DNA of 64,000 nt from Planctomycetota bacterium (GCA_038212275.1 JBBQUR010000003.1:96001-160000); one strand, 5' to 3'. Positions 1 to 64,000 are shown, counted from the first letter of the stretch. A program made the numbers and translations. The notes: generated by a model from the sequence alone, not told the origin.

Positions 1-79
1 CGATCGCGCGGCTATCATCCGCCGCTCGCGCCCTTCCTGCCTGCGTGCCCCCACGGGAGCACGGGAGACCACCCGCACC

Positions 80-2053
80 GTGAAGCAGCCCGACCTGCGC
101 ACCTTTCTCGACAAGCTCCGCGCTCACGGCGAGCTGCTGACGGTCGAGAGCGAGGTCGACACGGAGCTGGAAATCGCGGCCATCGCCGACCGGGTGAGCC
201 GGGCGGTGCCGCCGGCCGGCAGTGCGCCCGGGTCTGCCGGAGACGGCAACAAGGCGCTGCTCTTCACCCACGTGAAGGACAGCCGTTTTCCGGTGCTCAT
301 CAATGCGCTGGGCAGCGAGCGGCGCATGAACCTGGCCTGCGGCGTGGAGCGACGCGAGCAGCTCGAGCACCTCGTCGGAGATTTCCTGGAGCAGATCGAG
401 AGGCCGCGCACGACGCTGCGCGAAAAGCTCGGCGCGCTGCCGCTGCTCGGGCGGCTGGGCAAGCTCTTTCCGCGCTACCGCGGCAACGGCCCCTGCCAGG
501 ACGTCGTGCACGAAGGCGACGACGTCGATCTCTTCGAGCTGCCCATCCTCAAGACCTGGCCCGACGACGGCGGCCCCTACGTGACGCTGCCGCTCGTCTT
601 CACCAAGGACCCGCTCACCGGCGCGCGCAACTGCGGCATGTACCGCCTGCAGCGCTACGACCGGAACACGCTGGGCTTCCATGTGCACACGCACCACACG
701 GCTGCCGATCACCTGCGCAAATTCGCGGCGCTGGGGCGCGAGAAGATGCCCGTCGCGGTGGCCATCGGCGCCTCGGCCGCCACGGTGTTCGCCGCCGTCG
801 CGCCGCTGCCCCCGGGCGTGGACGAGCTGCTCTTCGCGGCCTTCCTGCAGGGCACACCCGTGGACCTCGTGCACTGCCGCACCGTGCCGCTCGAGGTGCC
901 CGCGCGCGCGGAGTTCGTGATCGAGGGCTGGGTCTCCGTGGACGAGAAGCGCCGCGAGGGCCCGTTCGGCGATCACACGGGCTTCTACAGCCTGGCCGAC
1001 GACTATCACGTGCTGCACGTCACCGCGATCACGCACCGCAAGGACGCCATCTGGCACACCACGGTGGTGGGTCCGCCGCCGCAGGAAGACTGCTGGATCG
1101 GCGCCGCGATCGAACGTCTCTTTCTGCCGCTGCAGCGCAAGCTCATGCCCGAAGTCATCGACATGCGCCTGCCCTTCGCGGGCGTGTTCCACAACCTCAT
1201 GCTGCTGAAGATCCGCAAGGACTACCCGGGGCAGGCGCACAAGGCGGCGCACACGGTGTGGGGCCTCGGGCAGGCCATGTTCACCAAGGTGGTGGTCGTC
1301 TTCGACGAGGACGGCCCGGACCTGCGCGACGATACGGCGCTGGTGGGGCTGCTGCTCGCGCGCCTCGATGTCTCGCGCGACCTGGAGTTCGTGCTCGGAC
1401 CGACGGAGACGCTGGACCACGCGAGCCGCGCGCTGCACTTCGGCAGCAAGGTGCTGGTGGATCTCACGCGCGCCTTTCCCGGCGAGCCCGGGCGCCGCGG
1501 CGTGGACCCGCGCGCGGCAGGCGGCTCGATGAGCGGGGCGATGAGCGGCACCATGAGCGGCGCGCCGCGCGAGGTGAACGAGGCCGCGGTGCTCGCCGCG
1601 CTGCGCCAGATTCCCGGCGTGTCCGACGCGGCGATTCTCTTCGGCGGAGCGGTCGTCGTGGCGGTGGAGAAGGTGCGGCCGTCCGTGCCGCGCGTCACGA
1701 TCGAGGCCGTGTGGAACCTCGGCGAGCGTCAGGCCTGCGCGTCGGTGACGGATCGCGTGCTCGTCGTGGACAAGCACGAGCGCCTCGACGACCCGGTGCG
1801 CCTGCTCTGGCTCATGCTCTCGCACATCGACCCCGAGCGCGACGTCGAGCGCGCCAGCAATCCGCGCCCCGATCTCACGCTGCGCATGGACCCGGGCTGG
1901 CACCCGCGCCGCCTCGGCGTGGACGCGACCTCCAAGTCCGCGCTCGACGGTTTTCAGCGCGCGTGGCCCACCGAGCAGCTCCACCCGGAGCGCCTGCTCA
2001 ACAAGATCGCCAACCACTGGTCGTCGATGGGCCTGCCCGGCGAGATGCCGTGA
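80..2053 (+). CDS. UbiD-family (prFMN-dependent) decarboxylase, menaquinone-pathway (MqnL/SCO4490-like) type
   Basis: Motifs RNCGMYRLQ, EGPFGDHTGFY, GPPPQED, ETLDHAS; C-terminal domain appears duplicated (second D-P-x-R-D ... GVDATSK). Confidence 0.9.
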   Translation: MKQPDLRTFLDKLRAHGELLTVESEVDTELEIAAIADRVSRAVPPAGSAPGSAGDGNKALLFTHVKDSRFPVLINALGSERRMNLACGVERREQLEHLVGDFLEQIERPRTTLREKLGALPLLGRLGKLFPRYRGNGPCQDVVHEGDDVDLFELPILKTWPDDGGPYVTLPLVFTKDPLTGARNCGMYRLQRYDRNTLGFHVHTHHTAADHLRKFAALGREKMPVAVAIGASAATVFAAVAPLPPGVDELLFAAFLQGTPVDLVHCRTVPLEVPARAEFVIEGWVSVDEKRREGPFGDHTGFYSLADDYHVLHVTAITHRKDAIWHTTVVGPPPQEDCWIGAAIERLFLPLQRKLMPEVIDMRLPFAGVFHNLMLLKIRKDYPGQAHKAAHTVWGLGQAMFTKVVVVFDEDGPDLRDDTALVGLLLARLDVSRDLEFVLGPTETLDHASRALHFGSKVLVDLTRAFPGEPGRRGVDPRAAGGSMSGAMSGTMSGAPREVNEAAVLAALRQIPGVSDAAILFGGAVVVAVEKVRPSVPRVTIEAVWNLGERQACASVTDRVLVVDKHERLDDPVRLLWLMLSHIDPERDVERASNPRPDLTLRMDPGWHPRRLGVDATSKSALDGFQRAWPTEQLHPERLLNKIANHWSSMGLPGEMP

Positions 2054-2841
2054 GCGCGACGCGGGGCGGATCGGCCGCGCGCCCGTCTCCGGCCGCGCAC
2101 GCCCTGCGGCCGCTGCCTCGCGAGTTCTTCGAGCGGCAGGTGCTGGTCGTCGCGCGGGATCTGCTCGGGCGACTCATCGTGCGCCGCGTCGGACGGACGC
2201 TGCTCGTCGCGCGCATCGTGGAGGTGGAGGCGTACGGCGGGCTGGGCACGGATCCGTCGGCGCACAGTTTCCGCGGCGAGACGCCGCGCTGCCGCGTGAT
2301 GTTCGGGCCGGCGGGACACGCCTACGTGTATTCCACGCACCAGGGCCGCTGCTGCCTCAACGTCTCGGCCGTCGGCGACGCGCGCGGGCAGGCCGTGCTG
2401 CTGCGCGCCGCCGAGCCGCTGCACGGCGAGCAGGCCATGCGCGCCGCGCGCCTCGCCGGCCTCGCCGACGGGCCGACCCGCACGCGCCTGCTCGCCGGCC
2501 GCGCGCCGCACGAACTGCTCTCGGGCCCGGCGCGCCTGTGCACGGCGCTGGGCGTGGACCGCCGCCTCGATGGCGCCGACCTGTGCCGCGACGACGGCCC
2601 GCTCTGGATCGCCGATGCTCTCTCCGGCGCCGACAGCGGTGCGGCGGACGGCTTCGGCCCCGGTGCCGATCCCGGGGCCGCAGTGCGTGCGGTCTGGACG
2701 CCGCGGGTCGGGCTCAATCCGAAGAGCGCGTCCTTCGGCTGGCACTGGCGCAGCTTTCTGGCCGACTCGCGCGCCGTGAGCGCGCCGCGCGGGCTGAGCG
2801 CGGCGACGCGCCGGCCCGCACCGGCCGCCATCCGTCGCTGA
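2050..2841 (+). CDS. DNA-3-methyladenine glycosylase (MPG/AAG family)
   Basis: VARDLLGRLIV, IVEVEAY, MFGPAGHAYVY, AVLLRAAEP, SGPARLCTALG, TPRVG. GTG start overlaps the upstream stop (GTGA); 3' part of ORF 1258..2841. Confidence 0.9.
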   Translation: MSATRGGSAARPSPAAHALRPLPREFFERQVLVVARDLLGRLIVRRVGRTLLVARIVEVEAYGGLGTDPSAHSFRGETPRCRVMFGPAGHAYVYSTHQGRCCLNVSAVGDARGQAVLLRAAEPLHGEQAMRAARLAGLADGPTRTRLLAGRAPHELLSGPARLCTALGVDRRLDGADLCRDDGPLWIADALSGADSGAADGFGPGADPGAAVRAVWTPRVGLNPKSASFGWHWRSFLADSRAVSAPRGLSAATRRPAPAAIRR

Positions 2842-2891
2842 CGACCGCTTCGCCAGCAGAGGCTGCGGCCTGTGATATCGTTCGCGGCCTC

Positions 2892-4490
2892 ATGCGCCAG
2901 CGCAGCACGTTCCGGAAGGCCTTGCCGCGGCGACGCAGCGGCCCGAAGTGCGCGGTGCTCATGCTGGCTCTGTGTTTCGCGACCGGCTGTTCGCACCACG
3001 AACCCGCGGCGCCCGGCGAGCACGACGCCGGACAGCCCGCCGGACAGCCCGCCGAGCAGGCCGCCGAGCAGGCCGCCGAGCAGGCCCGCAAGCTGCCCAA
3101 CATCGTCGTCTACCTGGTGGACACGCTGCGCGCGGACCGGCTCGGGATCTACGGCAATGCGCGCGACACTTCGCCGGCCATCGACTCGCTCGCCTCGCAA
3201 GCCGCGGTCTTCGAGCATGCCGCCTCGCAGGCGCCGTGGACGTTGCCCTCGGTGACCAGCCTCTTCACGGGCACGTACCCCAGCACGCACCACGTGGTGA
3301 GCAACTTCGACAAGCTGGGCCTGCAGGCCGAGACGCTGGTCGAGTTCATGCGCGCGCGCGGCTACTACACCGTCGGTTTCGTGGCGAACACGCTGGGCGG
3401 CAAGGGCGGCGGCCTCGACCAGGGTTACGACGACTTCCACGAGCAGCAGTCGGTGCACGACCTGACGGCGGAGCAGGTCGCGGCCGGCGCGCTCTCGATG
3501 CAGCCGCTGTACGACTGGGCCTCGTCATGGGACGGCCGCCAGCCCGTGTTCGTGTACGTGCACACGGTGGAGCCGCACAATCCGTGGAATGGCGCGCCGC
3601 GCAGCCGTGCGCCCTGGTTCACCGGCAGCGAGGCCGACAAGAAGCATCTCAACGACATCCTGCCGGAGCAGCGCGGGCTCATCGCCGCGCGCAACGCCGG
3701 CACGCTCAAGCCCGCCGACGCCGAGCGGCTGGCCGCGCTGGACACCGAGGTCGCGGGCCGCGTGCAGGACGCGATGGATCTTTACGACGGCGACGTGCGC
3801 CAGGCCAGCGACAACTTCCGCCGCCTCATGGGCATCCTCACCGGCTGGCCGAGCTGGGACTCCACGGTGGTGGTGTTCCTGGCGGACCACGGCGACGAGT
3901 TGTACGAGCACGGCAACTGGTTCCACGGCCAGTCGCTGTTCGAGGAAATGATCCACGTGCCGCTCATCCTGCGCATTCCCGGGCTGACCGATGCCGGCGT
4001 GCGCCTGACGCAGCCCGTGTCCGTGATCGACGTGCCGCCGACGCTGGCCGAACTCATCGGCGCGCCGCCGCTCGCGCAATGGCAGGGGACGTCGCTGCTG
4101 CCGCTGCTGCGCGCCGCGCACGACGGCACGACGCCGCCCGAAGCGCCAGCAGTGCTGAGCATGCGCATCAACGTGGATCGCAGGCTGGGCGGCGAGCGCG
4201 GCGACCGCGAGACCGTGCTGCGCAGCGGCGACTGGAAGCTCATCGTGCACTACGACACGAGCCGCGCGAGCCTGTTCGACCTGGCCGCCGATCCGGGCGA
4301 ACAGCACGATCTCTCCGCGGCGGAGCCCGAGCGCCTCAAGGCCATGCTGCTGCAGGTGCAGAAGACGATGCAGACGCTGCCGGCAGGGGACCTGCGCGCG
4401 ACGACGCCCGACGCTCCCGGCATGGACGCGGAGAAGCGCCGGCACCTCGAGGAACTCGGCTACATCGACGGGCAGGGCAAGCCCCGATAG
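2892..4490 (+). CDS. Sulfatase-like hydrolase (alkaline phosphatase superfamily), probably exported/lipoprotein
   Basis: PNIVVYLVDTLRAD, ADHGDE, HGQSLFEEMIHVPLI, LFDLAADPGE; lipobox-like ATGC. Start uncertain (2892 or 2961). Confidence 0.85.
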   Translation: MRQRSTFRKALPRRRSGPKCAVLMLALCFATGCSHHEPAAPGEHDAGQPAGQPAEQAAEQAAEQARKLPNIVVYLVDTLRADRLGIYGNARDTSPAIDSLASQAAVFEHAASQAPWTLPSVTSLFTGTYPSTHHVVSNFDKLGLQAETLVEFMRARGYYTVGFVANTLGGKGGGLDQGYDDFHEQQSVHDLTAEQVAAGALSMQPLYDWASSWDGRQPVFVYVHTVEPHNPWNGAPRSRAPWFTGSEADKKHLNDILPEQRGLIAARNAGTLKPADAERLAALDTEVAGRVQDAMDLYDGDVRQASDNFRRLMGILTGWPSWDSTVVVFLADHGDELYEHGNWFHGQSLFEEMIHVPLILRIPGLTDAGVRLTQPVSVIDVPPTLAELIGAPPLAQWQGTSLLPLLRAAHDGTTPPEAPAVLSMRINVDRRLGGERGDRETVLRSGDWKLIVHYDTSRASLFDLAADPGEQHDLSAAEPERLKAMLLQVQKTMQTLPAGDLRATTPDAPGMDAEKRRHLEELGYIDGQGKPR

Positions 4491-4594
4491 CGCGGCGGCC
4501 CGACGATCCCGGCACGGCGCAGGCCGCGTCGCGTCGCACCGCGGCCGAGGCTCGCCGGGTGACAGCAGCCGGCCGGCCGGGGCACACTGGGGCG

Positions 4595-5809
4595 ATGTCC
4601 CTGCGCTCCGAGATCAATGCCGACGTGCCCGTGGCGCAGCCCGGCGAATTTGCTCCGCTGCAGCTCTCGCCCTCGCTGCCGATCTGGCCGCCGGTCGTGC
4701 TCGCGCCGATGGCCGGTGTCACCAATCCGCCCTTCCGCGCGCTGTGCCGCCGCCAGGGCGCCGGGCTCTACGTGGCCGAGATGCTGCACGCGCGCGGGCT
4801 CACCGAGGGCAACGCCTCCTCGCTGAAGATCGCCTCCTTCGGCAGCGACGAGGCCGTGCGCTCCGTGCAGATCTTCGGCGCCGACCCGGCCGAGATGGCC
4901 GACGCGACGCGCTACCTCGTGAACGAGCTCGGCGTGCATCACGTCGACATCAACATGGGCTGCCCGGTGCGCAAGGTGACGGTGCGCGGCGGCGGCTCGG
5001 CGTTGTGCGCGCGCCCGGAGCTCATGGCCGCAGTGCTGCGCGCGGTGGTGGCCGCCGCGGGCAGCGTGCCGGTGACGATCAAGGTGCGCCTCGGCCTCGA
5101 TGAGGACCGCATCACCTGGCCCGACGCGCTGGCCGCCGCCTCCGGCGAGGGCGCGCGCTGGATCGGCGTGCACGCCCGCACCGCCGCGCAGCTCTACTCC
5201 GGCCACGCGCGCTGGGAAGAACTGGCGCGCATCAAGGACGCCGCGCGCAGGCTGCCGGCGCCGGACGGCGCTACCGGCGACGGCTTCCCCGTCCTCGGCA
5301 ACGGCGACGTCTGGGAGGCGTGGGATGCGCTGCGCATGCTGCGCCTCACCGGCTGCGACGGCGTCATCATCGGCCGCGGCTGCCTCGGTCGGCCGTGGTT
5401 GTTCCGCGAGCTGGCCGACGTGTTCGACGGCCGCCAGCCGGGCGAGCCGCCGGCGCTGGGCGAGGTGCTCGCCATCCTGCGCGAACACGGCCAGCTCCTC
5501 GCGGAGTTCTTCGGCGAGCGGCACGGCGTGCGCGAGCTGCGCAAGTGGTGCGCCTGGTACACGAAGGGTTTCGAAGGCAGCGCGCGCGTGCGCGACGCGC
5601 TTCAGCGCATCGAAACGCTGGCCGAGATGGACGGCTGGCTCGCGCAGATGGATCCGTCGCTGCCCTTCCCGCGGAGCGCGCTGCGCGTCACCCGCGCCAA
5701 GCGCGGCGGCGCGCAGGACAAGGTGGCGCTCCCGCACGGCTGGCTGGACCTCGCGGAGCGCGAGCGGCGGGAACGGCCGGCGGATGCAGAGTCGGCCAAC
5801 CGCCCGTGA
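4595..5809 (+). CDS. dusB: tRNA-dihydrouridine synthase B
   Basis: LAPMAGVT, DINMGCP, VTIKVRLG, VHART, GNGDV, GRGCLGRPWLF; ATG 4595 within ORF 2948..5809. Confidence 0.9.
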   Translation: MSLRSEINADVPVAQPGEFAPLQLSPSLPIWPPVVLAPMAGVTNPPFRALCRRQGAGLYVAEMLHARGLTEGNASSLKIASFGSDEAVRSVQIFGADPAEMADATRYLVNELGVHHVDINMGCPVRKVTVRGGGSALCARPELMAAVLRAVVAAAGSVPVTIKVRLGLDEDRITWPDALAAASGEGARWIGVHARTAAQLYSGHARWEELARIKDAARRLPAPDGATGDGFPVLGNGDVWEAWDALRMLRLTGCDGVIIGRGCLGRPWLFRELADVFDGRQPGEPPALGEVLAILREHGQLLAEFFGERHGVRELRKWCAWYTKGFEGSARVRDALQRIETLAEMDGWLAQMDPSLPFPRSALRVTRAKRGGAQDKVALPHGWLDLAERERRERPADAESANRP

Positions 5810-5879
5810 CCGATCCGGCGAGCAGCCGGCGCTCGAGCCGCACTCGGCGCGCCACGCGGCATCTGCAACAATCCCCCGC

Positions 5880-6437
5880 GTGACTCCTGATCCGACGCGA
5901 CTGCCTCCCGACCGGCCCGTGAGCGGCGCGCCCGGCGCGCCGCCGCTCTTCCTGCCCGACGTGGCGTTCCCGCCGTACCGCTTCGTGCCGGGGCACACGA
6001 AGCATCCCTTCGCCCAGGTCGGCGGCTATGCGTATGGCGAGCGGCCGGCGCCGCCGCCCTTCGTCGCGCGCGACGACTGGCGCGCCAACGCCGCGTTTCT
6101 GCGCGGCTGCGACTTCTTCAATCGCGGCTGGTGGTGGGAGGCGCACGAGGCGTGGGAGTCTTTCTGGCATGTGGCCGAGGGGCGCGACCCCGCGCAGCAC
6201 GCGCTGCACAAGGCGCTCATCCAGCTGGCGGCCTCGGCGCTGAACCGCGAGCGCGGGCACGACCGCGGCGCGGACGAACTGCTCGTCACTGCGCTCGGCG
6301 GGCTGCAGCGCGCAGCGCTGGAAGCCGGCGGCGCGCAGCTGCTGGGCCTCGACCTCGACGCGCTGGCCCGCGATGCGCAGCATCACCTCGCCCGACCGAC
6401 CGCCGCGGTGAACGGCTTCTACATCGTCCCGCGCTGA
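5880..6437 (+). CDS. DUF309 family protein
   Basis: FPPYRFVPG..HP, FFNRGWWWEAHEAWESFW, ALIQLAA. Start codon approximate. Confidence 0.8.
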   Translation: MTPDPTRLPPDRPVSGAPGAPPLFLPDVAFPPYRFVPGHTKHPFAQVGGYAYGERPAPPPFVARDDWRANAAFLRGCDFFNRGWWWEAHEAWESFWHVAEGRDPAQHALHKALIQLAASALNRERGHDRGADELLVTALGGLQRAALEAGGAQLLGLDLDALARDAQHHLARPTAAVNGFYIVPR

Positions 6438-6614
6438 GGAGTGCGGGCCGTCGTGATCGCCGACTTCGGCTGCGACGGCGGGTGCGTGCGTCACGAAAGT
6501 GTGTCAACTCTCTGCGCACGGGCAGCCGATGAAGCCCGCCGCCAAGGCGAGGGGAAAGCGACTTGGTGCCGACGAGCGAACGTGCGCCGCAGGGTCGGTA
6601 GACTACGAACTCCC

Positions 6615-6920
6615 ATGCCAGCCACCCCCCGCATCCCCGTCCCCCGCGAACCGCTGGCAGCACTCTGCCTCCGCCACCACATCCGCAAGCTTTCCTTCTT
6701 CGGCTCCGTACTGCGCGACGACTTCGGTCCAGCCAGCGACATCGACATCCTCGTCGAGTTCGACCCGGAGTTTCCGGTGGGCTTCCGGATCTTCGACGTC
6801 GAGCAGGAACTCTCGCAGCTCTTCGACGGCCGCCGCGTGGACATCGTCAACCCCAAGTATCTGAACCGGCACCTGCGGGATCGCGTGCTCGCCGACGCGC
6901 TCGTCCAATATGCGGCATGA
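6615..6920 (+). CDS. Minimal nucleotidyltransferase (MNT/MntA-type antitoxin)
   Basis: LSFFGSVLRDDFGPASDIDILVEF (GS-x10-DxD) and GRRVDIV; overlaps the downstream HEPN gene. Confidence 0.9.
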   Translation: MPATPRIPVPREPLAALCLRHHIRKLSFFGSVLRDDFGPASDIDILVEFDPEFPVGFRIFDVEQELSQLFDGRRVDIVNPKYLNRHLRDRVLADALVQYAA

Positions 6921-7257
6921 CGACCTGGCCTACGTGCGCCACATGCTGGATCAGGCCGAGCTGGCTGTCTCGATGCTCGGGCACAAGACGTGAGCCCAGT
7001 TCGATGCCGATGACACCCTTCGACTCGCGCTGACCCATCTGGTGCAGACCTTCGGAGAGGCCGCTGGTCGTGTGTCTCCTGCCTTTCGCGGGCGCTGTGC
7101 CGAAGTGCCTTGGGAGCGCGTGATCGGCATGCGGCACCGCATCGTCCACGACTACCTGGACGTGGACTTCGACATCGTCTGGGATGTCGTGAAGCTGCAC
7201 CTGCCCGCACTGATCGCGGTGTTGAGGATGCGTGTCATCCCCGAGGCCGAACGCTAG
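6910..7257 (+). pseudogene. HEPN/DUF86 (HepT-type) RNase toxin interrupted by an in-frame TGA at 6991-6993
   Basis: Reading from ATG 6910 gives MRHDDLAYVRHMLDQAELAVSMLGHKT*AQFDADDTLRLALTHLVQTFGEAA...PWERVIGMRHRIVHDYLDVDFDIVW. The R-x4-H-x-Y HEPN motif lies downstream of the stop in the same frame. Confidence 0.85.
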
Positions 7258-7475
7258 CCTGTGCATGCAGTGAAGCCCTCTCCGCGGCTCACAAGCCGCG
7301 GCCCCGTTGAGGCCGCAGCCCAAGCGCCAGCGGACAGGGGAGCACTTCGCGCTGTGCCGTCCCATGGCTGCCCCGACAGCCTGGAACGGGTCGCCCATCA
7401 GCGGAGTTCATGGCAACTCCCGAGCCGCAGGGCGCGCGCGTTGATTTCCCGCCGCTTGTCCCTTTCGATGGCGGG

Positions 7476-8594
7476 ATGAGCGCCGCATCGCAGCCGCCGC
7501 AGGTGCCCCGGCTGCGCCGCCCGCGCCGGCCGCGCCGGCCGCGCCTCGCGGAAGCCGGGCTGCTGCTCGTCATCGTCGCGCTGTGCACGCTGCTGACGCT
7601 TGCGGCGGACACGCTCGTGCTGCACGGCGAGTCGATGAACGCCTTCCTGCGCGTGGACAACCTGCTCGCCAACGTGGCCACGCCGATGTCGTGGATGGCG
7701 ATCATGGCGCTGGGCGCGACCTGCGTGATCATCGCGGGCGGCATCGACATTTCGGTCGGTTCCATCTTCGGGCTGTCGGCGCTGGGCACGGCCGCGGTGC
7801 TGCAGGAACTGCCGGCCGATGCGAGCGCGTGGCTCGTGCTGCCGCTCGCGGTCGGCGTGGCTCTGGGCATCGGCGCGGCGTGTGGTCTGCTCAACGGCGT
7901 GCTCGTCGTCGGACTGCGCCTGCATCCCTTCATCGTCACGCTGGGGACGCTGTCCATCTTCCGCGGGCTGGCGCTCGTCGCGGTGAAGGCCAAGACGCTG
8001 CCTTCGCTCGGGCAGCAGTTGCCGGTCGCGCTCACCTCCGACGGCATCGGCGCGCGCGTCGCGCTGGGCGAGCACTCCTTCGTGCAGCCGGTGCCGATGC
8101 TCGTCATGCTGCTGTGCGCCGGGCTCGCGTGGATCTTCCTGGCGCACACGGTGGGCGGGCGCGAGGTGTACGCCGTGGGCGGCAATGCGGAGGCGGCGCG
8201 TTTCGCGGGCCTGCCCGTCGGGCGCATCACGCTGCGCGTCTACGTGATCTCCGGCGTGTGCGCCGGCATCGCGGGCCTGCTCTCCTGCGGCTTCTATCAA
8301 TCCGCGAACACCGCAACGGGCGAGGGCTACGAGCTCTCCGTCATCGCGGCGGCGGTGGTGGGCGGCGCGAGCATGGCCGGCGGCCGCGGCACGGCGCTGG
8401 GCGCGCTGCTCGGCGCGCTGGTCATCAAGCTCATCGAGAACGGCATCGACATCCTGCGCGAACTGCCGCTCGGCTTCGCGACGCTGCCGCTCGGCAAGGA
8501 GTACGGCAAGATCATCATCGGCGTGGCGATCCTGCTGGCCGTCGCGATCGATCGTGTCTCGGAGCGCTGGCGCCGCGGCGAGCCGTCGTCGTGA
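7476..8594 (+). CDS. Monosaccharide ABC transporter permease (RbsC/BPD_transp_2 family)
   Basis: IIAGGIDISVGS, PFIVTLGT, VYAVGGNAEAARFAG, YELSVIAAAVVGGASMAGGRG; multiple TM segments. Confidence 0.93.
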   Translation: MSAASQPPQVPRLRRPRRPRRPRLAEAGLLLVIVALCTLLTLAADTLVLHGESMNAFLRVDNLLANVATPMSWMAIMALGATCVIIAGGIDISVGSIFGLSALGTAAVLQELPADASAWLVLPLAVGVALGIGAACGLLNGVLVVGLRLHPFIVTLGTLSIFRGLALVAVKAKTLPSLGQQLPVALTSDGIGARVALGEHSFVQPVPMLVMLLCAGLAWIFLAHTVGGREVYAVGGNAEAARFAGLPVGRITLRVYVISGVCAGIAGLLSCGFYQSANTATGEGYELSVIAAAVVGGASMAGGRGTALGALLGALVIKLIENGIDILRELPLGFATLPLGKEYGKIIIGVAILLAVAIDRVSERWRRGEPSS

Positions 8595-9139
8595 AGCCCG
8601 AGGAACGCGCGGCGCGCCGCCTCTTCATGCGCGTGGCGCGCGTGCTCATCGGCGCCGTCATCCTCGTGGCGCTGGCTGGCGCGGTGCTCTGGCTGCGCGC
8701 GGCCTTTCATCCGTGGACCGACCACGACCTGCCCGACGTGCGCGCGCGGCACGCCGTGCTGCACCTGCAGAACGAGACCGCCGCGCCGCTCGCGCTTGCC
8801 TGGCGTCGCGCCGCCGCCGCGGACTCCGCGCCGGGTCCGTGGATCGACCTGCCGCCGAATCCGGCGCTTCCGGCGGGTGTCGTCGAGTCGCGCGGCTACC
8901 GCCTGCTCGCGCCGCTGCCCGCGGACGCCGCAGCCGCGGGCACGCCGATCGAACTGCGCCTCACGCAGGCAGGCGACGAGCGCCTGCTGCCGCTCTGCCC
9001 TCGCGCCGCCGAGCACCTGCGCCTGCGCATCGATGAGACGCGCGCGCTGCACCTGCAGTCCGGCCGCGCAGGCTGGTGGGGTGCGCCGGACTTCGGCGCG
9101 GAACTCCCGCTCGACGCGACAGCTTCCGCGCCACGCTAA
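8591..9139 (+). CDS. Hypothetical protein with one N-terminal TM helix
   Basis: GTG overlaps the permease stop (GTGA); hydrophobic VLIGAVILVALAGAVLWL; 3' part of ORF 7583..9139. Confidence 0.55.
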   Translation: MKPEERAARRLFMRVARVLIGAVILVALAGAVLWLRAAFHPWTDHDLPDVRARHAVLHLQNETAAPLALAWRRAAAADSAPGPWIDLPPNPALPAGVVESRGYRLLAPLPADAAAAGTPIELRLTQAGDERLLPLCPRAAEHLRLRIDETRALHLQSGRAGWWGAPDFGAELPLDATASAPR

Positions 9140-9232
9140 GGCGCCACGCCAAGGCGCTGCGCTCGCGCGCGGCGCCACTCCACATCGCGACGAGACCTCG
9201 ACATGGCGCCGCGTCGCGTGTGCCGATGCACC

Positions 9233-9442
9233 TCAGCCCTTCGCGGGCTCGTCGACGTCGCAGTCGTTGATCCACTGCACGTGGTCGGTGTTGAGGACGG
9301 CCGAGGCGCAGTCGATGCCCTGAGCCTTGAGATTCGCGGAGCGGCGCGCCAGCCAGGTGTGCGCTTGCTCGAGGCTTTTCGCGGCGGCGTAGTGCACGGC
9401 AAAGGTGCCATCGTCGAAGGCGACGGAGACGGCGAGGATCAT
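9233..9442 (-). CDS. Small hypothetical protein (69 aa)
   Basis: MILAVSVAFDDGTFAVHY...DCDVDEPAKG; GGAG upstream of ATG; fills the gap between plus-strand genes; non-shadow amino-acid composition. Confidence 0.6.
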   Translation of the reverse strand: MILAVSVAFDDGTFAVHYAAAKSLEQAHTWLARRSANLKAQGIDCASAVLNTDHVQWINDCDVDEPAKG

Positions 9443-9598
9443 GGGCGGAACTCCGAGGAGCCTGGGAACGAAGGGTGCATCGTGACGGGTGCTGCGGGTG
9501 CGCGACCGATCCGCGTGCCCGCCGATTGTGGGCCACCGGACCCCGGCGCGCCAGTCGAGCCGCACGCTCCCGCGGCGGGCTGTGTCATGATGCGCACC

Positions 9599-10651
9599 AT
9601 GCAACAGCTCACGCGCCGGTCTCTCCATGGCCGCGCTGCGACGGCATGCCGCGGCGCGCTCATCACCACGCTCTCGCTCGCCGTCTTCGGGCTCGGCGGT
9701 TGCGGCGACGGCACGCCAGCGACGGATGCCGCATCCGGCCACGCCGCGTCGCCGCGCCGGCTCGTCATCGGCCTCGTGGCCAAGAGTCAGAGCAATCCCG
9801 TGTTTCAGGCGGCGTATGCCGGCGCCAGGGCTGCGGCGGCGGAGCTGTCGGCCTCGCGCGGCATGGACATCGTCGTGGACTGGCAGACGCCCGCCGACGA
9901 GGACGCCCAGAAGCAGGCGCAGGCCATCGAGCAGCTCGCGCGCGCGGGCGCGGCCGGCATCGCGGTGTCGTGCAGCGACGCCAACACGCTGGCGCCCGCG
10001 ATCGACAAGGCCGTGGAACTCGGCGCGGTGGTCATGTGCTTCGACAGCGACGCGCCCACCAGCAAGCGCTTTGCCTTCTTCGGCACCGACGATGTCGCGT
10101 GCGGCGAGGCGGTCATGTCGGAGCTTGCCGCCGCGATGGGCGACAAGGGCGTCATCGCGATCCTCGCCGGCAACTCCTCCGCGCCCAATCTGCAGCACCG
10201 CGTGGACGGCGTGCGGAAGGAGCTGGCCAGGCACCCGCAGATGTCGCTGCTCGCCGACGGCGTCTACTACCACCCCGAGACGCCCGAGCAGGCGGCCGAG
10301 ACGCTGCAGCGTGCGCAGTCGAATCATCCGGAGATCGGCGGCTGGGCGCTGGTGGGCGGCTGGCCGCTCTTCACGCGCGGCGCGCTGCCGTGGGAGCCGG
10401 GCACGGTGAAGCTGGTCTCGGTGGACGCGTTGCCCGCGCAACTGGACTACCTCACCAGCGGCCACGCCGAAGTGCTTCTCGCGCAGGACTGCTTCGGCTG
10501 GGGCCATCGCTCCGTGACCGTCCTGGTGGAGAAAATCCTCGATGGCAGGACGCCCGACGGCGCGCCGCGCCTCATCGACCCGCTGACCCGCGTGCACAAG
10601 TCCGACGTCGCGGAGTGGAACGGCAAGTGGAAGGCGTGGCTCGGCAGGTGA
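9599..10651 (+). CDS. Sugar ABC transporter periplasmic binding lipoprotein (Peripla_BP_4)
   Basis: Lipobox LGGC; IGLVAKSQSNPVF, VMCFDSDAP, FFGTDD, VSVDALP. Alternative starts at 9587/9590. Confidence 0.9.
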   Translation: MQQLTRRSLHGRAATACRGALITTLSLAVFGLGGCGDGTPATDAASGHAASPRRLVIGLVAKSQSNPVFQAAYAGARAAAAELSASRGMDIVVDWQTPADEDAQKQAQAIEQLARAGAAGIAVSCSDANTLAPAIDKAVELGAVVMCFDSDAPTSKRFAFFGTDDVACGEAVMSELAAAMGDKGVIAILAGNSSAPNLQHRVDGVRKELARHPQMSLLADGVYYHPETPEQAAETLQRAQSNHPEIGGWALVGGWPLFTRGALPWEPGTVKLVSVDALPAQLDYLTSGHAEVLLAQDCFGWGHRSVTVLVEKILDGRTPDGAPRLIDPLTRVHKSDVAEWNGKWKAWLGR

Positions 10652-10726
10652 GCGCGGCGAGCGGAGCGGCCGACGAGCGCACGGTGGGGCGATGGGGGCG
10701 ATGGGGGCGGTGGGAGCGATGAGCGC

Positions 10727-12415
10727 ATGATCGAGCTGCGCGGCGTCGGCAAGCACTTCGGCGGCGTGGCGGCGCTGGAGGATGTGAGCCTGACGATCGT
10801 GCGCGGCGAGTGCCACGCGCTCATGGGCGAGAACGGCGCGGGCAAATCCACGCTGGGGCGCCTGCTTGCCGGCATTCACCGGCTCGATCGCGGCGAGCTG
10901 CTGCTCGACGGCGAGCGCCGCGACTTCCGCTCGCCGCGCGATGCGCTGGACGCCGGCATCGCGATGGTGCACCAGGAGCTGGCCTTCGTGCCGGAGCTGT
11001 CCGTCGCCGAGAATCTGTCGCTGGGCCGCATGCCGCGGCGTGGGCCGTTCACGGATCGTGCGGCGATGGAGAGCCGCGCGCGGGAGCTGCTCGCGCGTGT
11101 CGGCGCGGACCTCGACGTGCGCGCTCCGGTGCGCTCGCTGTCCACGGCGCAGGAGCAGCTCTTGCAGATCGCCGCGGCGGTGGGCAGCGGCGCGCGCGTG
11201 ATCGTCTTCGACGAGCCCACGTCGTCGCTGGCCGAGGCGGAGGCGCGGCGGCTCTTCGCGCTGATCCGCGAGTTGCGCGCGGAGGGCGCGACGATCCTCT
11301 ACGTGAGCCACCGCATGCCGGAGGTCTTCGCGCTGTGCGACCGCCTCTCCGTGCTGCGCGACGGCCGCCTCGTCGCGACGCGCGACGTGGCCGCGACGAA
11401 CACCGACGAGGTCGTGCGCCTCATGATCGGCCGCGACCTGCCGGCGGCGGCCGCCGGACCCGGCTCGCGCGACGCGCTCGACGCGCTCGACGGGCGCGAT
11501 GGGCGCGATGCGCGCGGCGTGGGCGTGCCGGAGGCGCTGCCGCGCGAGCTGCTGCGCGTGGAGGCACTCGCGTCGCCCGGGAAGTTCGCGGGCGTGAGCT
11601 TCACGCTGCGCGAGCGCGAGATCGTCGGCCTCGCGGGCCTCGTCGGCGCGGGGCGCAGCGAGGTGGCGCGCGCGCTGTTCGGCCTCGACCCGGCCGCGCG
11701 CGGCGGCATCACCGTCGCGGGGCGCGTGCTGCCCACGCGCGCGTCGCGGCGCACGCCGCGCCTCGCCATCGACGCCGGCCTCGCGCTCATCCCCGAGGAC
11801 CGCAAGCGCCAGGGCCTCGTGTCCTCGATGGGCGCCCGCATGAACTGGTCGCTGCCGCTGCTCGCGCGGTTGCGCTGGAGGCCCTTCGGCTCGCGGGCCG
11901 CGGCCGGTGCGGACCCGCCGGCCGGCGCGGACCCGCCGGGCGCTGCGGACCCGCCGGCCGGTGCGGACCCTCCGGGCGGCGGCAGCGCATGGCGTCTGCT
12001 GGACCGCCGCGCCGAGCGCGAAGGCGCCGCCGCCGCGCTCGCGCCACTGGCGGTGAAGATGGCCTCGCTCGACACGCCCGTCGCGCAGCTCTCCGGCGGC
12101 AACCAGCAGAAGCTCGTGCTCGCGCGCTGGCTCTCCACCGGCGCGCGCGTACTCCTCGCCGACGAGCCGACGCGCGGTGTGGACGTCGGCGCCAAGGCGC
12201 AGATCCACGCGCTGCTGCACGATCGCGCCGCGCAGGGCCTGGCCGTGCTGCTCATCTCGAGCGAGCTGCCGGAACTGCTCGCGCTCTGCGACCGAGTGCT
12301 CGTCATGCGCGGCGGCCGGCTCGTCGCGGAGCTGTCGCGCGGGGAGTTCAGCGAGGAGTCGCTGCTCCGGGCCATGGCGGGGGTGGATGCGGCGCTCTCG
12401 TCGCCCACGCCTTGA
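10727..12415 (+). CDS. Sugar ABC transporter ATP-binding protein (RbsA/MglA type, two NBDs)
   Basis: GENGAGKST, FDEPTSSL, GLVGAGRSE, PEDRKRQGL, LSGGNQQK, DEPTRGVDVGAK. Confidence 0.95.
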   Translation: MIELRGVGKHFGGVAALEDVSLTIVRGECHALMGENGAGKSTLGRLLAGIHRLDRGELLLDGERRDFRSPRDALDAGIAMVHQELAFVPELSVAENLSLGRMPRRGPFTDRAAMESRARELLARVGADLDVRAPVRSLSTAQEQLLQIAAAVGSGARVIVFDEPTSSLAEAEARRLFALIRELRAEGATILYVSHRMPEVFALCDRLSVLRDGRLVATRDVAATNTDEVVRLMIGRDLPAAAAGPGSRDALDALDGRDGRDARGVGVPEALPRELLRVEALASPGKFAGVSFTLREREIVGLAGLVGAGRSEVARALFGLDPAARGGITVAGRVLPTRASRRTPRLAIDAGLALIPEDRKRQGLVSSMGARMNWSLPLLARLRWRPFGSRAAAGADPPAGADPPGAADPPAGADPPGGGSAWRLLDRRAEREGAAAALAPLAVKMASLDTPVAQLSGGNQQKLVLARWLSTGARVLLADEPTRGVDVGAKAQIHALLHDRAAQGLAVLLISSELPELLALCDRVLVMRGGRLVAELSRGEFSEESLLRAMAGVDAALSSPTP

Positions 12416-12430
12416 ATTCCTGGCCGCGCC

Positions 12431-12547
12431 TCAGCAGTGCTGGAGCGCCAGGTAGACGACGGCGAAGAGGATGGCGGTGCCGAAGCAACCGCCACCGAAC
12501 TTCCAGGAGATGAGGCCTGCCAGCAATCCGCGTCCGGCGTTGTTCAT
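12431..12547 (-). CDS. 38-aa membrane microprotein MNNAGRGLLAGLISWKFGGGCFGTAILFAVVYLALQHC
   Basis: Hand translation; below the ORF-track cutoff. GGGAG SD upstream, GC3-rich codons, GGGCFGT motif followed by a hydrophobic helix. Confidence 0.7.
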   Translation of the reverse strand: MNNAGRGLLAGLISWKFGGGCFGTAILFAVVYLALQHC

Positions 12548-12637
12548 GGAAGTCACTCCCGCGCACGAGTCTCGCTGTGGCGCTGCCGAAAGTGAACCGC
12601 GCATTCCCGCCGACGATGCGCTTCTCCGTCCGCCCTC

Positions 12638-12718
12638 GAGGCGGCGAGCAAGGCGGCGAGCGAGGCGACGAGTGAGCCGGCGAGTCAGCCGGCGAGTCAG
12701 CCAGCGAGTCAGCCGGCG
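12638..12718. repeat. Degenerate 12-bp tandem repeat (about 7 copies, e.g. CAGCCGGCGAGT), intergenic
   Basis: gaggcggcgagc/aaggcggcgagc/gaggcgacgagt/gagccggcgagt/cagccggcgagt/cagccagcgagt/cagccggcg. Confidence 0.75.
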
Positions 12719-12758
12719 CTGCCCAGCGCGAGGCCGCTCTCACAGCGCGAGGCCGCGC

Positions 12759-13676
12759 TCACGGCGTGAGGCAGCTCACCCCGTTGCTTGCCGCGAAACC
12801 CTTCGGGCCCGCCGGATCCTGGATCCAGCTCTGGAACCAGAGGCTGACGAGGCCGGGGATGCCGACGGGCCACGTGCCGGGCAGCACGAGCGCGCCGGCG
12901 CCGCTGGTGGGGAAGGGGCCGAGCACGAGGTCGGGGCTGGGCACGAGCACGCCGCCCTTGAAGGGCGCGTTGGCGGCGCTGAAACCGATGAAGAGCCAGC
13001 TCGCGGCGGCGGACTTTGCGGAGGTCAGCGAGAGCGTGACCGGGTCGCCGCCAAGGCCAAGTCCCACGCCCGTCAGGGTCGGCAGGCCGGCCGTGCCGGC
13101 GAGCGCGCCGCCGACGCTCTTCCACGTCGCCACGACGGTGAGCTGCACGCCGAGGTCGCCGTCCGGGTCGGAGTTGTCGGCCCACTTGCCGTCGTGGTTG
13201 CCGACGAAGAGGTGCGTGGCGCCCGCGGGAATCTCGATGATCGCGTTGGCCTGGATCGCGCTGGTGATGCGGAAGTCCTCGGGCACATCGGTGGGCTGAC
13301 CGCCGGAGGCCGTGGGAGAGGAGATGAACTCCGGCCCCGCGTCGATCGCGTCGGGAATCCGGTGCAGCAGCTCCGGGCCCAGGATCACCGGGCTGCCGCT
13401 GAAGATGCCGATGAGGCTGAGGATCGTGTCGCCTGAAGGCCCGTTGTCCATGTCGCCCACACCCTGCATGAGCAGCGACTGGCCGGGCACCGCGCCCAGG
13501 CCCGCAAGCGCGATCGGCGTCGCGGGCACCGCGCTGTCGCTGGCCGCGATGTGCAGGTAGGCATCCTTCGGCCCGAGCGGGATGGTGAAGGTCTGGGCCC
13601 TGGCGGCGACGGGCGCGCTCCACGCGGCGGCGAGCAGAAGAGCGGGCACGATCAGGTGGTTCTTGCGGAGTCGCAT
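12759..13676 (-). CDS. Secreted hypothetical protein with beta-rich N-terminal domain and a ~100-aa C-terminal module (..WFQSWIQDPAGPKGFAASNG..)
   Basis: Signal peptide (ALLLAAAWSAPVAARA); good codon usage. Confidence 0.8.
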   Translation of the reverse strand: MRLRKNHLIVPALLLAAAWSAPVAARAQTFTIPLGPKDAYLHIAASDSAVPATPIALAGLGAVPGQSLLMQGVGDMDNGPSGDTILSLIGIFSGSPVILGPELLHRIPDAIDAGPEFISSPTASGGQPTDVPEDFRITSAIQANAIIEIPAGATHLFVGNHDGKWADNSDPDGDLGVQLTVVATWKSVGGALAGTAGLPTLTGVGLGLGGDPVTLSLTSAKSAAASWLFIGFSAANAPFKGGVLVPSPDLVLGPFPTSGAGALVLPGTWPVGIPGLVSLWFQSWIQDPAGPKGFAASNGVSCLTP

Positions 13677-13810
13677 GGCGGAGCCCTCGGGGAAGGAAAC
13701 GTGGGGCGCGGGGGTCAGAGTGGGCGCGCCCTGATCATGGCATCGGAAGTCCCCGGTGTGTGTGACTTGGTCCCGTGTCCGGACGTGAGGTTTTCTTCAG
13801 GGATCAGCCG

Positions 13811-14440
13811 ATGTCCGACCCGTTGCGCACAGTCCCGACTCTCCGCCGCGCCCTGGCCGGGGCGGCAGTGCTCGCGCTTGTGGCGGCGCTGCTTGTCAGC
13901 CGGATCGAGTGGCGCGCCGCGGGCGGTGATCCGGGCGCGATGATCGACGGGGCCGACGGTTTCGACAGGGCTGACGTGGTCGACGTGGTCGACGGGGTCG
14001 ACGGGGTCGACGCAGCTGGCGACCTCGAGCCGCGGGATCTGCGCGCCGCAGCGTTCAGCCAGCGGGAGGTGCTCGGCAGCGTGGCCGAGGTCGTCGTGCG
14101 CGAGGGCGATACGGCGGTCGTGAATTTCGTCGTGCCGAGTGGCGCGATCGTGCGCGGCGTCGTGCTCTTGGGCGAACGTCCGCTGCCCGGCGCCGTCGTC
14201 TACCACAGGCCTTTTCTCCAGGGGCTGTGCCAGCAGGCCTGGAGCATCCTCTGCGCCACGGCGCCAGACACCGTGATCACCGGCTCCGACGGGCGCTTCA
14301 CGCAGTCGGTCCCCTACGGCCGGGAGCTCGCCTTCTGGGCCGTGGCGCCTGACGGTTCACGGAGCGCGGAAACCCGACTCACCCTCAATACCGGCACGAC
14401 CTTCGATGTCGAATTGGCCGTGTCGAAGAGAAGGCCGTGA
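13811..14440 (+). CDS. Membrane-anchored protein with carboxypeptidase-regulatory-like (Cna-B-type) domain
   Basis: N-terminal TM; VRGVVLLGERPLPGAVV ... TGSDGRF motif. Confidence 0.65.
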   Translation: MSDPLRTVPTLRRALAGAAVLALVAALLVSRIEWRAAGGDPGAMIDGADGFDRADVVDVVDGVDGVDAAGDLEPRDLRAAAFSQREVLGSVAEVVVREGDTAVVNFVVPSGAIVRGVVLLGERPLPGAVVYHRPFLQGLCQQAWSILCATAPDTVITGSDGRFTQSVPYGRELAFWAVAPDGSRSAETRLTLNTGTTFDVELAVSKRRP

Positions 14441-14529
14441 TGCACACGGCGTTATGATCCGCAGGTCGCGCGTCACGAATGGCGGTCCGCGCGGACAGAC
14501 CTGGACGGCTCGGGGACGGCGGCGGCTTC

Positions 14530-16291
14530 ATGACCAGGACGCGCGAGACCCGCACGACGCTTGCCCGGGTCCTCGGCGCGGCGGTCCTGCTCGCCATGCT
14601 GCCGGTGCTCGCCGTGTGGTGGATCGAAGGCGACGGCGCGGGACAGCACGCGTCGGTCGGCGTGCTCTCTCTGCACGATGCTGCCTCGAACGGAACGCAG
14701 GTTGATGAGGTCGTGCGCCTGCGCGAGCCGCCGTCCACGCAGCCGCTTCGGGCCCCGGCGCGCGCTGCGATCGCGCCGCAAGTCGACGCCTTCGGCGCGC
14801 GGCTCGAGGAGCAGGGCTTCTTCTCCGGCGTGCCGCGCGCGTGGCTCGTGCCTTCTCGCATCATCGGTCGCGTCGTCGACGAGCGCGGCGCTCCGGTGGT
14901 CGGCGCGATCATCCAGCTCATGCCCGATGAAGCGACACTCGGCGTGGTGCGCCAGGCCGTCGGCTCGCTGCCGCCCGCGCGCCCGTCGGCATCGTCCGGC
15001 GCCGACGGGCGCTTCACGCTGGAGACGTGGCATGGCCTGCCGGGCGCGGGCATGCTGCCGCTCTCGTCCGGCAAGGGGACGCCCGCCGTGTCCATCACCG
15101 GCCCGACGAGTGCGACGCTGCGCGTGCGATGTCCCGGCTGGCGATCGGGCGTGTCGGATGTCGGCACGCAGGTGCTGCGCGCGGGCGCCGTGGTCGAGGG
15201 GCGCGTCGTGGACGGTGAGGGCCGTCCGTTGGCGGGTCTGGTCGGGCCGCGTGGAAGTCTCGCGCCTCGATGAGCTCGGCGCGGCGACGTCCTGGCGCAG
15301 AGCCTCGTTCGACAAAGAGGGGATCTTCGTCTTTCGCGGCTTGCGGCCCGGCGACTACGACACCCGGACATCCGAGGACGAAAACCCTGGCCCCGGTGTC
15401 CGCGTGATCGCGGGGCAGACCACGGAGGTTGACATCGTGGTGCCGCGCCCGCCGCTGCTGCGCGGACAGGTGCTCGCCGGCGACACGCCCATCGCCGGCG
15501 CACGGATCCAGTACGAGTTTCCGCGCAGCGCGGCCCCGGAAGACTGGGACGTGATCGCCGATGGAGGGAGGGCGCTCGACACGGCACGCAGCGACACGGA
15601 AGGGCGCTTCCTGCTGACGATTGCCGGCGCAGGCTCCATCACCGTGTGGGCGAGCATGAGCGGCGGCGGCGCGTCCGCGACCGTGCCGCTCACCGTCGCG
15701 CAGGATCAGGAGGCGACCGTCGTGCTGCGCATGGGTGCGGGGCGCCTGCAAGGCAGAGTCGTCGAGGCGATTGGCGGCGCTCCGGTGCACGGCGCGAAGG
15801 TGGGTGCAGGCAACTCCTTCGTCGCCGTCGACGCCGACGGCCGCTTCGACCTCTCGCACCTGCAGCCCGGCGAATACACGCTGCGCGCCGAGGCTCCCGG
15901 CCATCTGCCCGCCGCTTCCGCGCCGCTGATGCTGGCAGGCGACGAGACCGTGTCGGATCTCCTATTGGAACTCGTGCGCGCCGCAAGCCTGATCGTGACC
16001 GTGCTCGGGCCCGACGGCTTTCCCGTGGACGGCGCGCTGACCGTCGTCGCGTGGCCCGTCGACGGCGCCGTGCTGAGGCCCTGGAAGGACCTCCGCACGC
16101 AAGCCGGCAGCGTGACGATCGACTCGCTGCCGGCCGGCAACTACTGGGTCGGCCTTCCCGGGTCGGCCGCCCTGCAGTTCGCGCCGAACACTTCGATGGA
16201 CGATCGCGTCGACAACCGCGTCCCCGTGACGCTCGTGCCGGGCCAGACGCATGAAGTGACCCTGCACGTTGCGGAAGGCGCCGCTCGATGA
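14530..16291 (+). pseudogene. Multi carboxypeptidase-regulatory-like domain protein, frameshifted near 15235-15250
   Basis: Frame A (14530-15273) has GRVVDERGAPVVGA..SGADGRF and GRVVDGEGRPLAG. Frame B (to 16291) continues with GIFVFRGLRPGDY, GRVVEAIGGAPVHGA..DADGRFDLSHLQPGEYTLRAEAPG. Confidence 0.7.
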
Positions 16292-16411
16292 ACGGCGCGC
16301 GCCGACAGCGCACGACGCTTGCCTGGGTGCTCGGGGTCGGCCTGCCCGTGCGCGCCGCGACCATCGCCCCTGATGCCCGGGCGCGCTCCGGTCTGTAAGC
16401 TCTGCGGCCCC

Positions 16412-18625
16412 GTGACACTCCTCGTTCTCAACGACGTCCACAAGCACTGGCCCGGCCGCGACCTGCTCGAGGGCGCGTCGCTGCAGATCGATCCGGGCGA
16501 GAAGATCGGCCTCGTGGGGCCCAACGGCGCGGGCAAGACCACGCTGCTCAAGCTCATCATCGGCGAGGACGAGCCCGACGGCGGCAGCGTCACGCTGCGG
16601 CGCGGGGCGCGGCTCGGCTACGTGCCGCAACGGCCGGAGTTTCCGCGCGGCGTGACGGTGCGGCAGCACGTCGGCTCGGGCCTCGCGGAACTGCTCGCGG
16701 CGCTCGCGGAGCATCATCGTGTCAGCGAGGCGCTCTCGCACGGCACGCACGAGGACCGCGGCGAGCACGCGCTGGACGAGGCCGCGCTGCTCAAGCTCAT
16801 CGAGGAGCAGGACCGCCTCGGGCATCTCATCGAGACCCTCGGCGGCTGGCACGTGGAGAACCGCGTCGAGCAGGTGCTCGCGGGCGTCGGCCTCGCGCCG
16901 GGCCTGTGGGACCGCGAGGCCGCCACGCTCTCGGGCGGCGAGAAGAGCCGCACCGCGCTGGCGGCCGCGCTCGTCGGCGGGCACGAACTGCTCATCCTCG
17001 ACGAGCCCACCAATCACCTCGACCTGCACGGCATCGAGTGGATCGAGGAATACCTGCGCACGCTTTCCGGCGCCGTGCTCATCGTGAGCCACGACCGCCG
17101 GCTGCTCGACACCTCGGTGGACGCGATCGTCGAGCTGGAGCACGGCACGCTGTCGCGCTACCCCGGCGGCTACACCAAGTATCTGCGCCTGCGCGCCGAA
17201 CGCTACCTCGCCGAGCGCCGCGCCTGGGATGAGCAGCAGGAATACATCCGCAAGGAAGATGCCTTCATCCGCAAATACATGGGCGGCCAGCGCACGACGG
17301 AAGCGCGCGGCCGCCGCACGCGCCTCGCCAGCCTCAAGCGCCTGCCCGAGCCGCGCCACGACGTGCGCGCGCCGGTCATCCGCCTGCCGCCCGCCGCCGA
17401 GGGCGGCGAACTGGTGCTCGAAGCGCGTGAGCTGTCCGGCGGCTACGCGGCAGCGCCGGGAGGCAGCGCTGCGGCCGGTGGCACCGGTGCGTCCGGTGCT
17501 CGCGCTGCGCTCGGCGCGACCGGCGCGCGCGCGGCGGCCGGCAAGGCGCGTGCCCTGTTCGCCGGAGTGGACCTGCGCGTCGACAAGGGCATGCGCATCG
17601 GAATCGTCGGACGCAACGGCGCGGGCAAGACCACGCTGCTCAAGATTCTCGCGGGAAAGATGGCGCCGCTCGCGGGCGAGCTGCGCACCGGGCACAAGGC
17701 CGCGTGCGGCTACTACGACCAGGAGACCGCCGGCCTGCTGCACGACGGCACGCCGATGACCGAGATCCGCCGCGACCACGCGCTCATGGTGGACGGCGAG
17801 GTTCGCAGCTGGCTCGCGCGCTTCCTCTTCCGCGGCGACGACGTCGAGAAGGACGTGTCGAAACTCTCGGGCGGCGAGCGCGCGCGGCTCTCGCTGGCCA
17901 AGCTGGTGCTCAACGGGCCGACGTGGCTCGCGCTGGACGAGCCCACCAACCACCTCGACCTGCCCGGCCGCACCGCGCTGGAGGAAGCGCTCTCGGAATT
18001 CACCGGCGCAATGCTCTTCGTGAGCCACGACCGCGCCTTCCTCGACGGCCTCTGCACGCACATCATGGAAGTGGGCAACGAGGACGACCCGGTGGACCCT
18101 GGCGACGCGCCCGAGGCCGCGCGCCACCCGCCGCGCCGCGTGCGTCTCGTGCTCGGCAACTACAGCGAGTGGCACGCCCGCGTGCTGCGCGAACGCGGCG
18201 AGCGCCAGGTGCAGCGCAAGGAGGACGGCCCGCGCACGTCTGCGACGCCGAGCGCGTCGGCGGCGGCGGTGCCTGCAGCGGCTGCCTCCGCGCGAGCCGC
18301 GAAGGACGAGACGTCCGCGAAGTCCGCCCCGTCAGCGAAGCCCGAGAAGGCTGAGAAGGCCGAGAAGGCTGAGAAGGCCGAGAAGGCCGCCGCGAAAGTG
18401 CCCGCCGCATCGTCCGGCCCCGAGCGCGTGCGCAACCCGTTCCGATTCAAGCAGCTCGAGGCGCGCATCATGGAGCTCGAAAAGGAGCTGAAGCTGCTGC
18501 ACGCGAAGATCGCCAGCCCCGAGGTCTACCTCGCGCCCGACAAGTTGAAAGTCACCGGCCAGCGCCTCGCCGTCGTCGAGCAGGAACTCGCCGCGGCGAA
18601 CAGCGAGTGGGAGAACTGGGGGTAG
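16412..18625 (+). CDS. ABC-F family ATPase (Uup/YheS/YdiF-like, with C-terminal coiled coil)
   Basis: Two NBDs GPNGAGKTT / GRNGAGKTT, LSGGE x2, LDEPTNHLD x2, VSHDR; no TM. Confidence 0.95.
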   Translation: MTLLVLNDVHKHWPGRDLLEGASLQIDPGEKIGLVGPNGAGKTTLLKLIIGEDEPDGGSVTLRRGARLGYVPQRPEFPRGVTVRQHVGSGLAELLAALAEHHRVSEALSHGTHEDRGEHALDEAALLKLIEEQDRLGHLIETLGGWHVENRVEQVLAGVGLAPGLWDREAATLSGGEKSRTALAAALVGGHELLILDEPTNHLDLHGIEWIEEYLRTLSGAVLIVSHDRRLLDTSVDAIVELEHGTLSRYPGGYTKYLRLRAERYLAERRAWDEQQEYIRKEDAFIRKYMGGQRTTEARGRRTRLASLKRLPEPRHDVRAPVIRLPPAAEGGELVLEARELSGGYAAAPGGSAAAGGTGASGARAALGATGARAAAGKARALFAGVDLRVDKGMRIGIVGRNGAGKTTLLKILAGKMAPLAGELRTGHKAACGYYDQETAGLLHDGTPMTEIRRDHALMVDGEVRSWLARFLFRGDDVEKDVSKLSGGERARLSLAKLVLNGPTWLALDEPTNHLDLPGRTALEEALSEFTGAMLFVSHDRAFLDGLCTHIMEVGNEDDPVDPGDAPEAARHPPRRVRLVLGNYSEWHARVLRERGERQVQRKEDGPRTSATPSASAAAVPAAAASARAAKDETSAKSAPSAKPEKAEKAEKAEKAEKAAAKVPAASSGPERVRNPFRFKQLEARIMELEKELKLLHAKIASPEVYLAPDKLKVTGQRLAVVEQELAAANSEWENWG

Positions 18626-18654
18626 GTGATGGGATCGGTACGCGGAGCCCGGGC

Positions 18655-19116
18655 ATGACCGGGCGAGACAGACCCGACACGCCCGGCGCACCCGATGCGT
18701 CCGACGCCCACCCGCTGCACCCCGCCTACTTCACGACGCGCTTCCACACCGAGGCCGCGGTGCCAGCGTGGCCCGCAGAGTTCGTGATCCTCTCCGCCTG
18801 CGCGACGACAGGTGAGACGTGGTCCGCGGAGCGCACGGCGCAGGCCGACCGCGCGCTCGAGAGCGAGTTGCGCGAGCGCAGCACGTGGGTCGTGCGCATC
18901 ACCGGTTCTTCCCCGAGCGGCGACCACGCCGAGCCGAGCTGGGCCGCGATTCTGCCGCTACCCGACGCGCTCGATGTGGGCCGCCGCTTCCTGCAGGACG
19001 CGCTCTACATCGTCCGCGGCGATGCCCTTTCCGTGACGCGCTGCAGTGACGATGCGCCGCTCGTCCACGTGGGCTCCTTCGCGGCGCACCTCGACCAGCC
19101 TCGCGCAGACCACTGA
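18655..19116 (+). CDS. DUF3293 family protein
   Basis: FVILSAC..GE, ADRALESEL, HAEPSWA, GRRFLQDAL pattern. Confidence 0.75.
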   Translation: MTGRDRPDTPGAPDASDAHPLHPAYFTTRFHTEAAVPAWPAEFVILSACATTGETWSAERTAQADRALESELRERSTWVVRITGSSPSGDHAEPSWAAILPLPDALDVGRRFLQDALYIVRGDALSVTRCSDDAPLVHVGSFAAHLDQPRADH

Positions 19117-19119
19117 GGT

Positions 19120-20124
19120 TCAGCATCGCAGCCCGGCCGCATCGCGCCGCTCCACGAAGGCTTCCGGCTCGACCGCGCCCGGCGCGTAGACCAGTGTGAC
19201 CAGCGCCTCGGCGGCGCCGGCGCACACCTCGCCCACCGCGCGCGCGCGGGCCGCGAGCGCACCCTTGCGATCGGCCTTGTGGGGATCCTTGCCGTAGAAC
19301 GCCCCGCCGCCGATGGGCACGCCGGGCCCCGCGCCATCCACGACGAGCTTCTTGCCCGACAGCCCGTTGTCGCCGTGCGGCCCGCCGATGGAGAAGTCGC
19401 CCGCACCGTTGAGGTGCAGGTGCGCGGAGTCGAAGCGCGCCACGCCGGGCAGTGCCGCCTCCAGCTCCGCGCAGCCCGCGCGGATCACCGGCACGAGCAG
19501 CCGATGCTGCTCCTCGTACGAAAGCCCCGGCACGTGCTGGATCGAGAACACCAGCCGTGTCCAGGTGCACGTGAGCCGATGCCCCGCGGGAAACGTGTTG
19601 TCCCCCTGCAGCACCGGCAGCAGCTTGAAGTCCGGGCCGAAGGTCTGCGGCGCATGCTGCTCCCGCCATCGGCGCACGTGCTCTCCGAGGCGCAGCGCGA
19701 GCCAGTGCGCGGGCGGCAGGTAGTCCGTGCCCGCGTTGCCGCAGGCGTAGCCGACGCAGATGGCCTGGTCGTCGGAGAGGTGGCGCATCTCGCGCTCGTC
19801 CTGCGAAAGTGCTTCGGCGCACAGATCGTGCGTGACGATGAGCCGCTCCGGGTCGGGCGACCACAGGCCGCCGTAGCCCGCCGCGCGATACGCGGCGCGC
19901 GCGAAGCGCGGCAGGAACTCGTCCGGGTCGCCCGGGCCGTGCGGCCCCGCGGCGATGCGCCCGGTGACGAAGACCTTGTCGGTGGACACGGCCACCTCCA
20001 CGCCGACGAGCGCATCGGGATCGATGGCAATCGCGTGCTGCACGCAGGCCTCCGCGATGGCGTCGGCCAGGCGGTCCGGGTGACCCGGCGAGACGTATTC
20101 GGCGCAATGAACGGTGCGGGACAT
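19120..20124 (-). CDS. metK: Divergent methionine adenosyltransferase (SAM synthetase) homologue, 334 aa
   Basis: EYVSPGHPDRLADAIAE, DDQAICVGYA, GPDFK, FSIGGPHGDNGLSGKKLVVD, GGGAFYGKDPHKADR; AAGGAG SD upstream. Confidence 0.85.
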   Translation of the reverse strand: MSRTVHCAEYVSPGHPDRLADAIAEACVQHAIAIDPDALVGVEVAVSTDKVFVTGRIAAGPHGPGDPDEFLPRFARAAYRAAGYGGLWSPDPERLIVTHDLCAEALSQDEREMRHLSDDQAICVGYACGNAGTDYLPPAHWLALRLGEHVRRWREQHAPQTFGPDFKLLPVLQGDNTFPAGHRLTCTWTRLVFSIQHVPGLSYEEQHRLLVPVIRAGCAELEAALPGVARFDSAHLHLNGAGDFSIGGPHGDNGLSGKKLVVDGAGPGVPIGGGAFYGKDPHKADRKGALAARARAVGEVCAGAAEALVTLVYAPGAVEPEAFVERRDAAGLRC

Positions 20125-20156
20125 GCGAGGTGACTCCTTGGGGACATGCGGCGCGC

Positions 20157-21566
20157 TCAGGCGCCGCCGAGATCGGGAAGCAGTTCGACGTGGCGCGCTG
20201 CGGGAGCAAGGTCGTTGTGCGACGCGGCGCCGAGCGGCCGGTACAGGCCCACATACAGCGCCGTGCCGAGGCTGGTGAACGCGTCGGGCGCGACCGCGCC
20301 GACGTAGCCGTCGGTGATCAGCACGGTGCGCCGCGGCCGGCGCGTGCGCGGCAGCGCGGCGAGGTGCTGGAGGACGCAGCGGATGTCGGTGCCCAGCGTG
20401 TTGGCGAGGCGCTGACGCAGCAGATCCTGCGGCGACACCTCGCCGATCACGGTGCTGAACACGAAAAGCCGGATCGCGCGCGCCCGGTGCAGCGGCGCCA
20501 GCGCGCCCGCGAGTGGCCGCAGCGCGGCAGCCATCGAGCCGCTCACGTCCAGATAGACGTGCGCAACGGGCAGCGGTTCGCGACGCGTGCGCGGCGCGAG
20601 ACAGCTCCCGCGGTAGAGCAGCGGAGCGGCGCCGGTCAGCCGCCGCAGCGCGTGGGCGCGCCGATCGCCGGCCTGCGGCAGCACCGTTTCGATCTCCAGC
20701 GGCTGCACGGAGTGGAGCAGGCGGCGGCTGCCGTGCCACGCGTGCTGCTGCAGGCCGGCACGCGCCAGCAGGCGGCGGATCGCGGCGCGCAGCGCGCGCG
20801 TCGGGTCGGCCGGGGCACCGAGCATCCAGGACTTCACGGGGCGCCCCGTGTCGCGCCCGCCGAGGCGTTGCCGCGGAGGCGGCCAGCCCTCGACGACGCG
20901 GCGCAGCACGTCGCGCAGCGTCGCGTCGCGCGTCGCGGAGTCATCCCGCACGCCGTCACCGTGCTCGCCTTCGTGGTCGCCGAGCAGCACGGGCGATGTG
21001 TCCTCGCCGTCGTCGAGCAGCGCGGTGAGCAGCTCGAAGATCTCGTGGTACGTGATGTCGCCAGTGCGCCCGTAGAGCAGGTCGTGGATGCGGCGCTCCT
21101 CGGGTCCCGCGTCGGCGGGCAGCGGCTGCGGGCGTTCGGGCCAGCCGGGCGCCGGGCGCAGCAGCCGCCCGGGGAACTCCTCCCATGAGTTGAGCGCCTG
21201 GAAGAAGGACGTGAACTCGCGCCCCGGAAACTGCTGGCAGAGCAGCGCGTTGATGACCGCGTCGAAGGCGAGGTTGTGCGCGAGCGTGGCGCGCGGGAAC
21301 AGCCGTGTGTGCCCGAGCACCACGTGCTGCAGCTCGTGCATGACCAGCAGGAAGAGGTGCTCGTCCGTCCGGCACGACGCCTCGATGAAGCGCGGATTCA
21401 GCAGCATCCGCGGGCGCTCGACGCACTCGATGGCGGCGGTGGGCACGTCCTCCGTGCAGGCGATGTCCACGAGCGAAAGGAGCTTCTCCATCTGGTAACT
21501 CGCGGCCGGGATCACGGAGTAGATGCGCGCGCGCAGCCGGGCGGCGTCGGAGTCGTGCGTGGTCAT
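20157..21566 (-). CDS. DUF2201-like HExxH metallopeptidase domain + C-terminal vWA domain
   Basis: MHELQHVVLGH and NLAFDAVIN in the N-terminal half; MIDAS elements DVSGS, GTD, ITDG in the C-terminal half. Confidence 0.85.
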   Translation of the reverse strand: MTTHDSDAARLRARIYSVIPAASYQMEKLLSLVDIACTEDVPTAAIECVERPRMLLNPRFIEASCRTDEHLFLLVMHELQHVVLGHTRLFPRATLAHNLAFDAVINALLCQQFPGREFTSFFQALNSWEEFPGRLLRPAPGWPERPQPLPADAGPEERRIHDLLYGRTGDITYHEIFELLTALLDDGEDTSPVLLGDHEGEHGDGVRDDSATRDATLRDVLRRVVEGWPPPRQRLGGRDTGRPVKSWMLGAPADPTRALRAAIRRLLARAGLQQHAWHGSRRLLHSVQPLEIETVLPQAGDRRAHALRRLTGAAPLLYRGSCLAPRTRREPLPVAHVYLDVSGSMAAALRPLAGALAPLHRARAIRLFVFSTVIGEVSPQDLLRQRLANTLGTDIRCVLQHLAALPRTRRPRRTVLITDGYVGAVAPDAFTSLGTALYVGLYRPLGAASHNDLAPAARHVELLPDLGGA

Positions 21567-22264
21567 GGCGTCCCCTCGGGTTGCCGCGCGCCGGGGTGTG
21601 GCTTCGGAGCCGCGGCCGCCCGACGCCTGCGCGTCCGGACTTGCGCGGTGAGAAAACGCGGGTCATCCACCGCGAGGTCGGCCTCGAAGAGGTGACGCCA
21701 GGTGCGGTCCGGCGCACGCGACGCGATGGAGAGTGCGCCGACGCGCCGCTCGAGCACCGCGAGGGTGAGCGCGAGGTCTGCGCACGGTGCCCAGACGTCT
21801 CCGGGAGCCCAGTCTTCGGGTGGAAACCAGCCCATGAGCACGCCGCTCGGCCTGCAGCGCGATGCCCCGTGCTGTCCTGCCGCGTCCGCCGCGCATGGCG
21901 CGGAGTCGAGCAGCGCGCGATCGAGGCAGCCGGCGCGTGTGGCCGAGGCGAGCAGGCGCTCGATGCTGCCCTTCCAGCGTCTCTGCGCCTTCCGCACCAG
22001 CGCGGCGCGCAGGGAGGATGGCACGGGTCCGTATCTGGCAATCTCTTCGCGTGTTGCCATGCTGGTCGGAGCGGACGCGCGCGCCGGCACTGCCGCATTC
22101 GCCACCAACCTGGCGGCGCGCGCTCGCGGAGCCGTGTCCAGCAGGCCCTGCGCGAGCAGCGCATGCGCGAGGCTGAACACCGTCACCCGTCCCCAGACCG
22201 GCTTCTGGAGCGACGTGACCTGCGTGCGCGGGGGCGCGCTCATGTTGTGGAGCCACGTCGTCAT
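21563..22264 (-). CDS. Hypothetical protein (233 aa) coupled to MoxR and vWA genes
   Basis: ATG 22264 overlaps the MoxR stop (ATGA) and its stop overlaps the vWA start (ATGA). No family recognised. Confidence 0.65.
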   Translation of the reverse strand: MTTWLHNMSAPPRTQVTSLQKPVWGRVTVFSLAHALLAQGLLDTAPRARAARLVANAAVPARASAPTSMATREEIARYGPVPSSLRAALVRKAQRRWKGSIERLLASATRAGCLDRALLDSAPCAADAAGQHGASRCRPSGVLMGWFPPEDWAPGDVWAPCADLALTLAVLERRVGALSIASRAPDRTWRHLFEADLAVDDPRFLTAQVRTRRRRAAAAPKPHPGARQPEGTP

Positions 22265-23847
22265 CGCGGGCCCTCGACGGACAGGCGTTCCGCGAGGCGC
22301 AGGCGCTGCCAGAGTTGCCGGAAGGTGTCGAGCACGCGCTGCGGCGTCGTCGTCCCGAAGCCATCCGGCAGGAGCGACTCGAGCAGATTGCGGGCATAGC
22401 CGTTGTGCACGCGTGCCGGATGGCCGTCGTCCACCGGCAACTCGGCGGCGAGGCGACCGATCTCGCGCGCCGTGTTCACCTGCGCGGCCGACACCGACAG
22501 CGAGCGCACCGCGGGCTGCAGCGCGCGCCGCGCGTCGCGCGCCAGCGTCTCGAAGGCGGTGGCGTGCAGGCGCCCGTCGCGGTGCAGCGCGAGGTGCAGC
22601 GCCAGGGCCACGGCCGTGCGGCGCGCGGGCTCCGTCACCGACGCGACGCCGTCGAGCACGAGCGGCGTCAGCTCGTCGGCCCCGAAGCCGGGCAACTCGA
22701 TGGCGCGGAGCGCGCGCTCGAGCGGGTCGGGCGTGGCGAGGAGCGCGCGCCACGGGTCGTCGTCGGCCAGGCCGCTGAGCTTCCACGCGTGGCGGTGCAG
22801 AGCGAGCAGCGCGGCGCGGTCTGCACGGCCGTGTCGCGCGAGCTCCGGGTCACCGTGCAGGACCGCGAGCCACAACGATGTGTTCCAGTCCACCTCGCCG
22901 ATGGGCGCGGTCGGATGTGCGGCGCGTTGCAGCGTGACGCGCGCTGCCTGCAGCGCGAGCGCCGAGCGCAGCAGCATCGTCAGGCGGCGCGTGGAGAACG
23001 CCGGCTGCTTGCAGGCTTCGCGCTGCGCGGCCAGCGCGAGGAAGTAGTTCGCGAGACGGTCCGGCACCGAGCGCGAGAAGGCCGCGAACAACTGCTCGGC
23101 TCGCGCCACAAGATCCGGCAACTCCACCGGAAACTCGTGCCGTCCGTGGAACTGGTCGAGCAGGATCGAGCGGCGCTCGTGATCCGTGAGGTCGGCCCAG
23201 GTCGGCACCTCGACGAGGAAGGCAAAGCGGTCCGCGAGCGCAGGGTCGAGCGGCTCGGCGCCGAGATAGGCGTCGTCGTCCGCGCCGTCGGCATCGTCCG
23301 CGGCGGGCGGATTCATGGCCGCCCAGCGGTAGCGCAGCTTCTCGAGCAGCACGCCCTGCACGCGCCGTTCGTGCACGATCGGGAACAGCTTGTTCGCGAG
23401 GTCCGGCCGGCAGCGCGACAACTCGTCGATGAACACCACCTCGGCGTCCCAGATCGCCGTCGGCGTCGCGATGTAGCGCAGGTGGGTAGCGCTTTCGTCG
23501 GGCACCGGCACGCCGACGAGGTCGTCGTAGTTGAGCAGGCTCGCGTTGTAGAAGCGGTACTCCAGGCGCAGCGCCTGCGCCAGCCGCTCCAGCAGAAAGC
23601 TCTTGGCCGTGCCGTGCCGCCCGATGAGCAGCATCGGCTCCGCGCTCGCGAGCGCCGCGAGCACGACCGGCTCGAGCGCGGTCCAGCCGTGCAGCCCGAG
23701 AGGCTCCGTGAGCAGCGAGGGGATGCACATCGTGGGTCGCACCTGCGCCTCGTCTGGCGCCAGAAGGGGCGTCGGCGGGGGCGCCGGTGCGGCCGCGCCA
23801 TCGGATCCGGCTGCGGTCCGGGCTGCAGTTCGGACGCGCGGACTCAC
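22261..23847 (-). CDS. MoxR-family AAA+ ATPase with C-terminal helical extension
   Basis: Walker A GRHGTAKS, Walker B VFIDE, sensor AAMNP, LDPALADRF. Confidence 0.9.
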   Translation of the reverse strand: MSPRVRTAARTAAGSDGAAAPAPPPTPLLAPDEAQVRPTMCIPSLLTEPLGLHGWTALEPVVLAALASAEPMLLIGRHGTAKSFLLERLAQALRLEYRFYNASLLNYDDLVGVPVPDESATHLRYIATPTAIWDAEVVFIDELSRCRPDLANKLFPIVHERRVQGVLLEKLRYRWAAMNPPAADDADGADDDAYLGAEPLDPALADRFAFLVEVPTWADLTDHERRSILLDQFHGRHEFPVELPDLVARAEQLFAAFSRSVPDRLANYFLALAAQREACKQPAFSTRRLTMLLRSALALQAARVTLQRAAHPTAPIGEVDWNTSLWLAVLHGDPELARHGRADRAALLALHRHAWKLSGLADDDPWRALLATPDPLERALRAIELPGFGADELTPLVLDGVASVTEPARRTAVALALHLALHRDGRLHATAFETLARDARRALQPAVRSLSVSAAQVNTAREIGRLAAELPVDDGHPARVHNGYARNLLESLLPDGFGTTTPQRVLDTFRQLWQRLRLAERLSVEGPR

Positions 23848-24068
23848 GAGCGTACCGCCGCGGTCGGCTGTGCCAGGTGCGCGAGGAGTGCGTCGCGCAG
23901 GAGGATGGCCTCGTCGCGCCGCTGCGTGCGCAGCGATCGGCGCACGCGGCGGACCCGGCCGTCAAGCGTCTCGAGCGTGTAGTGGATCCACCAGACGCCG
24001 TGGTTGTTCCACAGGTGGTGGAGCGGATTGCCGCCGGTGATGCGGAGGGACAGGCGCGCTGCGCGCAT
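23844..24068 (-). CDS. 74-aa basic protein (NPLHHLWNNHGVWWIHYT...RRVRRSLRT...EAILLRD), first gene after the riboswitch
   Basis: AAAGGAA SD; stop overlaps the MoxR GTG. The beta-beta-beta-alpha pattern resembles integrase arm-type/AP2-like DNA-binding domains (inference). Confidence 0.8.
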   Translation of the reverse strand: MRAARLSLRITGGNPLHHLWNNHGVWWIHYTLETLDGRVRRVRRSLRTQRRDEAILLRDALLAHLAQPTAAVRS

Positions 24069-24096
24069 GGTGCGTGTTCCTTTCGGTCACGCACCA
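24068..24096 (-). promoter_or_regulatory. 9-bp hairpin enclosing the SD and pairing the A of the start codon (putative riboswitch expression platform)
   Basis: Minus strand UGGUGCGUG-ACCGAAAGGAA-CACGCACCA|UG. Confidence 0.65.
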
Positions 24097-24127
24097 GAAA
24101 CACGGCCGCGCGTCGTCGCGCTGTCGT

Positions 24128-24260
24128 CGGAAGTTTCGTTCGCCGGGGCGCTCACGCCCCGCGCGCATCCCTCCGGCGTACGCCGCCGGAGGAAACCACC
24201 TTGGCCTTCCGGGCCAGGTTGGCCGACCCCTCCCGCGAGGGAGGAGCCGTTCCTGATGCT
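24128..24260 (-). ncRNA. SAM-I/IV-type (SAM clan) riboswitch
   Basis: P1 GCAUC/GAUGC; P2 CGGCUCCUCCC-UCGC-GGGAGGGGUCG; P3 GCCAACC..GGUGGU with AA/U loop and UGGCC-CGGAA-GGCCA; P4 CCUCCGGCG/CGCCGGAGG; P5 GGGGCG-UGAG-CGCCCC; L3 CGGAA pairs with tail UUCCG (PK-2). Operon ends in a metK homologue. Confidence 0.85.
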
Positions 24261-24267
24261 GGTGCGG

Positions 24268-24273
24268 ACTCTA
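24268..24273 (-). promoter_or_regulatory. Putative -10 element (TAGAGT) for the riboswitch transcript
   Basis: TAnnnT hexamer 7 nt before the A preceding P1; same spacing as other promoters in the window. Confidence 0.5.
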
Positions 24274-24378
24274 ACCTGCCGCGCCGGATCGCGCACCGGT
24301 CATGTGTGTCATGAAATCCGGTGCGGCCGGCAGCCCCGCTCCCGTGTCACGGCGCTGACAGAATGTGTGCCCGCTGGT

Positions 24379-24411
<33 letters not shown>

Positions 24412-24535
24412 TGGATCTGCCGTTCCGGGACATCGGGAGCATGATCCTGCGCCTGCAGCTGCGCGATGATCGGGGCGCGCGGGGCATCGGCCTGCTCGAG
24501 CGGCCCCGCACTCATCTGCCGGCGGTCTTCCGAAA

Positions 24536-24990
24536 TCATTCCCCGTCGGGGGCTCGGCGGCGCCGTGCGCCGGGCGGCGTGACTTCCACGTCCACGCTGG
24601 TCTCGCCGTCGCCGGCCGCGCTCTTCAGCACGATGCGCGCGGTCCACCATTCGCGAGTGTCGAAGTCGCACCTGGCGACGTAGCGCAATCTGCCGCGCGA
24701 CACAACGGCGACACCGGCGGAGATCCAGCGCCGGGGCGGGGATGAGCGCGTGGCCGTCGTGCTGTCCGCCAACTCGGCCATGGCCCACCTCTGCCATGAC
24801 ATCGGACGAATGCTCCTGCAGAGCCGGGAATGCGCGGCCGGGGAGCCAGGGTGATCGACCGGCTCGCCGCGGATCCCCGGCTCCAACGTGGCGTGGAGCA
24901 GGCGCTCGTCGATCTCGGGGAGCGTTTCCGCCTGGAGCCGGGCAGCGGCTTCGCCTCCGCGTGCTCAACGCACGAAGACCGAACGATGAC
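24536..24990. other. Probable gene debris (protein-like fragments on both strands)
   Basis: Minus fragment RYVARCDFDTREWWTARIVLKSAAGDGETSVDVEVTPPG; plus fragment VIDRLAADPRLQRGVEQALVDLGERF; no coherent full ORF. Confidence 0.3.
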
Positions 24991-25020
24991 GCGGCGAGCC
25001 GCGCTCGTACAAATCCCTTG

Positions 25021-25521
25021 CTATCGTTTTCGACGCATCGCGGCGGGTCGCGATCTGGTTGCGACATCGCGCGTCCGCAGCTCGACATGGCAGCCCAGCA
25101 CGCCCAGCAGCTCGATCAGTTGCCGCAGCGACGTGCGTGGTTTGCCGGTGTCGAGCACTCGGTAGAGCTGAGCAGCCGAGGTGCCGAGTCGCCGGCAGAT
25201 CTCGCGGTGGGAGAGGAGTGTCTTTTCCATGCGCCGCTGAGCCTCCAACGTCAGCTCATAGGCCAAGATGTCCGCCATGAAGGCCGGGTCCTTGTTCTCG
25301 TCGAGGACAGCATCCAGGTGGAGCGATCCCTCGCGTCCCGAGGCGAGCTCGTACGTGAAGGCCTCGCGCCCGAGTTCCGGGTCCACGTAGACGCGGACGA
25401 TGCGGTCCCTGGAGGTCGGCTTCGGTGTGACCTTGGCGTAGGGAAAGCGCAACAGGCCCTTGGGTGTCGCGACCTCGAAGGCCTTGCTGCGGTTGTTGGC
25501 GCGCACGCTGCGGATCTTCAA
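25021..25521 (-). CDS. Putative antitoxin: DUF2442-like N-terminus + C-terminal HTH
   Basis: TTG start overlaps the toxin stop; VYVDPELGREAFTYELASG; HTH SHREICRRLGTSAAQLYRVLD. Confidence 0.7.
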   Translation of the reverse strand: MKIRSVRANNRSKAFEVATPKGLLRFPYAKVTPKPTSRDRIVRVYVDPELGREAFTYELASGREGSLHLDAVLDENKDPAFMADILAYELTLEAQRRMEKTLLSHREICRRLGTSAAQLYRVLDTGKPRTSLRQLIELLGVLGCHVELRTRDVATRSRPAAMRRKR

Positions 25522-25712
25522 AGCTGGCCCTCGGCAACGAGTTGCTCGATGACCCGACGGACGCGCCTGCTCGCGTGTCCGCTGATCGGACGAAGTCTTT
25601 CCAGGTCCCATTTCACGAGCAGGATCCTCCGGAAGTCGACGTGCACATGCCGTGGGTCGTGGTCACCCTTCCATGTGAGGAAGATGTCACCCGCCCGTCG
25701 GATCTTCGACAT
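25518..25712 (-). CDS. DUF4160-like putative toxin (64 aa)
   Basis: GDHDPRHVHV motif; GGAGG SD; upstream of an HTH partner. Confidence 0.7.
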   Translation of the reverse strand: MSKIRRAGDIFLTWKGDHDPRHVHVDFRRILLVKWDLERLRPISGHASRRVRRVIEQLVAEGQL

Positions 25713-25730
25713 CGCAACCGTTACCTCCCG

Positions 25731-25745
25731 TGATAACGCTTGTCA
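25731..25745. promoter_or_regulatory. Imperfect palindrome TGATAA-cgc-TTGTCA, candidate TA autorepression operator
   Basis: 6-3-6 inverted repeat about 20 nt upstream of the toxin ATG, in an AT-richer patch. Confidence 0.5.
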
Positions 25746-25782
25746 ACCTGCACGCCCTTTTGACTTCTCGATTGCTCGATGA

Positions 25783-25822
25783 CACGGCTGCACGGCTGCA
25801 CGGCTGCACGGCTGCACGGCTG
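25783..25822. repeat. Perfect 8-bp tandem repeat (CACGGCTG)x5
   Basis: Direct reading of the sequence. Confidence 0.95.
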
Positions 25823-25962
25823 CATGGGCGGGCCATGCGCCGGTTGCGTCGCAGCGACGATGGCCCACGCATCAGGCAGGGAAGGGGCCGAGCGGCTGGG
25901 GTTACCTCAGCGCAGCGAGTCCGCCAACGGATACCCGGGAGACACCCGACGTGAGCTTCGGC

Positions 25963-27420
25963 TCAGCTCGCCGCGAGAATCCGCCGTGCGCCCTTCGCCA
26001 GGCTCGATTCGAAGGACGCACGCCGCACGGCGCGCGCGCGGCGGCGCTCGGAGGATTGCAGCTCGTGGCGCAGTGCGGCGGGGAGCAGGTCGGTGATCGC
26101 GTCGCACTCCACGCCGCCCTTGTGCGCGTGGTCGAAGCCGGCCAGCGCGCGGTCGTAACCCTGCTGGCCTGGCACGCGCTTGCAGCCGTGCACCAGCGCG
26201 GCGACGACCTCGGCGCGGTCCGCGAGCGTCAGCGACGGATGCGTCGCGATGCGCGCGCCCCAGTCGTCGAAGCAGGGCCCCAGCGGCAGCAGCAGATCCG
26301 GGCTGCCGCGCAGGCAACGCGCCTCGCGCAGCGGGTAGTGGCGATGTCCCTCGGACGCGAGCAACTCGCGGTAGAGCGCACCGGCCTGCAGGAAGGCGCC
26401 GCCGTAGCGGGCGTGGCCGGCGGCCGGCGCCTCGCCGCCGACGAGCGCAGGGCCGCTGCGCACGAGGTCGCCGTAGCGATCCTTCTGTGCGGCGCCGACG
26501 CGCTTGCCGCTCTTCGCGGCGAGGCCCTGCATGACGTCGCCGGCATTGTGCGTGAGGATCGCGGCGAGCTGCAGCAGCGCCAGCTCGCGCCCCGGCTTCG
26601 CCGCGCAGGCGAGAAACACGGCGGCTTCGCGCGACAGCTCCGCATCGATCTCGTGCTCGAAGCGCGCCGCGCCAGGCTCGTCGCCCGCCGCGAGCAGGCC
26701 GAGCATGCCGCCGCACAGGACGGAGAGCCGCTCTCCGTCGTGCCCGGAAACGACGTCCGGGAGGCTCGTGCCGATCGCACGCGCGTCGCTCGCGTCGGCG
26801 AAGCCTGTTCCCGTCCGTTGCGCGGTCACGACTGCGGTCGTCGACGCCGACGCACTTGCCGCGCCCGCCGCGCCCGTCGCGCCCGACACGCCCGACACGC
26901 CCGACACGCCCGACACGCCCGACACGCCCGACACGCCTGCCTCGACCCAGCGCGCGCTGATGCCGCGGATGTCCCAACCGGCCAGCGCGAGCGCGAGCTC
27001 GACCATGCGCGCCAGTTCCTCGGGAGGCTGGTCCTCGAACCAGAGCGCATGGCGGATCTTCGCGTCCACGTCGGTGGGCACGTAGCTCGCGACGGAGGCC
27101 CAGTGCGCGGCGAGGCACAGCGCGAAGTAGTCGGTGCGCGACGCGGCGTCGGGCAGCGCCGTCGCGACGAGCAGTTCCGGCCGGCGCGAGTGCGCCATGA
27201 GGATGCGCCACCAGCCCAGCGGATGCGCGCCGAGGTCCGACAGCCGCACGCCCTGAGGCACCGAGGCATCGTCCGGCAGACGGCCGGCGTCGGGATGGCT
27301 GCCGTCGAACAACCACGGCGCCGCGACATGCACCAGGCCGACGAGCGTGCGCGGCCCGATGAACCCGCCGAAAGCACCGGACGGCTCCGGCGAGGGTGCG
27401 TCGGCCGAAGGATTCGGCAC
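25963..27420 (-). CDS. Conserved-looking hypothetical protein with an internal (GVS)n insertion
   Basis: AAHWASVASYVPTDVD, SGHDGE, THNAGD, EGHRHYPLR, LPLGPCFDDWG; 9-bp repeat GCCCGACAC x6 at about 26881-26934. Start uncertain (27420 or 27528). Confidence 0.75.
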   Translation of the reverse strand: MPNPSADAPSPEPSGAFGGFIGPRTLVGLVHVAAPWLFDGSHPDAGRLPDDASVPQGVRLSDLGAHPLGWWRILMAHSRRPELLVATALPDAASRTDYFALCLAAHWASVASYVPTDVDAKIRHALWFEDQPPEELARMVELALALAGWDIRGISARWVEAGVSGVSGVSGVSGVSGVSGATGAAGAASASASTTAVVTAQRTGTGFADASDARAIGTSLPDVVSGHDGERLSVLCGGMLGLLAAGDEPGAARFEHEIDAELSREAAVFLACAAKPGRELALLQLAAILTHNAGDVMQGLAAKSGKRVGAAQKDRYGDLVRSGPALVGGEAPAAGHARYGGAFLQAGALYRELLASEGHRHYPLREARCLRGSPDLLLPLGPCFDDWGARIATHPSLTLADRAEVVAALVHGCKRVPGQQGYDRALAGFDHAHKGGVECDAITDLLPAALRHELQSSERRRARAVRRASFESSLAKGARRILAAS

Positions 27421-27560
27421 GGGCGCAACCGTCGGCGGGGGGCGAGAGGTCGGCCATCGGCTTCCGGCTGCGGGACGGTGGAGCGCCTGCGGATCTCGCT
27501 GGCGCGCGGCGGCGAGCGAGTGTGTCAAACTCCGCGCCCGTCCCGCGAGGAGTTGCCGCG

Positions 27561-29171
27561 ATGCGTCACGTGCCGAATGCCTGCCTGCTGGTTTCGCTGC
27601 TGCTCACAGCGTGCAGCGCGCCCGCCACCGACGCCGGATCTGCACATGCTGCCGGGCCCGCCGCCGACACCGCGCGCTCAGGCGCGGCCTCGGTCGGCTC
27701 CGCGCAGGCAGGCGCCGCTGCGGCGGCCGATGCGCGCGGCCCGGCAGCGGCGCGCGCCGACTTTTCCGAGAAGCCGGAGACGATCATCGTCGCGGGGCGC
27801 GTGCCGGCGGCGGACGTCGAGGCCTATCGCCCCGCCGTGACGGCGCTCATCCGCGAGGCGCTGGTGAACGGGCAGGCATACACGAAGCTGGTGTCCTTGT
27901 GCGCGACGGCGCCGCACCGTCTGTCCGGATCACCCGGCGCGGCGGCGGCCGTGGAGTGGGTGCGCAACACGCTCGTCGCGGACGGCATGGAGAACGTCAC
28001 GCTCGATCCGTGCATGGTGCGGCACTGGGTGCGCGGCGACGTCGCGGAGCTGGTCGTCGTGGCCCCGCCGGAGCTGGCCGGCGAGAGCTTTCCGATCCTC
28101 GCGCTCGGCGGCAGCGTGGCCACGGAAGAGCCGGGACTCTCCGCGGAAGTCGTCGAGGTCACGAGCTGGGAGCAGCTCGACAGGCTGGGCGGCGCCGTTG
28201 ACGGCAAGATCGTCTTCTTCAACCGGCCGATGGATGCCTCGCTGCTCTCGACGGGCGCGGCCTACGGCGGCGCGGTGGACCAGCGCGGCCGCGGAGCCAG
28301 CGCGGCCGCACGGCTGGGCGGCGTCGGCGCGATCGTGCGCTCGATGACCACGCGCCTCGACGACTTTCCGCACACCGGGGCGATGGGCTACGCCGAGGGC
28401 GTGCCGAAGGTGCCGACGGCCGCGGTCTCCACGCTCGGCGCGGAGCGACTCTCGCTCATGCTGCGCAGCGGCGCGAAGGTCTCGGTGCGCCTGCGCCTGA
28501 ACTGCGAGACGCTGCCCGACGCGCCGTCGGCGAACGTGCTCGGCGAAATCGTCGGCAGCGAGCTGCCCGACGAGGTCGTCGTCATCGGCGGGCATCTCGA
28601 CTGCTGGGATGTCGGGCAGGGCGCGCACGACGACGGCGGCGGCGTGTGCCAGTCGCTCGAGGCGCTGCGCCTCATCAAGGCCACCGGCATGAAGCCGCGG
28701 CGCACGATCCGCGCCGTGGCCTTCATGAACGAGGAAAACGGCGGGCGCGGCGCGGAGGCCTACTACGAGCATCACCTGCCGGCAATGGACAAGCACGTGC
28801 TGGCGATCGAGACCGACGGAGGTTCGTTCACGCCGCGCGGTTTCTCCGCCAGCGCGCAGGGCGAGTCCTTCGAGCGCCTCGCGGACATCGCCGCGCTGCT
28901 CAGCGAGACCGGCATCACGTGGTTGCGCCCGGGGAGCGGCGGCGCGGACGTGGATCCGATGCGCGCCAGCGGCGTCACCGTGATGGGCTACAGCTGCGAC
29001 GGCCAGCGCTACTTCGACCTGCACCACAGCAACCGCGACACCATCGACGCCGTCAGCCCGCGCGAGATCAACCTGAGCGCCGCCTGCCTCGCCGCCATGG
29101 CCTACGTCGTCGCCGACATGGAGGCACCCCTGCCCCGCACGCCGCCCCCCGCACCCGCCACGGATGACTGA
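27561..29171 (+). CDS. M28 family metallopeptidase (carboxypeptidase Q-like, PA domain), lipoprotein
   Basis: LTAC lipobox; RLSGS, GGHLDCWDVGQGAHDDGGG, NEENG, ETDGG, YFDLHHSNRDT. Confidence 0.92.
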   Translation: MRHVPNACLLVSLLLTACSAPATDAGSAHAAGPAADTARSGAASVGSAQAGAAAAADARGPAAARADFSEKPETIIVAGRVPAADVEAYRPAVTALIREALVNGQAYTKLVSLCATAPHRLSGSPGAAAAVEWVRNTLVADGMENVTLDPCMVRHWVRGDVAELVVVAPPELAGESFPILALGGSVATEEPGLSAEVVEVTSWEQLDRLGGAVDGKIVFFNRPMDASLLSTGAAYGGAVDQRGRGASAAARLGGVGAIVRSMTTRLDDFPHTGAMGYAEGVPKVPTAAVSTLGAERLSLMLRSGAKVSVRLRLNCETLPDAPSANVLGEIVGSELPDEVVVIGGHLDCWDVGQGAHDDGGGVCQSLEALRLIKATGMKPRRTIRAVAFMNEENGGRGAEAYYEHHLPAMDKHVLAIETDGGSFTPRGFSASAQGESFERLADIAALLSETGITWLRPGSGGADVDPMRASGVTVMGYSCDGQRYFDLHHSNRDTIDAVSPREINLSAACLAAMAYVVADMEAPLPRTPPPAPATDD

Positions 29172-29264
29172 CCGCGCCGCCCGCCCGCGCCCGTGCCCGC
29201 GCCCGCGCCCGGCCGCGACCGATGGGCCCGCTTGCGACGGATGGCGACCCTCATGCCGCGGGAT

Positions 29265-29297
29265 GTGTGATGTAGAGGCACTGCCTCAACATCACAC
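29265..29297. promoter_or_regulatory. 33-bp near-perfect palindrome GTGTGATGTAGAGGCA-C-TGCCTCAACATCACAC
   Basis: 16-bp arms, one mismatch, 1-nt centre, intergenic. Function not established. Confidence 0.6.
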
Positions 29298-29345
29298 GAG
29301 TGACGCGAGTCGCACGCGCGCTTCGGTCCGACCTCCGCCCGATGC

Positions 29346-29383
29346 GGCCGAACGTGGCCGAACGTGGCCGAACGTGGCCGAAC
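29346..29383. repeat. 10-bp tandem repeat (GGCCGAACGT) x ~3.8
   Basis: Direct reading; followed by TTCGGCC copies in the opposite orientation at about 29393-29412. Confidence 0.9.
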
Positions 29384-29522
29384 ACGACCAAATTCGGCCG
29401 GATTCGGCCGAACTGGGCCTCCCACGTGGGCTCGACACGAAGGAAGCGCCGGGGCTTCGGTTAGACTCATGTCTTCGCATTCACAGTCGCGGCGGTCCGC
29501 TGCCGAAGAAGTCGAGGTGAAG

Positions 29523-30146
29523 ATGAAGCGCCTCCCGTCCCTGCCGACCCTGCTGCTCGCCCTGGTGGCGGGCGCCGGTGCCCTTGGCTGTTCGGGCATG
29601 AGCGACTTCCTGTCGGGCTCCGGCTCGTCGACGCCGCCGGTCGCGCAGTCTCCGGCCGAGCGGCCGGCTTCGGCGCGCGCCGACATCCTCGCCTCCGATG
29701 CCTCCGCGCAGCAGCTGGAGGATCTGACGACCGCGCTCGCACGCTTGAACGCGACGCAGGCCCAGTTGCAAGTGACCTTGCAGGACCTGCAGGCGAGTGC
29801 GGCGACGCAGGCCGAGGCCGCGCGGCTTTCCACGATGGAGATCCAGGTGGCGCGGCGTGAGGCCGTGCTTGCGATGGTCGTGGCCGTCACGCTCAGCGTC
29901 GTCGTGCTGCTGCTCGCGGCCATCCTCATCGGTCAGCGCGTGCAGATGAAGCGCGCGGCGCGGGCGCTGGCCCGGGCCGAAGCCGGGGCCGACACTTCGC
30001 CGGATTCCTCCTCGACGCAGGCCGCACACGTCCACGCGAAGGATGGCCAGGAAGGCAAGGACGGCAAGGACGGCATGACCGCCCCGCGCCGTCAGCCCGA
30101 CGGCAGCAATGTCGCGCGGCTGCGCAAGCGCCCCCCGGTGGGTTAG
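29523..30146 (+). CDS. Hypothetical lipoprotein with coiled coil and a C-proximal TM helix
   Basis: ALGC lipobox; heptad-like [25 protein letters not shown]; hydrophobic [23 protein letters not shown]. Confidence 0.7.
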
Positions 30147-30156
30147 TCTCCGGCGC

Positions 30157-31464
30157 ATGACGCGCCGACGACCCGCCCGTTCTTCACGCCCTGCCTCGCG
30201 CGCCTCGCGCGCCTCCCGCGTCTCGCGCGACGCTTTCGATCCCACGCCCGCGGATCGCTTCAGCTTCGGCCTGTGGACCGTCGGCAATCCGGGGCGCGAC
30301 CCGTTCGGCCTGCCGACGCGGCCTGTGCAGGATCCGTGCGCGCTCGTTGCGGGCCTCGCGGCGTGCGGCGCCTGGGGCGTCAACCTGCACGACAATGACC
30401 TGTTGCCGTTCGGGGTCGGCGCCGCCGAGCGCGAGCGCATCCTGCGCGAGTTCAAGGCCGCGCTGCGCGAGCACGGCCTCGTCGTGCCGATGGCCACCAC
30501 CAACCTCTTCGGGCACCCGGTCTTCAAGGACGGCGCCTTCACGAGCAACGACCCGTCGGTGCGCGCCTTCGCGCTGCGCAAGACGATGGACGCGCTGGAC
30601 CTCGGCGCGGAACTGGGCGCGAAGCTCTTCGTCTTCTGGGGCGGGCGAGAAGGCAGCGAGGCCGATGCCTGTCGCGACCCGCGCGCCGCGCTGGGACGCC
30701 TGCGCGATGCGGTCGACTTCCTGTGCGCCTACGCGACCGAGCAGCGCTACGGCATGCGCTTCGCGCTCGAGGCCAAGCCCAACGAGCCGCGCGCGGACAT
30801 CTACCTGCCCACGACGGGCCACATGCTGCACTTCATCTCCACGCTCGCGAAGCCGGAGATGGTCGGCGTCAACCCCGAGGTCGCGCACGAGACCATGGCC
30901 GGGCTGTCCTTCGCGCATGGCGTCGCGCAGGCGATGGAAGCCGGCAAGCTCTTTCACATCGACCTCAACGCGCAGAAGATCGGGCGCTACGACCAGGACC
31001 TGCGCTTCGGCAGCGAGGACCTCAAGGGCGCCTTCCTGCTGGTGCGGCTGCTCGAAGGCACGGCCAGCGTGCACGTCGGCAAGGCCGAGCGCGCGCGAGC
31101 CGCCTCGCGCGGCGCCTATCTCCGCTACGACGGCCCGCGGCATTTCGACGCCCACGCCTACCGCAGCGAGGACATGGACGGCGTGTGGGACTTCGCCCGC
31201 GGCTGCATGCGCACCTACAAGCTGCTGGCCGCACGCGCGACCGCCTTCGATGCCGATCCCGAGGTCAAGGAGCTCATCGCGAACGCGGGCGCCGCCGACG
31301 CGCGCATCGCCTCGTCGACCGAGGAACTGCTGCACGGCTTCACGCGCCGCAAGGCCTCGGCCCTGCGCGCGCTGCCGCTGGACCCCGACGCCCTCGCCGC
31401 GCGCGGCCTGCGCTACGAGCGCCTCGACCAGCTCCTCACCGAGCACCTCCTCGGCGCGCGATGA
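30157..31464 (+). CDS. xylA: Xylose isomerase (short class I, Streptomyces/Thermus-like)
   Basis: [56 protein letters not shown]. Confidence 0.95.
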
Positions 31465-32987
31465 CGCCGCTGTATCTCGGCCTCGATGTCGGAACGCAGG
31501 GCACCAAGGCGCTGCTCGTCGAGGGCGAGAGCGGCGCTGTGATCGCGCGGGCGGGCGTGGCGACGGCGCTCATCGAGGGCCTGCCGTCGGGCGCGGCGGA
31601 GCAGCATCCCGAGACCTGGGTGTCCGCCGTGCACGAGGCGACGGCGGACGTGCTCGCCGCGGCCGCGCGCAGCCTCGGCCTGTCGGTCGCTGCCATCGCG
31701 GCGCGCGTCGCAGGCGTCGGAGTGTCGGGCCAACAGCACGGGCTCGTGGTGCTCGACGAACACGGCGCCGTGCTGCGCGCGGCGAAGCTGTGGTGCGATA
31801 CATCCACTGCGCCCGAGGCAGCGGAATTGGCGGCGGCGCTCGGGCGGCCGGTGCCGACGGGCTTCACGGCGAGCAAGCTCCTGTGGCTCGCCCGGCACGA
31901 GCCGGCGACGTGGGCTCGCGTGCGCCGCGTCCTGCTGCCGCACGACTACCTCAACTTCGTCCTCACCGGCCGCGCGACGATGGAGGCCGGCGACGCCTCG
32001 GGCACCGGCTGGTTCGATCCGGTGGCACGGACCTGGGACGCCGCCACGCTGTCTGCACTGGATGCGCTCACGACCTCGGCGCTCCCGCGCGGCGCCGGCG
32101 CGTCGCGCCTCTCCGAGTTGCTCCCGCCGCTGCTCGCGCCCGGAGAGCCGGCCGGCGCGCTCTCCGCGGCCGGCGCGGCGCTGCTCGGCCTGCGCGCGGG
32201 CATTCCCGTCGCGGCCGGGGGCGGCGACAACATGTGCGCGGCGGTGGGCAGCGGGGCGACCTCGCCCGGCGCGATGGTGGTGAGCCTCGGCACGTCGGGC
32301 ACGCTCTTCGCGTACAGCGCCAGGCCGATGGTGGATCCGGCGGGCCTCATCGCGCCCTTCTGCGACAGCACCGGCGGCTGGCTGCCGCTGCTTTGCGTCA
32401 TGAACTGCACCGGTGTCGCGGAGGAGATCGTCGCGCTGACGGGCAGGTCGCACGAGGAACTCACCGCGCTTGCGACGGCCGTGCCCGCCGGTTGCGACGG
32501 AGCGCTCATGCTTCCCTACCTGCAGGGCGAGCGCGTGCCGGACCTGCCGCACGCGCGCGGCAGCCTGCACGGCCTGCGCCCCGGCATGGCGACGCCGGGC
32601 CTGCTGTATCGCGCTGCGCTCGAGGGCGTGGCGCTGAATCTTGCCTGGGGTGCTGCGCGGCTGGCCGTGCTGGGACTCCCGGCGCGCAGCGTCGCGGTGG
32701 TCGGCGGCGGCGCGCGCAATGCGCTGTGGCGGCAGATCCTCGCCGACGCGCTCGGTGTGCCGGTGACGCCGCTCGCCGAGCCCGAGGCGGCGGCGCTGGG
32801 CGCGGCGCTCCTCGTCCAGTGGACCGTCAGCCGGCTGGACGGCCGCGAGCAGAGCCCCGACGCGCTGGCCCGGCGCAGCGTCCGTGCCGGCGGTCCGGCC
32901 AGCCTTCCCGACGCCGCCCGCGTCGAAAGCTGCGGGGAGGCGCTCCTCCGCTTCCGCGCACTGGTCGAACGCCTGCACGGCAGCTGA
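31461..32987 (+). CDS. xylB: Xylulokinase
   Basis: [51 protein letters not shown] overlap with xylA. Confidence 0.93.
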
Positions 32988-32994
32988 GCCCGCC

Positions 32995-33095
32995 GGCGAC
33001 GATCGGCGTGCAGTCGACGATCGGCGTGCCGGCGGCGAGCGGCGTGCCGGCGACGAGCGGCGTGCCGGCGACGATCGGCGTGCCGGCGACGAGCG
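32995..33095. repeat. Degenerate 18-bp tandem repeat (GGCGACGA[T/G]CGGCGTGCC) x ~5.5, intergenic
   Basis: Direct reading; no unique spacers. Confidence 0.85.
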
Positions 33096-33244
33096 AGAGC
33101 CCCGGTCGCGAGCGACACGCCGGCGCCGCACGTGGCGCGCGGGAACCTGCTAAGACTTCTGAAACCGCCAGCGGCCGGACACCCGTGGTGAAAACCGCCG
33201 CGGCTTCCTGCTAACGTCGCTCGCATCCTGAAGGAGGCGCTGCC

Positions 33245-33847
33245 TTGCCCACTGCCATCATCGTGCTCATCGTCGTCGGCGGCCTGGCGCTGCTGCTCGT
33301 GCTGTGGGTGGTCGGCATCTTCAACCGCCTCGTCACGCTGAAGAACCGTTTCGAGAACGCCTTCGCGCAGATCGAGGTGCAGCTCAAGCGGCGCTACGAT
33401 CTCATCCCCAACCTGGTCGAGGTGGCCAAGGGCTACATGAAGCACGAGCGCGAGACGCTCGAGGCGGTCATCACGGCTCGCAACCGCGCGGTCACCGGGC
33501 TGCAGGCCGCGGCGCGCTCGCCGGGCGATGCGAGCGCGATGGCCGGGCTGGCCGGCGCCGAGCAGGCACTGACCGGCGCGGTCGGCAAGCTCTTCGCGCT
33601 GGCCGAGTCCTACCCGGACCTCAAGGCCAACCAGAACATGATGTCGCTGCAGGAGGAGCTGACCTCCACCGAGAACAAGGTCGCGTTCGCACGGCAGGCC
33701 TACAACGATTCGGCGACGGTCTACAACATCTACAAGCAGACCTTCCCGCCGGTCGTGTTTGCCGGCATGTTCGGTCACGGCCAGAACGCGGCGCTGCTGG
33801 AGTTCGACAGCAAGGCCATCGCGCAGCCGCCGAAGGTCGCCTTCTGA
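33245..33847 (+). CDS. lemA: LemA family protein
   Basis: QIEVQLKRRYDLIPNLVEVAKGYMKHERETL, AESYPDLKAN, TENKVAFARQAYND; AAGGAGG SD, TTG start. Confidence 0.95.
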   Translation: MPTAIIVLIVVGGLALLLVLWVVGIFNRLVTLKNRFENAFAQIEVQLKRRYDLIPNLVEVAKGYMKHERETLEAVITARNRAVTGLQAAARSPGDASAMAGLAGAEQALTGAVGKLFALAESYPDLKANQNMMSLQEELTSTENKVAFARQAYNDSATVYNIYKQTFPPVVFAGMFGHGQNAALLEFDSKAIAQPPKVAF

Positions 33848-33947
33848 TCGGCGCGACGTGCGCGCGGCGCGGCGCGCGGAGTTCGTGCCGGGCGGCACCC
33901 CGCGTGTCCGCAGCGCGGATGAGCCCTCTGCGGGGGCCTGACCTCTG

Positions 33948-36107
33948 ATGGACTTCTTCGAGACGCAGGACGTCGCGCGCAAGCACACCGGGCGACTGGT
34001 CGTGCTCTTCGTGCTCGCGGTGCTCGGCATCATCGTGAGCACGTACCTGCTCGTGGCCGGCGTGGTCATAGCCAGCGGGCACGAGCAGAGCGCCGGGCAC
34101 CTGACGGATCCCGGGCTGCTGCTGCTGATCGGCGGCGCCACGATCCTCGTCGTCGGCGGCGGCAGCCTTTACAAGCTCAACCAGCTGCGCGGCGGCGGGC
34201 GCGTCATTGCGGAGGAGCTCGGCGGACGGCTGCTCGTCTCCGCCGGGGCGGACTGGAAGGCCCGGCGCCTGCTCAACGTGGTGGACGAGATGGCCATCGC
34301 CTCGGGCATCCCGGCGCCGGCCGTCTACCTGCTGGATGCGGAGCGCGGCATCAACGCCTTCGCGGCCGGCTTCACGCCGGCGGACGCGGTCATCGGCGTC
34401 ACGCAGGGCTGCCTCGACCGGCTCAACCGCGAGCAGCTGCAGGGCGTCATCGGCCACGAGTTCAGCCACATCCTCAACGGGGACATGCGCCTCTCGCTGC
34501 GGCTCATCGGCGTGCTGCACGGCATCCTGCTCATCGGGCTGCTCGGTTACGGCGTGCTGCGCATGCTGGGGCATTCGGGCGGCATGCGTGTGGGCGGCTC
34601 GCGCCGGAGCGGCAAGAGCAACGACAAGGGCGGCGGCATCGCGGCGGTGTTCGCCATCGCCATCGGGCTCATCGTCATCGGCTTCGTGGGTGTGTTCTTC
34701 GGCAACCTCATCAAGGCCGCGGTCAGCCGGCAGCGCGAGTATCTGGCCGATGCCTCCGGCGTGCAGTTCACCCGCAACCCGGATGGCCTTGCCGGCGCGC
34801 TGAAGACGATCGGTGCGGTGCCCGGCGGCAGCAAGCTCGTCGCGGCCAAGGCCGCCGAGGCGAGCCACATGTACTTCGCGAAGGGCCTTTCCTCCGGCCT
34901 CCAGTCGATGTTCGCGACGCACCCGCCGCTGGCCGCGCGCATCCAGCGCCTCGATCCCTCATGGGACGGCGCCTTTCCCGAGCTGCCCGAAGAGCCGTCA
35001 GACGCCGACGTCGCGGACGACGTGGACACGCCGGTCGCGCGTTCTGGCCGCGGCGTCGGGAGCGGTCGCGCCGGTGTCGCCGGTGACGCCGGTGACGCCG
35101 GTTTCGCGGCGCTGGCGGGCGCAGACCTTGCGGCCCAGAGCCGTGCGCGGGGAGCCGCGACGCCTGCCGCAACCGCTTCACCCGAGGTCTGGCGCTTGGA
35201 CAGCGGCGCGGCCGGCCACCGGGCGGTCGAGCGCGCGGGCCGTCCGACGCCGGCGCACGTGGAGCTGGCCGCGGCGCTCATCGACAGCCTGCCCGAGGTG
35301 CTGCGCACGGCTGCGCGCGAACCGTGGGGGGCGCGCGCCGTGGTCTTGGCCTTGCTCGTGCACCGCGACGGCGCGCCGCGGAGCGCCCAGCTCCGGCGGC
35401 TCGCGGCACTGGCGGACCCGGGGCTCGCGGAGTTCACCGAGCAGATCCTGCCGCAGGTCGAACGCCTGCCGCCCTCCACGCGACTGCCGCTGGTGGATCT
35501 CGCCATCCCGGCGCTGCGTGCGCTCTCGCCCGCGCAGCACGACGAGTTCATCGCCACGCTCGACGACCTCTTCGCGGCCGACGGGTCGATCGACCTGTTC
35601 GAGTGGTCGCTGTCGCGCATCCTGCGCCGGCACCTGGCGTCGTCGCGCCATCGCGTGGCGCCGCCGCGCCTGAGCGGGCGGACCCTGGCGGATCTGCGCA
35701 CGGAGATCTCGGTGCTGCTCTCGGCGCTCGCCCGCGCCGGTGCAGCGGATGAGTTCACGCCGGGGCCCGCGGCAGGCAGCGACCGCTCGGCGAAGGCCGG
35801 AGCGACGTCCGCCCAGTCGTCGGAGGCTGCCGCCGGCCAGGCCCTGAAGCGCGCGGCGGCCGCCTTGTCGATGCCCGAGATCAAGCTGCTGCCCGAAGCC
35901 GAATGCGGCACGGCGGCGCTCGATGCGGCTCTCGATGCACTGTCCGCACTGCACCCGCTGCGCAAGCGCGAGTTGCTCACGGCCTGCGCGGAGTGCGTGG
36001 CCGCCGATGGCGAGGTGCGCATCAGCGAAGCGGAACTCGTGCGCGCTTTCGCCGACGGCTTCGGCGTGCCGATGCCGCCCTTGCTGGGCGGCTCGCCGCA
36101 GAACTGA
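33948..36107 (+). CDS. M48 family (HtpX-like) membrane metalloprotease, long form
   Basis: INAFAAG, GHEFSHILNGD, SRQREYLADAS, THPPLAARI; follows lemA. Confidence 0.92.
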   Translation: MDFFETQDVARKHTGRLVVLFVLAVLGIIVSTYLLVAGVVIASGHEQSAGHLTDPGLLLLIGGATILVVGGGSLYKLNQLRGGGRVIAEELGGRLLVSAGADWKARRLLNVVDEMAIASGIPAPAVYLLDAERGINAFAAGFTPADAVIGVTQGCLDRLNREQLQGVIGHEFSHILNGDMRLSLRLIGVLHGILLIGLLGYGVLRMLGHSGGMRVGGSRRSGKSNDKGGGIAAVFAIAIGLIVIGFVGVFFGNLIKAAVSRQREYLADASGVQFTRNPDGLAGALKTIGAVPGGSKLVAAKAAEASHMYFAKGLSSGLQSMFATHPPLAARIQRLDPSWDGAFPELPEEPSDADVADDVDTPVARSGRGVGSGRAGVAGDAGDAGFAALAGADLAAQSRARGAATPAATASPEVWRLDSGAAGHRAVERAGRPTPAHVELAAALIDSLPEVLRTAAREPWGARAVVLALLVHRDGAPRSAQLRRLAALADPGLAEFTEQILPQVERLPPSTRLPLVDLAIPALRALSPAQHDEFIATLDDLFAADGSIDLFEWSLSRILRRHLASSRHRVAPPRLSGRTLADLRTEISVLLSALARAGAADEFTPGPAAGSDRSAKAGATSAQSSEAAAGQALKRAAAALSMPEIKLLPEAECGTAALDAALDALSALHPLRKRELLTACAECVAADGEVRISEAELVRAFADGFGVPMPPLLGGSPQN

Positions 36108-36144
36108 GTCGCGCGGCGCGCGGCTCGGCTTGGCTCAACTCAGC

Positions 36145-36555
36145 TCAGCGCGTCGACTTTTTGAGCGCGCTCTTGCTGGTGAGGAAGAAGCGGCCGATGG
36201 CGGCCTCGAAGGTCGCGCCGCCCTCGACCTGCATGCGATAGCTGCCTTCCATCGTGCCCCACGCGGTGGTGAGCGGGCAGGCGCTTTCGTATTCGAAACT
36301 CTGGCCCGGCGCGAGGTCGGGCGTCTCGCCGACGACGCCGGGTCCCTTGACCTCCTCGCGCGAGTTGTCGGCGTCGAGAATGATCCAGTGGCGCGAGAGC
36401 AGCTTGGCTCGGCGCGTGCCCTCGTTCTTGATCACGATGCGATACGCGAAAAGGTACTGGCTGCGATCGGGGTCGGACTGGTCGGCCACGAAGCGCGCGG
36501 ACGCCTGGACGCGGATGCCATCGGTCACGGTGTCGGAATCAGGTGATTGCGTCAT
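36145..36555 (-). CDS. apaG: ApaG domain protein
   Basis: YLFAYRIVI, LLSRHWII, GPGVVGE, FEYESACPLTTAWGTMEGSY. Confidence 0.95.
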   Translation of the reverse strand: MTQSPDSDTVTDGIRVQASARFVADQSDPDRSQYLFAYRIVIKNEGTRRAKLLSRHWIILDADNSREEVKGPGVVGETPDLAPGQSFEYESACPLTTAWGTMEGSYRMQVEGGATFEAAIGRFFLTSKSALKKSTR

Positions 36556-36637
36556 GGCAGCAAGCCTACCGATTCCAGCCGGTTTCGTCCGCAGTCAGTC
36601 CGGGATCGCGGGCTGCGGCGGCGCGCCGTCGTCAGCC

Positions 36638-38017
36638 TCAGGCCGCGTTCAAATAGCCGTAGAAGACGGTCCGGATGAGGATGCGGACGTCCAGCGCCAG
36701 CGACCAGTGCTCGATGTAGAAGAGGTCGTGGTCGATCCGCTCGGTGAGGCTGGTGTCCGCGCCGCGCAGCCCGTGGATCTGGGCCCAGCCGGTGATTCCG
36801 GGCTTGACCCAGTGCTTGTGCGCGTAGCGCGGGATGCGCTCCTTGAAGGAGCGGATGAACTCCGGCCGCTCCGGCCGCGGACCCACGAGGCTCATGTGCC
36901 CGAGCAGCACGTTGACCAGTTGCGGCAGTTCGTCCAGGTTGGTGCGGCGCAGCAGCGCCCCGAGGCGCGTGCAGCGCGGGTCATCGGTGATGGCCATGAC
37001 GGGCCCCGTGCCGGCCTCGGCGTCCGCCGCCATCGTGCGGAACTTCAGCATGCGGAAGACCTTGCCGTGTGCGCCGACGCGCTCCTGCACGAAAAGGGCC
37101 CCGCCCGCCGACGTCAGGCGCACGGCCAGCGCGATCGCGAGCATGGGCAGCGCCATGAGGAGCAGCAGCGCGCTGGCCACGGCCATGTCGAAGCAGCGTT
37201 TGACGGCGAGCGCTCCGAGCGGCAGCTCTGCAGTGACGAAACCCAGCAACGGCACGCCGCCGACGCGCTGCCACGTGGGCACCAGGTTCGTGGCGGGGAA
37301 CATCGTCGAGGTGATGTGCACCGAAATGCCCTCGCGGTCCGCGATGGCGAGGATCTCCTGCAGCAGGTCGTGCTGAAGCGTCTCGGCCTCGACCAGCACC
37401 TGGTCCACGGAGCCCTGGTTCAGCAGCTCCAGCGCCTCCTTGAGGTCGAGGCGCGGGCCGAGGTCCGTCGGCACGACATCTGCAGCCACGCCGATGAGGT
37501 GCATGGGGGCGTGCGGCCCGCGCTGCAGGGCGGCCAGCAAGCGCAGCACCCGGCGCGACATGCCGAAGACCAGCAGCCTCTCGGAGCCCATGCCGTCGCC
37601 ATGGATCGTCCGGCCGCCGCGGCTCACGAGCAGACGCGACAGCACGAGCGCCAGCACGGCCGTCCCCAGGAAGAGGTAGCGGACCGGGCGCATGTCCTGG
37701 TCGGGGTAGAGCAGCACGCGCGTGAGCCCGAGCACGGCCATCGTCGCCAGCCCACCCCAGAGCGGCTCGACGCTGGCGGTCAGCCGAGGCCAGACCGGCT
37801 CCTGCCCGGCGCGGTACAGGCCGAAGGCCCACAACGAGATGGCGATGAGCGGCGCGGCCACGAGGTACATCCGCGCGCAGGCCGCGACGCCGGGAATCGT
37901 GCCGGCGGCGATGAGGTCGTAGCGGAGCGCCACGGCCGCGGCAAACGCGGCAGCCAGCAGCAGCTGATCCAGCACGAACAGGCTGATGCGCGAGGTTTCG
38001 GACTGTCGAGAAAGCAT
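36638..38017 (-). CDS. Polyprenyl-phosphate sugar phosphotransferase (WcaJ/WbaP-like initiating transferase)
   Basis: KRCFD, KFRTM, LDELPQLVNVLLGHMSLVGPRPE, VKPGITGWAQ; N-terminal TMs. Confidence 0.93.
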   Translation of the reverse strand: MLSRQSETSRISLFVLDQLLLAAAFAAAVALRYDLIAAGTIPGVAACARMYLVAAPLIAISLWAFGLYRAGQEPVWPRLTASVEPLWGGLATMAVLGLTRVLLYPDQDMRPVRYLFLGTAVLALVLSRLLVSRGGRTIHGDGMGSERLLVFGMSRRVLRLLAALQRGPHAPMHLIGVAADVVPTDLGPRLDLKEALELLNQGSVDQVLVEAETLQHDLLQEILAIADREGISVHITSTMFPATNLVPTWQRVGGVPLLGFVTAELPLGALAVKRCFDMAVASALLLLMALPMLAIALAVRLTSAGGALFVQERVGAHGKVFRMLKFRTMAADAEAGTGPVMAITDDPRCTRLGALLRRTNLDELPQLVNVLLGHMSLVGPRPERPEFIRSFKERIPRYAHKHWVKPGITGWAQIHGLRGADTSLTERIDHDLFYIEHWSLALDVRILIRTVFYGYLNAA

Positions 38018-38071
38018 GCCCCTCATTCATTGGCACAGGACGGTGGCTTGCCCCGACCACGCATGGCGAGT

Positions 38072-39436
38072 CTAGAGAGAGCCCGAGTCCGATCCAAGAA
38101 CAGCCTTGCCGCTGCGAGGTTGCTGTTCCGTTGAAAGATCCCGCAGCGCCGTCGCGGGTCGAGCATCGGATGCATCCGGCGCGGCAGCGGGCGGCGAGAT
38201 GCCGAGCACGTCGGACAGTTCACGCAGGAAGCGGGCCGTGGAGAAGTGTTCGGCGCGCGCACGCGCGGCCTCCGGGTCGAAGTGCGGTTCGAGCTCGCGC
38301 TCGAAGCGCAGGATCGCCGCGCAGAGCGCACCGATCTCGCTTTCGGCCTCGGGCCTCTGCACGTGGGGCGAGTGCACCGGCATGTCGCCCGAGGTCTGCG
38401 CGTCCTCGTCGCCCGCGTCGGCTCCGAAGAGGCATCCCGTCACGCCGTCGACGACAGTCTCCGTGGCGCCGCCGCGGGCCAGCGCGATGACGGGTCGGCC
38501 ACAGGCCATGGCCTCCACCGGCACGAGGCCGAAGTCCTCTTCGCCGGGAAAAAGCAGCGCGCGAGCCTGACGGTAGAGCGTGCGCACGGCAGCGTCGTCC
38601 GGGTCCGGAACGAAGCTCGTGACCGGGCTCGGGGGGATGCGCGCCGCCAGGGCCGCGAGACGTCGGCCGCCGCCGGCCACCACGAGCGGACGTTTCAGCC
38701 GCCGGCACGCCTCGAGCGCGATCTCGAAGCGTTTGTAGGGCACGGCCTCGCCCAGCAGCAGGTAGGGCGCCGCGGACCGCTGGCCGGCGCGCTCGCGTGC
38801 CGTCCGATCGGGCACGAAGAACTCGGTGTCCACCGGCGGATACAGCACCTCGCTCTCCCGGCCGTAGCAGCGCGCGATGCGCTGCCTCACGTGCTCGGAG
38901 ATGGCGAGGAAGCGGTCCACGCGCTGCGCGCCGCGCAGATCCGCCGCGCGCACGCGGGCCAGCACCGCGCGCACGGCGGGGCGCGCCAGGGCGGGCACGG
39001 AGGTCTTCAAGTAGAGCTCCGACAGGTCCCAGGCCCAGCGCGGCGGGCTGTAGCAGTAGCAGATGTGCGTGGCGCCCGGAGGCACGCGCACGGTCTTGGC
39101 CAGCGCGGCGTCGCTGCTGAGCACCAGCCGGTGGCCCGACAGGTCCAGCGAGCGCCACGCGGCGGCGTGCCACGGCAGCAGCGCCCGGAAGCTGCGCGCC
39201 GCCGCCGGCAGCTGCTGCAGCGGGGAGGTCACGACGCGAGAGATTCCCGCCGGCGCCGGACAGGCGCGCCGGTCGTGCACCAGCGTGTAGAGCGTGGCGC
39301 CCGGCACGAGGCGCGACAGCACCTCCAGCACGCGCTCGCCGCCGCGCCGCGACACCAGCCAGTGATGGACCAGGGCGACGTGCTCGTCCGGCCGAAGGGC
39401 ACGCAGCTTCGTGTCTGCACTCGCTCCGGGGCTCAT
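38072..39436 (-). CDS. Glycosyltransferase family 4
   Basis: VHHWLVSRRGGERVL, CYCYSPPRWAWD, EEDFGLVPVEAMACGRPVIA; ATG overlaps the FIST stop. Confidence 0.92.
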   Translation of the reverse strand: MSPGASADTKLRALRPDEHVALVHHWLVSRRGGERVLEVLSRLVPGATLYTLVHDRRACPAPAGISRVVTSPLQQLPAAARSFRALLPWHAAAWRSLDLSGHRLVLSSDAALAKTVRVPPGATHICYCYSPPRWAWDLSELYLKTSVPALARPAVRAVLARVRAADLRGAQRVDRFLAISEHVRQRIARCYGRESEVLYPPVDTEFFVPDRTARERAGQRSAAPYLLLGEAVPYKRFEIALEACRRLKRPLVVAGGGRRLAALAARIPPSPVTSFVPDPDDAAVRTLYRQARALLFPGEEDFGLVPVEAMACGRPVIALARGGATETVVDGVTGCLFGADAGDEDAQTSGDMPVHSPHVQRPEAESEIGALCAAILRFERELEPHFDPEAARARAEHFSTARFLRELSDVLGISPPAAAPDASDARPATALRDLSTEQQPRSGKAVLGSDSGSL

Positions 39437-40611
39437 TCCGCCGGTGCGGCCGCCTCGCGGAACAGCGCGATGCTTGCAGTGAAGCCGTGGGCGAAGGACT
39501 GGCCGCTCACGGGGCCGATCTCGCCGGCGGCGAAGAAGCCCGCGGTGGCGACATCGGGGAAGCCGCGATGCACGCCCTCGATGTCGTGATTGGGCGAGCC
39601 GAAAAAGCGCTTGCCGCGTGCGCCGCAGGAGAAGAGCAGCGCACCCAGCGCCGGCCCGCGCAGCGCCTCCTCGGCGAGCACCTCGGCCATGTCCTCGTCC
39701 GCGGTGGCGCTGTCGCGCACGAGGAACTGCACGGACTGTCCCGGGCGGATGAAGTCGTTGAGGGTGAGCGTGCCCTTGTCGCGATCGATGTCGAGCACGT
39801 CGCGTACGAGGAAGTCGCGCCGGTCGAAGCTGCTCTTGCGCTCGTCGACGACTCGACCGATGTGCAGCGCCTTCTGCATGAGGCCCTGGTCGCGCGCGTC
39901 CGCCTCGTGGAACACGGTGTGGAGCTGCTCGAGCGCCGGTTTGCCGCCCAGCGTGCCGATGACGTTGCGCGTCGCCGACGTGATCACGAAGTGCTTGCCG
40001 ATCGGTCGGCAACCATGGCTCACGACGGGATCCACGCGCACGCCGCCGCCGATGGCGAGGCCAAGGCAGCCCTCATCCTGCACGCCGTCGGCGGTGAGCA
40101 GCAGGGCCTGACCCGGGCCGGGTGCGCCGCTGGCGATGCCCCCGATGACGGGCGCCCCCGGAAAACGCGTCGCGAAGCCTTCCAGCAGCGTGTCCAGCGG
40201 CGTGCTGTGCGGGTCGGCCAGCACGAGGAAGCCGGTGCCGGGCTCCACGGTCTCGGGCCAGCCCTGCAGCTCGATCTCGCCGTCCACCTCGTCGGCTTCC
40301 AGAGTGAAGGGGCGCAGCACGGCGCCTGGCCAGCGCGCCGCCCAGAGCGCCACCGCCGGGCCGGATTCCAGCTCGTCATTGCCGCCGATGATGCCGGCGC
40401 CCGGGCAGCCGAGCAGCACGCGGGGCTTCAGGCGGTCGAGCACGCGCCGTCGCAGCACGTCGATCTCGCCCGCGTGATGCGGCGTGTAGAAGGCCAGCAC
40501 CAGGTCGGGCGGCCCGGGGCCGAGTTGCTCCGACAACTGCGCACACAGCTCGTCGAGGCCTCGCACGAGGTTGGCCTGGCGGGTGGTGACGACGGCGCAC
40601 TTCACGGGCAT
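39433..40611 (-). CDS. FIST N/C domain signal-transduction protein
   Basis: GCPGAGIIG, LADP, IGGIASG, VSHGCRPIG, VQFLVRD, LLFSCGARG, GFFAAGEIGP, HGFTAS. Start approximate. Confidence 0.9.
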   Translation of the reverse strand: MPVKCAVVTTRQANLVRGLDELCAQLSEQLGPGPPDLVLAFYTPHHAGEIDVLRRRVLDRLKPRVLLGCPGAGIIGGNDELESGPAVALWAARWPGAVLRPFTLEADEVDGEIELQGWPETVEPGTGFLVLADPHSTPLDTLLEGFATRFPGAPVIGGIASGAPGPGQALLLTADGVQDEGCLGLAIGGGVRVDPVVSHGCRPIGKHFVITSATRNVIGTLGGKPALEQLHTVFHEADARDQGLMQKALHIGRVVDERKSSFDRRDFLVRDVLDIDRDKGTLTLNDFIRPGQSVQFLVRDSATADEDMAEVLAEEALRGPALGALLFSCGARGKRFFGSPNHDIEGVHRGFPDVATAGFFAAGEIGPVSGQSFAHGFTASIALFREAAAPAE

Positions 40612-40754
40612 CTCCGAGGCTCGGTCACGCGCCGACCCGGAAAGCCTGGCGCCGCGCGGGTGTACCAAATCGCTATGCTCGGGAGCTTCGGCCGGCGCCC
40701 CACCCGTCGGGTCGCCGCAAGCCGCCATTCCCGGACGGGTCAGCGGAGACTGCG

Positions 40755-41099
40755 ATGAAACATGCATGGAAGGCCCTGGCTCTGAGTGTGGTGCTGGTCT
40801 GCGCGGCCTGTTCGGATGCGGCCTCGACGTCGGCGACTCCCGAGGGTGCGAAGAAGGTCGGTGAGACGGCTGCTGCAACTGGCGTTGCAGCCGCGCCGGC
40901 CGCCGGCACGGCCGTGGCGAGCATCAATGCGCTGTGCCCGATCATGGGCAACCCGGTGGAGGCCGAGGGCGGCACGACCGAGTTCGCGGGCAAGACGGTC
41001 GGCTTCTGCTGCCCGAAGTGCTCCGGCAAATTCGCGGCGCTGGACGACGCGGGCAAGCTGAACGCGCTGGCCAAGCACGGCACGACGCTGCCCCAGTGA
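40755..41099 (+). CDS. Small lipoprotein with YHS/TRASH-like Cys motif
   Basis: CAAC lipobox; NALCPIMGNPV...VGFCCPKC. Confidence 0.8.
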   Translation: MKHAWKALALSVVLVCAACSDAASTSATPEGAKKVGETAAATGVAAAPAAGTAVASINALCPIMGNPVEAEGGTTEFAGKTVGFCCPKCSGKFAALDDAGKLNALAKHGTTLPQ

Positions 41100-42457
41100 G
41101 GGTGGGCCGCGACGCTCCGCGCCGCGGCCGTCAGCGCGGCGCCATCGCTCAGTGGCTCGCTTGCTGCGCGCTGTCCGCGGCGTGCGCTGCGCAGTCGCCC
41201 GAGGTGTCCGACAGCGCGGGGTCTGAAGCAGACCAGGCAGGCGGCCAGCGCCTCGCGTCGCGCGCCTTGCTCCCCGAGGAGAGCGCGCGGCCGGCCGATG
41301 CGCCGCACCTCGCCGTCGGTGACGATGGCGTCGTCGCGGTCGTCTGCGCCAGCGACGACACCATCCTTGTCACGCTGTCGCTTGACGCCGGTGCGTCGTG
41401 GCGGCAGCCGGTGAGCGTGGGCAGCGCGGGGCGGCTCGAACACGGCCTCATGCGCGGACCGCGCGTGGCCGTCACACCGGCCGCGCTCGTCGTGGCGGCC
41501 GTGTGCGGCGACCAGCTTGGCGGCCACGACGGGGATCTGTTGGCGTGGCGCTCGCTCGATCGCGGCACGAGCTGGCTCGGGCCCGTGCCGATCACCGACG
41601 CGCCGGCCGCGGCGCGCGAGGGTCTGCACGCGCTGGCGGCCGACAGCGCCGGCCGCCTGCTCTGTGCATGGCTCGATCTGCGCCACGAGCGCACGGAGTT
41701 GTGGGGCAACTGGTCGCTCGACGGCGGCGCACACTGGTCGGCCAACGCCTGCCTCTATCGCGCGCCGGGGGGCGGCATCTGCGAATGCTGCCCGCCCGCG
41801 GTGGTCTTCTTGCCCGCCGATGCGCCGACCCCCCAGTCCGGCATCGAGCCGCCCTCCGCGCCCGCAAAGGTGTCGATCCGCGACGCCGACCAGGCCGTGG
41901 TGCTGTGGCGCAATCTGCTCGCGGGCAACCGCGACCTCTTCGCGCTCGCGGTCGGGCCCGACGGGCCGGCGGATCCCGCCGGTGCGCAGCCGCTCGGAGC
42001 GGGCCACTGGGCGCTCGACGCCTGTCCGATGGCGGGGGGCAGCGCCGCGGCCTTGCTGCAGGCCGCTGCATCGGACGGCAGCGGCCGTCCGGGCGTCGGC
42101 CTCGCGGGGATGCTGAGCTTCTGGCGGCGCGGCGGCGACCTGTTCACCGCGATCGGCAGCGACGCCGAGCAGCGCTGGGCCGCGGGACGCGAGACGCACG
42201 CCGCCAGCGGCCCGGGTGGCCCGCACCTGTTGTGGACCGACGACGCCGGCCACGTGCGCAGCGCCGTCTGGCCTGCGTCCGCGAGCACGGCCGTCGACTG
42301 GGGGCGAGGCTTCAACGCGGCCGTCGCGGGCGCTCCCGATGGCTGCGGGCCCGTGCTCGCGGTCTGGGAGTCCGCAGAGGAGGGCCCGGGTCACGTCCGG
42401 ATCGCGACGCTGTCGCCCCGCGCGCCGTCCCCGGAATCGAACCGGATGCGGCGCTGA
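41096..42457 (+). CDS. Secreted BNR/Asp-box (sialidase-like beta-propeller) protein with Cys motifs
   Basis: Asp-boxes SLDAGASW, SLDRGTSW, SLDGGAHW; ICECC and WALDACPMAGG; GTGA overlap with the upstream gene. Confidence 0.8.
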   Translation: MRVGRDAPRRGRQRGAIAQWLACCALSAACAAQSPEVSDSAGSEADQAGGQRLASRALLPEESARPADAPHLAVGDDGVVAVVCASDDTILVTLSLDAGASWRQPVSVGSAGRLEHGLMRGPRVAVTPAALVVAAVCGDQLGGHDGDLLAWRSLDRGTSWLGPVPITDAPAAAREGLHALAADSAGRLLCAWLDLRHERTELWGNWSLDGGAHWSANACLYRAPGGGICECCPPAVVFLPADAPTPQSGIEPPSAPAKVSIRDADQAVVLWRNLLAGNRDLFALAVGPDGPADPAGAQPLGAGHWALDACPMAGGSAAALLQAAASDGSGRPGVGLAGMLSFWRRGGDLFTAIGSDAEQRWAAGRETHAASGPGGPHLLWTDDAGHVRSAVWPASASTAVDWGRGFNAAVAGAPDGCGPVLAVWESAEEGPGHVRIATLSPRAPSPESNRMRR

Positions 42458-42539
42458 GCGAGGCTATCCTTGCGGCCCGCGTCGGCCGTCGGCCCGCGCT
42501 CGGTTCCGCTTCCTGTTTCCGCCTTTCGGAGTCACGCGC

Positions 42540-43364
42540 ATGCTCAGCCTGCGATCGATGTTGCCGTCCCTGCTGCTTGCACTCGCCGTGCCGGTGGCCG
42601 CGCAGACCGAGGCGAGCCGTCCCGAGGCAGCCGCTGCTCCGCAGACGGCGCCCGCGCGCGCCGAGGCCGCCGCGCCCGCTGCGACGATGTCCGATGACGA
42701 GATCATCGCCGCGCAGAAGCCGAGCTATCCGCTGAAGACCTGCCTCGTCAGCGACGAAGCGATGGGCGGCTCGATGGGCGCGCCCGTGGACGCCGTCTTC
42801 CAGGGCCGGTACATGCAGTTCTGCTGCGCGGAGTGCATGCACAACGTGGAGAAGGAGCCGGCGAAGTTCCTCGCCAAGCTGGACGCCGCCGTCATCGCCG
42901 CGCAGAAGCCCGGCTATCCGCTCAAGACGTGCGTGATGAGCGGCGAGACGCTGGGCAGCCGGCCGGTGGAGTTCGTCTACGGCACGCGACTCGTTGAGTT
43001 CTGCTGCAACGACTGCAAGGCCGACTTCCTCAAGAACCCGACGCCCGCGCTGAACACGATCGACGTGGCGCTCATGGCCGCGCAGAGCGCCAGCTATCCG
43101 CTGACGACCTGCCCCGTGAGCGGCGAGAAGCTGGAAGATCCGATCGAGGTGCTCTACGGCGTGCAGCTGGTGAAGTTCTGCTGCAAGCAGTGCGCCGGCG
43201 AGTTCCGCGCCAATCCCGAGAAGTATCTGGCGATCGTGCAGGCGGCACGCCCCGCGGTTGACGCCGCACCTGCTGCGCCTGCCGCACCGGCCGCACCTGC
43301 TGCACCGGCCGCCGGCGAGCACGCCGGCCACGGCGAGGGTCATCCCGCCCCGCGCGGCAACTGA
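42540..43364 (+). CDS. Secreted protein with three YHS-like repeats (YPLxTCxxS...FCCxxC) and a His-rich tail
   Basis: Signal peptide; three repeats with FCCAEC, FCCNDC, FCCKQC; C-terminus GEHAGHGEGH. Confidence 0.85.
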   Translation: MLSLRSMLPSLLLALAVPVAAQTEASRPEAAAAPQTAPARAEAAAPAATMSDDEIIAAQKPSYPLKTCLVSDEAMGGSMGAPVDAVFQGRYMQFCCAECMHNVEKEPAKFLAKLDAAVIAAQKPGYPLKTCVMSGETLGSRPVEFVYGTRLVEFCCNDCKADFLKNPTPALNTIDVALMAAQSASYPLTTCPVSGEKLEDPIEVLYGVQLVKFCCKQCAGEFRANPEKYLAIVQAARPAVDAAPAAPAAPAAPAAPAAGEHAGHGEGHPAPRGN

Positions 43365-43550
43365 CGCCCGACGCGGCCCGCGCCGGCCGGCCGAGCGGAT
43401 GTTGCCGCCGAGCGCTGCCGGATCGTGAACGCCCGAAATGAGGTTTGCCTCGCCGTTCGCGTACGCGTCCCGGGGCACCGCCGCTGACGTGGCAGCACGG
43501 ATTCACTATCCTCTGCCGCCCATGCGACACGCCCAGGAGCTTCCTTCGCC

Positions 43551-44735
43551 ATGAATTCCCAGGACATCGTCATTGCCGGAGCGGTGCGCACGCCGATCGG
43601 CAAGTTCATGGGCGGCCTGCAGTCCGTCAGTGCGGTGGAGCTGGGCGTGCACGTCACGACGGCGGCGCTCGCGCGCGCGGGACTGGCCGCCGCGGACGTG
43701 GACCAGGTGATCTTCGGCATGGCGCGACAGGCGGGCAGCGGCCCCAACGTGGCCCGCCAGGTGCAGATCCGCGCGGGCCTTCCGGAGAGCGGTTCGGCGA
43801 TCACGATCAACCAGGCCTGCGCCTCGGGACTGCGCGCGGTGTTCATGGCGGCGCAGGAGGTGCGCAGCGGCGCGGCGCGCGCGGTGGTCGCGGGTGGCAC
43901 GGAGTCCATGTCGCGCATTCCCTTCCTGCTGCCGGACATGCGCGCGGGTTACAGGCTCGGGCACGGCATGGCACTCGACGGCAACTTCCAGGACGGCTTC
44001 AACTGCCCGCTCGCCGAGTCACCGATGGGCGCGACGGCCGAGACACTGGCGGATCGTTACGAGATCTCGCGCGAGTCGCAGGATGCCTTCGCGCTGGAGA
44101 GCCAGCACAAGACCGAGGCCGCGCAGAAGGCCGGCCGTTTCAGGGACGAGATCGCACCGCTCACGGTCAAGAGCCGCAAGGGCGACGTCGTGCTGGACAC
44201 CGACGAGCATCCGCGCAGCGGCTCCACGCTGGCGGACCTTGCGAAGCTGCCGGCCGTCTTCCGCAAGGGCGGCACGGTGCACGCGGGCAACAGCTCGGGC
44301 ATCACCGACGGCGCGGCCGCGATGATCGTCACGACGGCGGGCTTCGCGAAAGAGCGCGGACTGAAGGTGATGGCGCGGCTCGCCGGTGAAGCCCTCGCAG
44401 GCGTGGACCCCAGGGTCATGGGGCTGGGCCCCGTGCCGGCGACGCGTGCGCTGCTGGCGCGCACCGGCCTGTCGCTGAAGGACATCGACCTCATCGAGCT
44501 CAACGAGGCCTTCGCAGCGCAGGTCATCGCCTGCGATCGCGAGCTGTCGCTCGACCATGCGCGGCTCAACGTGAATGGCGGCGCCATCGCGCTGGGTCAC
44601 CCGATCGGCGCCACGGGCGCGCGCATCGTGGTGACGCTGCTGCACGAGATGGCGCGGCGCGGCAGCCGGCGCGGCCTCGCGACGCTCTGCGTCTCGGGCG
44701 GCATGGGCATCGCGGCGCTGTTCGAGCGCGACTGA
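43551..44735 (+). CDS. Acetyl-CoA C-acyltransferase (thiolase)
   Basis: [34 protein letters not shown]. Confidence 0.95.
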
Positions 44736-46612
44736 TGCGCTCGCCTTCGCGCGCTGCGCCGGACGCCGCGCGACGTGCCTCCGGTGTCGCGACGACGCCT
44801 CGGTGGCGGCGCGTGATCGCACGCTGCCTTGCAGCCTGCTGCTGGCCGCTGCTCGCCGGCGCTGCGGGGTGTGCGTCCGAGACCGTCGTCGTCGGGCCGG
44901 AGGTGTCTTCCGCGCGCGGCCTCGTGGTGAGCGAGGCGCCGCTTGCGAGCCGCATCGGCGCCGACGTGCTCGCGCGCGGCGGCAATGCGGTGGATGCCGC
45001 GGTGGCGACGGCCTTCGCGCTTGCCGTCGTCTATCCGACGGCAGGCAACCTCGGGGGCGGCGGCTTCCTCGTCGTCCACATGCAGGGCCGGGAGTGGGCG
45101 CTCGACTTCCGCGAGACCGCGCCGGCCGCGGCGACGCGCGACATGTACGTCGTCGCCACGGCTGCCGCCGACGCGCACGATCCGGGCACGCAGGCCGTGA
45201 CCGCGGACGCCTCGCTCACGGGACAGCTCGCGAGCGGCGTGCCCGGTTCCGTCGCGGGACTCTTCGCGGCGCACGCGCAACTCGGCGCGCTGCCGTGGGC
45301 TTCGCTGCTCGCTCCGTCCATCGCGCTCGCCGAGGACGGCTTCGTCGTGGATACGGCCTTCGTGGAGGACCTCGACACGGAAGCCGCGCGGCTGCGGCGA
45401 TTCCCGGCCTCGGCGTCGCTGTACCTGACGGGTGGCGACGGGCCGGACGCCGCGCCGCTGCGCCCGGGCGACGTCTGGCGCAATCCCGACCTCGCCGCGG
45501 TGCTGCGTCGCATCGCGGCAAGCGGGCCAGACGGTTTCTATCGCGGCGCGACGGCCGACGCGATCGTCGCCGAGATGGCGCGCGGCGGCGGGCTCATCAC
45601 GCACGCGGACCTCGCGGGTTATCGCGCCGTCTGGAGGCAGCCGCTTGAGTTCGACTACCGCGGCGCGCGCATCTGCTCGATGCCGCCGCCGTCGTCCGGC
45701 GGCGTCGCGCTGCAACTGCTGTGCGCGCTGCTTGCACCCTACGACCTGCCCGCGCTCGGCTGGCATTCGCCGGCCGCGCTGCACCTGCAGGCCGAGGCCT
45801 CGCGCCGTGCCTTCGCCGCGCGCAACGCCTGCCTCGGCGACCCGGACTTCGTGGAGAACCCGCTGGCGCAACTCTTCGACCCGGCGTGGGCCGACGCGCA
45901 GCGCGCCGGCATCTCGCCCGACCACGCCACGCCGTCACGCGACGTGGACCCGGGCCTGCCGCCGGGCGTGCGCCGGGGCAGCGACCTGAGCGAGGCGCAG
46001 CACACCACGCACCTCTCCGTGATCGACGCGCGCGGCGACGCGGTGGCGCTCACGACCACGCTCAACGGCTCGTACGGCAGCGCGGTCGTCGTCACCGGTG
46101 CGGGCTTCCTGCTCAACAACGAGATGGACGACTTCGCGACGCGGCCCGGCACGCCCAACACCTACGGACTCGTGCAGGGCGAGTCCAATGCGATCGAGCC
46201 AGGCAAGCGCATGCTGTCGTCGATGACTCCGACCATCGTGCTGGACGCCGACGGCCGCGTGCTGCTCGTGACCGGCGCGGCCGGCGGCCCGCGCATCATC
46301 AGCGCGACCTTCGGCATCGTGAGTGCGGTGCTGGACTTCGGTGCGGACGTCCGCGCCGCCGTGTTCGCGCCGCGCATTCATCATCAGCACCTGCCCGACG
46401 AACTCATGGTGGAGACGCAGGACCTGTCCGGCGCCGGGACGTCGGCAGGCCCGGAAGCAACGCTTGACGCACTGCGCGCGCTCGGGCACGCGCTCCATCG
46501 CGTGAAGGCTCTCGCGGCTGCCCCGTCGATCGGCCGTGATCCGGCCGATGCCGCGCGCTGGCTCGGCGTGGCGGAGCCGCGCTCGCACGGCGCGGCCGCC
46601 GGCGTGCGCTGA
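44735..46612 (+). CDS. ggt: Gamma-glutamyltransferase
   Basis: GGNAVDAAVA, DFRETAP, HTTHLSV (autocleavage Thr), LLNNEMDDF, PGKRMLSSMTP, GAAGGPRI. Confidence 0.95.
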   Translation: MRSPSRAAPDAARRASGVATTPRWRRVIARCLAACCWPLLAGAAGCASETVVVGPEVSSARGLVVSEAPLASRIGADVLARGGNAVDAAVATAFALAVVYPTAGNLGGGGFLVVHMQGREWALDFRETAPAAATRDMYVVATAAADAHDPGTQAVTADASLTGQLASGVPGSVAGLFAAHAQLGALPWASLLAPSIALAEDGFVVDTAFVEDLDTEAARLRRFPASASLYLTGGDGPDAAPLRPGDVWRNPDLAAVLRRIAASGPDGFYRGATADAIVAEMARGGGLITHADLAGYRAVWRQPLEFDYRGARICSMPPPSSGGVALQLLCALLAPYDLPALGWHSPAALHLQAEASRRAFAARNACLGDPDFVENPLAQLFDPAWADAQRAGISPDHATPSRDVDPGLPPGVRRGSDLSEAQHTTHLSVIDARGDAVALTTTLNGSYGSAVVVTGAGFLLNNEMDDFATRPGTPNTYGLVQGESNAIEPGKRMLSSMTPTIVLDADGRVLLVTGAAGGPRIISATFGIVSAVLDFGADVRAAVFAPRIHHQHLPDELMVETQDLSGAGTSAGPEATLDALRALGHALHRVKALAAAPSIGRDPADAARWLGVAEPRSHGAAAGVR

Positions 46613-46769
46613 AACGGGTTTCGCGGCCCTTGCGGTTTTGCTTGCGATCGCCGCGGAGGGTACGCACCATGCCGCCGCGCGCTGCGTGCGCCTGCCGCGG
46701 ATCGGCGGGCGCGGGTCACGACGTGTCGCCGCAGCGTGGGTTCACGATTCATTCCTTCGGAGTCCAGAC

Positions 46770-47504
46770 ATGCGACAGAGATTCTGGTTCGTTCCGTTGA
46801 CGGGTTCGCTCGTCCTGGCCCTTGCCTTCACGCTGCACGCCGATGCGGTGAAGGCCAAGGCCCCCGCCAACTGGGGCGGCAGGCCGGCTCAGGCAGCCGA
46901 CGTGACGTCGCTTCCCGACCCCGGTGCCGGCGGTCAGGTGAACGGTGTCGTGCCGCCGATCCTCACCGACCAGTGGCTGAAGATGAAGGTGAAGTGCAAG
47001 GGCAAGACGGTGGATGCGTTCACGTCGCTCACGGCTTCGAAGAGCCTCAGTTTCACGGTGTACATGCAGCTCATCGCGCACTCGATGGGGGCTCTCACGG
47101 GTCCCGGCGACGGAGGTGGCGCCGGCGTTCCGACCTACGACTACATCGTGTGGGTCGAGGACGGCGACGGGAACTGGTCCCCTCAGTCGTATCAGGGCAC
47201 GCTCTACACCGACGGTCTCGATGCCAACGGGCAGACCGCACTCGTGGTGAACAGCTTCCTCGGCTTCGAGCTCTACAACGGGTCTGTGGCCTCGGTCCAG
47301 TCGGCCACGCTGACGATCAAGGTGGACAACGAGGGCGTGCTCAAGAGCGCCAAGTACAAGACGATCAGCTCGGACATCCTGCAGTCGTTCCTGCCGGCTC
47401 AAAGCCTCTCCCTGGGTGTGGACGGCTTCGAGTACTTCGGGGCGATGACGATCACCGGCTCGCTGGTGGCTGTCGACAAGCTGCCCTTCAACCCGGAGAT
47501 CTGA
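46770..47504 (+). CDS. Secreted beta-rich hypothetical protein
   Basis: GGAG SD, signal peptide, clean codon usage; no family recognised. Confidence 0.75.
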   Translation: MRQRFWFVPLTGSLVLALAFTLHADAVKAKAPANWGGRPAQAADVTSLPDPGAGGQVNGVVPPILTDQWLKMKVKCKGKTVDAFTSLTASKSLSFTVYMQLIAHSMGALTGPGDGGGAGVPTYDYIVWVEDGDGNWSPQSYQGTLYTDGLDANGQTALVVNSFLGFELYNGSVASVQSATLTIKVDNEGVLKSAKYKTISSDILQSFLPAQSLSLGVDGFEYFGAMTITGSLVAVDKLPFNPEI

Positions 47505-47528
47505 GCGGGGCGTCTTCGCGGCCTGCGT

Positions 47529-48650
47529 TCAGGCGATCCAGAGCACGCGCTGTCCGTCGGGGGCGATTCCCTCGGCGGACAGCGCGCTGGCGAGACGCGC
47601 GCGCGCCGGCGCCATGCCGAACGCCGCCAGCAGCAGCTCCGATGTCGCCGACCGCACCGCCGCCGGGAGCGCCTGACCGGGGCGCCACTCCAGCGCGGCC
47701 GACACGTCGACTCCGTTCGCCAGGAGCGCGTCGCGCCAGGCGACCAGCGTGCGGCCGGTGGAGAGCAGAAGCACCGGGCGCGGTGTCGCGCCGGCTCGGC
47801 CGATGAGCCGCGCCAGGTAGTGCGCTTTGCCGGCGCGCAGGGCGTCGAGCGCATGGCTGCCGCCGTGGATGTCTCCGGCGCGCGTGGATTGTGCGTCGTG
47901 CTGTCGCCAGCGGTAGAGCACGCGCGGAAGCTTGAGGACGGGAAGCTCTCCGCGCAGCGCATCGTGCTCGAACCAGCGCAGCCAGAAGTCGAGGTCCAGC
48001 GGCCAAGCGCCGCGCGGCTTGTAGCCGCCGACGGTGCGCACGGCCGCCGTGCGGTAGAGGCCGGTCTGGTGCAGCGCCGGGATCTCGAGAAAGCGCGCCT
48101 CCGCCAGGCTGCGGTGCGTGAGCAGCGCATTCTGCCAGTCGAGATAGCGGCGCATGCCCGGCGTGCGCGCACCGCACTGAGCTGCGCGACTGACCACCGC
48201 GGCGAGGGGCGTGTCGCGCGTCCCGTCCACCGACGTGGCGTGCAGCGCGGCGTGCAGGCGCGCGAGCCGGTCGGGCGGGCAGCGGTCGTCGGCCTCCATG
48301 TGCGCGAAGCTTCCGGTTGTCACGGCGGCGAGACCGACATCCAGCGCCGCGCCGGCGCCGCGGCCCGGGCCGCGCAGGACGAGCAGGCGTGGCTCGCGCG
48401 TCGCGAGGTCCTCCACCCACGCGCGCGACGCGTCGGGCACGGCGGCGGGGCGCGCGTCGTCCACGATGGCGATCACGCGCACGCTCACGTCGCGCTGGGC
48501 GAGCAGGTCGGCGCATGCTGACGGCAGGGTGCGTCGCGCGCCGCGCACCGGCAGCAGCACGTCGATCTCCGGCCGGCCGCGCCCGTGGACGCTGCCTTGC
48601 GGCGCGGCCGTCGGGAGCGGCTGGAGAGTCAGGCGTGGCGGCCGAGGCAT
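47529..48650 (-). CDS. Glycosyltransferase family 2
   Basis: IDVLLPV, IVDD, HMEADD (DxD-like), DLDFWLR, LYRWRQH. Start approximate. Confidence 0.85.
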   Translation of the reverse strand: MPRPPRLTLQPLPTAAPQGSVHGRGRPEIDVLLPVRGARRTLPSACADLLAQRDVSVRVIAIVDDARPAAVPDASRAWVEDLATREPRLLVLRGPGRGAGAALDVGLAAVTTGSFAHMEADDRCPPDRLARLHAALHATSVDGTRDTPLAAVVSRAAQCGARTPGMRRYLDWQNALLTHRSLAEARFLEIPALHQTGLYRTAAVRTVGGYKPRGAWPLDLDFWLRWFEHDALRGELPVLKLPRVLYRWRQHDAQSTRAGDIHGGSHALDALRAGKAHYLARLIGRAGATPRPVLLLSTGRTLVAWRDALLANGVDVSAALEWRPGQALPAAVRSATSELLLAAFGMAPARARLASALSAEGIAPDGQRVLWIA

Positions 48651-48723
48651 CGCACGACGGTGCCACGTGTCCGGGCACGGTGGAATCCCCCGGCCCGCGG
48701 CGGCGGTCGCTACACTCCCGGGC

Positions 48724-49338
48724 ATGGACGAACTGCTGCTGGTCCGCGCCTCCGACTGCCGCCCGCTGCGAGCGGCCATCCTGCGTCCCGGCCAGCCGCC
48801 CGAGGCCTCGACCTACGTCACGGACGACGATGGCCAGGCGCTGCATTTCGCGGTGAAAACCGCCAAGGGCGCGGTGCAGGGCGTGGCCAGCGTGTTGCCC
48901 GAGGCGCGTACCGACGGCGGGCCGCAGACCTGGCGCCTGCGCGGCATGGCCGTGATTCCGGAGCGCCGCGGTGACGGCCTCGGCCGCATGCTGCTGCAGG
49001 CTGTGCAGGCGGTGGTCCAGCAGCGCGGCGGCGGCCTGTGGTGCACGGCGCGCACGCCCGTCGAGGGCTTCTATCTCGCGCACGGCTTCCGGCGCGAAGG
49101 CGACGTCTTCGACCTGCCCGGCGGAGGGCCGCATGTGGTCATGACCTGGGAGGGCGTCGGCAAGCGCATGAAGCCCGTGCCGCGGCGCGGGGCTCACAGC
49201 GGCAGCCCCGAGGGCGAGTTCGCCGATGCACTCGAGGACGACGACGCCGCCGAAAGCCCGGGCGAGGACGACGACGAGCTGCCCGATCTCGGCGCCGACC
49301 CGACCGACCTGGATCTCGACGAACCGCCGAAGCGCTAG
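48724..49338 (+). CDS. GNAT family N-acetyltransferase with acidic tail
   Basis: LRAAILRP, WRLRGMAV..RRGDGLG, LWCTAR..VEGFY..GF. Confidence 0.9.
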   Translation: MDELLLVRASDCRPLRAAILRPGQPPEASTYVTDDDGQALHFAVKTAKGAVQGVASVLPEARTDGGPQTWRLRGMAVIPERRGDGLGRMLLQAVQAVVQQRGGGLWCTARTPVEGFYLAHGFRREGDVFDLPGGGPHVVMTWEGVGKRMKPVPRRGAHSGSPEGEFADALEDDDAAESPGEDDDELPDLGADPTDLDLDEPPKR

Positions 49339-49416
49339 GCCTCAGCCCGAGGGGGGCGAGGGGGGCGAGGGACGCGAGGGGGGCTCCGGACAGCGGCCGG
49401 CGCGGCCTTCGCAAGG

Positions 49417-49444
49417 TTGCGCCCCGCAGCCCTTTCCGTATCAT
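49417..49444 (+). promoter_or_regulatory. Putative sigma70-type promoter (TTGCGC-N16-TATCAT)
   Basis: Hexamers at 49417-22 and 49439-44, immediately upstream of the structured RNA candidate. Confidence 0.55.
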
Positions 49445-49471
49445 TCACCCCTTCCATTCCGGGTCTCGGAA

Positions 49472-49625
49472 GCAGGACGGGCGGGGCACGATCGCGGCGG
49501 ATGCGCCTCGGTCACGACCTGCCGGTCTTTCGGGTTCCCGCAGGGGCCCACCGGGACGGAGTCGGTGCGGACGTGTCCGGCCATGCGGCAGCGTGACAGC
49601 ACGCCGCGTTCGGAGCCCGACCTGC
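49472..49625 (+). ncRNA. Candidate structured RNA: long nested rod with branched apex (6S-like or unknown leader)
   Basis: Five nested helices: GCAGG/CCUGC, CGGGC/GCCCG, CGCGGCG/CGCCGCG, GUCACG/CGUGAC, CUGCCG/CGGCAG; apical hairpin GGGUUCC-CGCA-GGGGCCC. Confidence 0.55.
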
Positions 49626-49702
49626 CGTGTCCACGGGGCCGTCCGCAGGACGGTGCCAGTCAACTGCCAGTCAGTCGCCAGCAACAGGAGCGCGAGCTTT
49701 CC

Positions 49703-50572
49703 ATGGTCGTCAAGAAGGTCGGAGTCATCGGTTGTGGCCTCATGGGTCACGGCATCGCCCAGGTCGCGGCCCAGGCCGGTTGCACGGTCGTCGTGCGCGA
49801 GTCGGAGCAAGGCGCGCTCGACAAGGGTGTCGGCCGCATCCGCAAGAGCCTCGACAAGCTGGTCGAGAAGGAAAAGCTCACGAAGGCGGCTGCCGATGCG
49901 GCGTTCGCGCACATCTCCGGCACGCTCGAGCTGTCCGCGCTGGCCGACTGCGACCTGGTCGTCGAGGCCATCGTCGAGAACCTCGACGTCAAGAAGACGC
50001 TCTACGCCGAACTCGGCAGGCTCTGCAAGCCGACGACAATCTTCGCCAGCAACACGAGTTCGTTCTCGATCGGCGAGATGGGCCGCGCCTCGGGCCGCCC
50101 GCAGCGCATGGTCGGCCTGCACTTCTTCAACCCGGTGCAGCTCATGAAGCTGGTCGAGGTGGTGCGCGCCAAGGAGACCTCGGACGAGGTCTTTGCCGAA
50201 GCCAAGGCCTTCGGCGAGGCCTGCGGCAAGGTGCCCGTTGCCGCCAGCGACACGCCCGGCTTCGTCGTGAACCGGCTGCTCGTCCCGTACATGGCCGAGG
50301 CCATCCGCATGGTCGAGCGCGGCGACTCCACGCCGGCCGACGTGGACGCGGGCATGACCCTGGGCTGCGGCTATCCCATGGGCCCCTTCACGCTGACGGA
50401 CTACGTGGGCCTCGACACCACGCTGTCCATTCTGGAGGGCTGGCACAAGCTGGAACCCGGCAACCCGCTGTTCAACCCGCCGAAGCTGCTGGTGGACAAG
50501 GTCAAGGCGGGCAAGCTCGGCCGCAAGTCGGGCGAGGGCTTCTTCAAGTGGGACGGCGACAAGCGCGCCTGA
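49703..50572 (+). CDS. hbd: 3-hydroxybutyryl/3-hydroxyacyl-CoA dehydrogenase
   Basis: VIGCGLMGHGIA, VEAIVEN, ASNTSS, GLHFFNPV, PGFVVNRLL, PMGPF. Confidence 0.93.
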   Translation: MVVKKVGVIGCGLMGHGIAQVAAQAGCTVVVRESEQGALDKGVGRIRKSLDKLVEKEKLTKAAADAAFAHISGTLELSALADCDLVVEAIVENLDVKKTLYAELGRLCKPTTIFASNTSSFSIGEMGRASGRPQRMVGLHFFNPVQLMKLVEVVRAKETSDEVFAEAKAFGEACGKVPVAASDTPGFVVNRLLVPYMAEAIRMVERGDSTPADVDAGMTLGCGYPMGPFTLTDYVGLDTTLSILEGWHKLEPGNPLFNPPKLLVDKVKAGKLGRKSGEGFFKWDGDKRA

Positions 50573-50585
50573 CCCGACCGGAGCG

Positions 50586-51842
50586 ATGAGCATCAAGACC
50601 GCAAAGCGATGGCTGGCAGGCGCGTTGGCCCTCGGGCTGACTCTCGGCGCCGGCTGTGCGGGTGCGGCTTCCGCTGACGCGGCCGCGCGCGCGCAGGCCG
50701 AGGCCCGGGCGTCGCAGCACGCTGCCGCCCAGGCCGACGCGGCGCACCGCTCAGCCATCGAGGCCGAGGCGCTGGCCGACGCGCGCCGGTACATCGACGG
50801 GCCGGTCGCCTCGACGAAGGCTGCCGCAGTCGGCACGGGAGTCGTCGGCACGACCGCTGCGGATGCGACCGCTGCGGATGCGGCCGCTGCGGATGCGGAT
50901 GCTGCTGCTGCGAATGCGGATGGGGATGCTGCCGCTGCGGCCAAGGCTGACGCCGCCGTGCAGGCCAAGGTGGCGGCCAAGACGAAAGCCATGGCGGAGG
51001 AATCGCTGCGCCAGGAACAGGCCCGGCTGCAGGCAGTTGCCGTCAAGGCCGCCGCGCAGGCGGCCGCCGCCGCCGAGCAGGCGCGAGCGGAAGCTGACAA
51101 GCGCGCCGCTGCCGCCTCGACGGCTCAGGCGCAGGACGCTGCCACCGCGCCCGCCGCAACCGCAACCGCAACCGCAACCGCAGCCGCAGCAGAAGCAGCA
51201 GCAGAAGCAGCAGCAGCGAGGGCGCAGGACGTCGCGGCCGATGCCGCGACCACCACGGAGCTCGTCGTCACGGCCTCGAGCAGCGTGAGTGCTGCCGACG
51301 CCGCCGGCATCGCGGCGACTGCCGGTGCCGCCGCCGCCGTCAACCCTGCGGACTACGCGGGGCTCGTGGCGGAGATCCAGACCAGCAAGGGCACCCTGGT
51401 GCTTGCCTTCCGCACGGACAAGGCGCCGGGCCACGTGAAGAACTTCGTGGATCTCTCGCGCCGCGGCTTCTACGACGGCCTGAGCTTTCACCGCATCATC
51501 CCCGGCTACATCATCGAAGGCGGTGACCCGAAGGGCGATGGCAGCGGTGGCCCCGGCTACCAGATCAAGGCCGAGTTCAACGATCTTCCCCACGTGCGGG
51601 GCACGCTGTCGATGGCACGCGCCGGCCACCCCGACTCGGGCGGCAGCCAATTTTTCATCTGCCAGGCGGACGCCCGCGCCCTCGATGGCAAGTACACCGG
51701 CTTCGGCATGCTCGTGGCCGGCTGGGACACGCTGGACGCGATTGCCGCCGTCGGCAGCGCGGGCGGCGTGCCCACCGAGACGGTCACGATCACGAAGGTC
51801 GTCATCCGTCCCGCGCGGCCCGAAGAACAGCCCAAGCCGTAA
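50586..51842 (+). CDS. Cyclophilin-type peptidyl-prolyl isomerase, lipoprotein with long Ala-rich N-terminal stalk
   Basis: GAGC lipobox; FYDGLSFHRIIPG, GGDPKGDGSGGPGY, SMAR, GSQFFI. Confidence 0.9.
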   Translation: MSIKTAKRWLAGALALGLTLGAGCAGAASADAAARAQAEARASQHAAAQADAAHRSAIEAEALADARRYIDGPVASTKAAAVGTGVVGTTAADATAADAAAADADAAAANADGDAAAAAKADAAVQAKVAAKTKAMAEESLRQEQARLQAVAVKAAAQAAAAAEQARAEADKRAAAASTAQAQDAATAPAATATATATAAAAEAAAEAAAARAQDVAADAATTTELVVTASSSVSAADAAGIAATAGAAAAVNPADYAGLVAEIQTSKGTLVLAFRTDKAPGHVKNFVDLSRRGFYDGLSFHRIIPGYIIEGGDPKGDGSGGPGYQIKAEFNDLPHVRGTLSMARAGHPDSGGSQFFICQADARALDGKYTGFGMLVAGWDTLDAIAAVGSAGGVPTETVTITKVVIRPARPEEQPKP

Positions 51843-51858
51843 CCAGGAACAGACACAC

Positions 51859-53007
51859 ATGACCACGTTCTCACCCGACAGCCGCGCGATCCTCCGCACC
51901 TCGATGGGCGCCATGACCATCGAGTTCCTGCCCCGGCAGGCTCCTCGCACCTGCGAGCACTTCGTGCGCCTCGTGCGCCGCGGCTACTACGACGGGCTCA
52001 TCTTTCACCGCATCATCAAGGGCTTCATGGTGCAGGGCGGTTGCCCCAAGGGCGATGGCACGGGCGGCCCCGGCCAGACCATCCGCGCGGAGTTCAACGA
52101 GACCCCGCACGTGAAGGGCGTCATCAGCATGGCGCGCGGCAATGACCCGCACAGCGCCGGCAGCCAGTTCTTCATCGTGCAGGGCGATGCCCGCTACCTC
52201 GACAGCCGCTACACCGCGTTCGCGCGCGTCGTCGATGGCCTCGACGTGCTCGATCGCATCGCGGCCGTGCCGGTGGAGGAGAACCGCTTCCGCGAACGCT
52301 CCGTGCCGCGTGAGCCGGTCTTCATCAACGGCATCGAGTTGGAAGGCATCGAGTTCGACGCCAACGACCAGCCCCAGCACGACCAGGGCCGCCAGCAGGG
52401 CCCGCCGCAACAGCAGGGGCACGGCAATGGCAACGCCGGTGGCAACAGCGGTGGCAACGCCGGTGGTGGCAGCGGTGGTGGCGGCCACGCGAGCGGCAGC
52501 AACGCAGGGGGCGGAGGTCAGCCGCGCGACCAGCGTGAACCGCGAGAGACTCGAGATGCGCGAGACACGCGAGACAGTCGCGAGCCGCGTGAGCCGCGTG
52601 AACCGCGCGAGCCGCGCGAGCCGCGCGAGAACCGGGACACCCGCGAGCCGCGCGAGAACCGCGACTCGCGCAACCCGCCGCGCGAGGTGCGCGAGGTTCG
52701 TGAGCCACGCGACGTGGGCGAGTCGGAGGACGTGCCGTCGCCGGCAGCGGCTTTCCTGGCCGAGACGCGCGGCGGCAAGCGTCGCGGTGACGCGCCGCGT
52801 GCTGCGGCGCCCGTCGAGGCGAAGGGCCACGACGACGATGATCTCGGCGACGAGCCTGCGGAGGACCGCGATGCCGGCCCGGAGACCGGCTCCGAGGCCG
52901 ACACCGAAGCAAGCGGCGACACGAGCACCCGCAAGAGCGGCGCGGCACCGGCCGCGCCCCGCAAGCCCCGCACCCGTCGCGCTCCGCGACGCAAGCCCAA
53001 GGAGTGA
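51859..53007 (+). CDS. Cyclophilin-type peptidyl-prolyl isomerase with ~215-aa disordered C-terminal tail
   Basis: YYDGLIFHRIIKGFMVQGGCPKGDGTGGPG, SMARGNDPHSAGSQFFI; tail with G/N-rich, (REP)n, acidic and basic blocks. Confidence 0.9.
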   Translation: MTTFSPDSRAILRTSMGAMTIEFLPRQAPRTCEHFVRLVRRGYYDGLIFHRIIKGFMVQGGCPKGDGTGGPGQTIRAEFNETPHVKGVISMARGNDPHSAGSQFFIVQGDARYLDSRYTAFARVVDGLDVLDRIAAVPVEENRFRERSVPREPVFINGIELEGIEFDANDQPQHDQGRQQGPPQQQGHGNGNAGGNSGGNAGGGSGGGGHASGSNAGGGGQPRDQREPRETRDARDTRDSREPREPREPREPREPRENRDTREPRENRDSRNPPREVREVREPRDVGESEDVPSPAAAFLAETRGGKRRGDAPRAAAPVEAKGHDDDDLGDEPAEDRDAGPETGSEADTEASGDTSTRKSGAAPAAPRKPRTRRAPRRKPKE

Positions 53008-53795
53008 AGGCCGTGGCCTACGAGAACATCATCCGGGAGGACCGCAACGGCATCGCGTTCGTGACGGTGAATCGTCCCGACAAGCTGAACGCGCTGAACA
53101 ACGCCACGGTCGGCGAGCTGCAGCACTGCTTCGAGGCGCTGGCCACGGATGATTCCGTGCAGGGCGTCATCCTCACGGGCTCCGGCACCAAGGCCTTCGT
53201 GGCGGGCGCGGACATCGGCGAGCTGGCGACGCAGTCGCCGCTGCAGGCGCGGCCGCTCGCGCTGCGCGGCCAGAAGCTGACCAACACCATCGAGGCCTGC
53301 CCCAAGCCGGTCATCGCGGCGGTGAATGGTTATGCCTTCGGCGGCGGATGCGAGCTGGCGCTTGCCTGCCACATCCGGCTCGCGTCGGACAACGCCGTGC
53401 TTGGCCTGCCCGAGGTGACGCTGGGCATCATCCCGGGTTACGGCGGCACGCAACGGCTGCCGCGCCTCATCGGCAAGGGCCGCGCGCTGGAACTCATTCT
53501 CACCGCCGCGCGCGTGGACGCCGCAGAGGCGCACCGCATCGGCCTCGTCAACAAGGTCTATCCGCAGGCCGAACTGCTCGGCGCGGCGGAAGCCATGCTG
53601 CGCAAGACGATGTCCTTCGGCCCGGTCGCGGTGAAGTTCGCGCTGGATGCCGTCGGGCACGGCGCCGACATGCCGCTGTCGGACGGCCTCAACTACGAGG
53701 CCACCTTCTTCGGCCTGCTCGCCGCGACCGACGACCAGAAAGAGGGCATGGCCGCCTTCATGCAGAAGCGCCCCGCGAAGTTCACGGGAAAGTAG
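53004..53795 (+). CDS. crt: Enoyl-CoA hydratase (crotonase)
   Basis: AFVAGADI, AAVNGYAFGGGCELALAC, PEVTLGIIPGYGGTQRL; GTGA overlap with the upstream gene. Confidence 0.92.
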   Translation: MKAVAYENIIREDRNGIAFVTVNRPDKLNALNNATVGELQHCFEALATDDSVQGVILTGSGTKAFVAGADIGELATQSPLQARPLALRGQKLTNTIEACPKPVIAAVNGYAFGGGCELALACHIRLASDNAVLGLPEVTLGIIPGYGGTQRLPRLIGKGRALELILTAARVDAAEAHRIGLVNKVYPQAELLGAAEAMLRKTMSFGPVAVKFALDAVGHGADMPLSDGLNYEATFFGLLAATDDQKEGMAAFMQKRPAKFTGK

Positions 53796-53901
53796 GCCCG
53801 CGAACACACGCCCTTCGCGCTGACCCGTTCCCATTCCGGCCCGTCGCTCCGGCGAGCCGTCCACTCACTACACCACGACCTCCCGCACGGACGAACGACC
53901 G

Positions 53902-55107
53902 ATGACTTCCCACGAATACGTGATCCTCTCCGGCGCCCGCACCCCGATGGCCGAATATGTCGGCACGCCGGGCTACGGCAAGCTGGCCGGCTTCTCCGCG
54001 CTGGAACTCGCCGCCATCGCGTCGCGCGCCGCGCTCGAGCGCAGCGGCGTGAAGCCCGAGCAGGTGGATCACGTGGTCATGGGCAACGTGCTCTACACCA
54101 GCGCCGACGCGCTCTACGGCGCGCGGCATGTGGGCCTCAAGGCGGGCGTTCCGATCAGCGTGCCGGCTCTCACCGTCAACCGCCTCTGCGGCAGCGGCGT
54201 GCAGTCCGTCGTCTCCGCGTGCCAGATGCTCGCGACCGGCGACGCGACCACCGTGCTGGCCGGCGGCATGGAGAGCATGAGCCAGGCGCCGCACGTGCTG
54301 TGGAATGCGCGTGGCGGCTACCGCTTCGGACAGAAATGGGAACTGCAGGACATGCTCATGGGCAGCCTGCAGGACCCGATGTGCGGGCTCTTCATGGCGC
54401 AGACCGCCGAGAAGCTCGCCGTGAAGTACGGCATCTCGCGCGCCGCGCAGGACGAGTTCGCCTTCCGCAGCCACCAGCTCGGCGCGAAGGCCGTGAAGAG
54501 CGGCGTCTTCGCGGATGAGATCGTCAAGGTCGAGATCAGGAAGGGCGACACCGTCGTCGGCACCGTGGACACGGACGATCACATCCGCCCCGACACGACT
54601 CTCGAGGGCCTCGCGAAGCTGCGGCCGGCCTTCGGCAAGGACGGCACCGTCACCGCGGGCAATGCCTCGGGCATCGTGGATGCCGGCGCGGCGCTGCTGG
54701 TCACGACGGCGGCGCACGCGCGCGCCAACAACTGGAAGCCGCGCGCGCGCATCGTGGCCTGGGATGCGGTGGGCGTGGAGCCCAGCGAAATGGGTATCGG
54801 CCCGGCGCCGGCCATCCGCAACGTGCTGGACAAGGCCGGCATGGAGCTCGGCAAGATCGACTTCTTCGAGATCAACGAGGCCTTCGCCGCGCAGTATCTC
54901 GCGGTGGAGAAGGAGCTGGAGCTCGACCGCAACAAGGTCAACGTGAATGGCGGCGCCATCGCGATCGGGCATCCGCTCGGCGCGACGGGCACGCGCCTGC
55001 TGCTCACGCTCATGCACCAGCTCGAGCGCGCGCGCAAGAGCTACGGCATCGCCTCGGCCTGCATCGGCGGCGGCCAGGGCATCGCCATGCTCATCGAACG
55101 CCTCTGA
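53902..55107 (+). CDS. Acetyl-CoA C-acyltransferase (thiolase)
   Basis: VNRLCGSG, NEAFA, GAIAIGHPLGATG, ACIGGGQG. Confidence 0.95.
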   Translation: MTSHEYVILSGARTPMAEYVGTPGYGKLAGFSALELAAIASRAALERSGVKPEQVDHVVMGNVLYTSADALYGARHVGLKAGVPISVPALTVNRLCGSGVQSVVSACQMLATGDATTVLAGGMESMSQAPHVLWNARGGYRFGQKWELQDMLMGSLQDPMCGLFMAQTAEKLAVKYGISRAAQDEFAFRSHQLGAKAVKSGVFADEIVKVEIRKGDTVVGTVDTDDHIRPDTTLEGLAKLRPAFGKDGTVTAGNASGIVDAGAALLVTTAAHARANNWKPRARIVAWDAVGVEPSEMGIGPAPAIRNVLDKAGMELGKIDFFEINEAFAAQYLAVEKELELDRNKVNVNGGAIAIGHPLGATGTRLLLTLMHQLERARKSYGIASACIGGGQGIAMLIERL

Positions 55108-55185
55108 GTCGCGGCCTTTCGCGCCACGCACCGCGCAGAACGTTCGCCCGAGACACACGCCCCTGATTCCAGGATCGCGAGCCCG

Positions 55186-57255
55186 ATGTCCGCACCCGAC
55201 AAGCTCATCCGCCTCGATCCGCGCAAGCGGGTCCTGTTTCTCACGCGCGACCTCGACCTCATCGGCAGGCAACTGCGCGGTGAGGTGAATCTGCGCATGG
55301 AGGACCTCCGCGTGGAGGACCTCCTCGATGACATCAACACCGACGTGATGACCCCCGCGTGGGTGTGCTTCAACCACCGGCCCGAGGACATCGCGCTCAA
55401 TGCCTATGCCGGCCTCATGAAGGACGGCCAGCGCGTCTTCGGCGAGCGCGCGCTCATGGACGGCGGCTTCGAGGTCATCGTCTCGGGCTTCCGCAAGGGC
55501 ACGGGCAGTTCGCGCGAGACGGCGCCGCAGTGCGAGAAGTGGTGCGGCATCCGGCTGGTCATCGCGGCCTCTTTCGCGCCCATCCACGAGCGCAACAACA
55601 TCAACCTCGGCCAGCTCATGGGCGACCACGCGCAGCTCGTGCGCCTGCAGCGCGGCGAGGCGCTGCCGCTCGAGGAATTCACCGGCCGCTACGACCCGGT
55701 GACGCGCATGATCCTCGAGCTGGGCGGGCTGTTCCCGTTCAGCAAGGCGCTCGTCGAGGGCCGCATCTCGGTCCCGCGCCCGACGACCGCGCCGCGCCCC
55801 ATGAACATGGCGGAGAAGATCCTCTCCGCGCACCTGGTCGGCGGCCCCGGCCCCGTGCAGCCGGGCGACGTCGCCATGGCGCGCGTCGACGGCGGCTACA
55901 GCCACGAGTTCACCACGGCGCAGGTGCATCACTTCCTGCAGCAGGAATTCGGTGACGGCTACGCGCTGCCGGACGCGAGCAAGTTCGCCGTCTTCGAGGA
56001 TCACCTGCTCTACGCCGATGGCGTGAAGCGCATGGCGCCCTTCGCGGACAAGATCGCCACGCTGCGCCGCCTGCAGACCGAGTTCATGAATCACACCGGC
56101 GTGCGCGACTACCAGAGCCGCGGCGGCATCTCGCCCGGCATCTGCCACGAGGTCGCGCGGCGCGACTTCATCGACCCGGGCGACTTCGTGCAGGCCACCG
56201 ACAGTCACACCTGCATGGGCGGCGGCAACAACGCGCTGGCCTGGGGCGTGGGCGCGACGGAATACGCGGCGCTCATCGCGAGCGGCGCGACCTTCGTGCA
56301 GGTGCCGGAGAGCATCCGGTTCGAGCTGGTGGGAACGCTCGCGCCCGACGTCACCGCCAAGGACGTGATGCTGCACATCCTCGCCAACCACGCGCGCCAG
56401 GAGCTGACGCTCGACCGCGTGATGGAGTTCGGCGGTCCCGGCCTGCTGGGCATGTCATTGGACGAGCGCGCGACGCTGGCCAACATGGCCACCGAGTGCA
56501 CCGCGAAGACCGGGATCTGCGAGGGCGACGAGAAGCTGGTGGACTGGATTCTCGCGAACCGCGCGTCCGACGCCGCCAACGCGTCGAGCGGCGCGGCGGG
56601 AGATGCCGCGCGGGCCCGCACTGCCGCGGCCGGAGCCGCGCCGACGCGCGAGGCGCTGCGTGCCAAGCTCGTCGCGCCGGACAAGGGCGCGACCTACGCG
56701 GGCGGCGTGCACGTCATCGACCTCTCCACGCTGCGCCCGATGGTCGCGCACCCGGGAGACCCCGACCGCGGCATCCCGAGCGACCCGACCAACGGCGCCT
56801 TCGTCGCCGACCTCGGCGCCGTGAAGATCGACATCGCTTACGCCGGCTCCTGCACCGCCGGCAAGGTGGACGACTTCGAGATGTACGCCCGCGTGCTGAA
56901 GGACGCCGTCGACTCCGGCCGCAAGGTCGCCCCCGGTGTGCAACTCTTCATCCAGTACGGCAGCGAGGCGACCGCGAAGGTCGCGCGGGCCAAGGGCTGG
57001 GACAAGATCTTCGAGGCCGTCGGCGCGCAGATCATCAATCCGGGTTGCGGTGCGTGCATCGGGTGCGGGCCGGGCGTGTCGGACACGCGGGAGCAGGTCA
57101 CGGTGTCTGCGATCAACCGCAACTTCCAGGGCCGCAGCGGGCCGGGGAAGCTTTATCTCGCGTCGCCGTTGACCGTCGCCGCGAGTGCGATCGAGGGCCG
57201 CATCGTGAGCTACGCGCCGGGGATGTTCCGCGATCCAGTGGGGGCTGGGCGCTAG
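55186..57255 (+). CDS. Aconitase-family Fe-S hydro-lyase; swivel (LeuD-like) domain fused N-terminal to a LeuC-like domain
   Basis: N-terminal DDINTD, GTGSSRE, ASFAPIHERNNINLG; then AEKIL, DH, GICH, TDSHT, GSCT, PGCGACIG, NRNFQGRSG, LASP. Confidence 0.9.
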   Translation: MSAPDKLIRLDPRKRVLFLTRDLDLIGRQLRGEVNLRMEDLRVEDLLDDINTDVMTPAWVCFNHRPEDIALNAYAGLMKDGQRVFGERALMDGGFEVIVSGFRKGTGSSRETAPQCEKWCGIRLVIAASFAPIHERNNINLGQLMGDHAQLVRLQRGEALPLEEFTGRYDPVTRMILELGGLFPFSKALVEGRISVPRPTTAPRPMNMAEKILSAHLVGGPGPVQPGDVAMARVDGGYSHEFTTAQVHHFLQQEFGDGYALPDASKFAVFEDHLLYADGVKRMAPFADKIATLRRLQTEFMNHTGVRDYQSRGGISPGICHEVARRDFIDPGDFVQATDSHTCMGGGNNALAWGVGATEYAALIASGATFVQVPESIRFELVGTLAPDVTAKDVMLHILANHARQELTLDRVMEFGGPGLLGMSLDERATLANMATECTAKTGICEGDEKLVDWILANRASDAANASSGAAGDAARARTAAAGAAPTREALRAKLVAPDKGATYAGGVHVIDLSTLRPMVAHPGDPDRGIPSDPTNGAFVADLGAVKIDIAYAGSCTAGKVDDFEMYARVLKDAVDSGRKVAPGVQLFIQYGSEATAKVARAKGWDKIFEAVGAQIINPGCGACIGCGPGVSDTREQVTVSAINRNFQGRSGPGKLYLASPLTVAASAIEGRIVSYAPGMFRDPVGAGR

Positions 57256-57371
57256 GAGGGTAGATTCCCGCGGATTCCGAGGTGCATCAGTGCCCAGATC
57301 AGTGAGATGTCGTCGCTCAAACCACCGATCAGCAGTTCGATTTCACCCGGGCTGGGAAAGTCGGGATGCCG

Positions 57372-57692
57372 TCAGCTGATGTCGTGCAGCAGTCTGCCGA
57401 GATCTTCCGGGTCCCGCGCGCCATGGACGATGGACACGATCGTCACTGGTTTCGAGCGCGGCGCGTAGACGACGAGCCAGGAGAACAGCGCCCAGAATCG
57501 CAGCGATGGATCTTCGGTGAGGTCGGGCCGTCGATGTCCCAACGAAGGGCGCTCCGCAAGCAACTGAAACGCCGTGGCGAACTCCGTGAGCACGTGATCC
57601 GCCGTGGCAGCACTGGCTGCTTCCACGACGTATCCGATGATCTCGGCCAGGTCGCGCTCCGCACGTGTCGTCAGCTTGAAGTTCGGGCTCAC
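57372..57692 (-). CDS. parE: ParE/RelE-family toxin
   Basis: LTTRAERDLAEI, LAERPSLGHRRPDL, LVVY, IVHGARD. Confidence 0.88.
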   Translation of the reverse strand: MSPNFKLTTRAERDLAEIIGYVVEAASAATADHVLTEFATAFQLLAERPSLGHRRPDLTEDPSLRFWALFSWLVVYAPRSKPVTIVSIVHGARDPEDLGRLLHDIS

Positions 57693-57946
57693 GCACGCTT
57701 GCGACGACGTGCCGTCTTGATGGTGGAACGGATGCCTGCCACCGCCTTGGCTCCGTCGACGACCCGTCCGGCCTTCAGGTCTGCAAGCCCCTCGCCGATC
57801 TTGCGTCTGACTTCAGCTTTCCACTCATCGTCGTCAGACAGCAGACGCAATCCCTCCCGCACGACTTCGCTGGCGGAGCTGTAGCGGCCCGAGGCGACCT
57901 TCTTGCTGATGAAGGCTTCCAGTTCACGGGTGAGGTGGATGTTCAT
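57689..57946 (-). CDS. parD: ParD-family (RHH) antitoxin
   Basis: MNIHLTRELEAFI..KVASGRYSSASEVVREGLRLL; overlaps the toxin start. Confidence 0.92.
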   Translation of the reverse strand: MNIHLTRELEAFISKKVASGRYSSASEVVREGLRLLSDDDEWKAEVRRKIGEGLADLKAGRVVDGAKAVAGIRSTIKTARRRKRA

Positions 57947-58074
57947 GCGGGGAAGTGTAGCCACCCTGTCCGATACTGGCCAGATCGGACAGGCCGGATT
58001 CGCGCTCTGCCGTGTCGGTCACCCGGCCTCACGGGCATCGCCCCGTTTCCCACTTCGTCCTGGAGGAGTTCCCC

Positions 58075-58527
58075 ATGCCCGCTGCCACCGGCACCGTCCG
58101 CTTCCAGCGCGTGCTCCGCGCGCCGCCCGACCGCATCTACCGCGCCTTCATCGACCCGGACGCGATGGTGAAGTGGCTGCCGCCGCATGGCTTCACCGGC
58201 AAGGTGCACCAGATGGATGCGCGCGTCGGCGGCTCCTACAGGATGTCCTTCACGAACTTCAGCAATCAGCAGAGCCACTCCTTTGGCGGCACGTACCTCG
58301 AGCTGGTGCCGGGCGAGCGCATCCGGCACACGGATGTCTTCGATGACCCGAACCTGCCCGGCGAGATGCAGGTCACGATCACGCTGAAGAAGGTGCTGGT
58401 CGGAACCGAGGTGAACATCGTGCAGGAAGGCATTCCGGCGGTGATCCCGCCCGAAGCCTGCTGCCTCGGCTGGCAGGAGTCGCTGTCGCTGCTCACGCTG
58501 TTGGTCGAAGCCGAGATTCCTTCCTGA
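58075..58527 (+). CDS. SRPBCC (AHSA1-like) family protein
   Basis: RVLRAPPDRIYRAF, WLPP, DARVGGSYRMSF, GWQESL; GGAGGAG SD. Confidence 0.9.
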   Translation: MPAATGTVRFQRVLRAPPDRIYRAFIDPDAMVKWLPPHGFTGKVHQMDARVGGSYRMSFTNFSNQQSHSFGGTYLELVPGERIRHTDVFDDPNLPGEMQVTITLKKVLVGTEVNIVQEGIPAVIPPEACCLGWQESLSLLTLLVEAEIPS

Positions 58528-58575
58528 GGCACGCGCCGTTGCGGGTGCGGAGGATCTGCGGCAAGCTGGACTCGC

Positions 58576-59187
58576 GTGGGGACCAGCAGAAGATTCGCCG
58601 CACTGGCAGCGTTCGGAGCGGTTGTGGGCGCTGCCCTCTGGGTGGTGAGCGCGCTTGGCGATGGCGCTCAACCCGCTGCGACGCAACCGGGTGATCTGCT
58701 CCGCATGTCCTCGCCCTCGCCCGCAGCGGCGCCCGTCCTGTCCGAGGCGCGCACTGCAGTGCCGGAGCCGCTGGTCGTGCCGACCGCAGCAGACGCGCCG
58801 GCCGCGGGGCCGGGCTTCACGATCGAAATCTCCACGATGTGGATGCTGCCCACGGGAGCGCAGGGTCCGTCCTCCGTCGCGGCGCTCGAAGTCGGCATCA
58901 GCAACCGCTATGGCGAAACGGGCGAAGCCTTGATGCCCTTGAAGACTGCGCCGGACGGGAAGGCGCAGGTCGCATTCCCGCGGAGCCGCGTGCCAGAGGC
59001 GACGCCCGGGCAGCAGCAGTGGTTGTGGTTGCGCTCGGCAGGCGCCGGGCTGCTCACGCGCACCGCGTGGGAGCGGCTGCCCGGAGCCGACGGCGCCTAT
59101 CTTGGCGAAGCCGTGATGACCCGCCCGGACAGCAGCCCTCCCGAACTCGCGGCGCGCCTGATCGAGAACTTCCTCGACGCGCCGTGA
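58576..59187 (+). CDS. Hypothetical exported/membrane-anchored protein
   Basis: N-terminal hydrophobic segment; fills the gap between genes. Confidence 0.5.
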   Translation: MGTSRRFAALAAFGAVVGAALWVVSALGDGAQPAATQPGDLLRMSSPSPAAAPVLSEARTAVPEPLVVPTAADAPAAGPGFTIEISTMWMLPTGAQGPSSVAALEVGISNRYGETGEALMPLKTAPDGKAQVAFPRSRVPEATPGQQQWLWLRSAGAGLLTRTAWERLPGADGAYLGEAVMTRPDSSPPELAARLIENFLDAP

Positions 59188-59250
59188 TCGAGGCGGCTCG
59201 CCGATTGGCCTGGGTTGCACCGAGCCGGCACCCGGCGGCTCGCTGGTAAA

Positions 59251-59287
59251 GAAAACTTGACTAGCAATCCCCGCTAGTCAAGCTTTC
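59251..59287. promoter_or_regulatory. Inverted repeat GAAAACTTGACTAGC-N7-GCTAGTCAAGCTTTC upstream of fic (candidate operator containing TTGACT)
   Basis: 15-bp arms with one mismatch (10-bp perfect core), AT-rich. Confidence 0.6.
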
Positions 59288-59365
59288 GTTCCTGACGAGG
59301 GCCGCAAGGAACGCCATTGTTACTGCTTTCCCTCGTTCCGCGGCGATCCTCGGGAGGACCCGACC

Positions 59366-60547
59366 ATGAAGCGCACCACTGGTACCTACGAGCGCATCAC
59401 CGTGGGCGATGAAGAGGTTGCCTCCTTCATCCCGGCGCCGTTGCCGCCTCGAAATCCGCCGCTCGATGTCTCGGGCGCCTTGGCGGATCGGCTGCATGCC
59501 GCCGAACAGGCGCTCGGCCGCCTTGAACTCGCCGGCGCGATGGTGCCCTCGCTCGATTGGTTCATCTACGCCTTCGTCCGCAAGGAAGCCGTCATCACCT
59601 CCCAGATCGAGGGCACGCAGTCCACGCTCATGGACCTGCTGCGCTTCGAGACGGAGGACGGGGCTGCGCCAGGGGCCGATCTCGAGGAGGTCTGCAACTA
59701 CCTCGTGGCCCTGACGTGGGCGCGGAGCCGACTCTCCGACAGCAGGGGCCTGCCGCTCTCCATGCGGCTGCTCAACGAAACGCACGCACGGCTGATGCAG
59801 GGAGTGCGCGGCGCCGACAAGCATCCCGGCGAGGTGCGCCGGAGCCAGAATTGGATCAGTGGATCGCGGCCGGGAAACGCGGCCTTCGTGCCGCCACCTC
59901 CGCACGCGATTCCTGATCTGCTGGCCGAGCTCGAGAAGTCGATGCACGCGAAGCAGGGTCACCCGGCGCTCATCCGCGCAGGCCTGCTGCACGTGCAGTT
60001 CGAGACAATCCATCCATATCTCGACGGCAATGGCCGCATCGGTCGTCTGCTCATCATGCTGTTGCTCGAGCACTGGAAGCTGCTGTCACAGCCGTTGCTC
60101 TACCTCAGCCTTTTCTTCAAACGGCATCAAACCGAGTACTACCGGCGACTTGGCGCGGTACGCACCGATGGCGATTGGGAGGGTTGGTTGGACTTCTTCC
60201 TCGACGGTGTGGCAACCATTGCCAAGGAAGCTGCGACCGATGCGCGTGAACTCTTTGCACTCGTGACCCGCGACCGCGAGCGGGTCGTTGCCGCCGACGA
60301 CGCATCCGTTGGGGCCATCCGACTCTTTGAGGGCCTGCCAAAGCATCCGATTGTGAGCGTCAGCTCCGCCATGCGACTGCTTCAGACCACGAAGCCGACG
60401 GCTTCCCGCGCGATCGACGTGCTGGTCAAGGTGGGAGTCCTCGCAGAGACGACCGGGCGTCAGCGTGATCGCTGGTTCGCCTACCAGAAGTACCTGGAGC
60501 GCCTGCGGGTGGGCACGGATCGGGAGCCGCCGCGCGGAAGGCGCTGA
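59366..60547 (+). CDS. Fic family protein (Fic_N + Fic + C-terminal HTH; class II auto-inhibited)
   Basis: HPYLDGNGRIGR catalytic motif; TSQIEG inhibitory (S/T)xxxE(G/N) motif; GGGAGG SD. Confidence 0.93.
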   Translation: MKRTTGTYERITVGDEEVASFIPAPLPPRNPPLDVSGALADRLHAAEQALGRLELAGAMVPSLDWFIYAFVRKEAVITSQIEGTQSTLMDLLRFETEDGAAPGADLEEVCNYLVALTWARSRLSDSRGLPLSMRLLNETHARLMQGVRGADKHPGEVRRSQNWISGSRPGNAAFVPPPPHAIPDLLAELEKSMHAKQGHPALIRAGLLHVQFETIHPYLDGNGRIGRLLIMLLLEHWKLLSQPLLYLSLFFKRHQTEYYRRLGAVRTDGDWEGWLDFFLDGVATIAKEAATDARELFALVTRDRERVVAADDASVGAIRLFEGLPKHPIVSVSSAMRLLQTTKPTASRAIDVLVKVGVLAETTGRQRDRWFAYQKYLERLRVGTDREPPRGRR

Positions 60548-60564
60548 GTGCGCTGCCCTCGTGC

Positions 60565-61521
60565 TCAGCTGAACACGCGCGCCTCGTGCCACGCCAGCGC
60601 ATCGCGGCTCGGGCACTTCACCGGATCGGCCGGCGGCCGGATGCGCTCGCCAGCCAGGCGGTAGTAGTCCTTGCCGTTGCTGTACTCCTGCTCGACCCGC
60701 TCGCTCACGCGGAAGCGATAGTCCGGGGTGATCGTGACGTAGCCGGCGTCGTAGAGCTTGTGCAGGTCGGCGCGAAGCACCAGCCCGTTCTGGATGTGGT
60801 TGCTCGCCGGCCCGAGGTATGGCTGGATGTGCGCCGCTTCGAGCACGGGGACGACGCGCTCGCCGGTGAGCGCGCAGCGCGAGTCGTAGGCTTCGAGCAA
60901 GCGGAGCCGGAACGTGCCCTGGCCATCGCGCGCCGCGACGACCTGCTCGCGCAAGCGGCGCTCGTCGCATGCCAGCGGCGAGAAGCGGTCGGGCAGCAGA
61001 TCGAGCGGCATCGCGTTCGCGCCGCCCTCGGCGAGCAACTGCATGAGCCGTCGCCCTGGCACGGCGGTCAGGTCGTAGCTGTTGTCGTTGACGATGTTCG
61101 GGCTCCAGCCCTCCGCGGCGCCCCACGGCAGCCAGCGCTCCGGCGGCAGCAACGTGACGTCGCGCAGGACGATGCAGCCGATGGGCAGCGCGCCCGGCGC
61201 CGCGGGATCGGCGCCGCGGAGCCGCGTGATGCTGCTGCGAAACTCCTCGAAGCCCGGTGCGCCGTTCTTCTCGCGGAACAGCGCCCATGCGTCGCGGAGG
61301 GAAACGAGCTGCCAGTGCGCGAAGAAGCCCCAGCCCGCGATGGCGTAGGTCGGCTTCTTGAGGCGCAGGAAGAACGGCGCGCCGGGGCCGATGATCTTCA
61401 CGGCGTGCTGGTCTTTCGGCCGCCAGAAGTTCACCTCGTCGAGGCAGCCGTTGCGGTCGCGCCCCAGCGTGGCGAGGTGGTCGAACCACGTGCGGTCGGT
61501 GTTGGACACGAGCCCGAGCAT
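60565..61521 (-). CDS. HNH endonuclease with N-terminal PUA/EVE-like domain (putative modification-dependent restriction enzyme)
   Basis: GQGTFR..LLEAY..RCALTG..LEAAHIQPY..NGLVLRADLHKLYD; N-terminal TDRTWF, EVNFWRP, IAGWGFF. Confidence 0.8.
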   Translation of the reverse strand: MLGLVSNTDRTWFDHLATLGRDRNGCLDEVNFWRPKDQHAVKIIGPGAPFFLRLKKPTYAIAGWGFFAHWQLVSLRDAWALFREKNGAPGFEEFRSSITRLRGADPAAPGALPIGCIVLRDVTLLPPERWLPWGAAEGWSPNIVNDNSYDLTAVPGRRLMQLLAEGGANAMPLDLLPDRFSPLACDERRLREQVVAARDGQGTFRLRLLEAYDSRCALTGERVVPVLEAAHIQPYLGPASNHIQNGLVLRADLHKLYDAGYVTITPDYRFRVSERVEQEYSNGKDYYRLAGERIRPPADPVKCPSRDALAWHEARVFS

Positions 61522-61574
61522 CAGCGACAGATCTCCCGGCCGTCAGCGTAGCCGGTCGTCGATTCGCCTCGCAG

Positions 61575-61962
61575 TCAGTTCTTCGCCGCCTTCGCTCCCG
61601 CCACGCACAGACAGCTCGCCCCGATCGTCACGTCCGCCTGCGCCCACGCCTTGCGAAAGCGCTCATCCACCTGCGCGGCTTCGGCGACGCGGCCCGCTTC
61701 GAGCAGCACCGCGCCGAGCGCGTGCCGCACCGGCAGCGGCCACTCGGGCGGCTCCATGTAGGCGACCTGCTTCTCGATCTGCAGCGCGTCCGTGAGCGCG
61801 GCGATGGCGCGCGGCATGTCGCCCTTGCGGTAGGCGATCTCGCCGTCGAGCACCTTCTCGGCGATGGCGAAGATCCGCGTCGCCCCGCGCGTGGTGCCGC
61901 ATCGCGCGCAGGACGGTCAGGTACCCCGGCGGCTCAGGCTCGGCCAGCATCTCGTCCCACAG
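61575..61962 (-). pseudogene. C-terminal remnant of a TPR-repeat protein with frameshift/internal deletions
   Basis: WDEMLAEPEPP..RHHARG in one frame, then IAEKVLDGEIAYR..YMEPPEWPLPVRHALGAVLLEAGR..RFRKAWAQADVTIGASCLC in another; no 5' portion. Confidence 0.65.
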
Positions 61963-62000
61963 CGACTTCGGAGCAAGCAGTCAATGCGGTCGACTTTGCA

Positions 62001-62039
62001 GTGACAAGCTGTGACACGGAGCTGTGACAGGGTGTGACA
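62001..62039. repeat. Four GTGACA direct repeats (spacing 10/13/10 nt)
   Basis: GTGACA at 62001, 62011, 62024, 62034. Confidence 0.7.
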
Positions 62040-62464
62040 CGGTGGCTGTGCCGTCTGTAGAGCCGATCCAGGTGTTGCACTGGCGCGGATGCGCAGGCGA
62101 GGACTCATGGATCACGGAATGACAGGCGCCAGCACTTCGCCGAGTTCGACCTCCTCTCGCAGTCGATCCGCCTTTTCGTCCCCGACACGACCTTTGTGCG
62201 TGCCAAGCAGCGCTGCCGGTGGAGCGGTGTCGGCCTGAGGCGAGACGGCCCGGGATGCGGACGTTGCGCGTGTTCGTGAAACGAGCGCGGCCTCGCAGCG
62301 CCTCGCAGCGCCGCCGTGCCGTGGTAGAACCTGCCTCCTGCCTGCGGGAAGCAGGCGGTCCTCCTGGAGTGCACGATGACTCGCTCAAGACAGGCCGCGC
62401 AAAGGAGAGGCGCCAGGATCGTGTTCAGCGCCACAATCGCGGGCTCGGGGGCGGAGGTTCGGGC

Positions 62465-63304
62465 GTGAGCGTCGGCGACATGCTCCTGCGCCTGCGCAGC
62501 CGCAGCCTCTGGCACGACCCGGCGCGCACGCTGCTGACGCTCGAGAGTTTCGCGCGGACGGAAGAAGACGGCGGCCGCGACATCGCCTCGGCCGCGCGGC
62601 GCGTGACCGATCGCGAGCTTGCCAATCACCTGCACCGGCACGCGCTGGACGAGGTGAAGCACGCCGGGCTCTTCAAGCGCCGTGCCGCCGAGCTGCGCAC
62701 GGCCGGCGAGTCCGCGGCGACGGCGGCGCGCGAGGCCGAGGTCGCCGCCGACAGCGCCTACGACCTGTCGCGCGGCCGGCCGTCCACCGAGGTGGACGCG
62801 CACGGCTTCCTCACCCTGGGCCTGCTGGACGAGCTGGGCGAGGTGCCCTACGTGGCGATGCTGCACGTCGCCGAGCAGCGGGCCGCGGCGCTCTTCCACG
62901 TGCACCGCGACCTGACGCGCCACGACCCGCAGACCTGCGCCATCTTCGAGGAGATCCTGCGCGACGAGAATTATCACGTCGCGTGGACTGCTGCGATGCT
63001 GAAGTCCTGGCGCACCGCCGGCCGCGACGAGGAGGTGACGGCCGCGCTCAAGTCGGCGAAGGCCAATCGCTGGCTGGGCGCGTGGAAGCGCCTCGGCGTG
63101 CGATCGGGCGGCCACTTCGGGCGCGTGGTGCTCGTGGTTCTCTACGGCACGTTGCTCGCGCCCTTCGGGCTGGCGGCGCGACGCGGCCGCAACGGACAAG
63201 CCGGCTGGCGCGGCGCGCCCGGCGGCGCGCCACGCAGCGCGTCGGACGCCGGCTCCAGCGCGTCCCGGGAAGCCGCCCTGGCGCGCGCGCGGTCGCAGAA
63301 CTGA
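62465..63304 (+). CDS. Ferritin-like (di-iron carboxylate) protein with a C-terminal SxtJ-like TM segment
   Basis: E(TEE)...DEVKH...E(AEQ)...DENYH; C-terminal FGRVVLVVLYGTLLAPFGLAAR. Start approximate. Confidence 0.7.
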   Translation: MSVGDMLLRLRSRSLWHDPARTLLTLESFARTEEDGGRDIASAARRVTDRELANHLHRHALDEVKHAGLFKRRAAELRTAGESAATAAREAEVAADSAYDLSRGRPSTEVDAHGFLTLGLLDELGEVPYVAMLHVAEQRAAALFHVHRDLTRHDPQTCAIFEEILRDENYHVAWTAAMLKSWRTAGRDEEVTAALKSAKANRWLGAWKRLGVRSGGHFGRVVLVVLYGTLLAPFGLAARRGRNGQAGWRGAPGGAPRSASDAGSSASREAALARARSQN

Positions 63305-64000
63305 TGCAGATCCTCGGCTTGTCGGCCTTTGGCAGTGATGCATCGGCCGTGCTGCTGCGCGACGGCGTCGTCGTGGCCGCCCTGCAGGAGGAGCACTTCA
63401 CGCGCGTGCCGCGCGACGCATCCTTCCCCCGGCGCGCGCTGCGCGCCTGCCTGCGCGAGGGCGGCATCACCACGGCCGAGCTGGACTGGGTCGTGTTCCA
63501 CGAGAAGCCGCTGCGCCGCTTCGAGCGCGTGCTCGCCAGCCAGCTGCGCGGCTTTCCGCGCTCCGCCGGCAGCTTCTCGCGCAGTCTCTTTCTGTGGCTC
63601 GGCGACCGTCTCTGGCTGAAGAACCGCATCGCGACGGAGCTGGGCATCGCGCCGGAGCGCGTGCTCTTCAGCGCCCATCACGAGAGCCACGCCGCCAGCG
63701 CCTTTCTGGCTTCGCCCTTCGCAGACGCGGCGGTGCTCGTCGTCGATGGCGCCGGCGAGTGGGCCACGACGAGCCTGTGGCGCGGCAGCGGTCCGCAGCT
63801 GCAGCTCCTCGACGAGCAGCATTACCCGCACTCGCTCGGACTCTTCGTCTCGGCCATGGCCGAGCATCTCGGCTTCGCTCCGGGCGGCGGCGAGGGCCGT
63901 CTCATGGAACTGGCCGCGCACGGCAAGCCGAGCATGCGCGCGGAAGTCGATCGACTGCTGCGCGTCGGCAGCGACGGCGGCGTGACGCTGGACATGTCCT
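63304..64000 (+). CDS. Carbamoyltransferase (NodU/CmcH/SxtI family), N-terminal part, runs off the window
   Basis: Hand translation from ATG 63304: MQILGLSAFGSDASAVLLRDG..EEHFTR..FPRRA..HEKP..HHESHAASAF..VVDGAGEW..YPHSLGL; TGATG overlap with the upstream stop. Confidence 0.9.
   Translation, partial: MQILGLSAFGSDASAVLLRDGVVVAALQEEHFTRVPRDASFPRRALRACLREGGITTAELDWVVFHEKPLRRFERVLASQLRGFPRSAGSFSRSLFLWLGDRLWLKNRIATELGIAPERVLFSAHHESHAASAFLASPFADAAVLVVDGAGEWATTSLWRGSGPQLQLLDEQHYPHSLGLFVSAMAEHLGFAPGGGEGRLMELAAHGKPSMRAEVDRLLRVGSDGGVTLDMS

Follow-up and report, generated by a model that had tools for sequence, protein, structure and literature searches.

A SAM-riboswitch-headed operon encoding a MoxR-type ATPase, an HExxH/vWA protein and a divergent MetK paralogue

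What would a MoxR-type ATPase and its vWA partner do beside a divergent copy of the S-adenosylmethionine (SAM) synthetase MetK, behind a SAM riboswitch? This question is raised by a minus-strand operon at 19120-24264 of the window (the whole 64,000-nt stretch of Planctomycetota DNA analysed here), in which five genes stand behind a SAM-I/IV-type aptamer: P0001 encodes a small protein, P0002 a MoxR AAA+ ATPase, P0003 a protein of unknown fold, P0004 a protein with HExxH and vWA domains, and P0006 a divergent MetK (Table 1). A preliminary description, made from the sequence alone, had offered two readings of it: a MoxR/vWA pair serving an atypical MetK, or a response to phage-driven SAM depletion.

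Operon layout and leader RNA

Direct reading of the sequence confirmed the five minus-strand genes and the 4-nt overlaps joining the first four, namely GTGA at 23847-23844 (P0001/P0002), ATGA at 22264-22261 (P0002/P0003) and ATGA at 21566-21563 (P0003/P0004). The stop codon of P0004 (TGA, 20159-20157) is followed by a 32-nt spacer (20156-20125) with the AAGGAG Shine-Dalgarno sequence at 20139-20134, and then by the P0006 ATG at 20124, as had been described. On the other strand, a convergent DUF3293 gene stops 3 nt from the stop of the MetK-like gene. One MetK-like homologue (P0119) is a fusion with DUF3293, and DUF3293 lies near the operon in just 2 of 80 loci (tblastn; one of the two confirmed by Pfam), so that this gene is possibly associated with the operon and not a core part of it. 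For the TA pair suspected nearby, the sole trace was a sub-threshold DUF4160 match (21.6 bits, cut-off 23) at 25518-25712. G+C falls to 0.65 at 25000-26000 of the window.

Table 1. Features of the operon and its convergent neighbour in the window.
Feature	Position	Strand	Basis
SAM-I/IV-type aptamer	24126..24264	-	Own model R1; Rfam RF01725 below gathering score
Expression platform (spacer and hairpin)	24069..24125	-	RNA fold
Small protein P0001, 74 aa	23844..24068	-	tblastn, HMM
MoxR-type AAA+ ATPase P0002, 528 aa	22261..23847	-	Pfam AAA_5
P0003, 233 aa, fold without match	21563..22264	-	HMM, AF2
P0004, 469 aa, N-terminal HExxH putative metallopeptidase and C-terminal vWA	20157..21566	-	Pfam (weak), motifs
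Divergent MetK paralogue P0006, 334 aa	19120..20124	-	TIGR01034 below cut-off, AF2/Foldseek
DUF3293 gene, convergent	18607..19116	+	Pfam PF11697, 37.3 bits

At the Rfam gathering score, no match was obtained over the whole window; a permissive search gave SAM-I/IV (RF01725) at 25.1 bits against a gathering score of 41.1 (E = 0.18). We built a covariance model (R1) from 26 positionally equivalent leaders of related loci, many of which exceed the Rfam gathering score, leaving the window's sequence out. Its sole match in the 64 kb is the minus-strand aptamer of Table 1 (59.9 bits, E = 1.9e-13), which bears out the claim that the operon stands behind a single SAM-clan riboswitch. The riboswitch is real despite its sub-threshold Rfam score, which is due to long insertions in P2 and the P4-like hairpin. 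The leader contains P1, P2, P3, the P4-like hairpin, a 3' hairpin and a pseudoknot in which the P3 loop (GGAAG) pairs with the 3' tail (CUUCC), and this architecture matches the leaders of two related loci (L004 and L005). The pseudoknot covaries across loci, with GGAGA/UCUCC, CGGAC/GUCCG and other pairs found elsewhere; over 50 leaders its run averages 4.8 bp compared with 3.2 bp in shuffles, and 33 of these leaders have a run of 5 bp or more. Compensatory changes occur in 11 of the 16 RNAalifold pairs.

The window leader thus shares the conserved P1/P3 core, the P3-loop/3'-tail pseudoknot and the 5'-leader position with SAM-I/IV (RF01725) and SAM-I (RF00162) riboswitches, whose thresholds are passed by leaders of related loci, but it differs in its long P2 insertions and P4-like hairpin, and the operon regulated here falls outside the usual Met/Cys/SAM pathway operons. 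For metK itself, SAM riboswitches are noted as frequent upstream elements in Weinberg 2010 (PMC2864571).

Downstream of the aptamer, the arms GGUGCGUG (24095-24088) and CACGCACC (24076-24069) form a platform hairpin with a GGA Shine-Dalgarno sequence in its loop and a 3' arm that abuts the start codon. The leader fold has a z-score of -4.58, and the hairpin is present in both the MFE and centroid structures. A minus-strand scan of the window leader revealed no intrinsic terminator between the aptamer and the start codon, while aptamer, intrinsic terminator and operon follow in this order in 3/3 SAM-I loci scanned. By analogy with these loci, we infer that the predicted aptamer binds SAM and represses the genes downstream, and the earlier proposal that the system is switched on by SAM depletion gains support to that extent. 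In the Firmicutes-type relatives the OFF state would be transcription termination; in the GC-rich leader of the window it would probably be occlusion of the ribosome-binding site (translational control), or Rho.

Components of the operon

P0002 matches AAA_5 (PF07728) with 49.5 bits (cut-off 22) at residues ~60-170, and its C-terminal region of ~300 aa has no family match. It scores below the cut-offs of the curated MoxR subfamilies (AAA_3, 20.4 vs 27; bpMoxR, 23.6 vs 27) and of the RavA equivalog NF010054 (18.1 vs 681), with RavA as its nearest solved relative (E = 5e-5). Walker A and Walker B are each present in 54 of 56 orthologues. The vWA protein P0004 is likewise below the Pfam cut-offs for VWA_CoxE (19.4 vs 26.4) and DUF2201_N (PF13203; 17.5 vs 23.2 bits), and a profile search of the PDB found no solved relative. 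Nevertheless, its HExxH residues H77, E78, H81 and H86 and a complete MIDAS (D340, S342, S344, T372 and D419) are shared by all 42 orthologues compared; among 66 orthologues, HExxH occurs in 64 and DxSxS in 62. Its N-terminal domain is a putative DUF2201_N-like metallopeptidase.

The other two proteins are small. P0001, with the conserved core NPxHHLWNNxGxWW.HYT...RxSLxTxxxxxAxxxRD, is found in a subset of operons (24/80 loci by tblastn; 24 loci and the window by HMM) and matches no Pfam or NCBIfam family, a weak likeness to DUF6538 having an E-value of 0.024. P0003, the fourth universal component of the operon, has N-M-S-x-P-P-R as an invariant N-terminal motif and LYxxxR in its C-terminal part, with N7, M8, P11, R13 and R183 invariant. 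It also matches no Pfam or NCBIfam family, and for its AF2 model (pLDDT 76.9) the best VIA wide Z was 2.6 and Foldseek returned nothing at E<=0.001. An HMM of group-A P0003 recovers all five group-B middle proteins on which it was tried, with E-values from 7e-13 to 2e-18, which places the family in both operon types. Among 1.84 billion proteins, 369 cluster representatives were found at E<=1e-3, and the family occurs only with this system. Physical linkage of both small proteins to the ATPase is provided by fusions: P0001 is joined in frame to MoxR at one locus (L023, ORF 5975-7849, 624 aa), and in P0273 a MoxR homologue continues at its C-terminus into P0003.

The last gene encodes a member of a MetK-like family of more than 2000 proteins. 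P0006 matches all three MetK Pfam domains, two of them above cut-off, but scores 135.5 bits against the TIGR01034 equivalog cut-off of 309.4. Its AF2 model (pLDDT 88.2) has the three-domain MAT fold of canonical MetK, with AtMAT2 (6vd2) as best Foldseek match (E = 9e-20, TM 0.77, 30% identity), and it is shorter at the C-terminus than most family members (~372 aa), belonging to a clade without ~40 C-terminal residues. The search for a separate canonical metK suggested by the preliminary description found one in the same genome at 578.8 bits (TIGR01034), and a canonical metK accompanies the paralogue in 48/50 host genomes (105-181 bits for MetK-like copies, 460-600 for canonical ones). The MetK-like protein is an additional copy and not a replacement.

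Canonical motifs are retained: GHPD, DDQ, PDxK, GDxGLxGxK and GGGAxxGKDxxKxD recur in the MetK-like protein (GHPD, DDQ, GDNG and GKD in P0006), and its ATP/triphosphate and metal residues are invariant across 69 diverse sequences. When residues were mapped onto human MAT2A by alignment offset and motif spacing, differences from canonical MetK appeared at the methionine site and gating region: R56 and C102 (each in at least 90% of sequences) align with Glu70 and Gln113, the invariant K258 with Arg264, and Ala103 replaces Ser114. Asp252 (MAT2A Asp258) and the equivalents of Phe250 and Lys265 are kept. The roles of Glu70, Gln113, Asp258 and Ser114 are those given for MAT2A in PMC6850014, where Glu70 holds the amino group of methionine and Asp258 is supplied by the partner subunit, active sites lying at subunit interfaces. 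With Glu70 changed to Arg, Gln113 to Cys and Arg264 to Lys, the enzyme perhaps does not make SAM from free methionine; on the other hand, Q113A MAT2A is reported there to retain 75.6% activity, so some changes at this site may be tolerated.

Gene order and distribution

The MetK-like protein is encoded in 346 species-level genomes among 185,579 species, and the operon recurs patchily across many bacterial phyla. In 76 of 80 fetched loci the vWA gene lies directly upstream of the MetK-like gene; P0002 is present in 62 of the 80, in each case together with P0004, and most misses of either gene are at contig ends. A SAM-clan aptamer lies directly upstream on the same strand in 52 of 55 assessable loci (47 by R1, L038, and four classic SAM-I), so two different SAM riboswitch classes head the same operon. 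No nearby aptamer was found in the other three (L011, L069, and L030, where one lies 3.7 kb upstream). The linkage of MoxR-vWA genes to metK and a SAM riboswitch, on which the preliminary description depended, is thus widespread. Three loci (L013, L018 and L082) keep the MetK-like gene with MoxR/vWA genes remnant or absent, and the L018 aptamer still scores 91.6 bits; the paralogue may therefore be able to work without MoxR/vWA.

Only 3 of 40 related genomes carry the operon, in line with the accessory character ascribed to it. Homologues of P0004 were found neither in 72,556 plasmid records nor in 50,697 phage records, and the single IMG/VR match is a host-prophage junction.

Possible roles of the module

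MoxR/vWA pairs such as CbbQ/CbbO (a Rubisco activase), NorQ/NorD and CoxD/CoxE serve one adjacent client enzyme, and RavA-ViaA is a further known pair of a MoxR AAA+ ATPase with a vWA-MIDAS protein. Here too the gene of an AAA_5 ATPase adjoins that of a vWA protein whose MIDAS is complete, next to a single enzyme gene, and translational coupling is also shared. The window operon differs in having a MetK paralogue as candidate client, an HExxH domain added at the N-terminus of the vWA protein, two dedicated small proteins (P0001 and P0003) and a SAM riboswitch in control of the module. Sequence likeness to these pairs, whose properties are given here as general background, is marginal (the RavA and PDB searches above). 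A pure activase model leaves the HExxH domain without a role. The vWA-MoxR 'ternary' conflict systems (Pfam bpMoxR, PF20030), proposed from comparative genomics, likewise combine a vWA partner with patchy phyletic spread, but the bpMoxR match of P0002 is too weak for membership at Pfam's cut-off. The operon lacks a beta-propeller or effector-type third component; where such a component would stand, it has an enzyme of metabolism and a metabolite-sensing riboswitch.

The best-supported reading, to which we give a probability of about 0.5, is the first of those offered: the module would be induced at low SAM, and MoxR/vWA, together with the accessory proteins, would act on the MetK-like protein, their predicted client, to restore SAM. 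The operon would be horizontally mobile and SAM-repressed, with its leader held OFF by abundant SAM and its five genes expressed as SAM falls. P0001 and P0003 would be small accessory proteins acting with the ATPase, and P0004 a vWA/MIDAS adaptor that also bears a metallopeptidase-like domain. The machine would assemble, activate or un-jam a MetK-like enzyme with an altered methionine site and gating region, and this enzyme would add SAM-synthesising capacity when SAM is short. The client relationship is suggested by the other MoxR-vWA pairs, which adjoin one enzyme that they serve; the SAM theme is continued by a last gene whose product has a MAT fold with triphosphate and metal residues kept, and by the additional MetK genes in or beside the operon at L017, L035 and L074. 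A precedent for partner-dependent MAT activity is human MAT2A, for which PMC6850014 reports that gating-loop mutants (S114A, 2.5% activity) are rescued by MAT-beta binding.

The phage-directed reading starts from the SAM lyases of phages, which break down SAM and also block host MetK. The riboswitch would respond to the loss by turning on a lyase-insensitive MetK with an AAA+/vWA/protease machine, which would either release inhibited MetK complexes or degrade them, or else guard the cell against its own SAM-dependent restriction and BREX. T3 SAMase is described as cleaving SAM, inhibiting SAM synthesis and defeating BREX (bioRxiv 10.1101/2023.02.27.530186), and PDB entry 8bb1 is titled 'T3 SAM lyase in complex with S-adenosylmethionine synthase'. 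The HGT-like distribution and the combination of AAA+ with HExxH, as in an ATP-dependent protease, would also fit. Defence genes do flank some loci, including BREX PglZ and BrxL directly upstream in L070, DndB-E in L057, and C5 DNA methylase, Schlafen/AlbA, HNH, LmuB-like, RT and PDC genes near others. However, a matched control of 10 sampled pairs, with the surroundings of each host's canonical metK as reference, showed no enrichment: PADLOC marked 21/140 flanking ORFs compared with 13/111 in the control (Fisher p=0.47), and 8/10 compared with 6/10 loci (p=0.63). The plasmid, phage and IMG/VR searches also speak against it, the window's neighbours are ABC transporters and peptidases and not defence genes, and some loci have metabolic neighbours, such as metA in L006 and extra metK genes: L017 and L035 each have a further canonical-type MetK within the operon, and in L074 a MetK under riboswitch control adjoins it. 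We consider this reading unlikely.

Somewhat more doubtful is the idea that the MetK-like enzyme adenosylates something without a free alpha-amino group, for example an analogue of methionine, or Met within a peptide such as the invariant one in the P0003 N-M-S-x-P-P-R motif, with the peptidase and ATPase processing or releasing the product. It would account for Arg where Glu holds methionine's amino group, for the other methionine-site and gating replacements beside invariant triphosphate and metal residues, for the invariant Met of a protein family confined to this system, and for the universal HExxH domain. Its case is drawn from sequence comparison, and a SAM riboswitch is explained most simply if the operon makes SAM; the kept Asp258, Phe250 and Lys265 equivalents and the activity reported for Q113A also argue against it. 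Finally, an ATP-dependent protease of MoxR, vWA and HExxH proteins, directed for example at housekeeping MetK or SAM-consuming enzymes with the MetK-like protein as recognition adaptor or decoy and not an enzyme, seems improbable: AAA+ and HExxH are universal with apparently intact catalytic motifs, and pairing with MetK is conceivable in principle since MetK enzymes form oligomers whose active sites lie between subunits (PMC6850014), but invariant ATP/triphosphate residues in 69 diverse sequences are unexpected for a mere adaptor.

Literature searches found no published description of this operon, in agreement with the earlier view that the module was undescribed, and it seems never to have been described before. 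It joins a remodelling machine powered by ATP with a changed version of the SAM-making enzyme.

Architecture of the operon

A SAM-clan riboswitch heads a conserved module of four to five genes, in which catalytic motifs are intact, an altered MetK comes last and the distribution is patchy. In a scan of one genome per species (185,579 species), a relative of the MetK-like protein was encoded at 346 loci, the best 80 of which were analyzed here (related loci in other genomes carry L numbers, their host genomes G numbers and proteins P numbers). The loci span Planctomycetota, Verrucomicrobiota, Lentisphaerota, Kiritimatiellia, Bacilli, Clostridia, Acidobacteriota, Gemmatimonas and others.

In the window, where G+C is ~72% around the locus, the gene junctions of the preliminary description were confirmed exactly from the sequence. 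Four-nt stop/start overlaps join P0001 to P0002 (GTGA, 23847-23844), P0002 to P0003 (ATGA, 22264-22261) and P0003 to P0004 (ATGA, 21566-21563), and the P0004 stop is followed by a 32-nt spacer with AAGGAG (20139-20134) nine nt 5' of the P0006 ATG at 20124. Pfam and NCBIfam profiles identified P0002 as an AAA_5 ATPase with weak similarity to MoxR/RavA and gave zero family matches for P0001 and P0003; the Pfam matches of P0004, VWA_CoxE and DUF2201_N, were both weak. All three MetK domains were matched by P0006, yet its score against the metK equivalog model was 135.5 bits (cut-off 309.4).

Features of the operon and its convergent neighbor in the window
Feature	Position	Strand	Size	Remarks
R1 aptamer	24126-24264	minus		leader of the operon
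P0001	23844-24068	minus	74 aa	small protein
P0002	22261-23847	minus	528 aa	MoxR AAA+
P0003	21563-22264	minus	233 aa	no fold match
P0004	20157-21566	minus	469 aa	HExxH and vWA
P0006	19120-20124	minus	334 aa	MetK-like
DUF3293 gene	18607-19116	plus		PF11697, 37.3 bits; convergent with P0006, 3 nt between the two stops

A co-oriented ABC-F ATPase gene (16319-18625) overlaps the DUF3293 gene at its end. One MetK-like homolog, P0119 (515 aa), is fused to a DUF3293 domain at its C-terminus, but tblastn placed DUF3293 close to the operon in just 2 of the 80 loci, and it was rejected as a core component on that ground. Upstream, the ~3 kb at 24300-27400 contain no convincing gene and no Pfam match apart from a sub-threshold DUF4160 (25518-25712, minus), which is all that was found of the toxin-antitoxin pair previously placed there. 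G+C falls to 0.65 at 25000-26000 versus ~0.72 around it, and the region may be decayed foreign DNA.

The SAM-clan aptamer and its mode of control

At gathering score, Rfam made no call anywhere in the window. The permissive mode assigned the leader to SAM-I/IV (RF01725) with 25.1 bits versus a threshold of 41.1, a match that is insufficient as evidence by itself, and it is the related loci that decide the matter. Direct scanning of 15 loci detected four SAM-I/IV aptamers and one SAM-I (RF00162) above threshold, immediately 5' of the homologous operon; many further aptamers came from searching the host genomes of the loci, and every mapped coordinate corresponded to aptamer-like sequence. A covariance model (R1) was built from an alignment of 26 leaders with a P1-constrained RNAalifold structure, the window being omitted. 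Its sole match in the 64 kb was the leader of the operon (59.9 bits, E 1.9e-13), which bears out the riboswitch proposed in the preliminary description.

P2 and P3 were recovered by RNAalifold from a MAFFT alignment of the leaders, and 11 of the 16 pairs show compensatory changes. Moreover, the pseudoknot between the P3 loop and the 3' tail, a hallmark of this riboswitch class, covaries (the window has GGAAG/CUUCC, most loci GGAGA/UCUCC, and L074 CGGAC/GUCCG), and the longest complementary run averaged 4.8 bp across 50 distinct leaders versus 3.2 bp in shuffled tails. The low Rfam score of the window is due to long insertions in P2 and a P4-like hairpin; among SAM-I/IV aptamers, a sizeable group that is GC-rich and carries insertions is missed at the Rfam thresholds.

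Over the 80 loci, R1 produced 53 matches. Of the 55 loci that could be assessed (MoxR matched, 300 nt or more of sequence ahead of it), 47 carry a same-strand R1 aptamer no more than 1 kb upstream, L038 has one that the automated count skipped since the tblastn match overlaps it, and four Firmicutes-type loci have a classic SAM-I in place of SAM-I/IV, giving a SAM-clan aptamer at 52 of the 55. No aptamer was found at L011 and L069. The third exception is L030 (2826-6591), where extra genes separate MoxR from an aptamer 3.7 kb further upstream. These are four co-oriented genes, encoding a 330-aa unknown-type protein, a HIRAN-domain protein, a 258-aa unknown-type protein and a Sel1-repeat protein, and L030 may represent an extended SAM-controlled operon.

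At the three SAM-I loci examined (L063, L064 and L072), an intrinsic terminator hairpin with a U-run stands between the aptamer and the MoxR start, and a good promoter-like site is present just 5' in two of them. This order is the standard SAM-OFF design. No intrinsic terminator was found between aptamer and operon in the window or in L037, the one SAM-I/IV locus scanned. RNA folding of the window's leader gave a stable hairpin whose loop contains the Shine-Dalgarno sequence and which reaches as far as the start codon, and we infer that the OFF mechanism in the window would be translational or Rho-dependent.

In the window's own genome, R1 matched only the leader of the operon among 150 of 4430 candidates scored, and Rfam SAM-IV (RF00634) gave none among 150 of 1791. 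In other genomes, further SAM-I/IV-type aptamers are present a few kb downstream of the operon, ahead of other genes, at L019 (13457-13589, minus; R1 72 bits) and L070 (12535-12640, plus; 61 bits), the latter locus also having AAA_33 kinase and Thg1-like genes after the MetK-like gene. The Verrucomicrobiota-type genomes G012, G015, G018, G033, G035, G041, G043-G046 and G049 have one classic SAM-I elsewhere (66-85 bits) besides the SAM-I/IV at the operon, and therefore two SAM aptamer classes per genome.

Conservation of the module and its proteins

The linkage of the vWA and metK-like genes was recovered by tblastn in most loci: P0004 lies directly 5' of the MetK-like gene in 76 of 80, and in the four loci lacking a P0004 match the contig extends no more than 145 nt beyond the MetK-like match on its upstream side. 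P0002, P0003 and P0001 were matched in 62, 35 and 24 loci, respectively, with the P0002 misses mostly at contig ends. The real exceptions are L013, L018 and L082, in which the MetK-like gene is kept and the other genes are fragmentary or absent. In Kiritimatiellia- and Firmicutes-type operons the middle gene is shorter, and an HMM of P0003 orthologs matched it in each of the five tested (E 7e-13 to 2e-18), so the universal core comprises four genes, namely MoxR, the P0003 family, HExxH-vWA and MetK-like. P0001 is confined to one branch (24 loci and the window, by HMM). The P0003 family is small and system-specific: a search of 1.84 billion proteins gave 369 cluster representatives at E<=1e-3.

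Walker A and Walker B are each present in 54 of 56 P0002 orthologs, and P0004 orthologs retain HExxH (64/66) and the MIDAS motif DxSxS (62/66), with H77, E78, H81, H86, D340, S342, S344, T372 and D419 invariant. N7, M8, P11, R13 and R183 are invariant in the P0003 family. The AF2 structure of P0003 was predicted with moderate confidence (pLDDT 76.9), and it had no structural match in a wide fold search (best Z 2.6) or by Foldseek against the PDB (nothing at E<=0.001), which does not imply a novel fold. Both small proteins are linked to the ATPase by fusions: P0001 is fused in frame to the MoxR N-terminus at L023, and P0273 carries a P0003-type domain at the C-terminus of a MoxR homolog (33% identity over ~470 residues). 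Two proteins with HExxH/vWA and MetK-like parts in one ORF (P0275 and P0277), as well as P0075, were rejected as true fusions because their junctions are Arg/Pro-rich and of low complexity; these long forms are likely frameshifted gene calls.

Three of the 40 genomes related to that of the window have a P0004 homolog; two belong to the same family, which supplied 15 of the 40, and the third is one of 25 from the rest of the order. None of the plasmid or phage records searched has one. The module is therefore accessory and patchy, as had been suggested, and not visibly plasmid- or phage-borne. A viral origin was rejected, since the records gave no P0004 match and the lone IMG/VR contig, L100, is a host-prophage junction. 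L100 (366-6055) contains an aptamer, two small ORFs, MoxR, a P0003-sized ORF and a P0004 that ends after the HExxH domain, with convergent phage tail genes (Phage_tail_APC) beyond the cut; the operon appears to have been severed by the prophage boundary. A degenerate copy in an alphaproteobacterial MAG (L018, 8629-10927) keeps the MetK-like gene intact and has an aptamer of 91.6 bits, but only fragments of MoxR and vWA. The leader at L018 is near-identical to those of the Verrucomicrobiae/Rokubacteria loci L014, L061, L065 and L079, a likeness that suggests recent inter-phylum transfer or mis-binning.

The MetK-like protein, candidate mechanisms and significance

The MetK-like proteins form a large family (335-395 aa), labeled by sources as 'methionine adenosyltransferase domain-containing protein', in which the motifs GHPD (71/72), DDQ (71/72) and GDNG (70/72) are conserved. 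P0006 is predicted to adopt the MAT fold (AF2 pLDDT 88.2; top Foldseek match AtMAT2, TM 0.77, 30% identity), and its nearest solved sequence has an E of 2.6e-31. A separate canonical metK, whose presence the preliminary description had left to be checked, is located on another contig of the window's genome (578.8 bits). Canonical metK was above the cut-off in 48 of 50 host genomes; of the remaining two, one has a copy of 306 bits and the other a fragmented one. The MetK-like copies score 105-181 bits on the metK model. The MetK-like module is always extra to a housekeeping metK. At two Opitutales-type loci, L017 (5474-6577) and L035 (5463-6599), an additional canonical-type MetK (~470 bits, all three Pfam domains) separates the small protein from MoxR within the operon. 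L074 (4850-6551) shows a tandem arrangement of aptamer 1 (4850-4933), a riboswitch-controlled MetK (346 bits), aptamer 2 (6423-6551) and the MoxR operon.

In human MAT2A, the main-chain N of methionine is bonded to Glu70 and the partner-subunit Asp258, and its O to Gln113; S114A retains 2.5% and Q113A 75.6% of activity, Arg264 mutations impair activity, and MAT-beta binding rescues gating-loop mutants (PMC6850014). Residues were mapped through the alignment offset (query residue 7 = residue 21 of the 395-aa MAT2A chains) and motif spacing. The MetK-like family has Arg56 for Glu70, Cys102 for Gln113, Ala103 for Ser114 and Lys258 for Arg264, and Asp252 (Asp258 in MAT2A), Lys259 (Lys265) and the triphosphate residues are fully or almost fully invariant. 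The window's sub-clade lacks ~40 C-terminal residues present in most members.

MoxR-vWA pairs serve an adjacently encoded enzyme (CbbQ/O, NorQ/D, CoxD/E), and because of this rule the MetK-like protein is the candidate client here. Low SAM would lead to production of a second, partner-dependent SAM synthetase, whose altered methionine site and gating region would require remodeling or allosteric help from its partners, much as MAT2A gating-loop mutants need MAT-beta. By analogy with these systems, a low-SAM-induced synthetase served by MoxR/vWA would be the most economical mechanism, with a probability of roughly 0.5. However, it gives no obvious role to the HExxH domain, and the paralog occurs without intact partners in three loci.

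The flanks of other loci often resemble defense islands. BREX PglZ and BrxL end ~100 nt before the operon's aptamer at L070 (1469-6505), and L057 has DndB-E; at L035 there are LexA-like and SRAP genes besides a C5 methylase, and at L030 Schlafen/AlbA, NUDIX, ADP-ribosylglycohydrolase and HIRAN. Such flanks would favor a response to phage SAM lyases or another 'SAM crisis', but a matched control did not support enrichment. PADLOC (E<=1e-10) was applied to the flanks of the operon and of canonical metK in the same ten genomes (10 of 12 pairs counted; L032, L079 and their controls were omitted as the operons are near-duplicates of L014 and L065), and matched 21 of 140 ORFs (8/10 loci) at the operon versus 13 of 111 (6/10) at canonical metK (Fisher p = 0.47 for ORFs and 0.63 for loci). 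We consider this explanation unlikely.

The active-site changes fall on residues important for SAM formation, which also counts against the MetK-like protein being a MoxR/vWA-served SAM synthetase; that the enzyme uses a different substrate seems rather improbable. An elaborate form, which we regard as a long shot, is that the enzyme, with its Glu-to-Arg charge-reversed methionine site and replaced gating region, adenosylates a non-canonical sulfur substrate, possibly the invariant Met in the N-M-S-x-P-P-R motif of the system-specific P0003, and that the AAA+ ATPase and HExxH peptidase unfold and cleave the product. This would constitute a riboswitch-gated, protein-templated sulfonium route, or else an emergency supply, proof against SAM lyases, for a cell under phage attack. 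Regulated proteolysis with the MetK-like paralog as adaptor is the least probable explanation.

Full-text literature searches found nothing linking MoxR/vWA, DUF2201 or AAA+ proteins to MetK or a SAM riboswitch, and none of the matches listed for MoxR and riboswitch concerned this system; papers on RavA/ViaA transcriptomics and on a FUR-regulated MoxR proved unrelated. SAM-I/IV variants were described from several phyla, mostly in metagenomes, and no statement on their gene context was found in that description (Weinberg 2010, PMC2864571). The components are of known kinds; the combination, candidate client and control are new. SAM supply is central to all methylation, and to our knowledge few dedicated bacterial accessory systems for it exist beyond MetK and riboswitch/repressor control. 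Here, one SAM-sensing RNA stands over an AAA+ remodeler, a vWA/metallopeptidase adaptor, two family-less proteins and an altered MetK in at least 346 species-level genomes of many phyla. If MoxR/vWA activates the paralog, it would be a 'MetK activase' and would add a new client class to the MoxR chaperones; if the paralog has a new substrate, the module would point to new sulfonium chemistry; and if it counters phage SAM lyases, the riboswitch would be an infection sensor.
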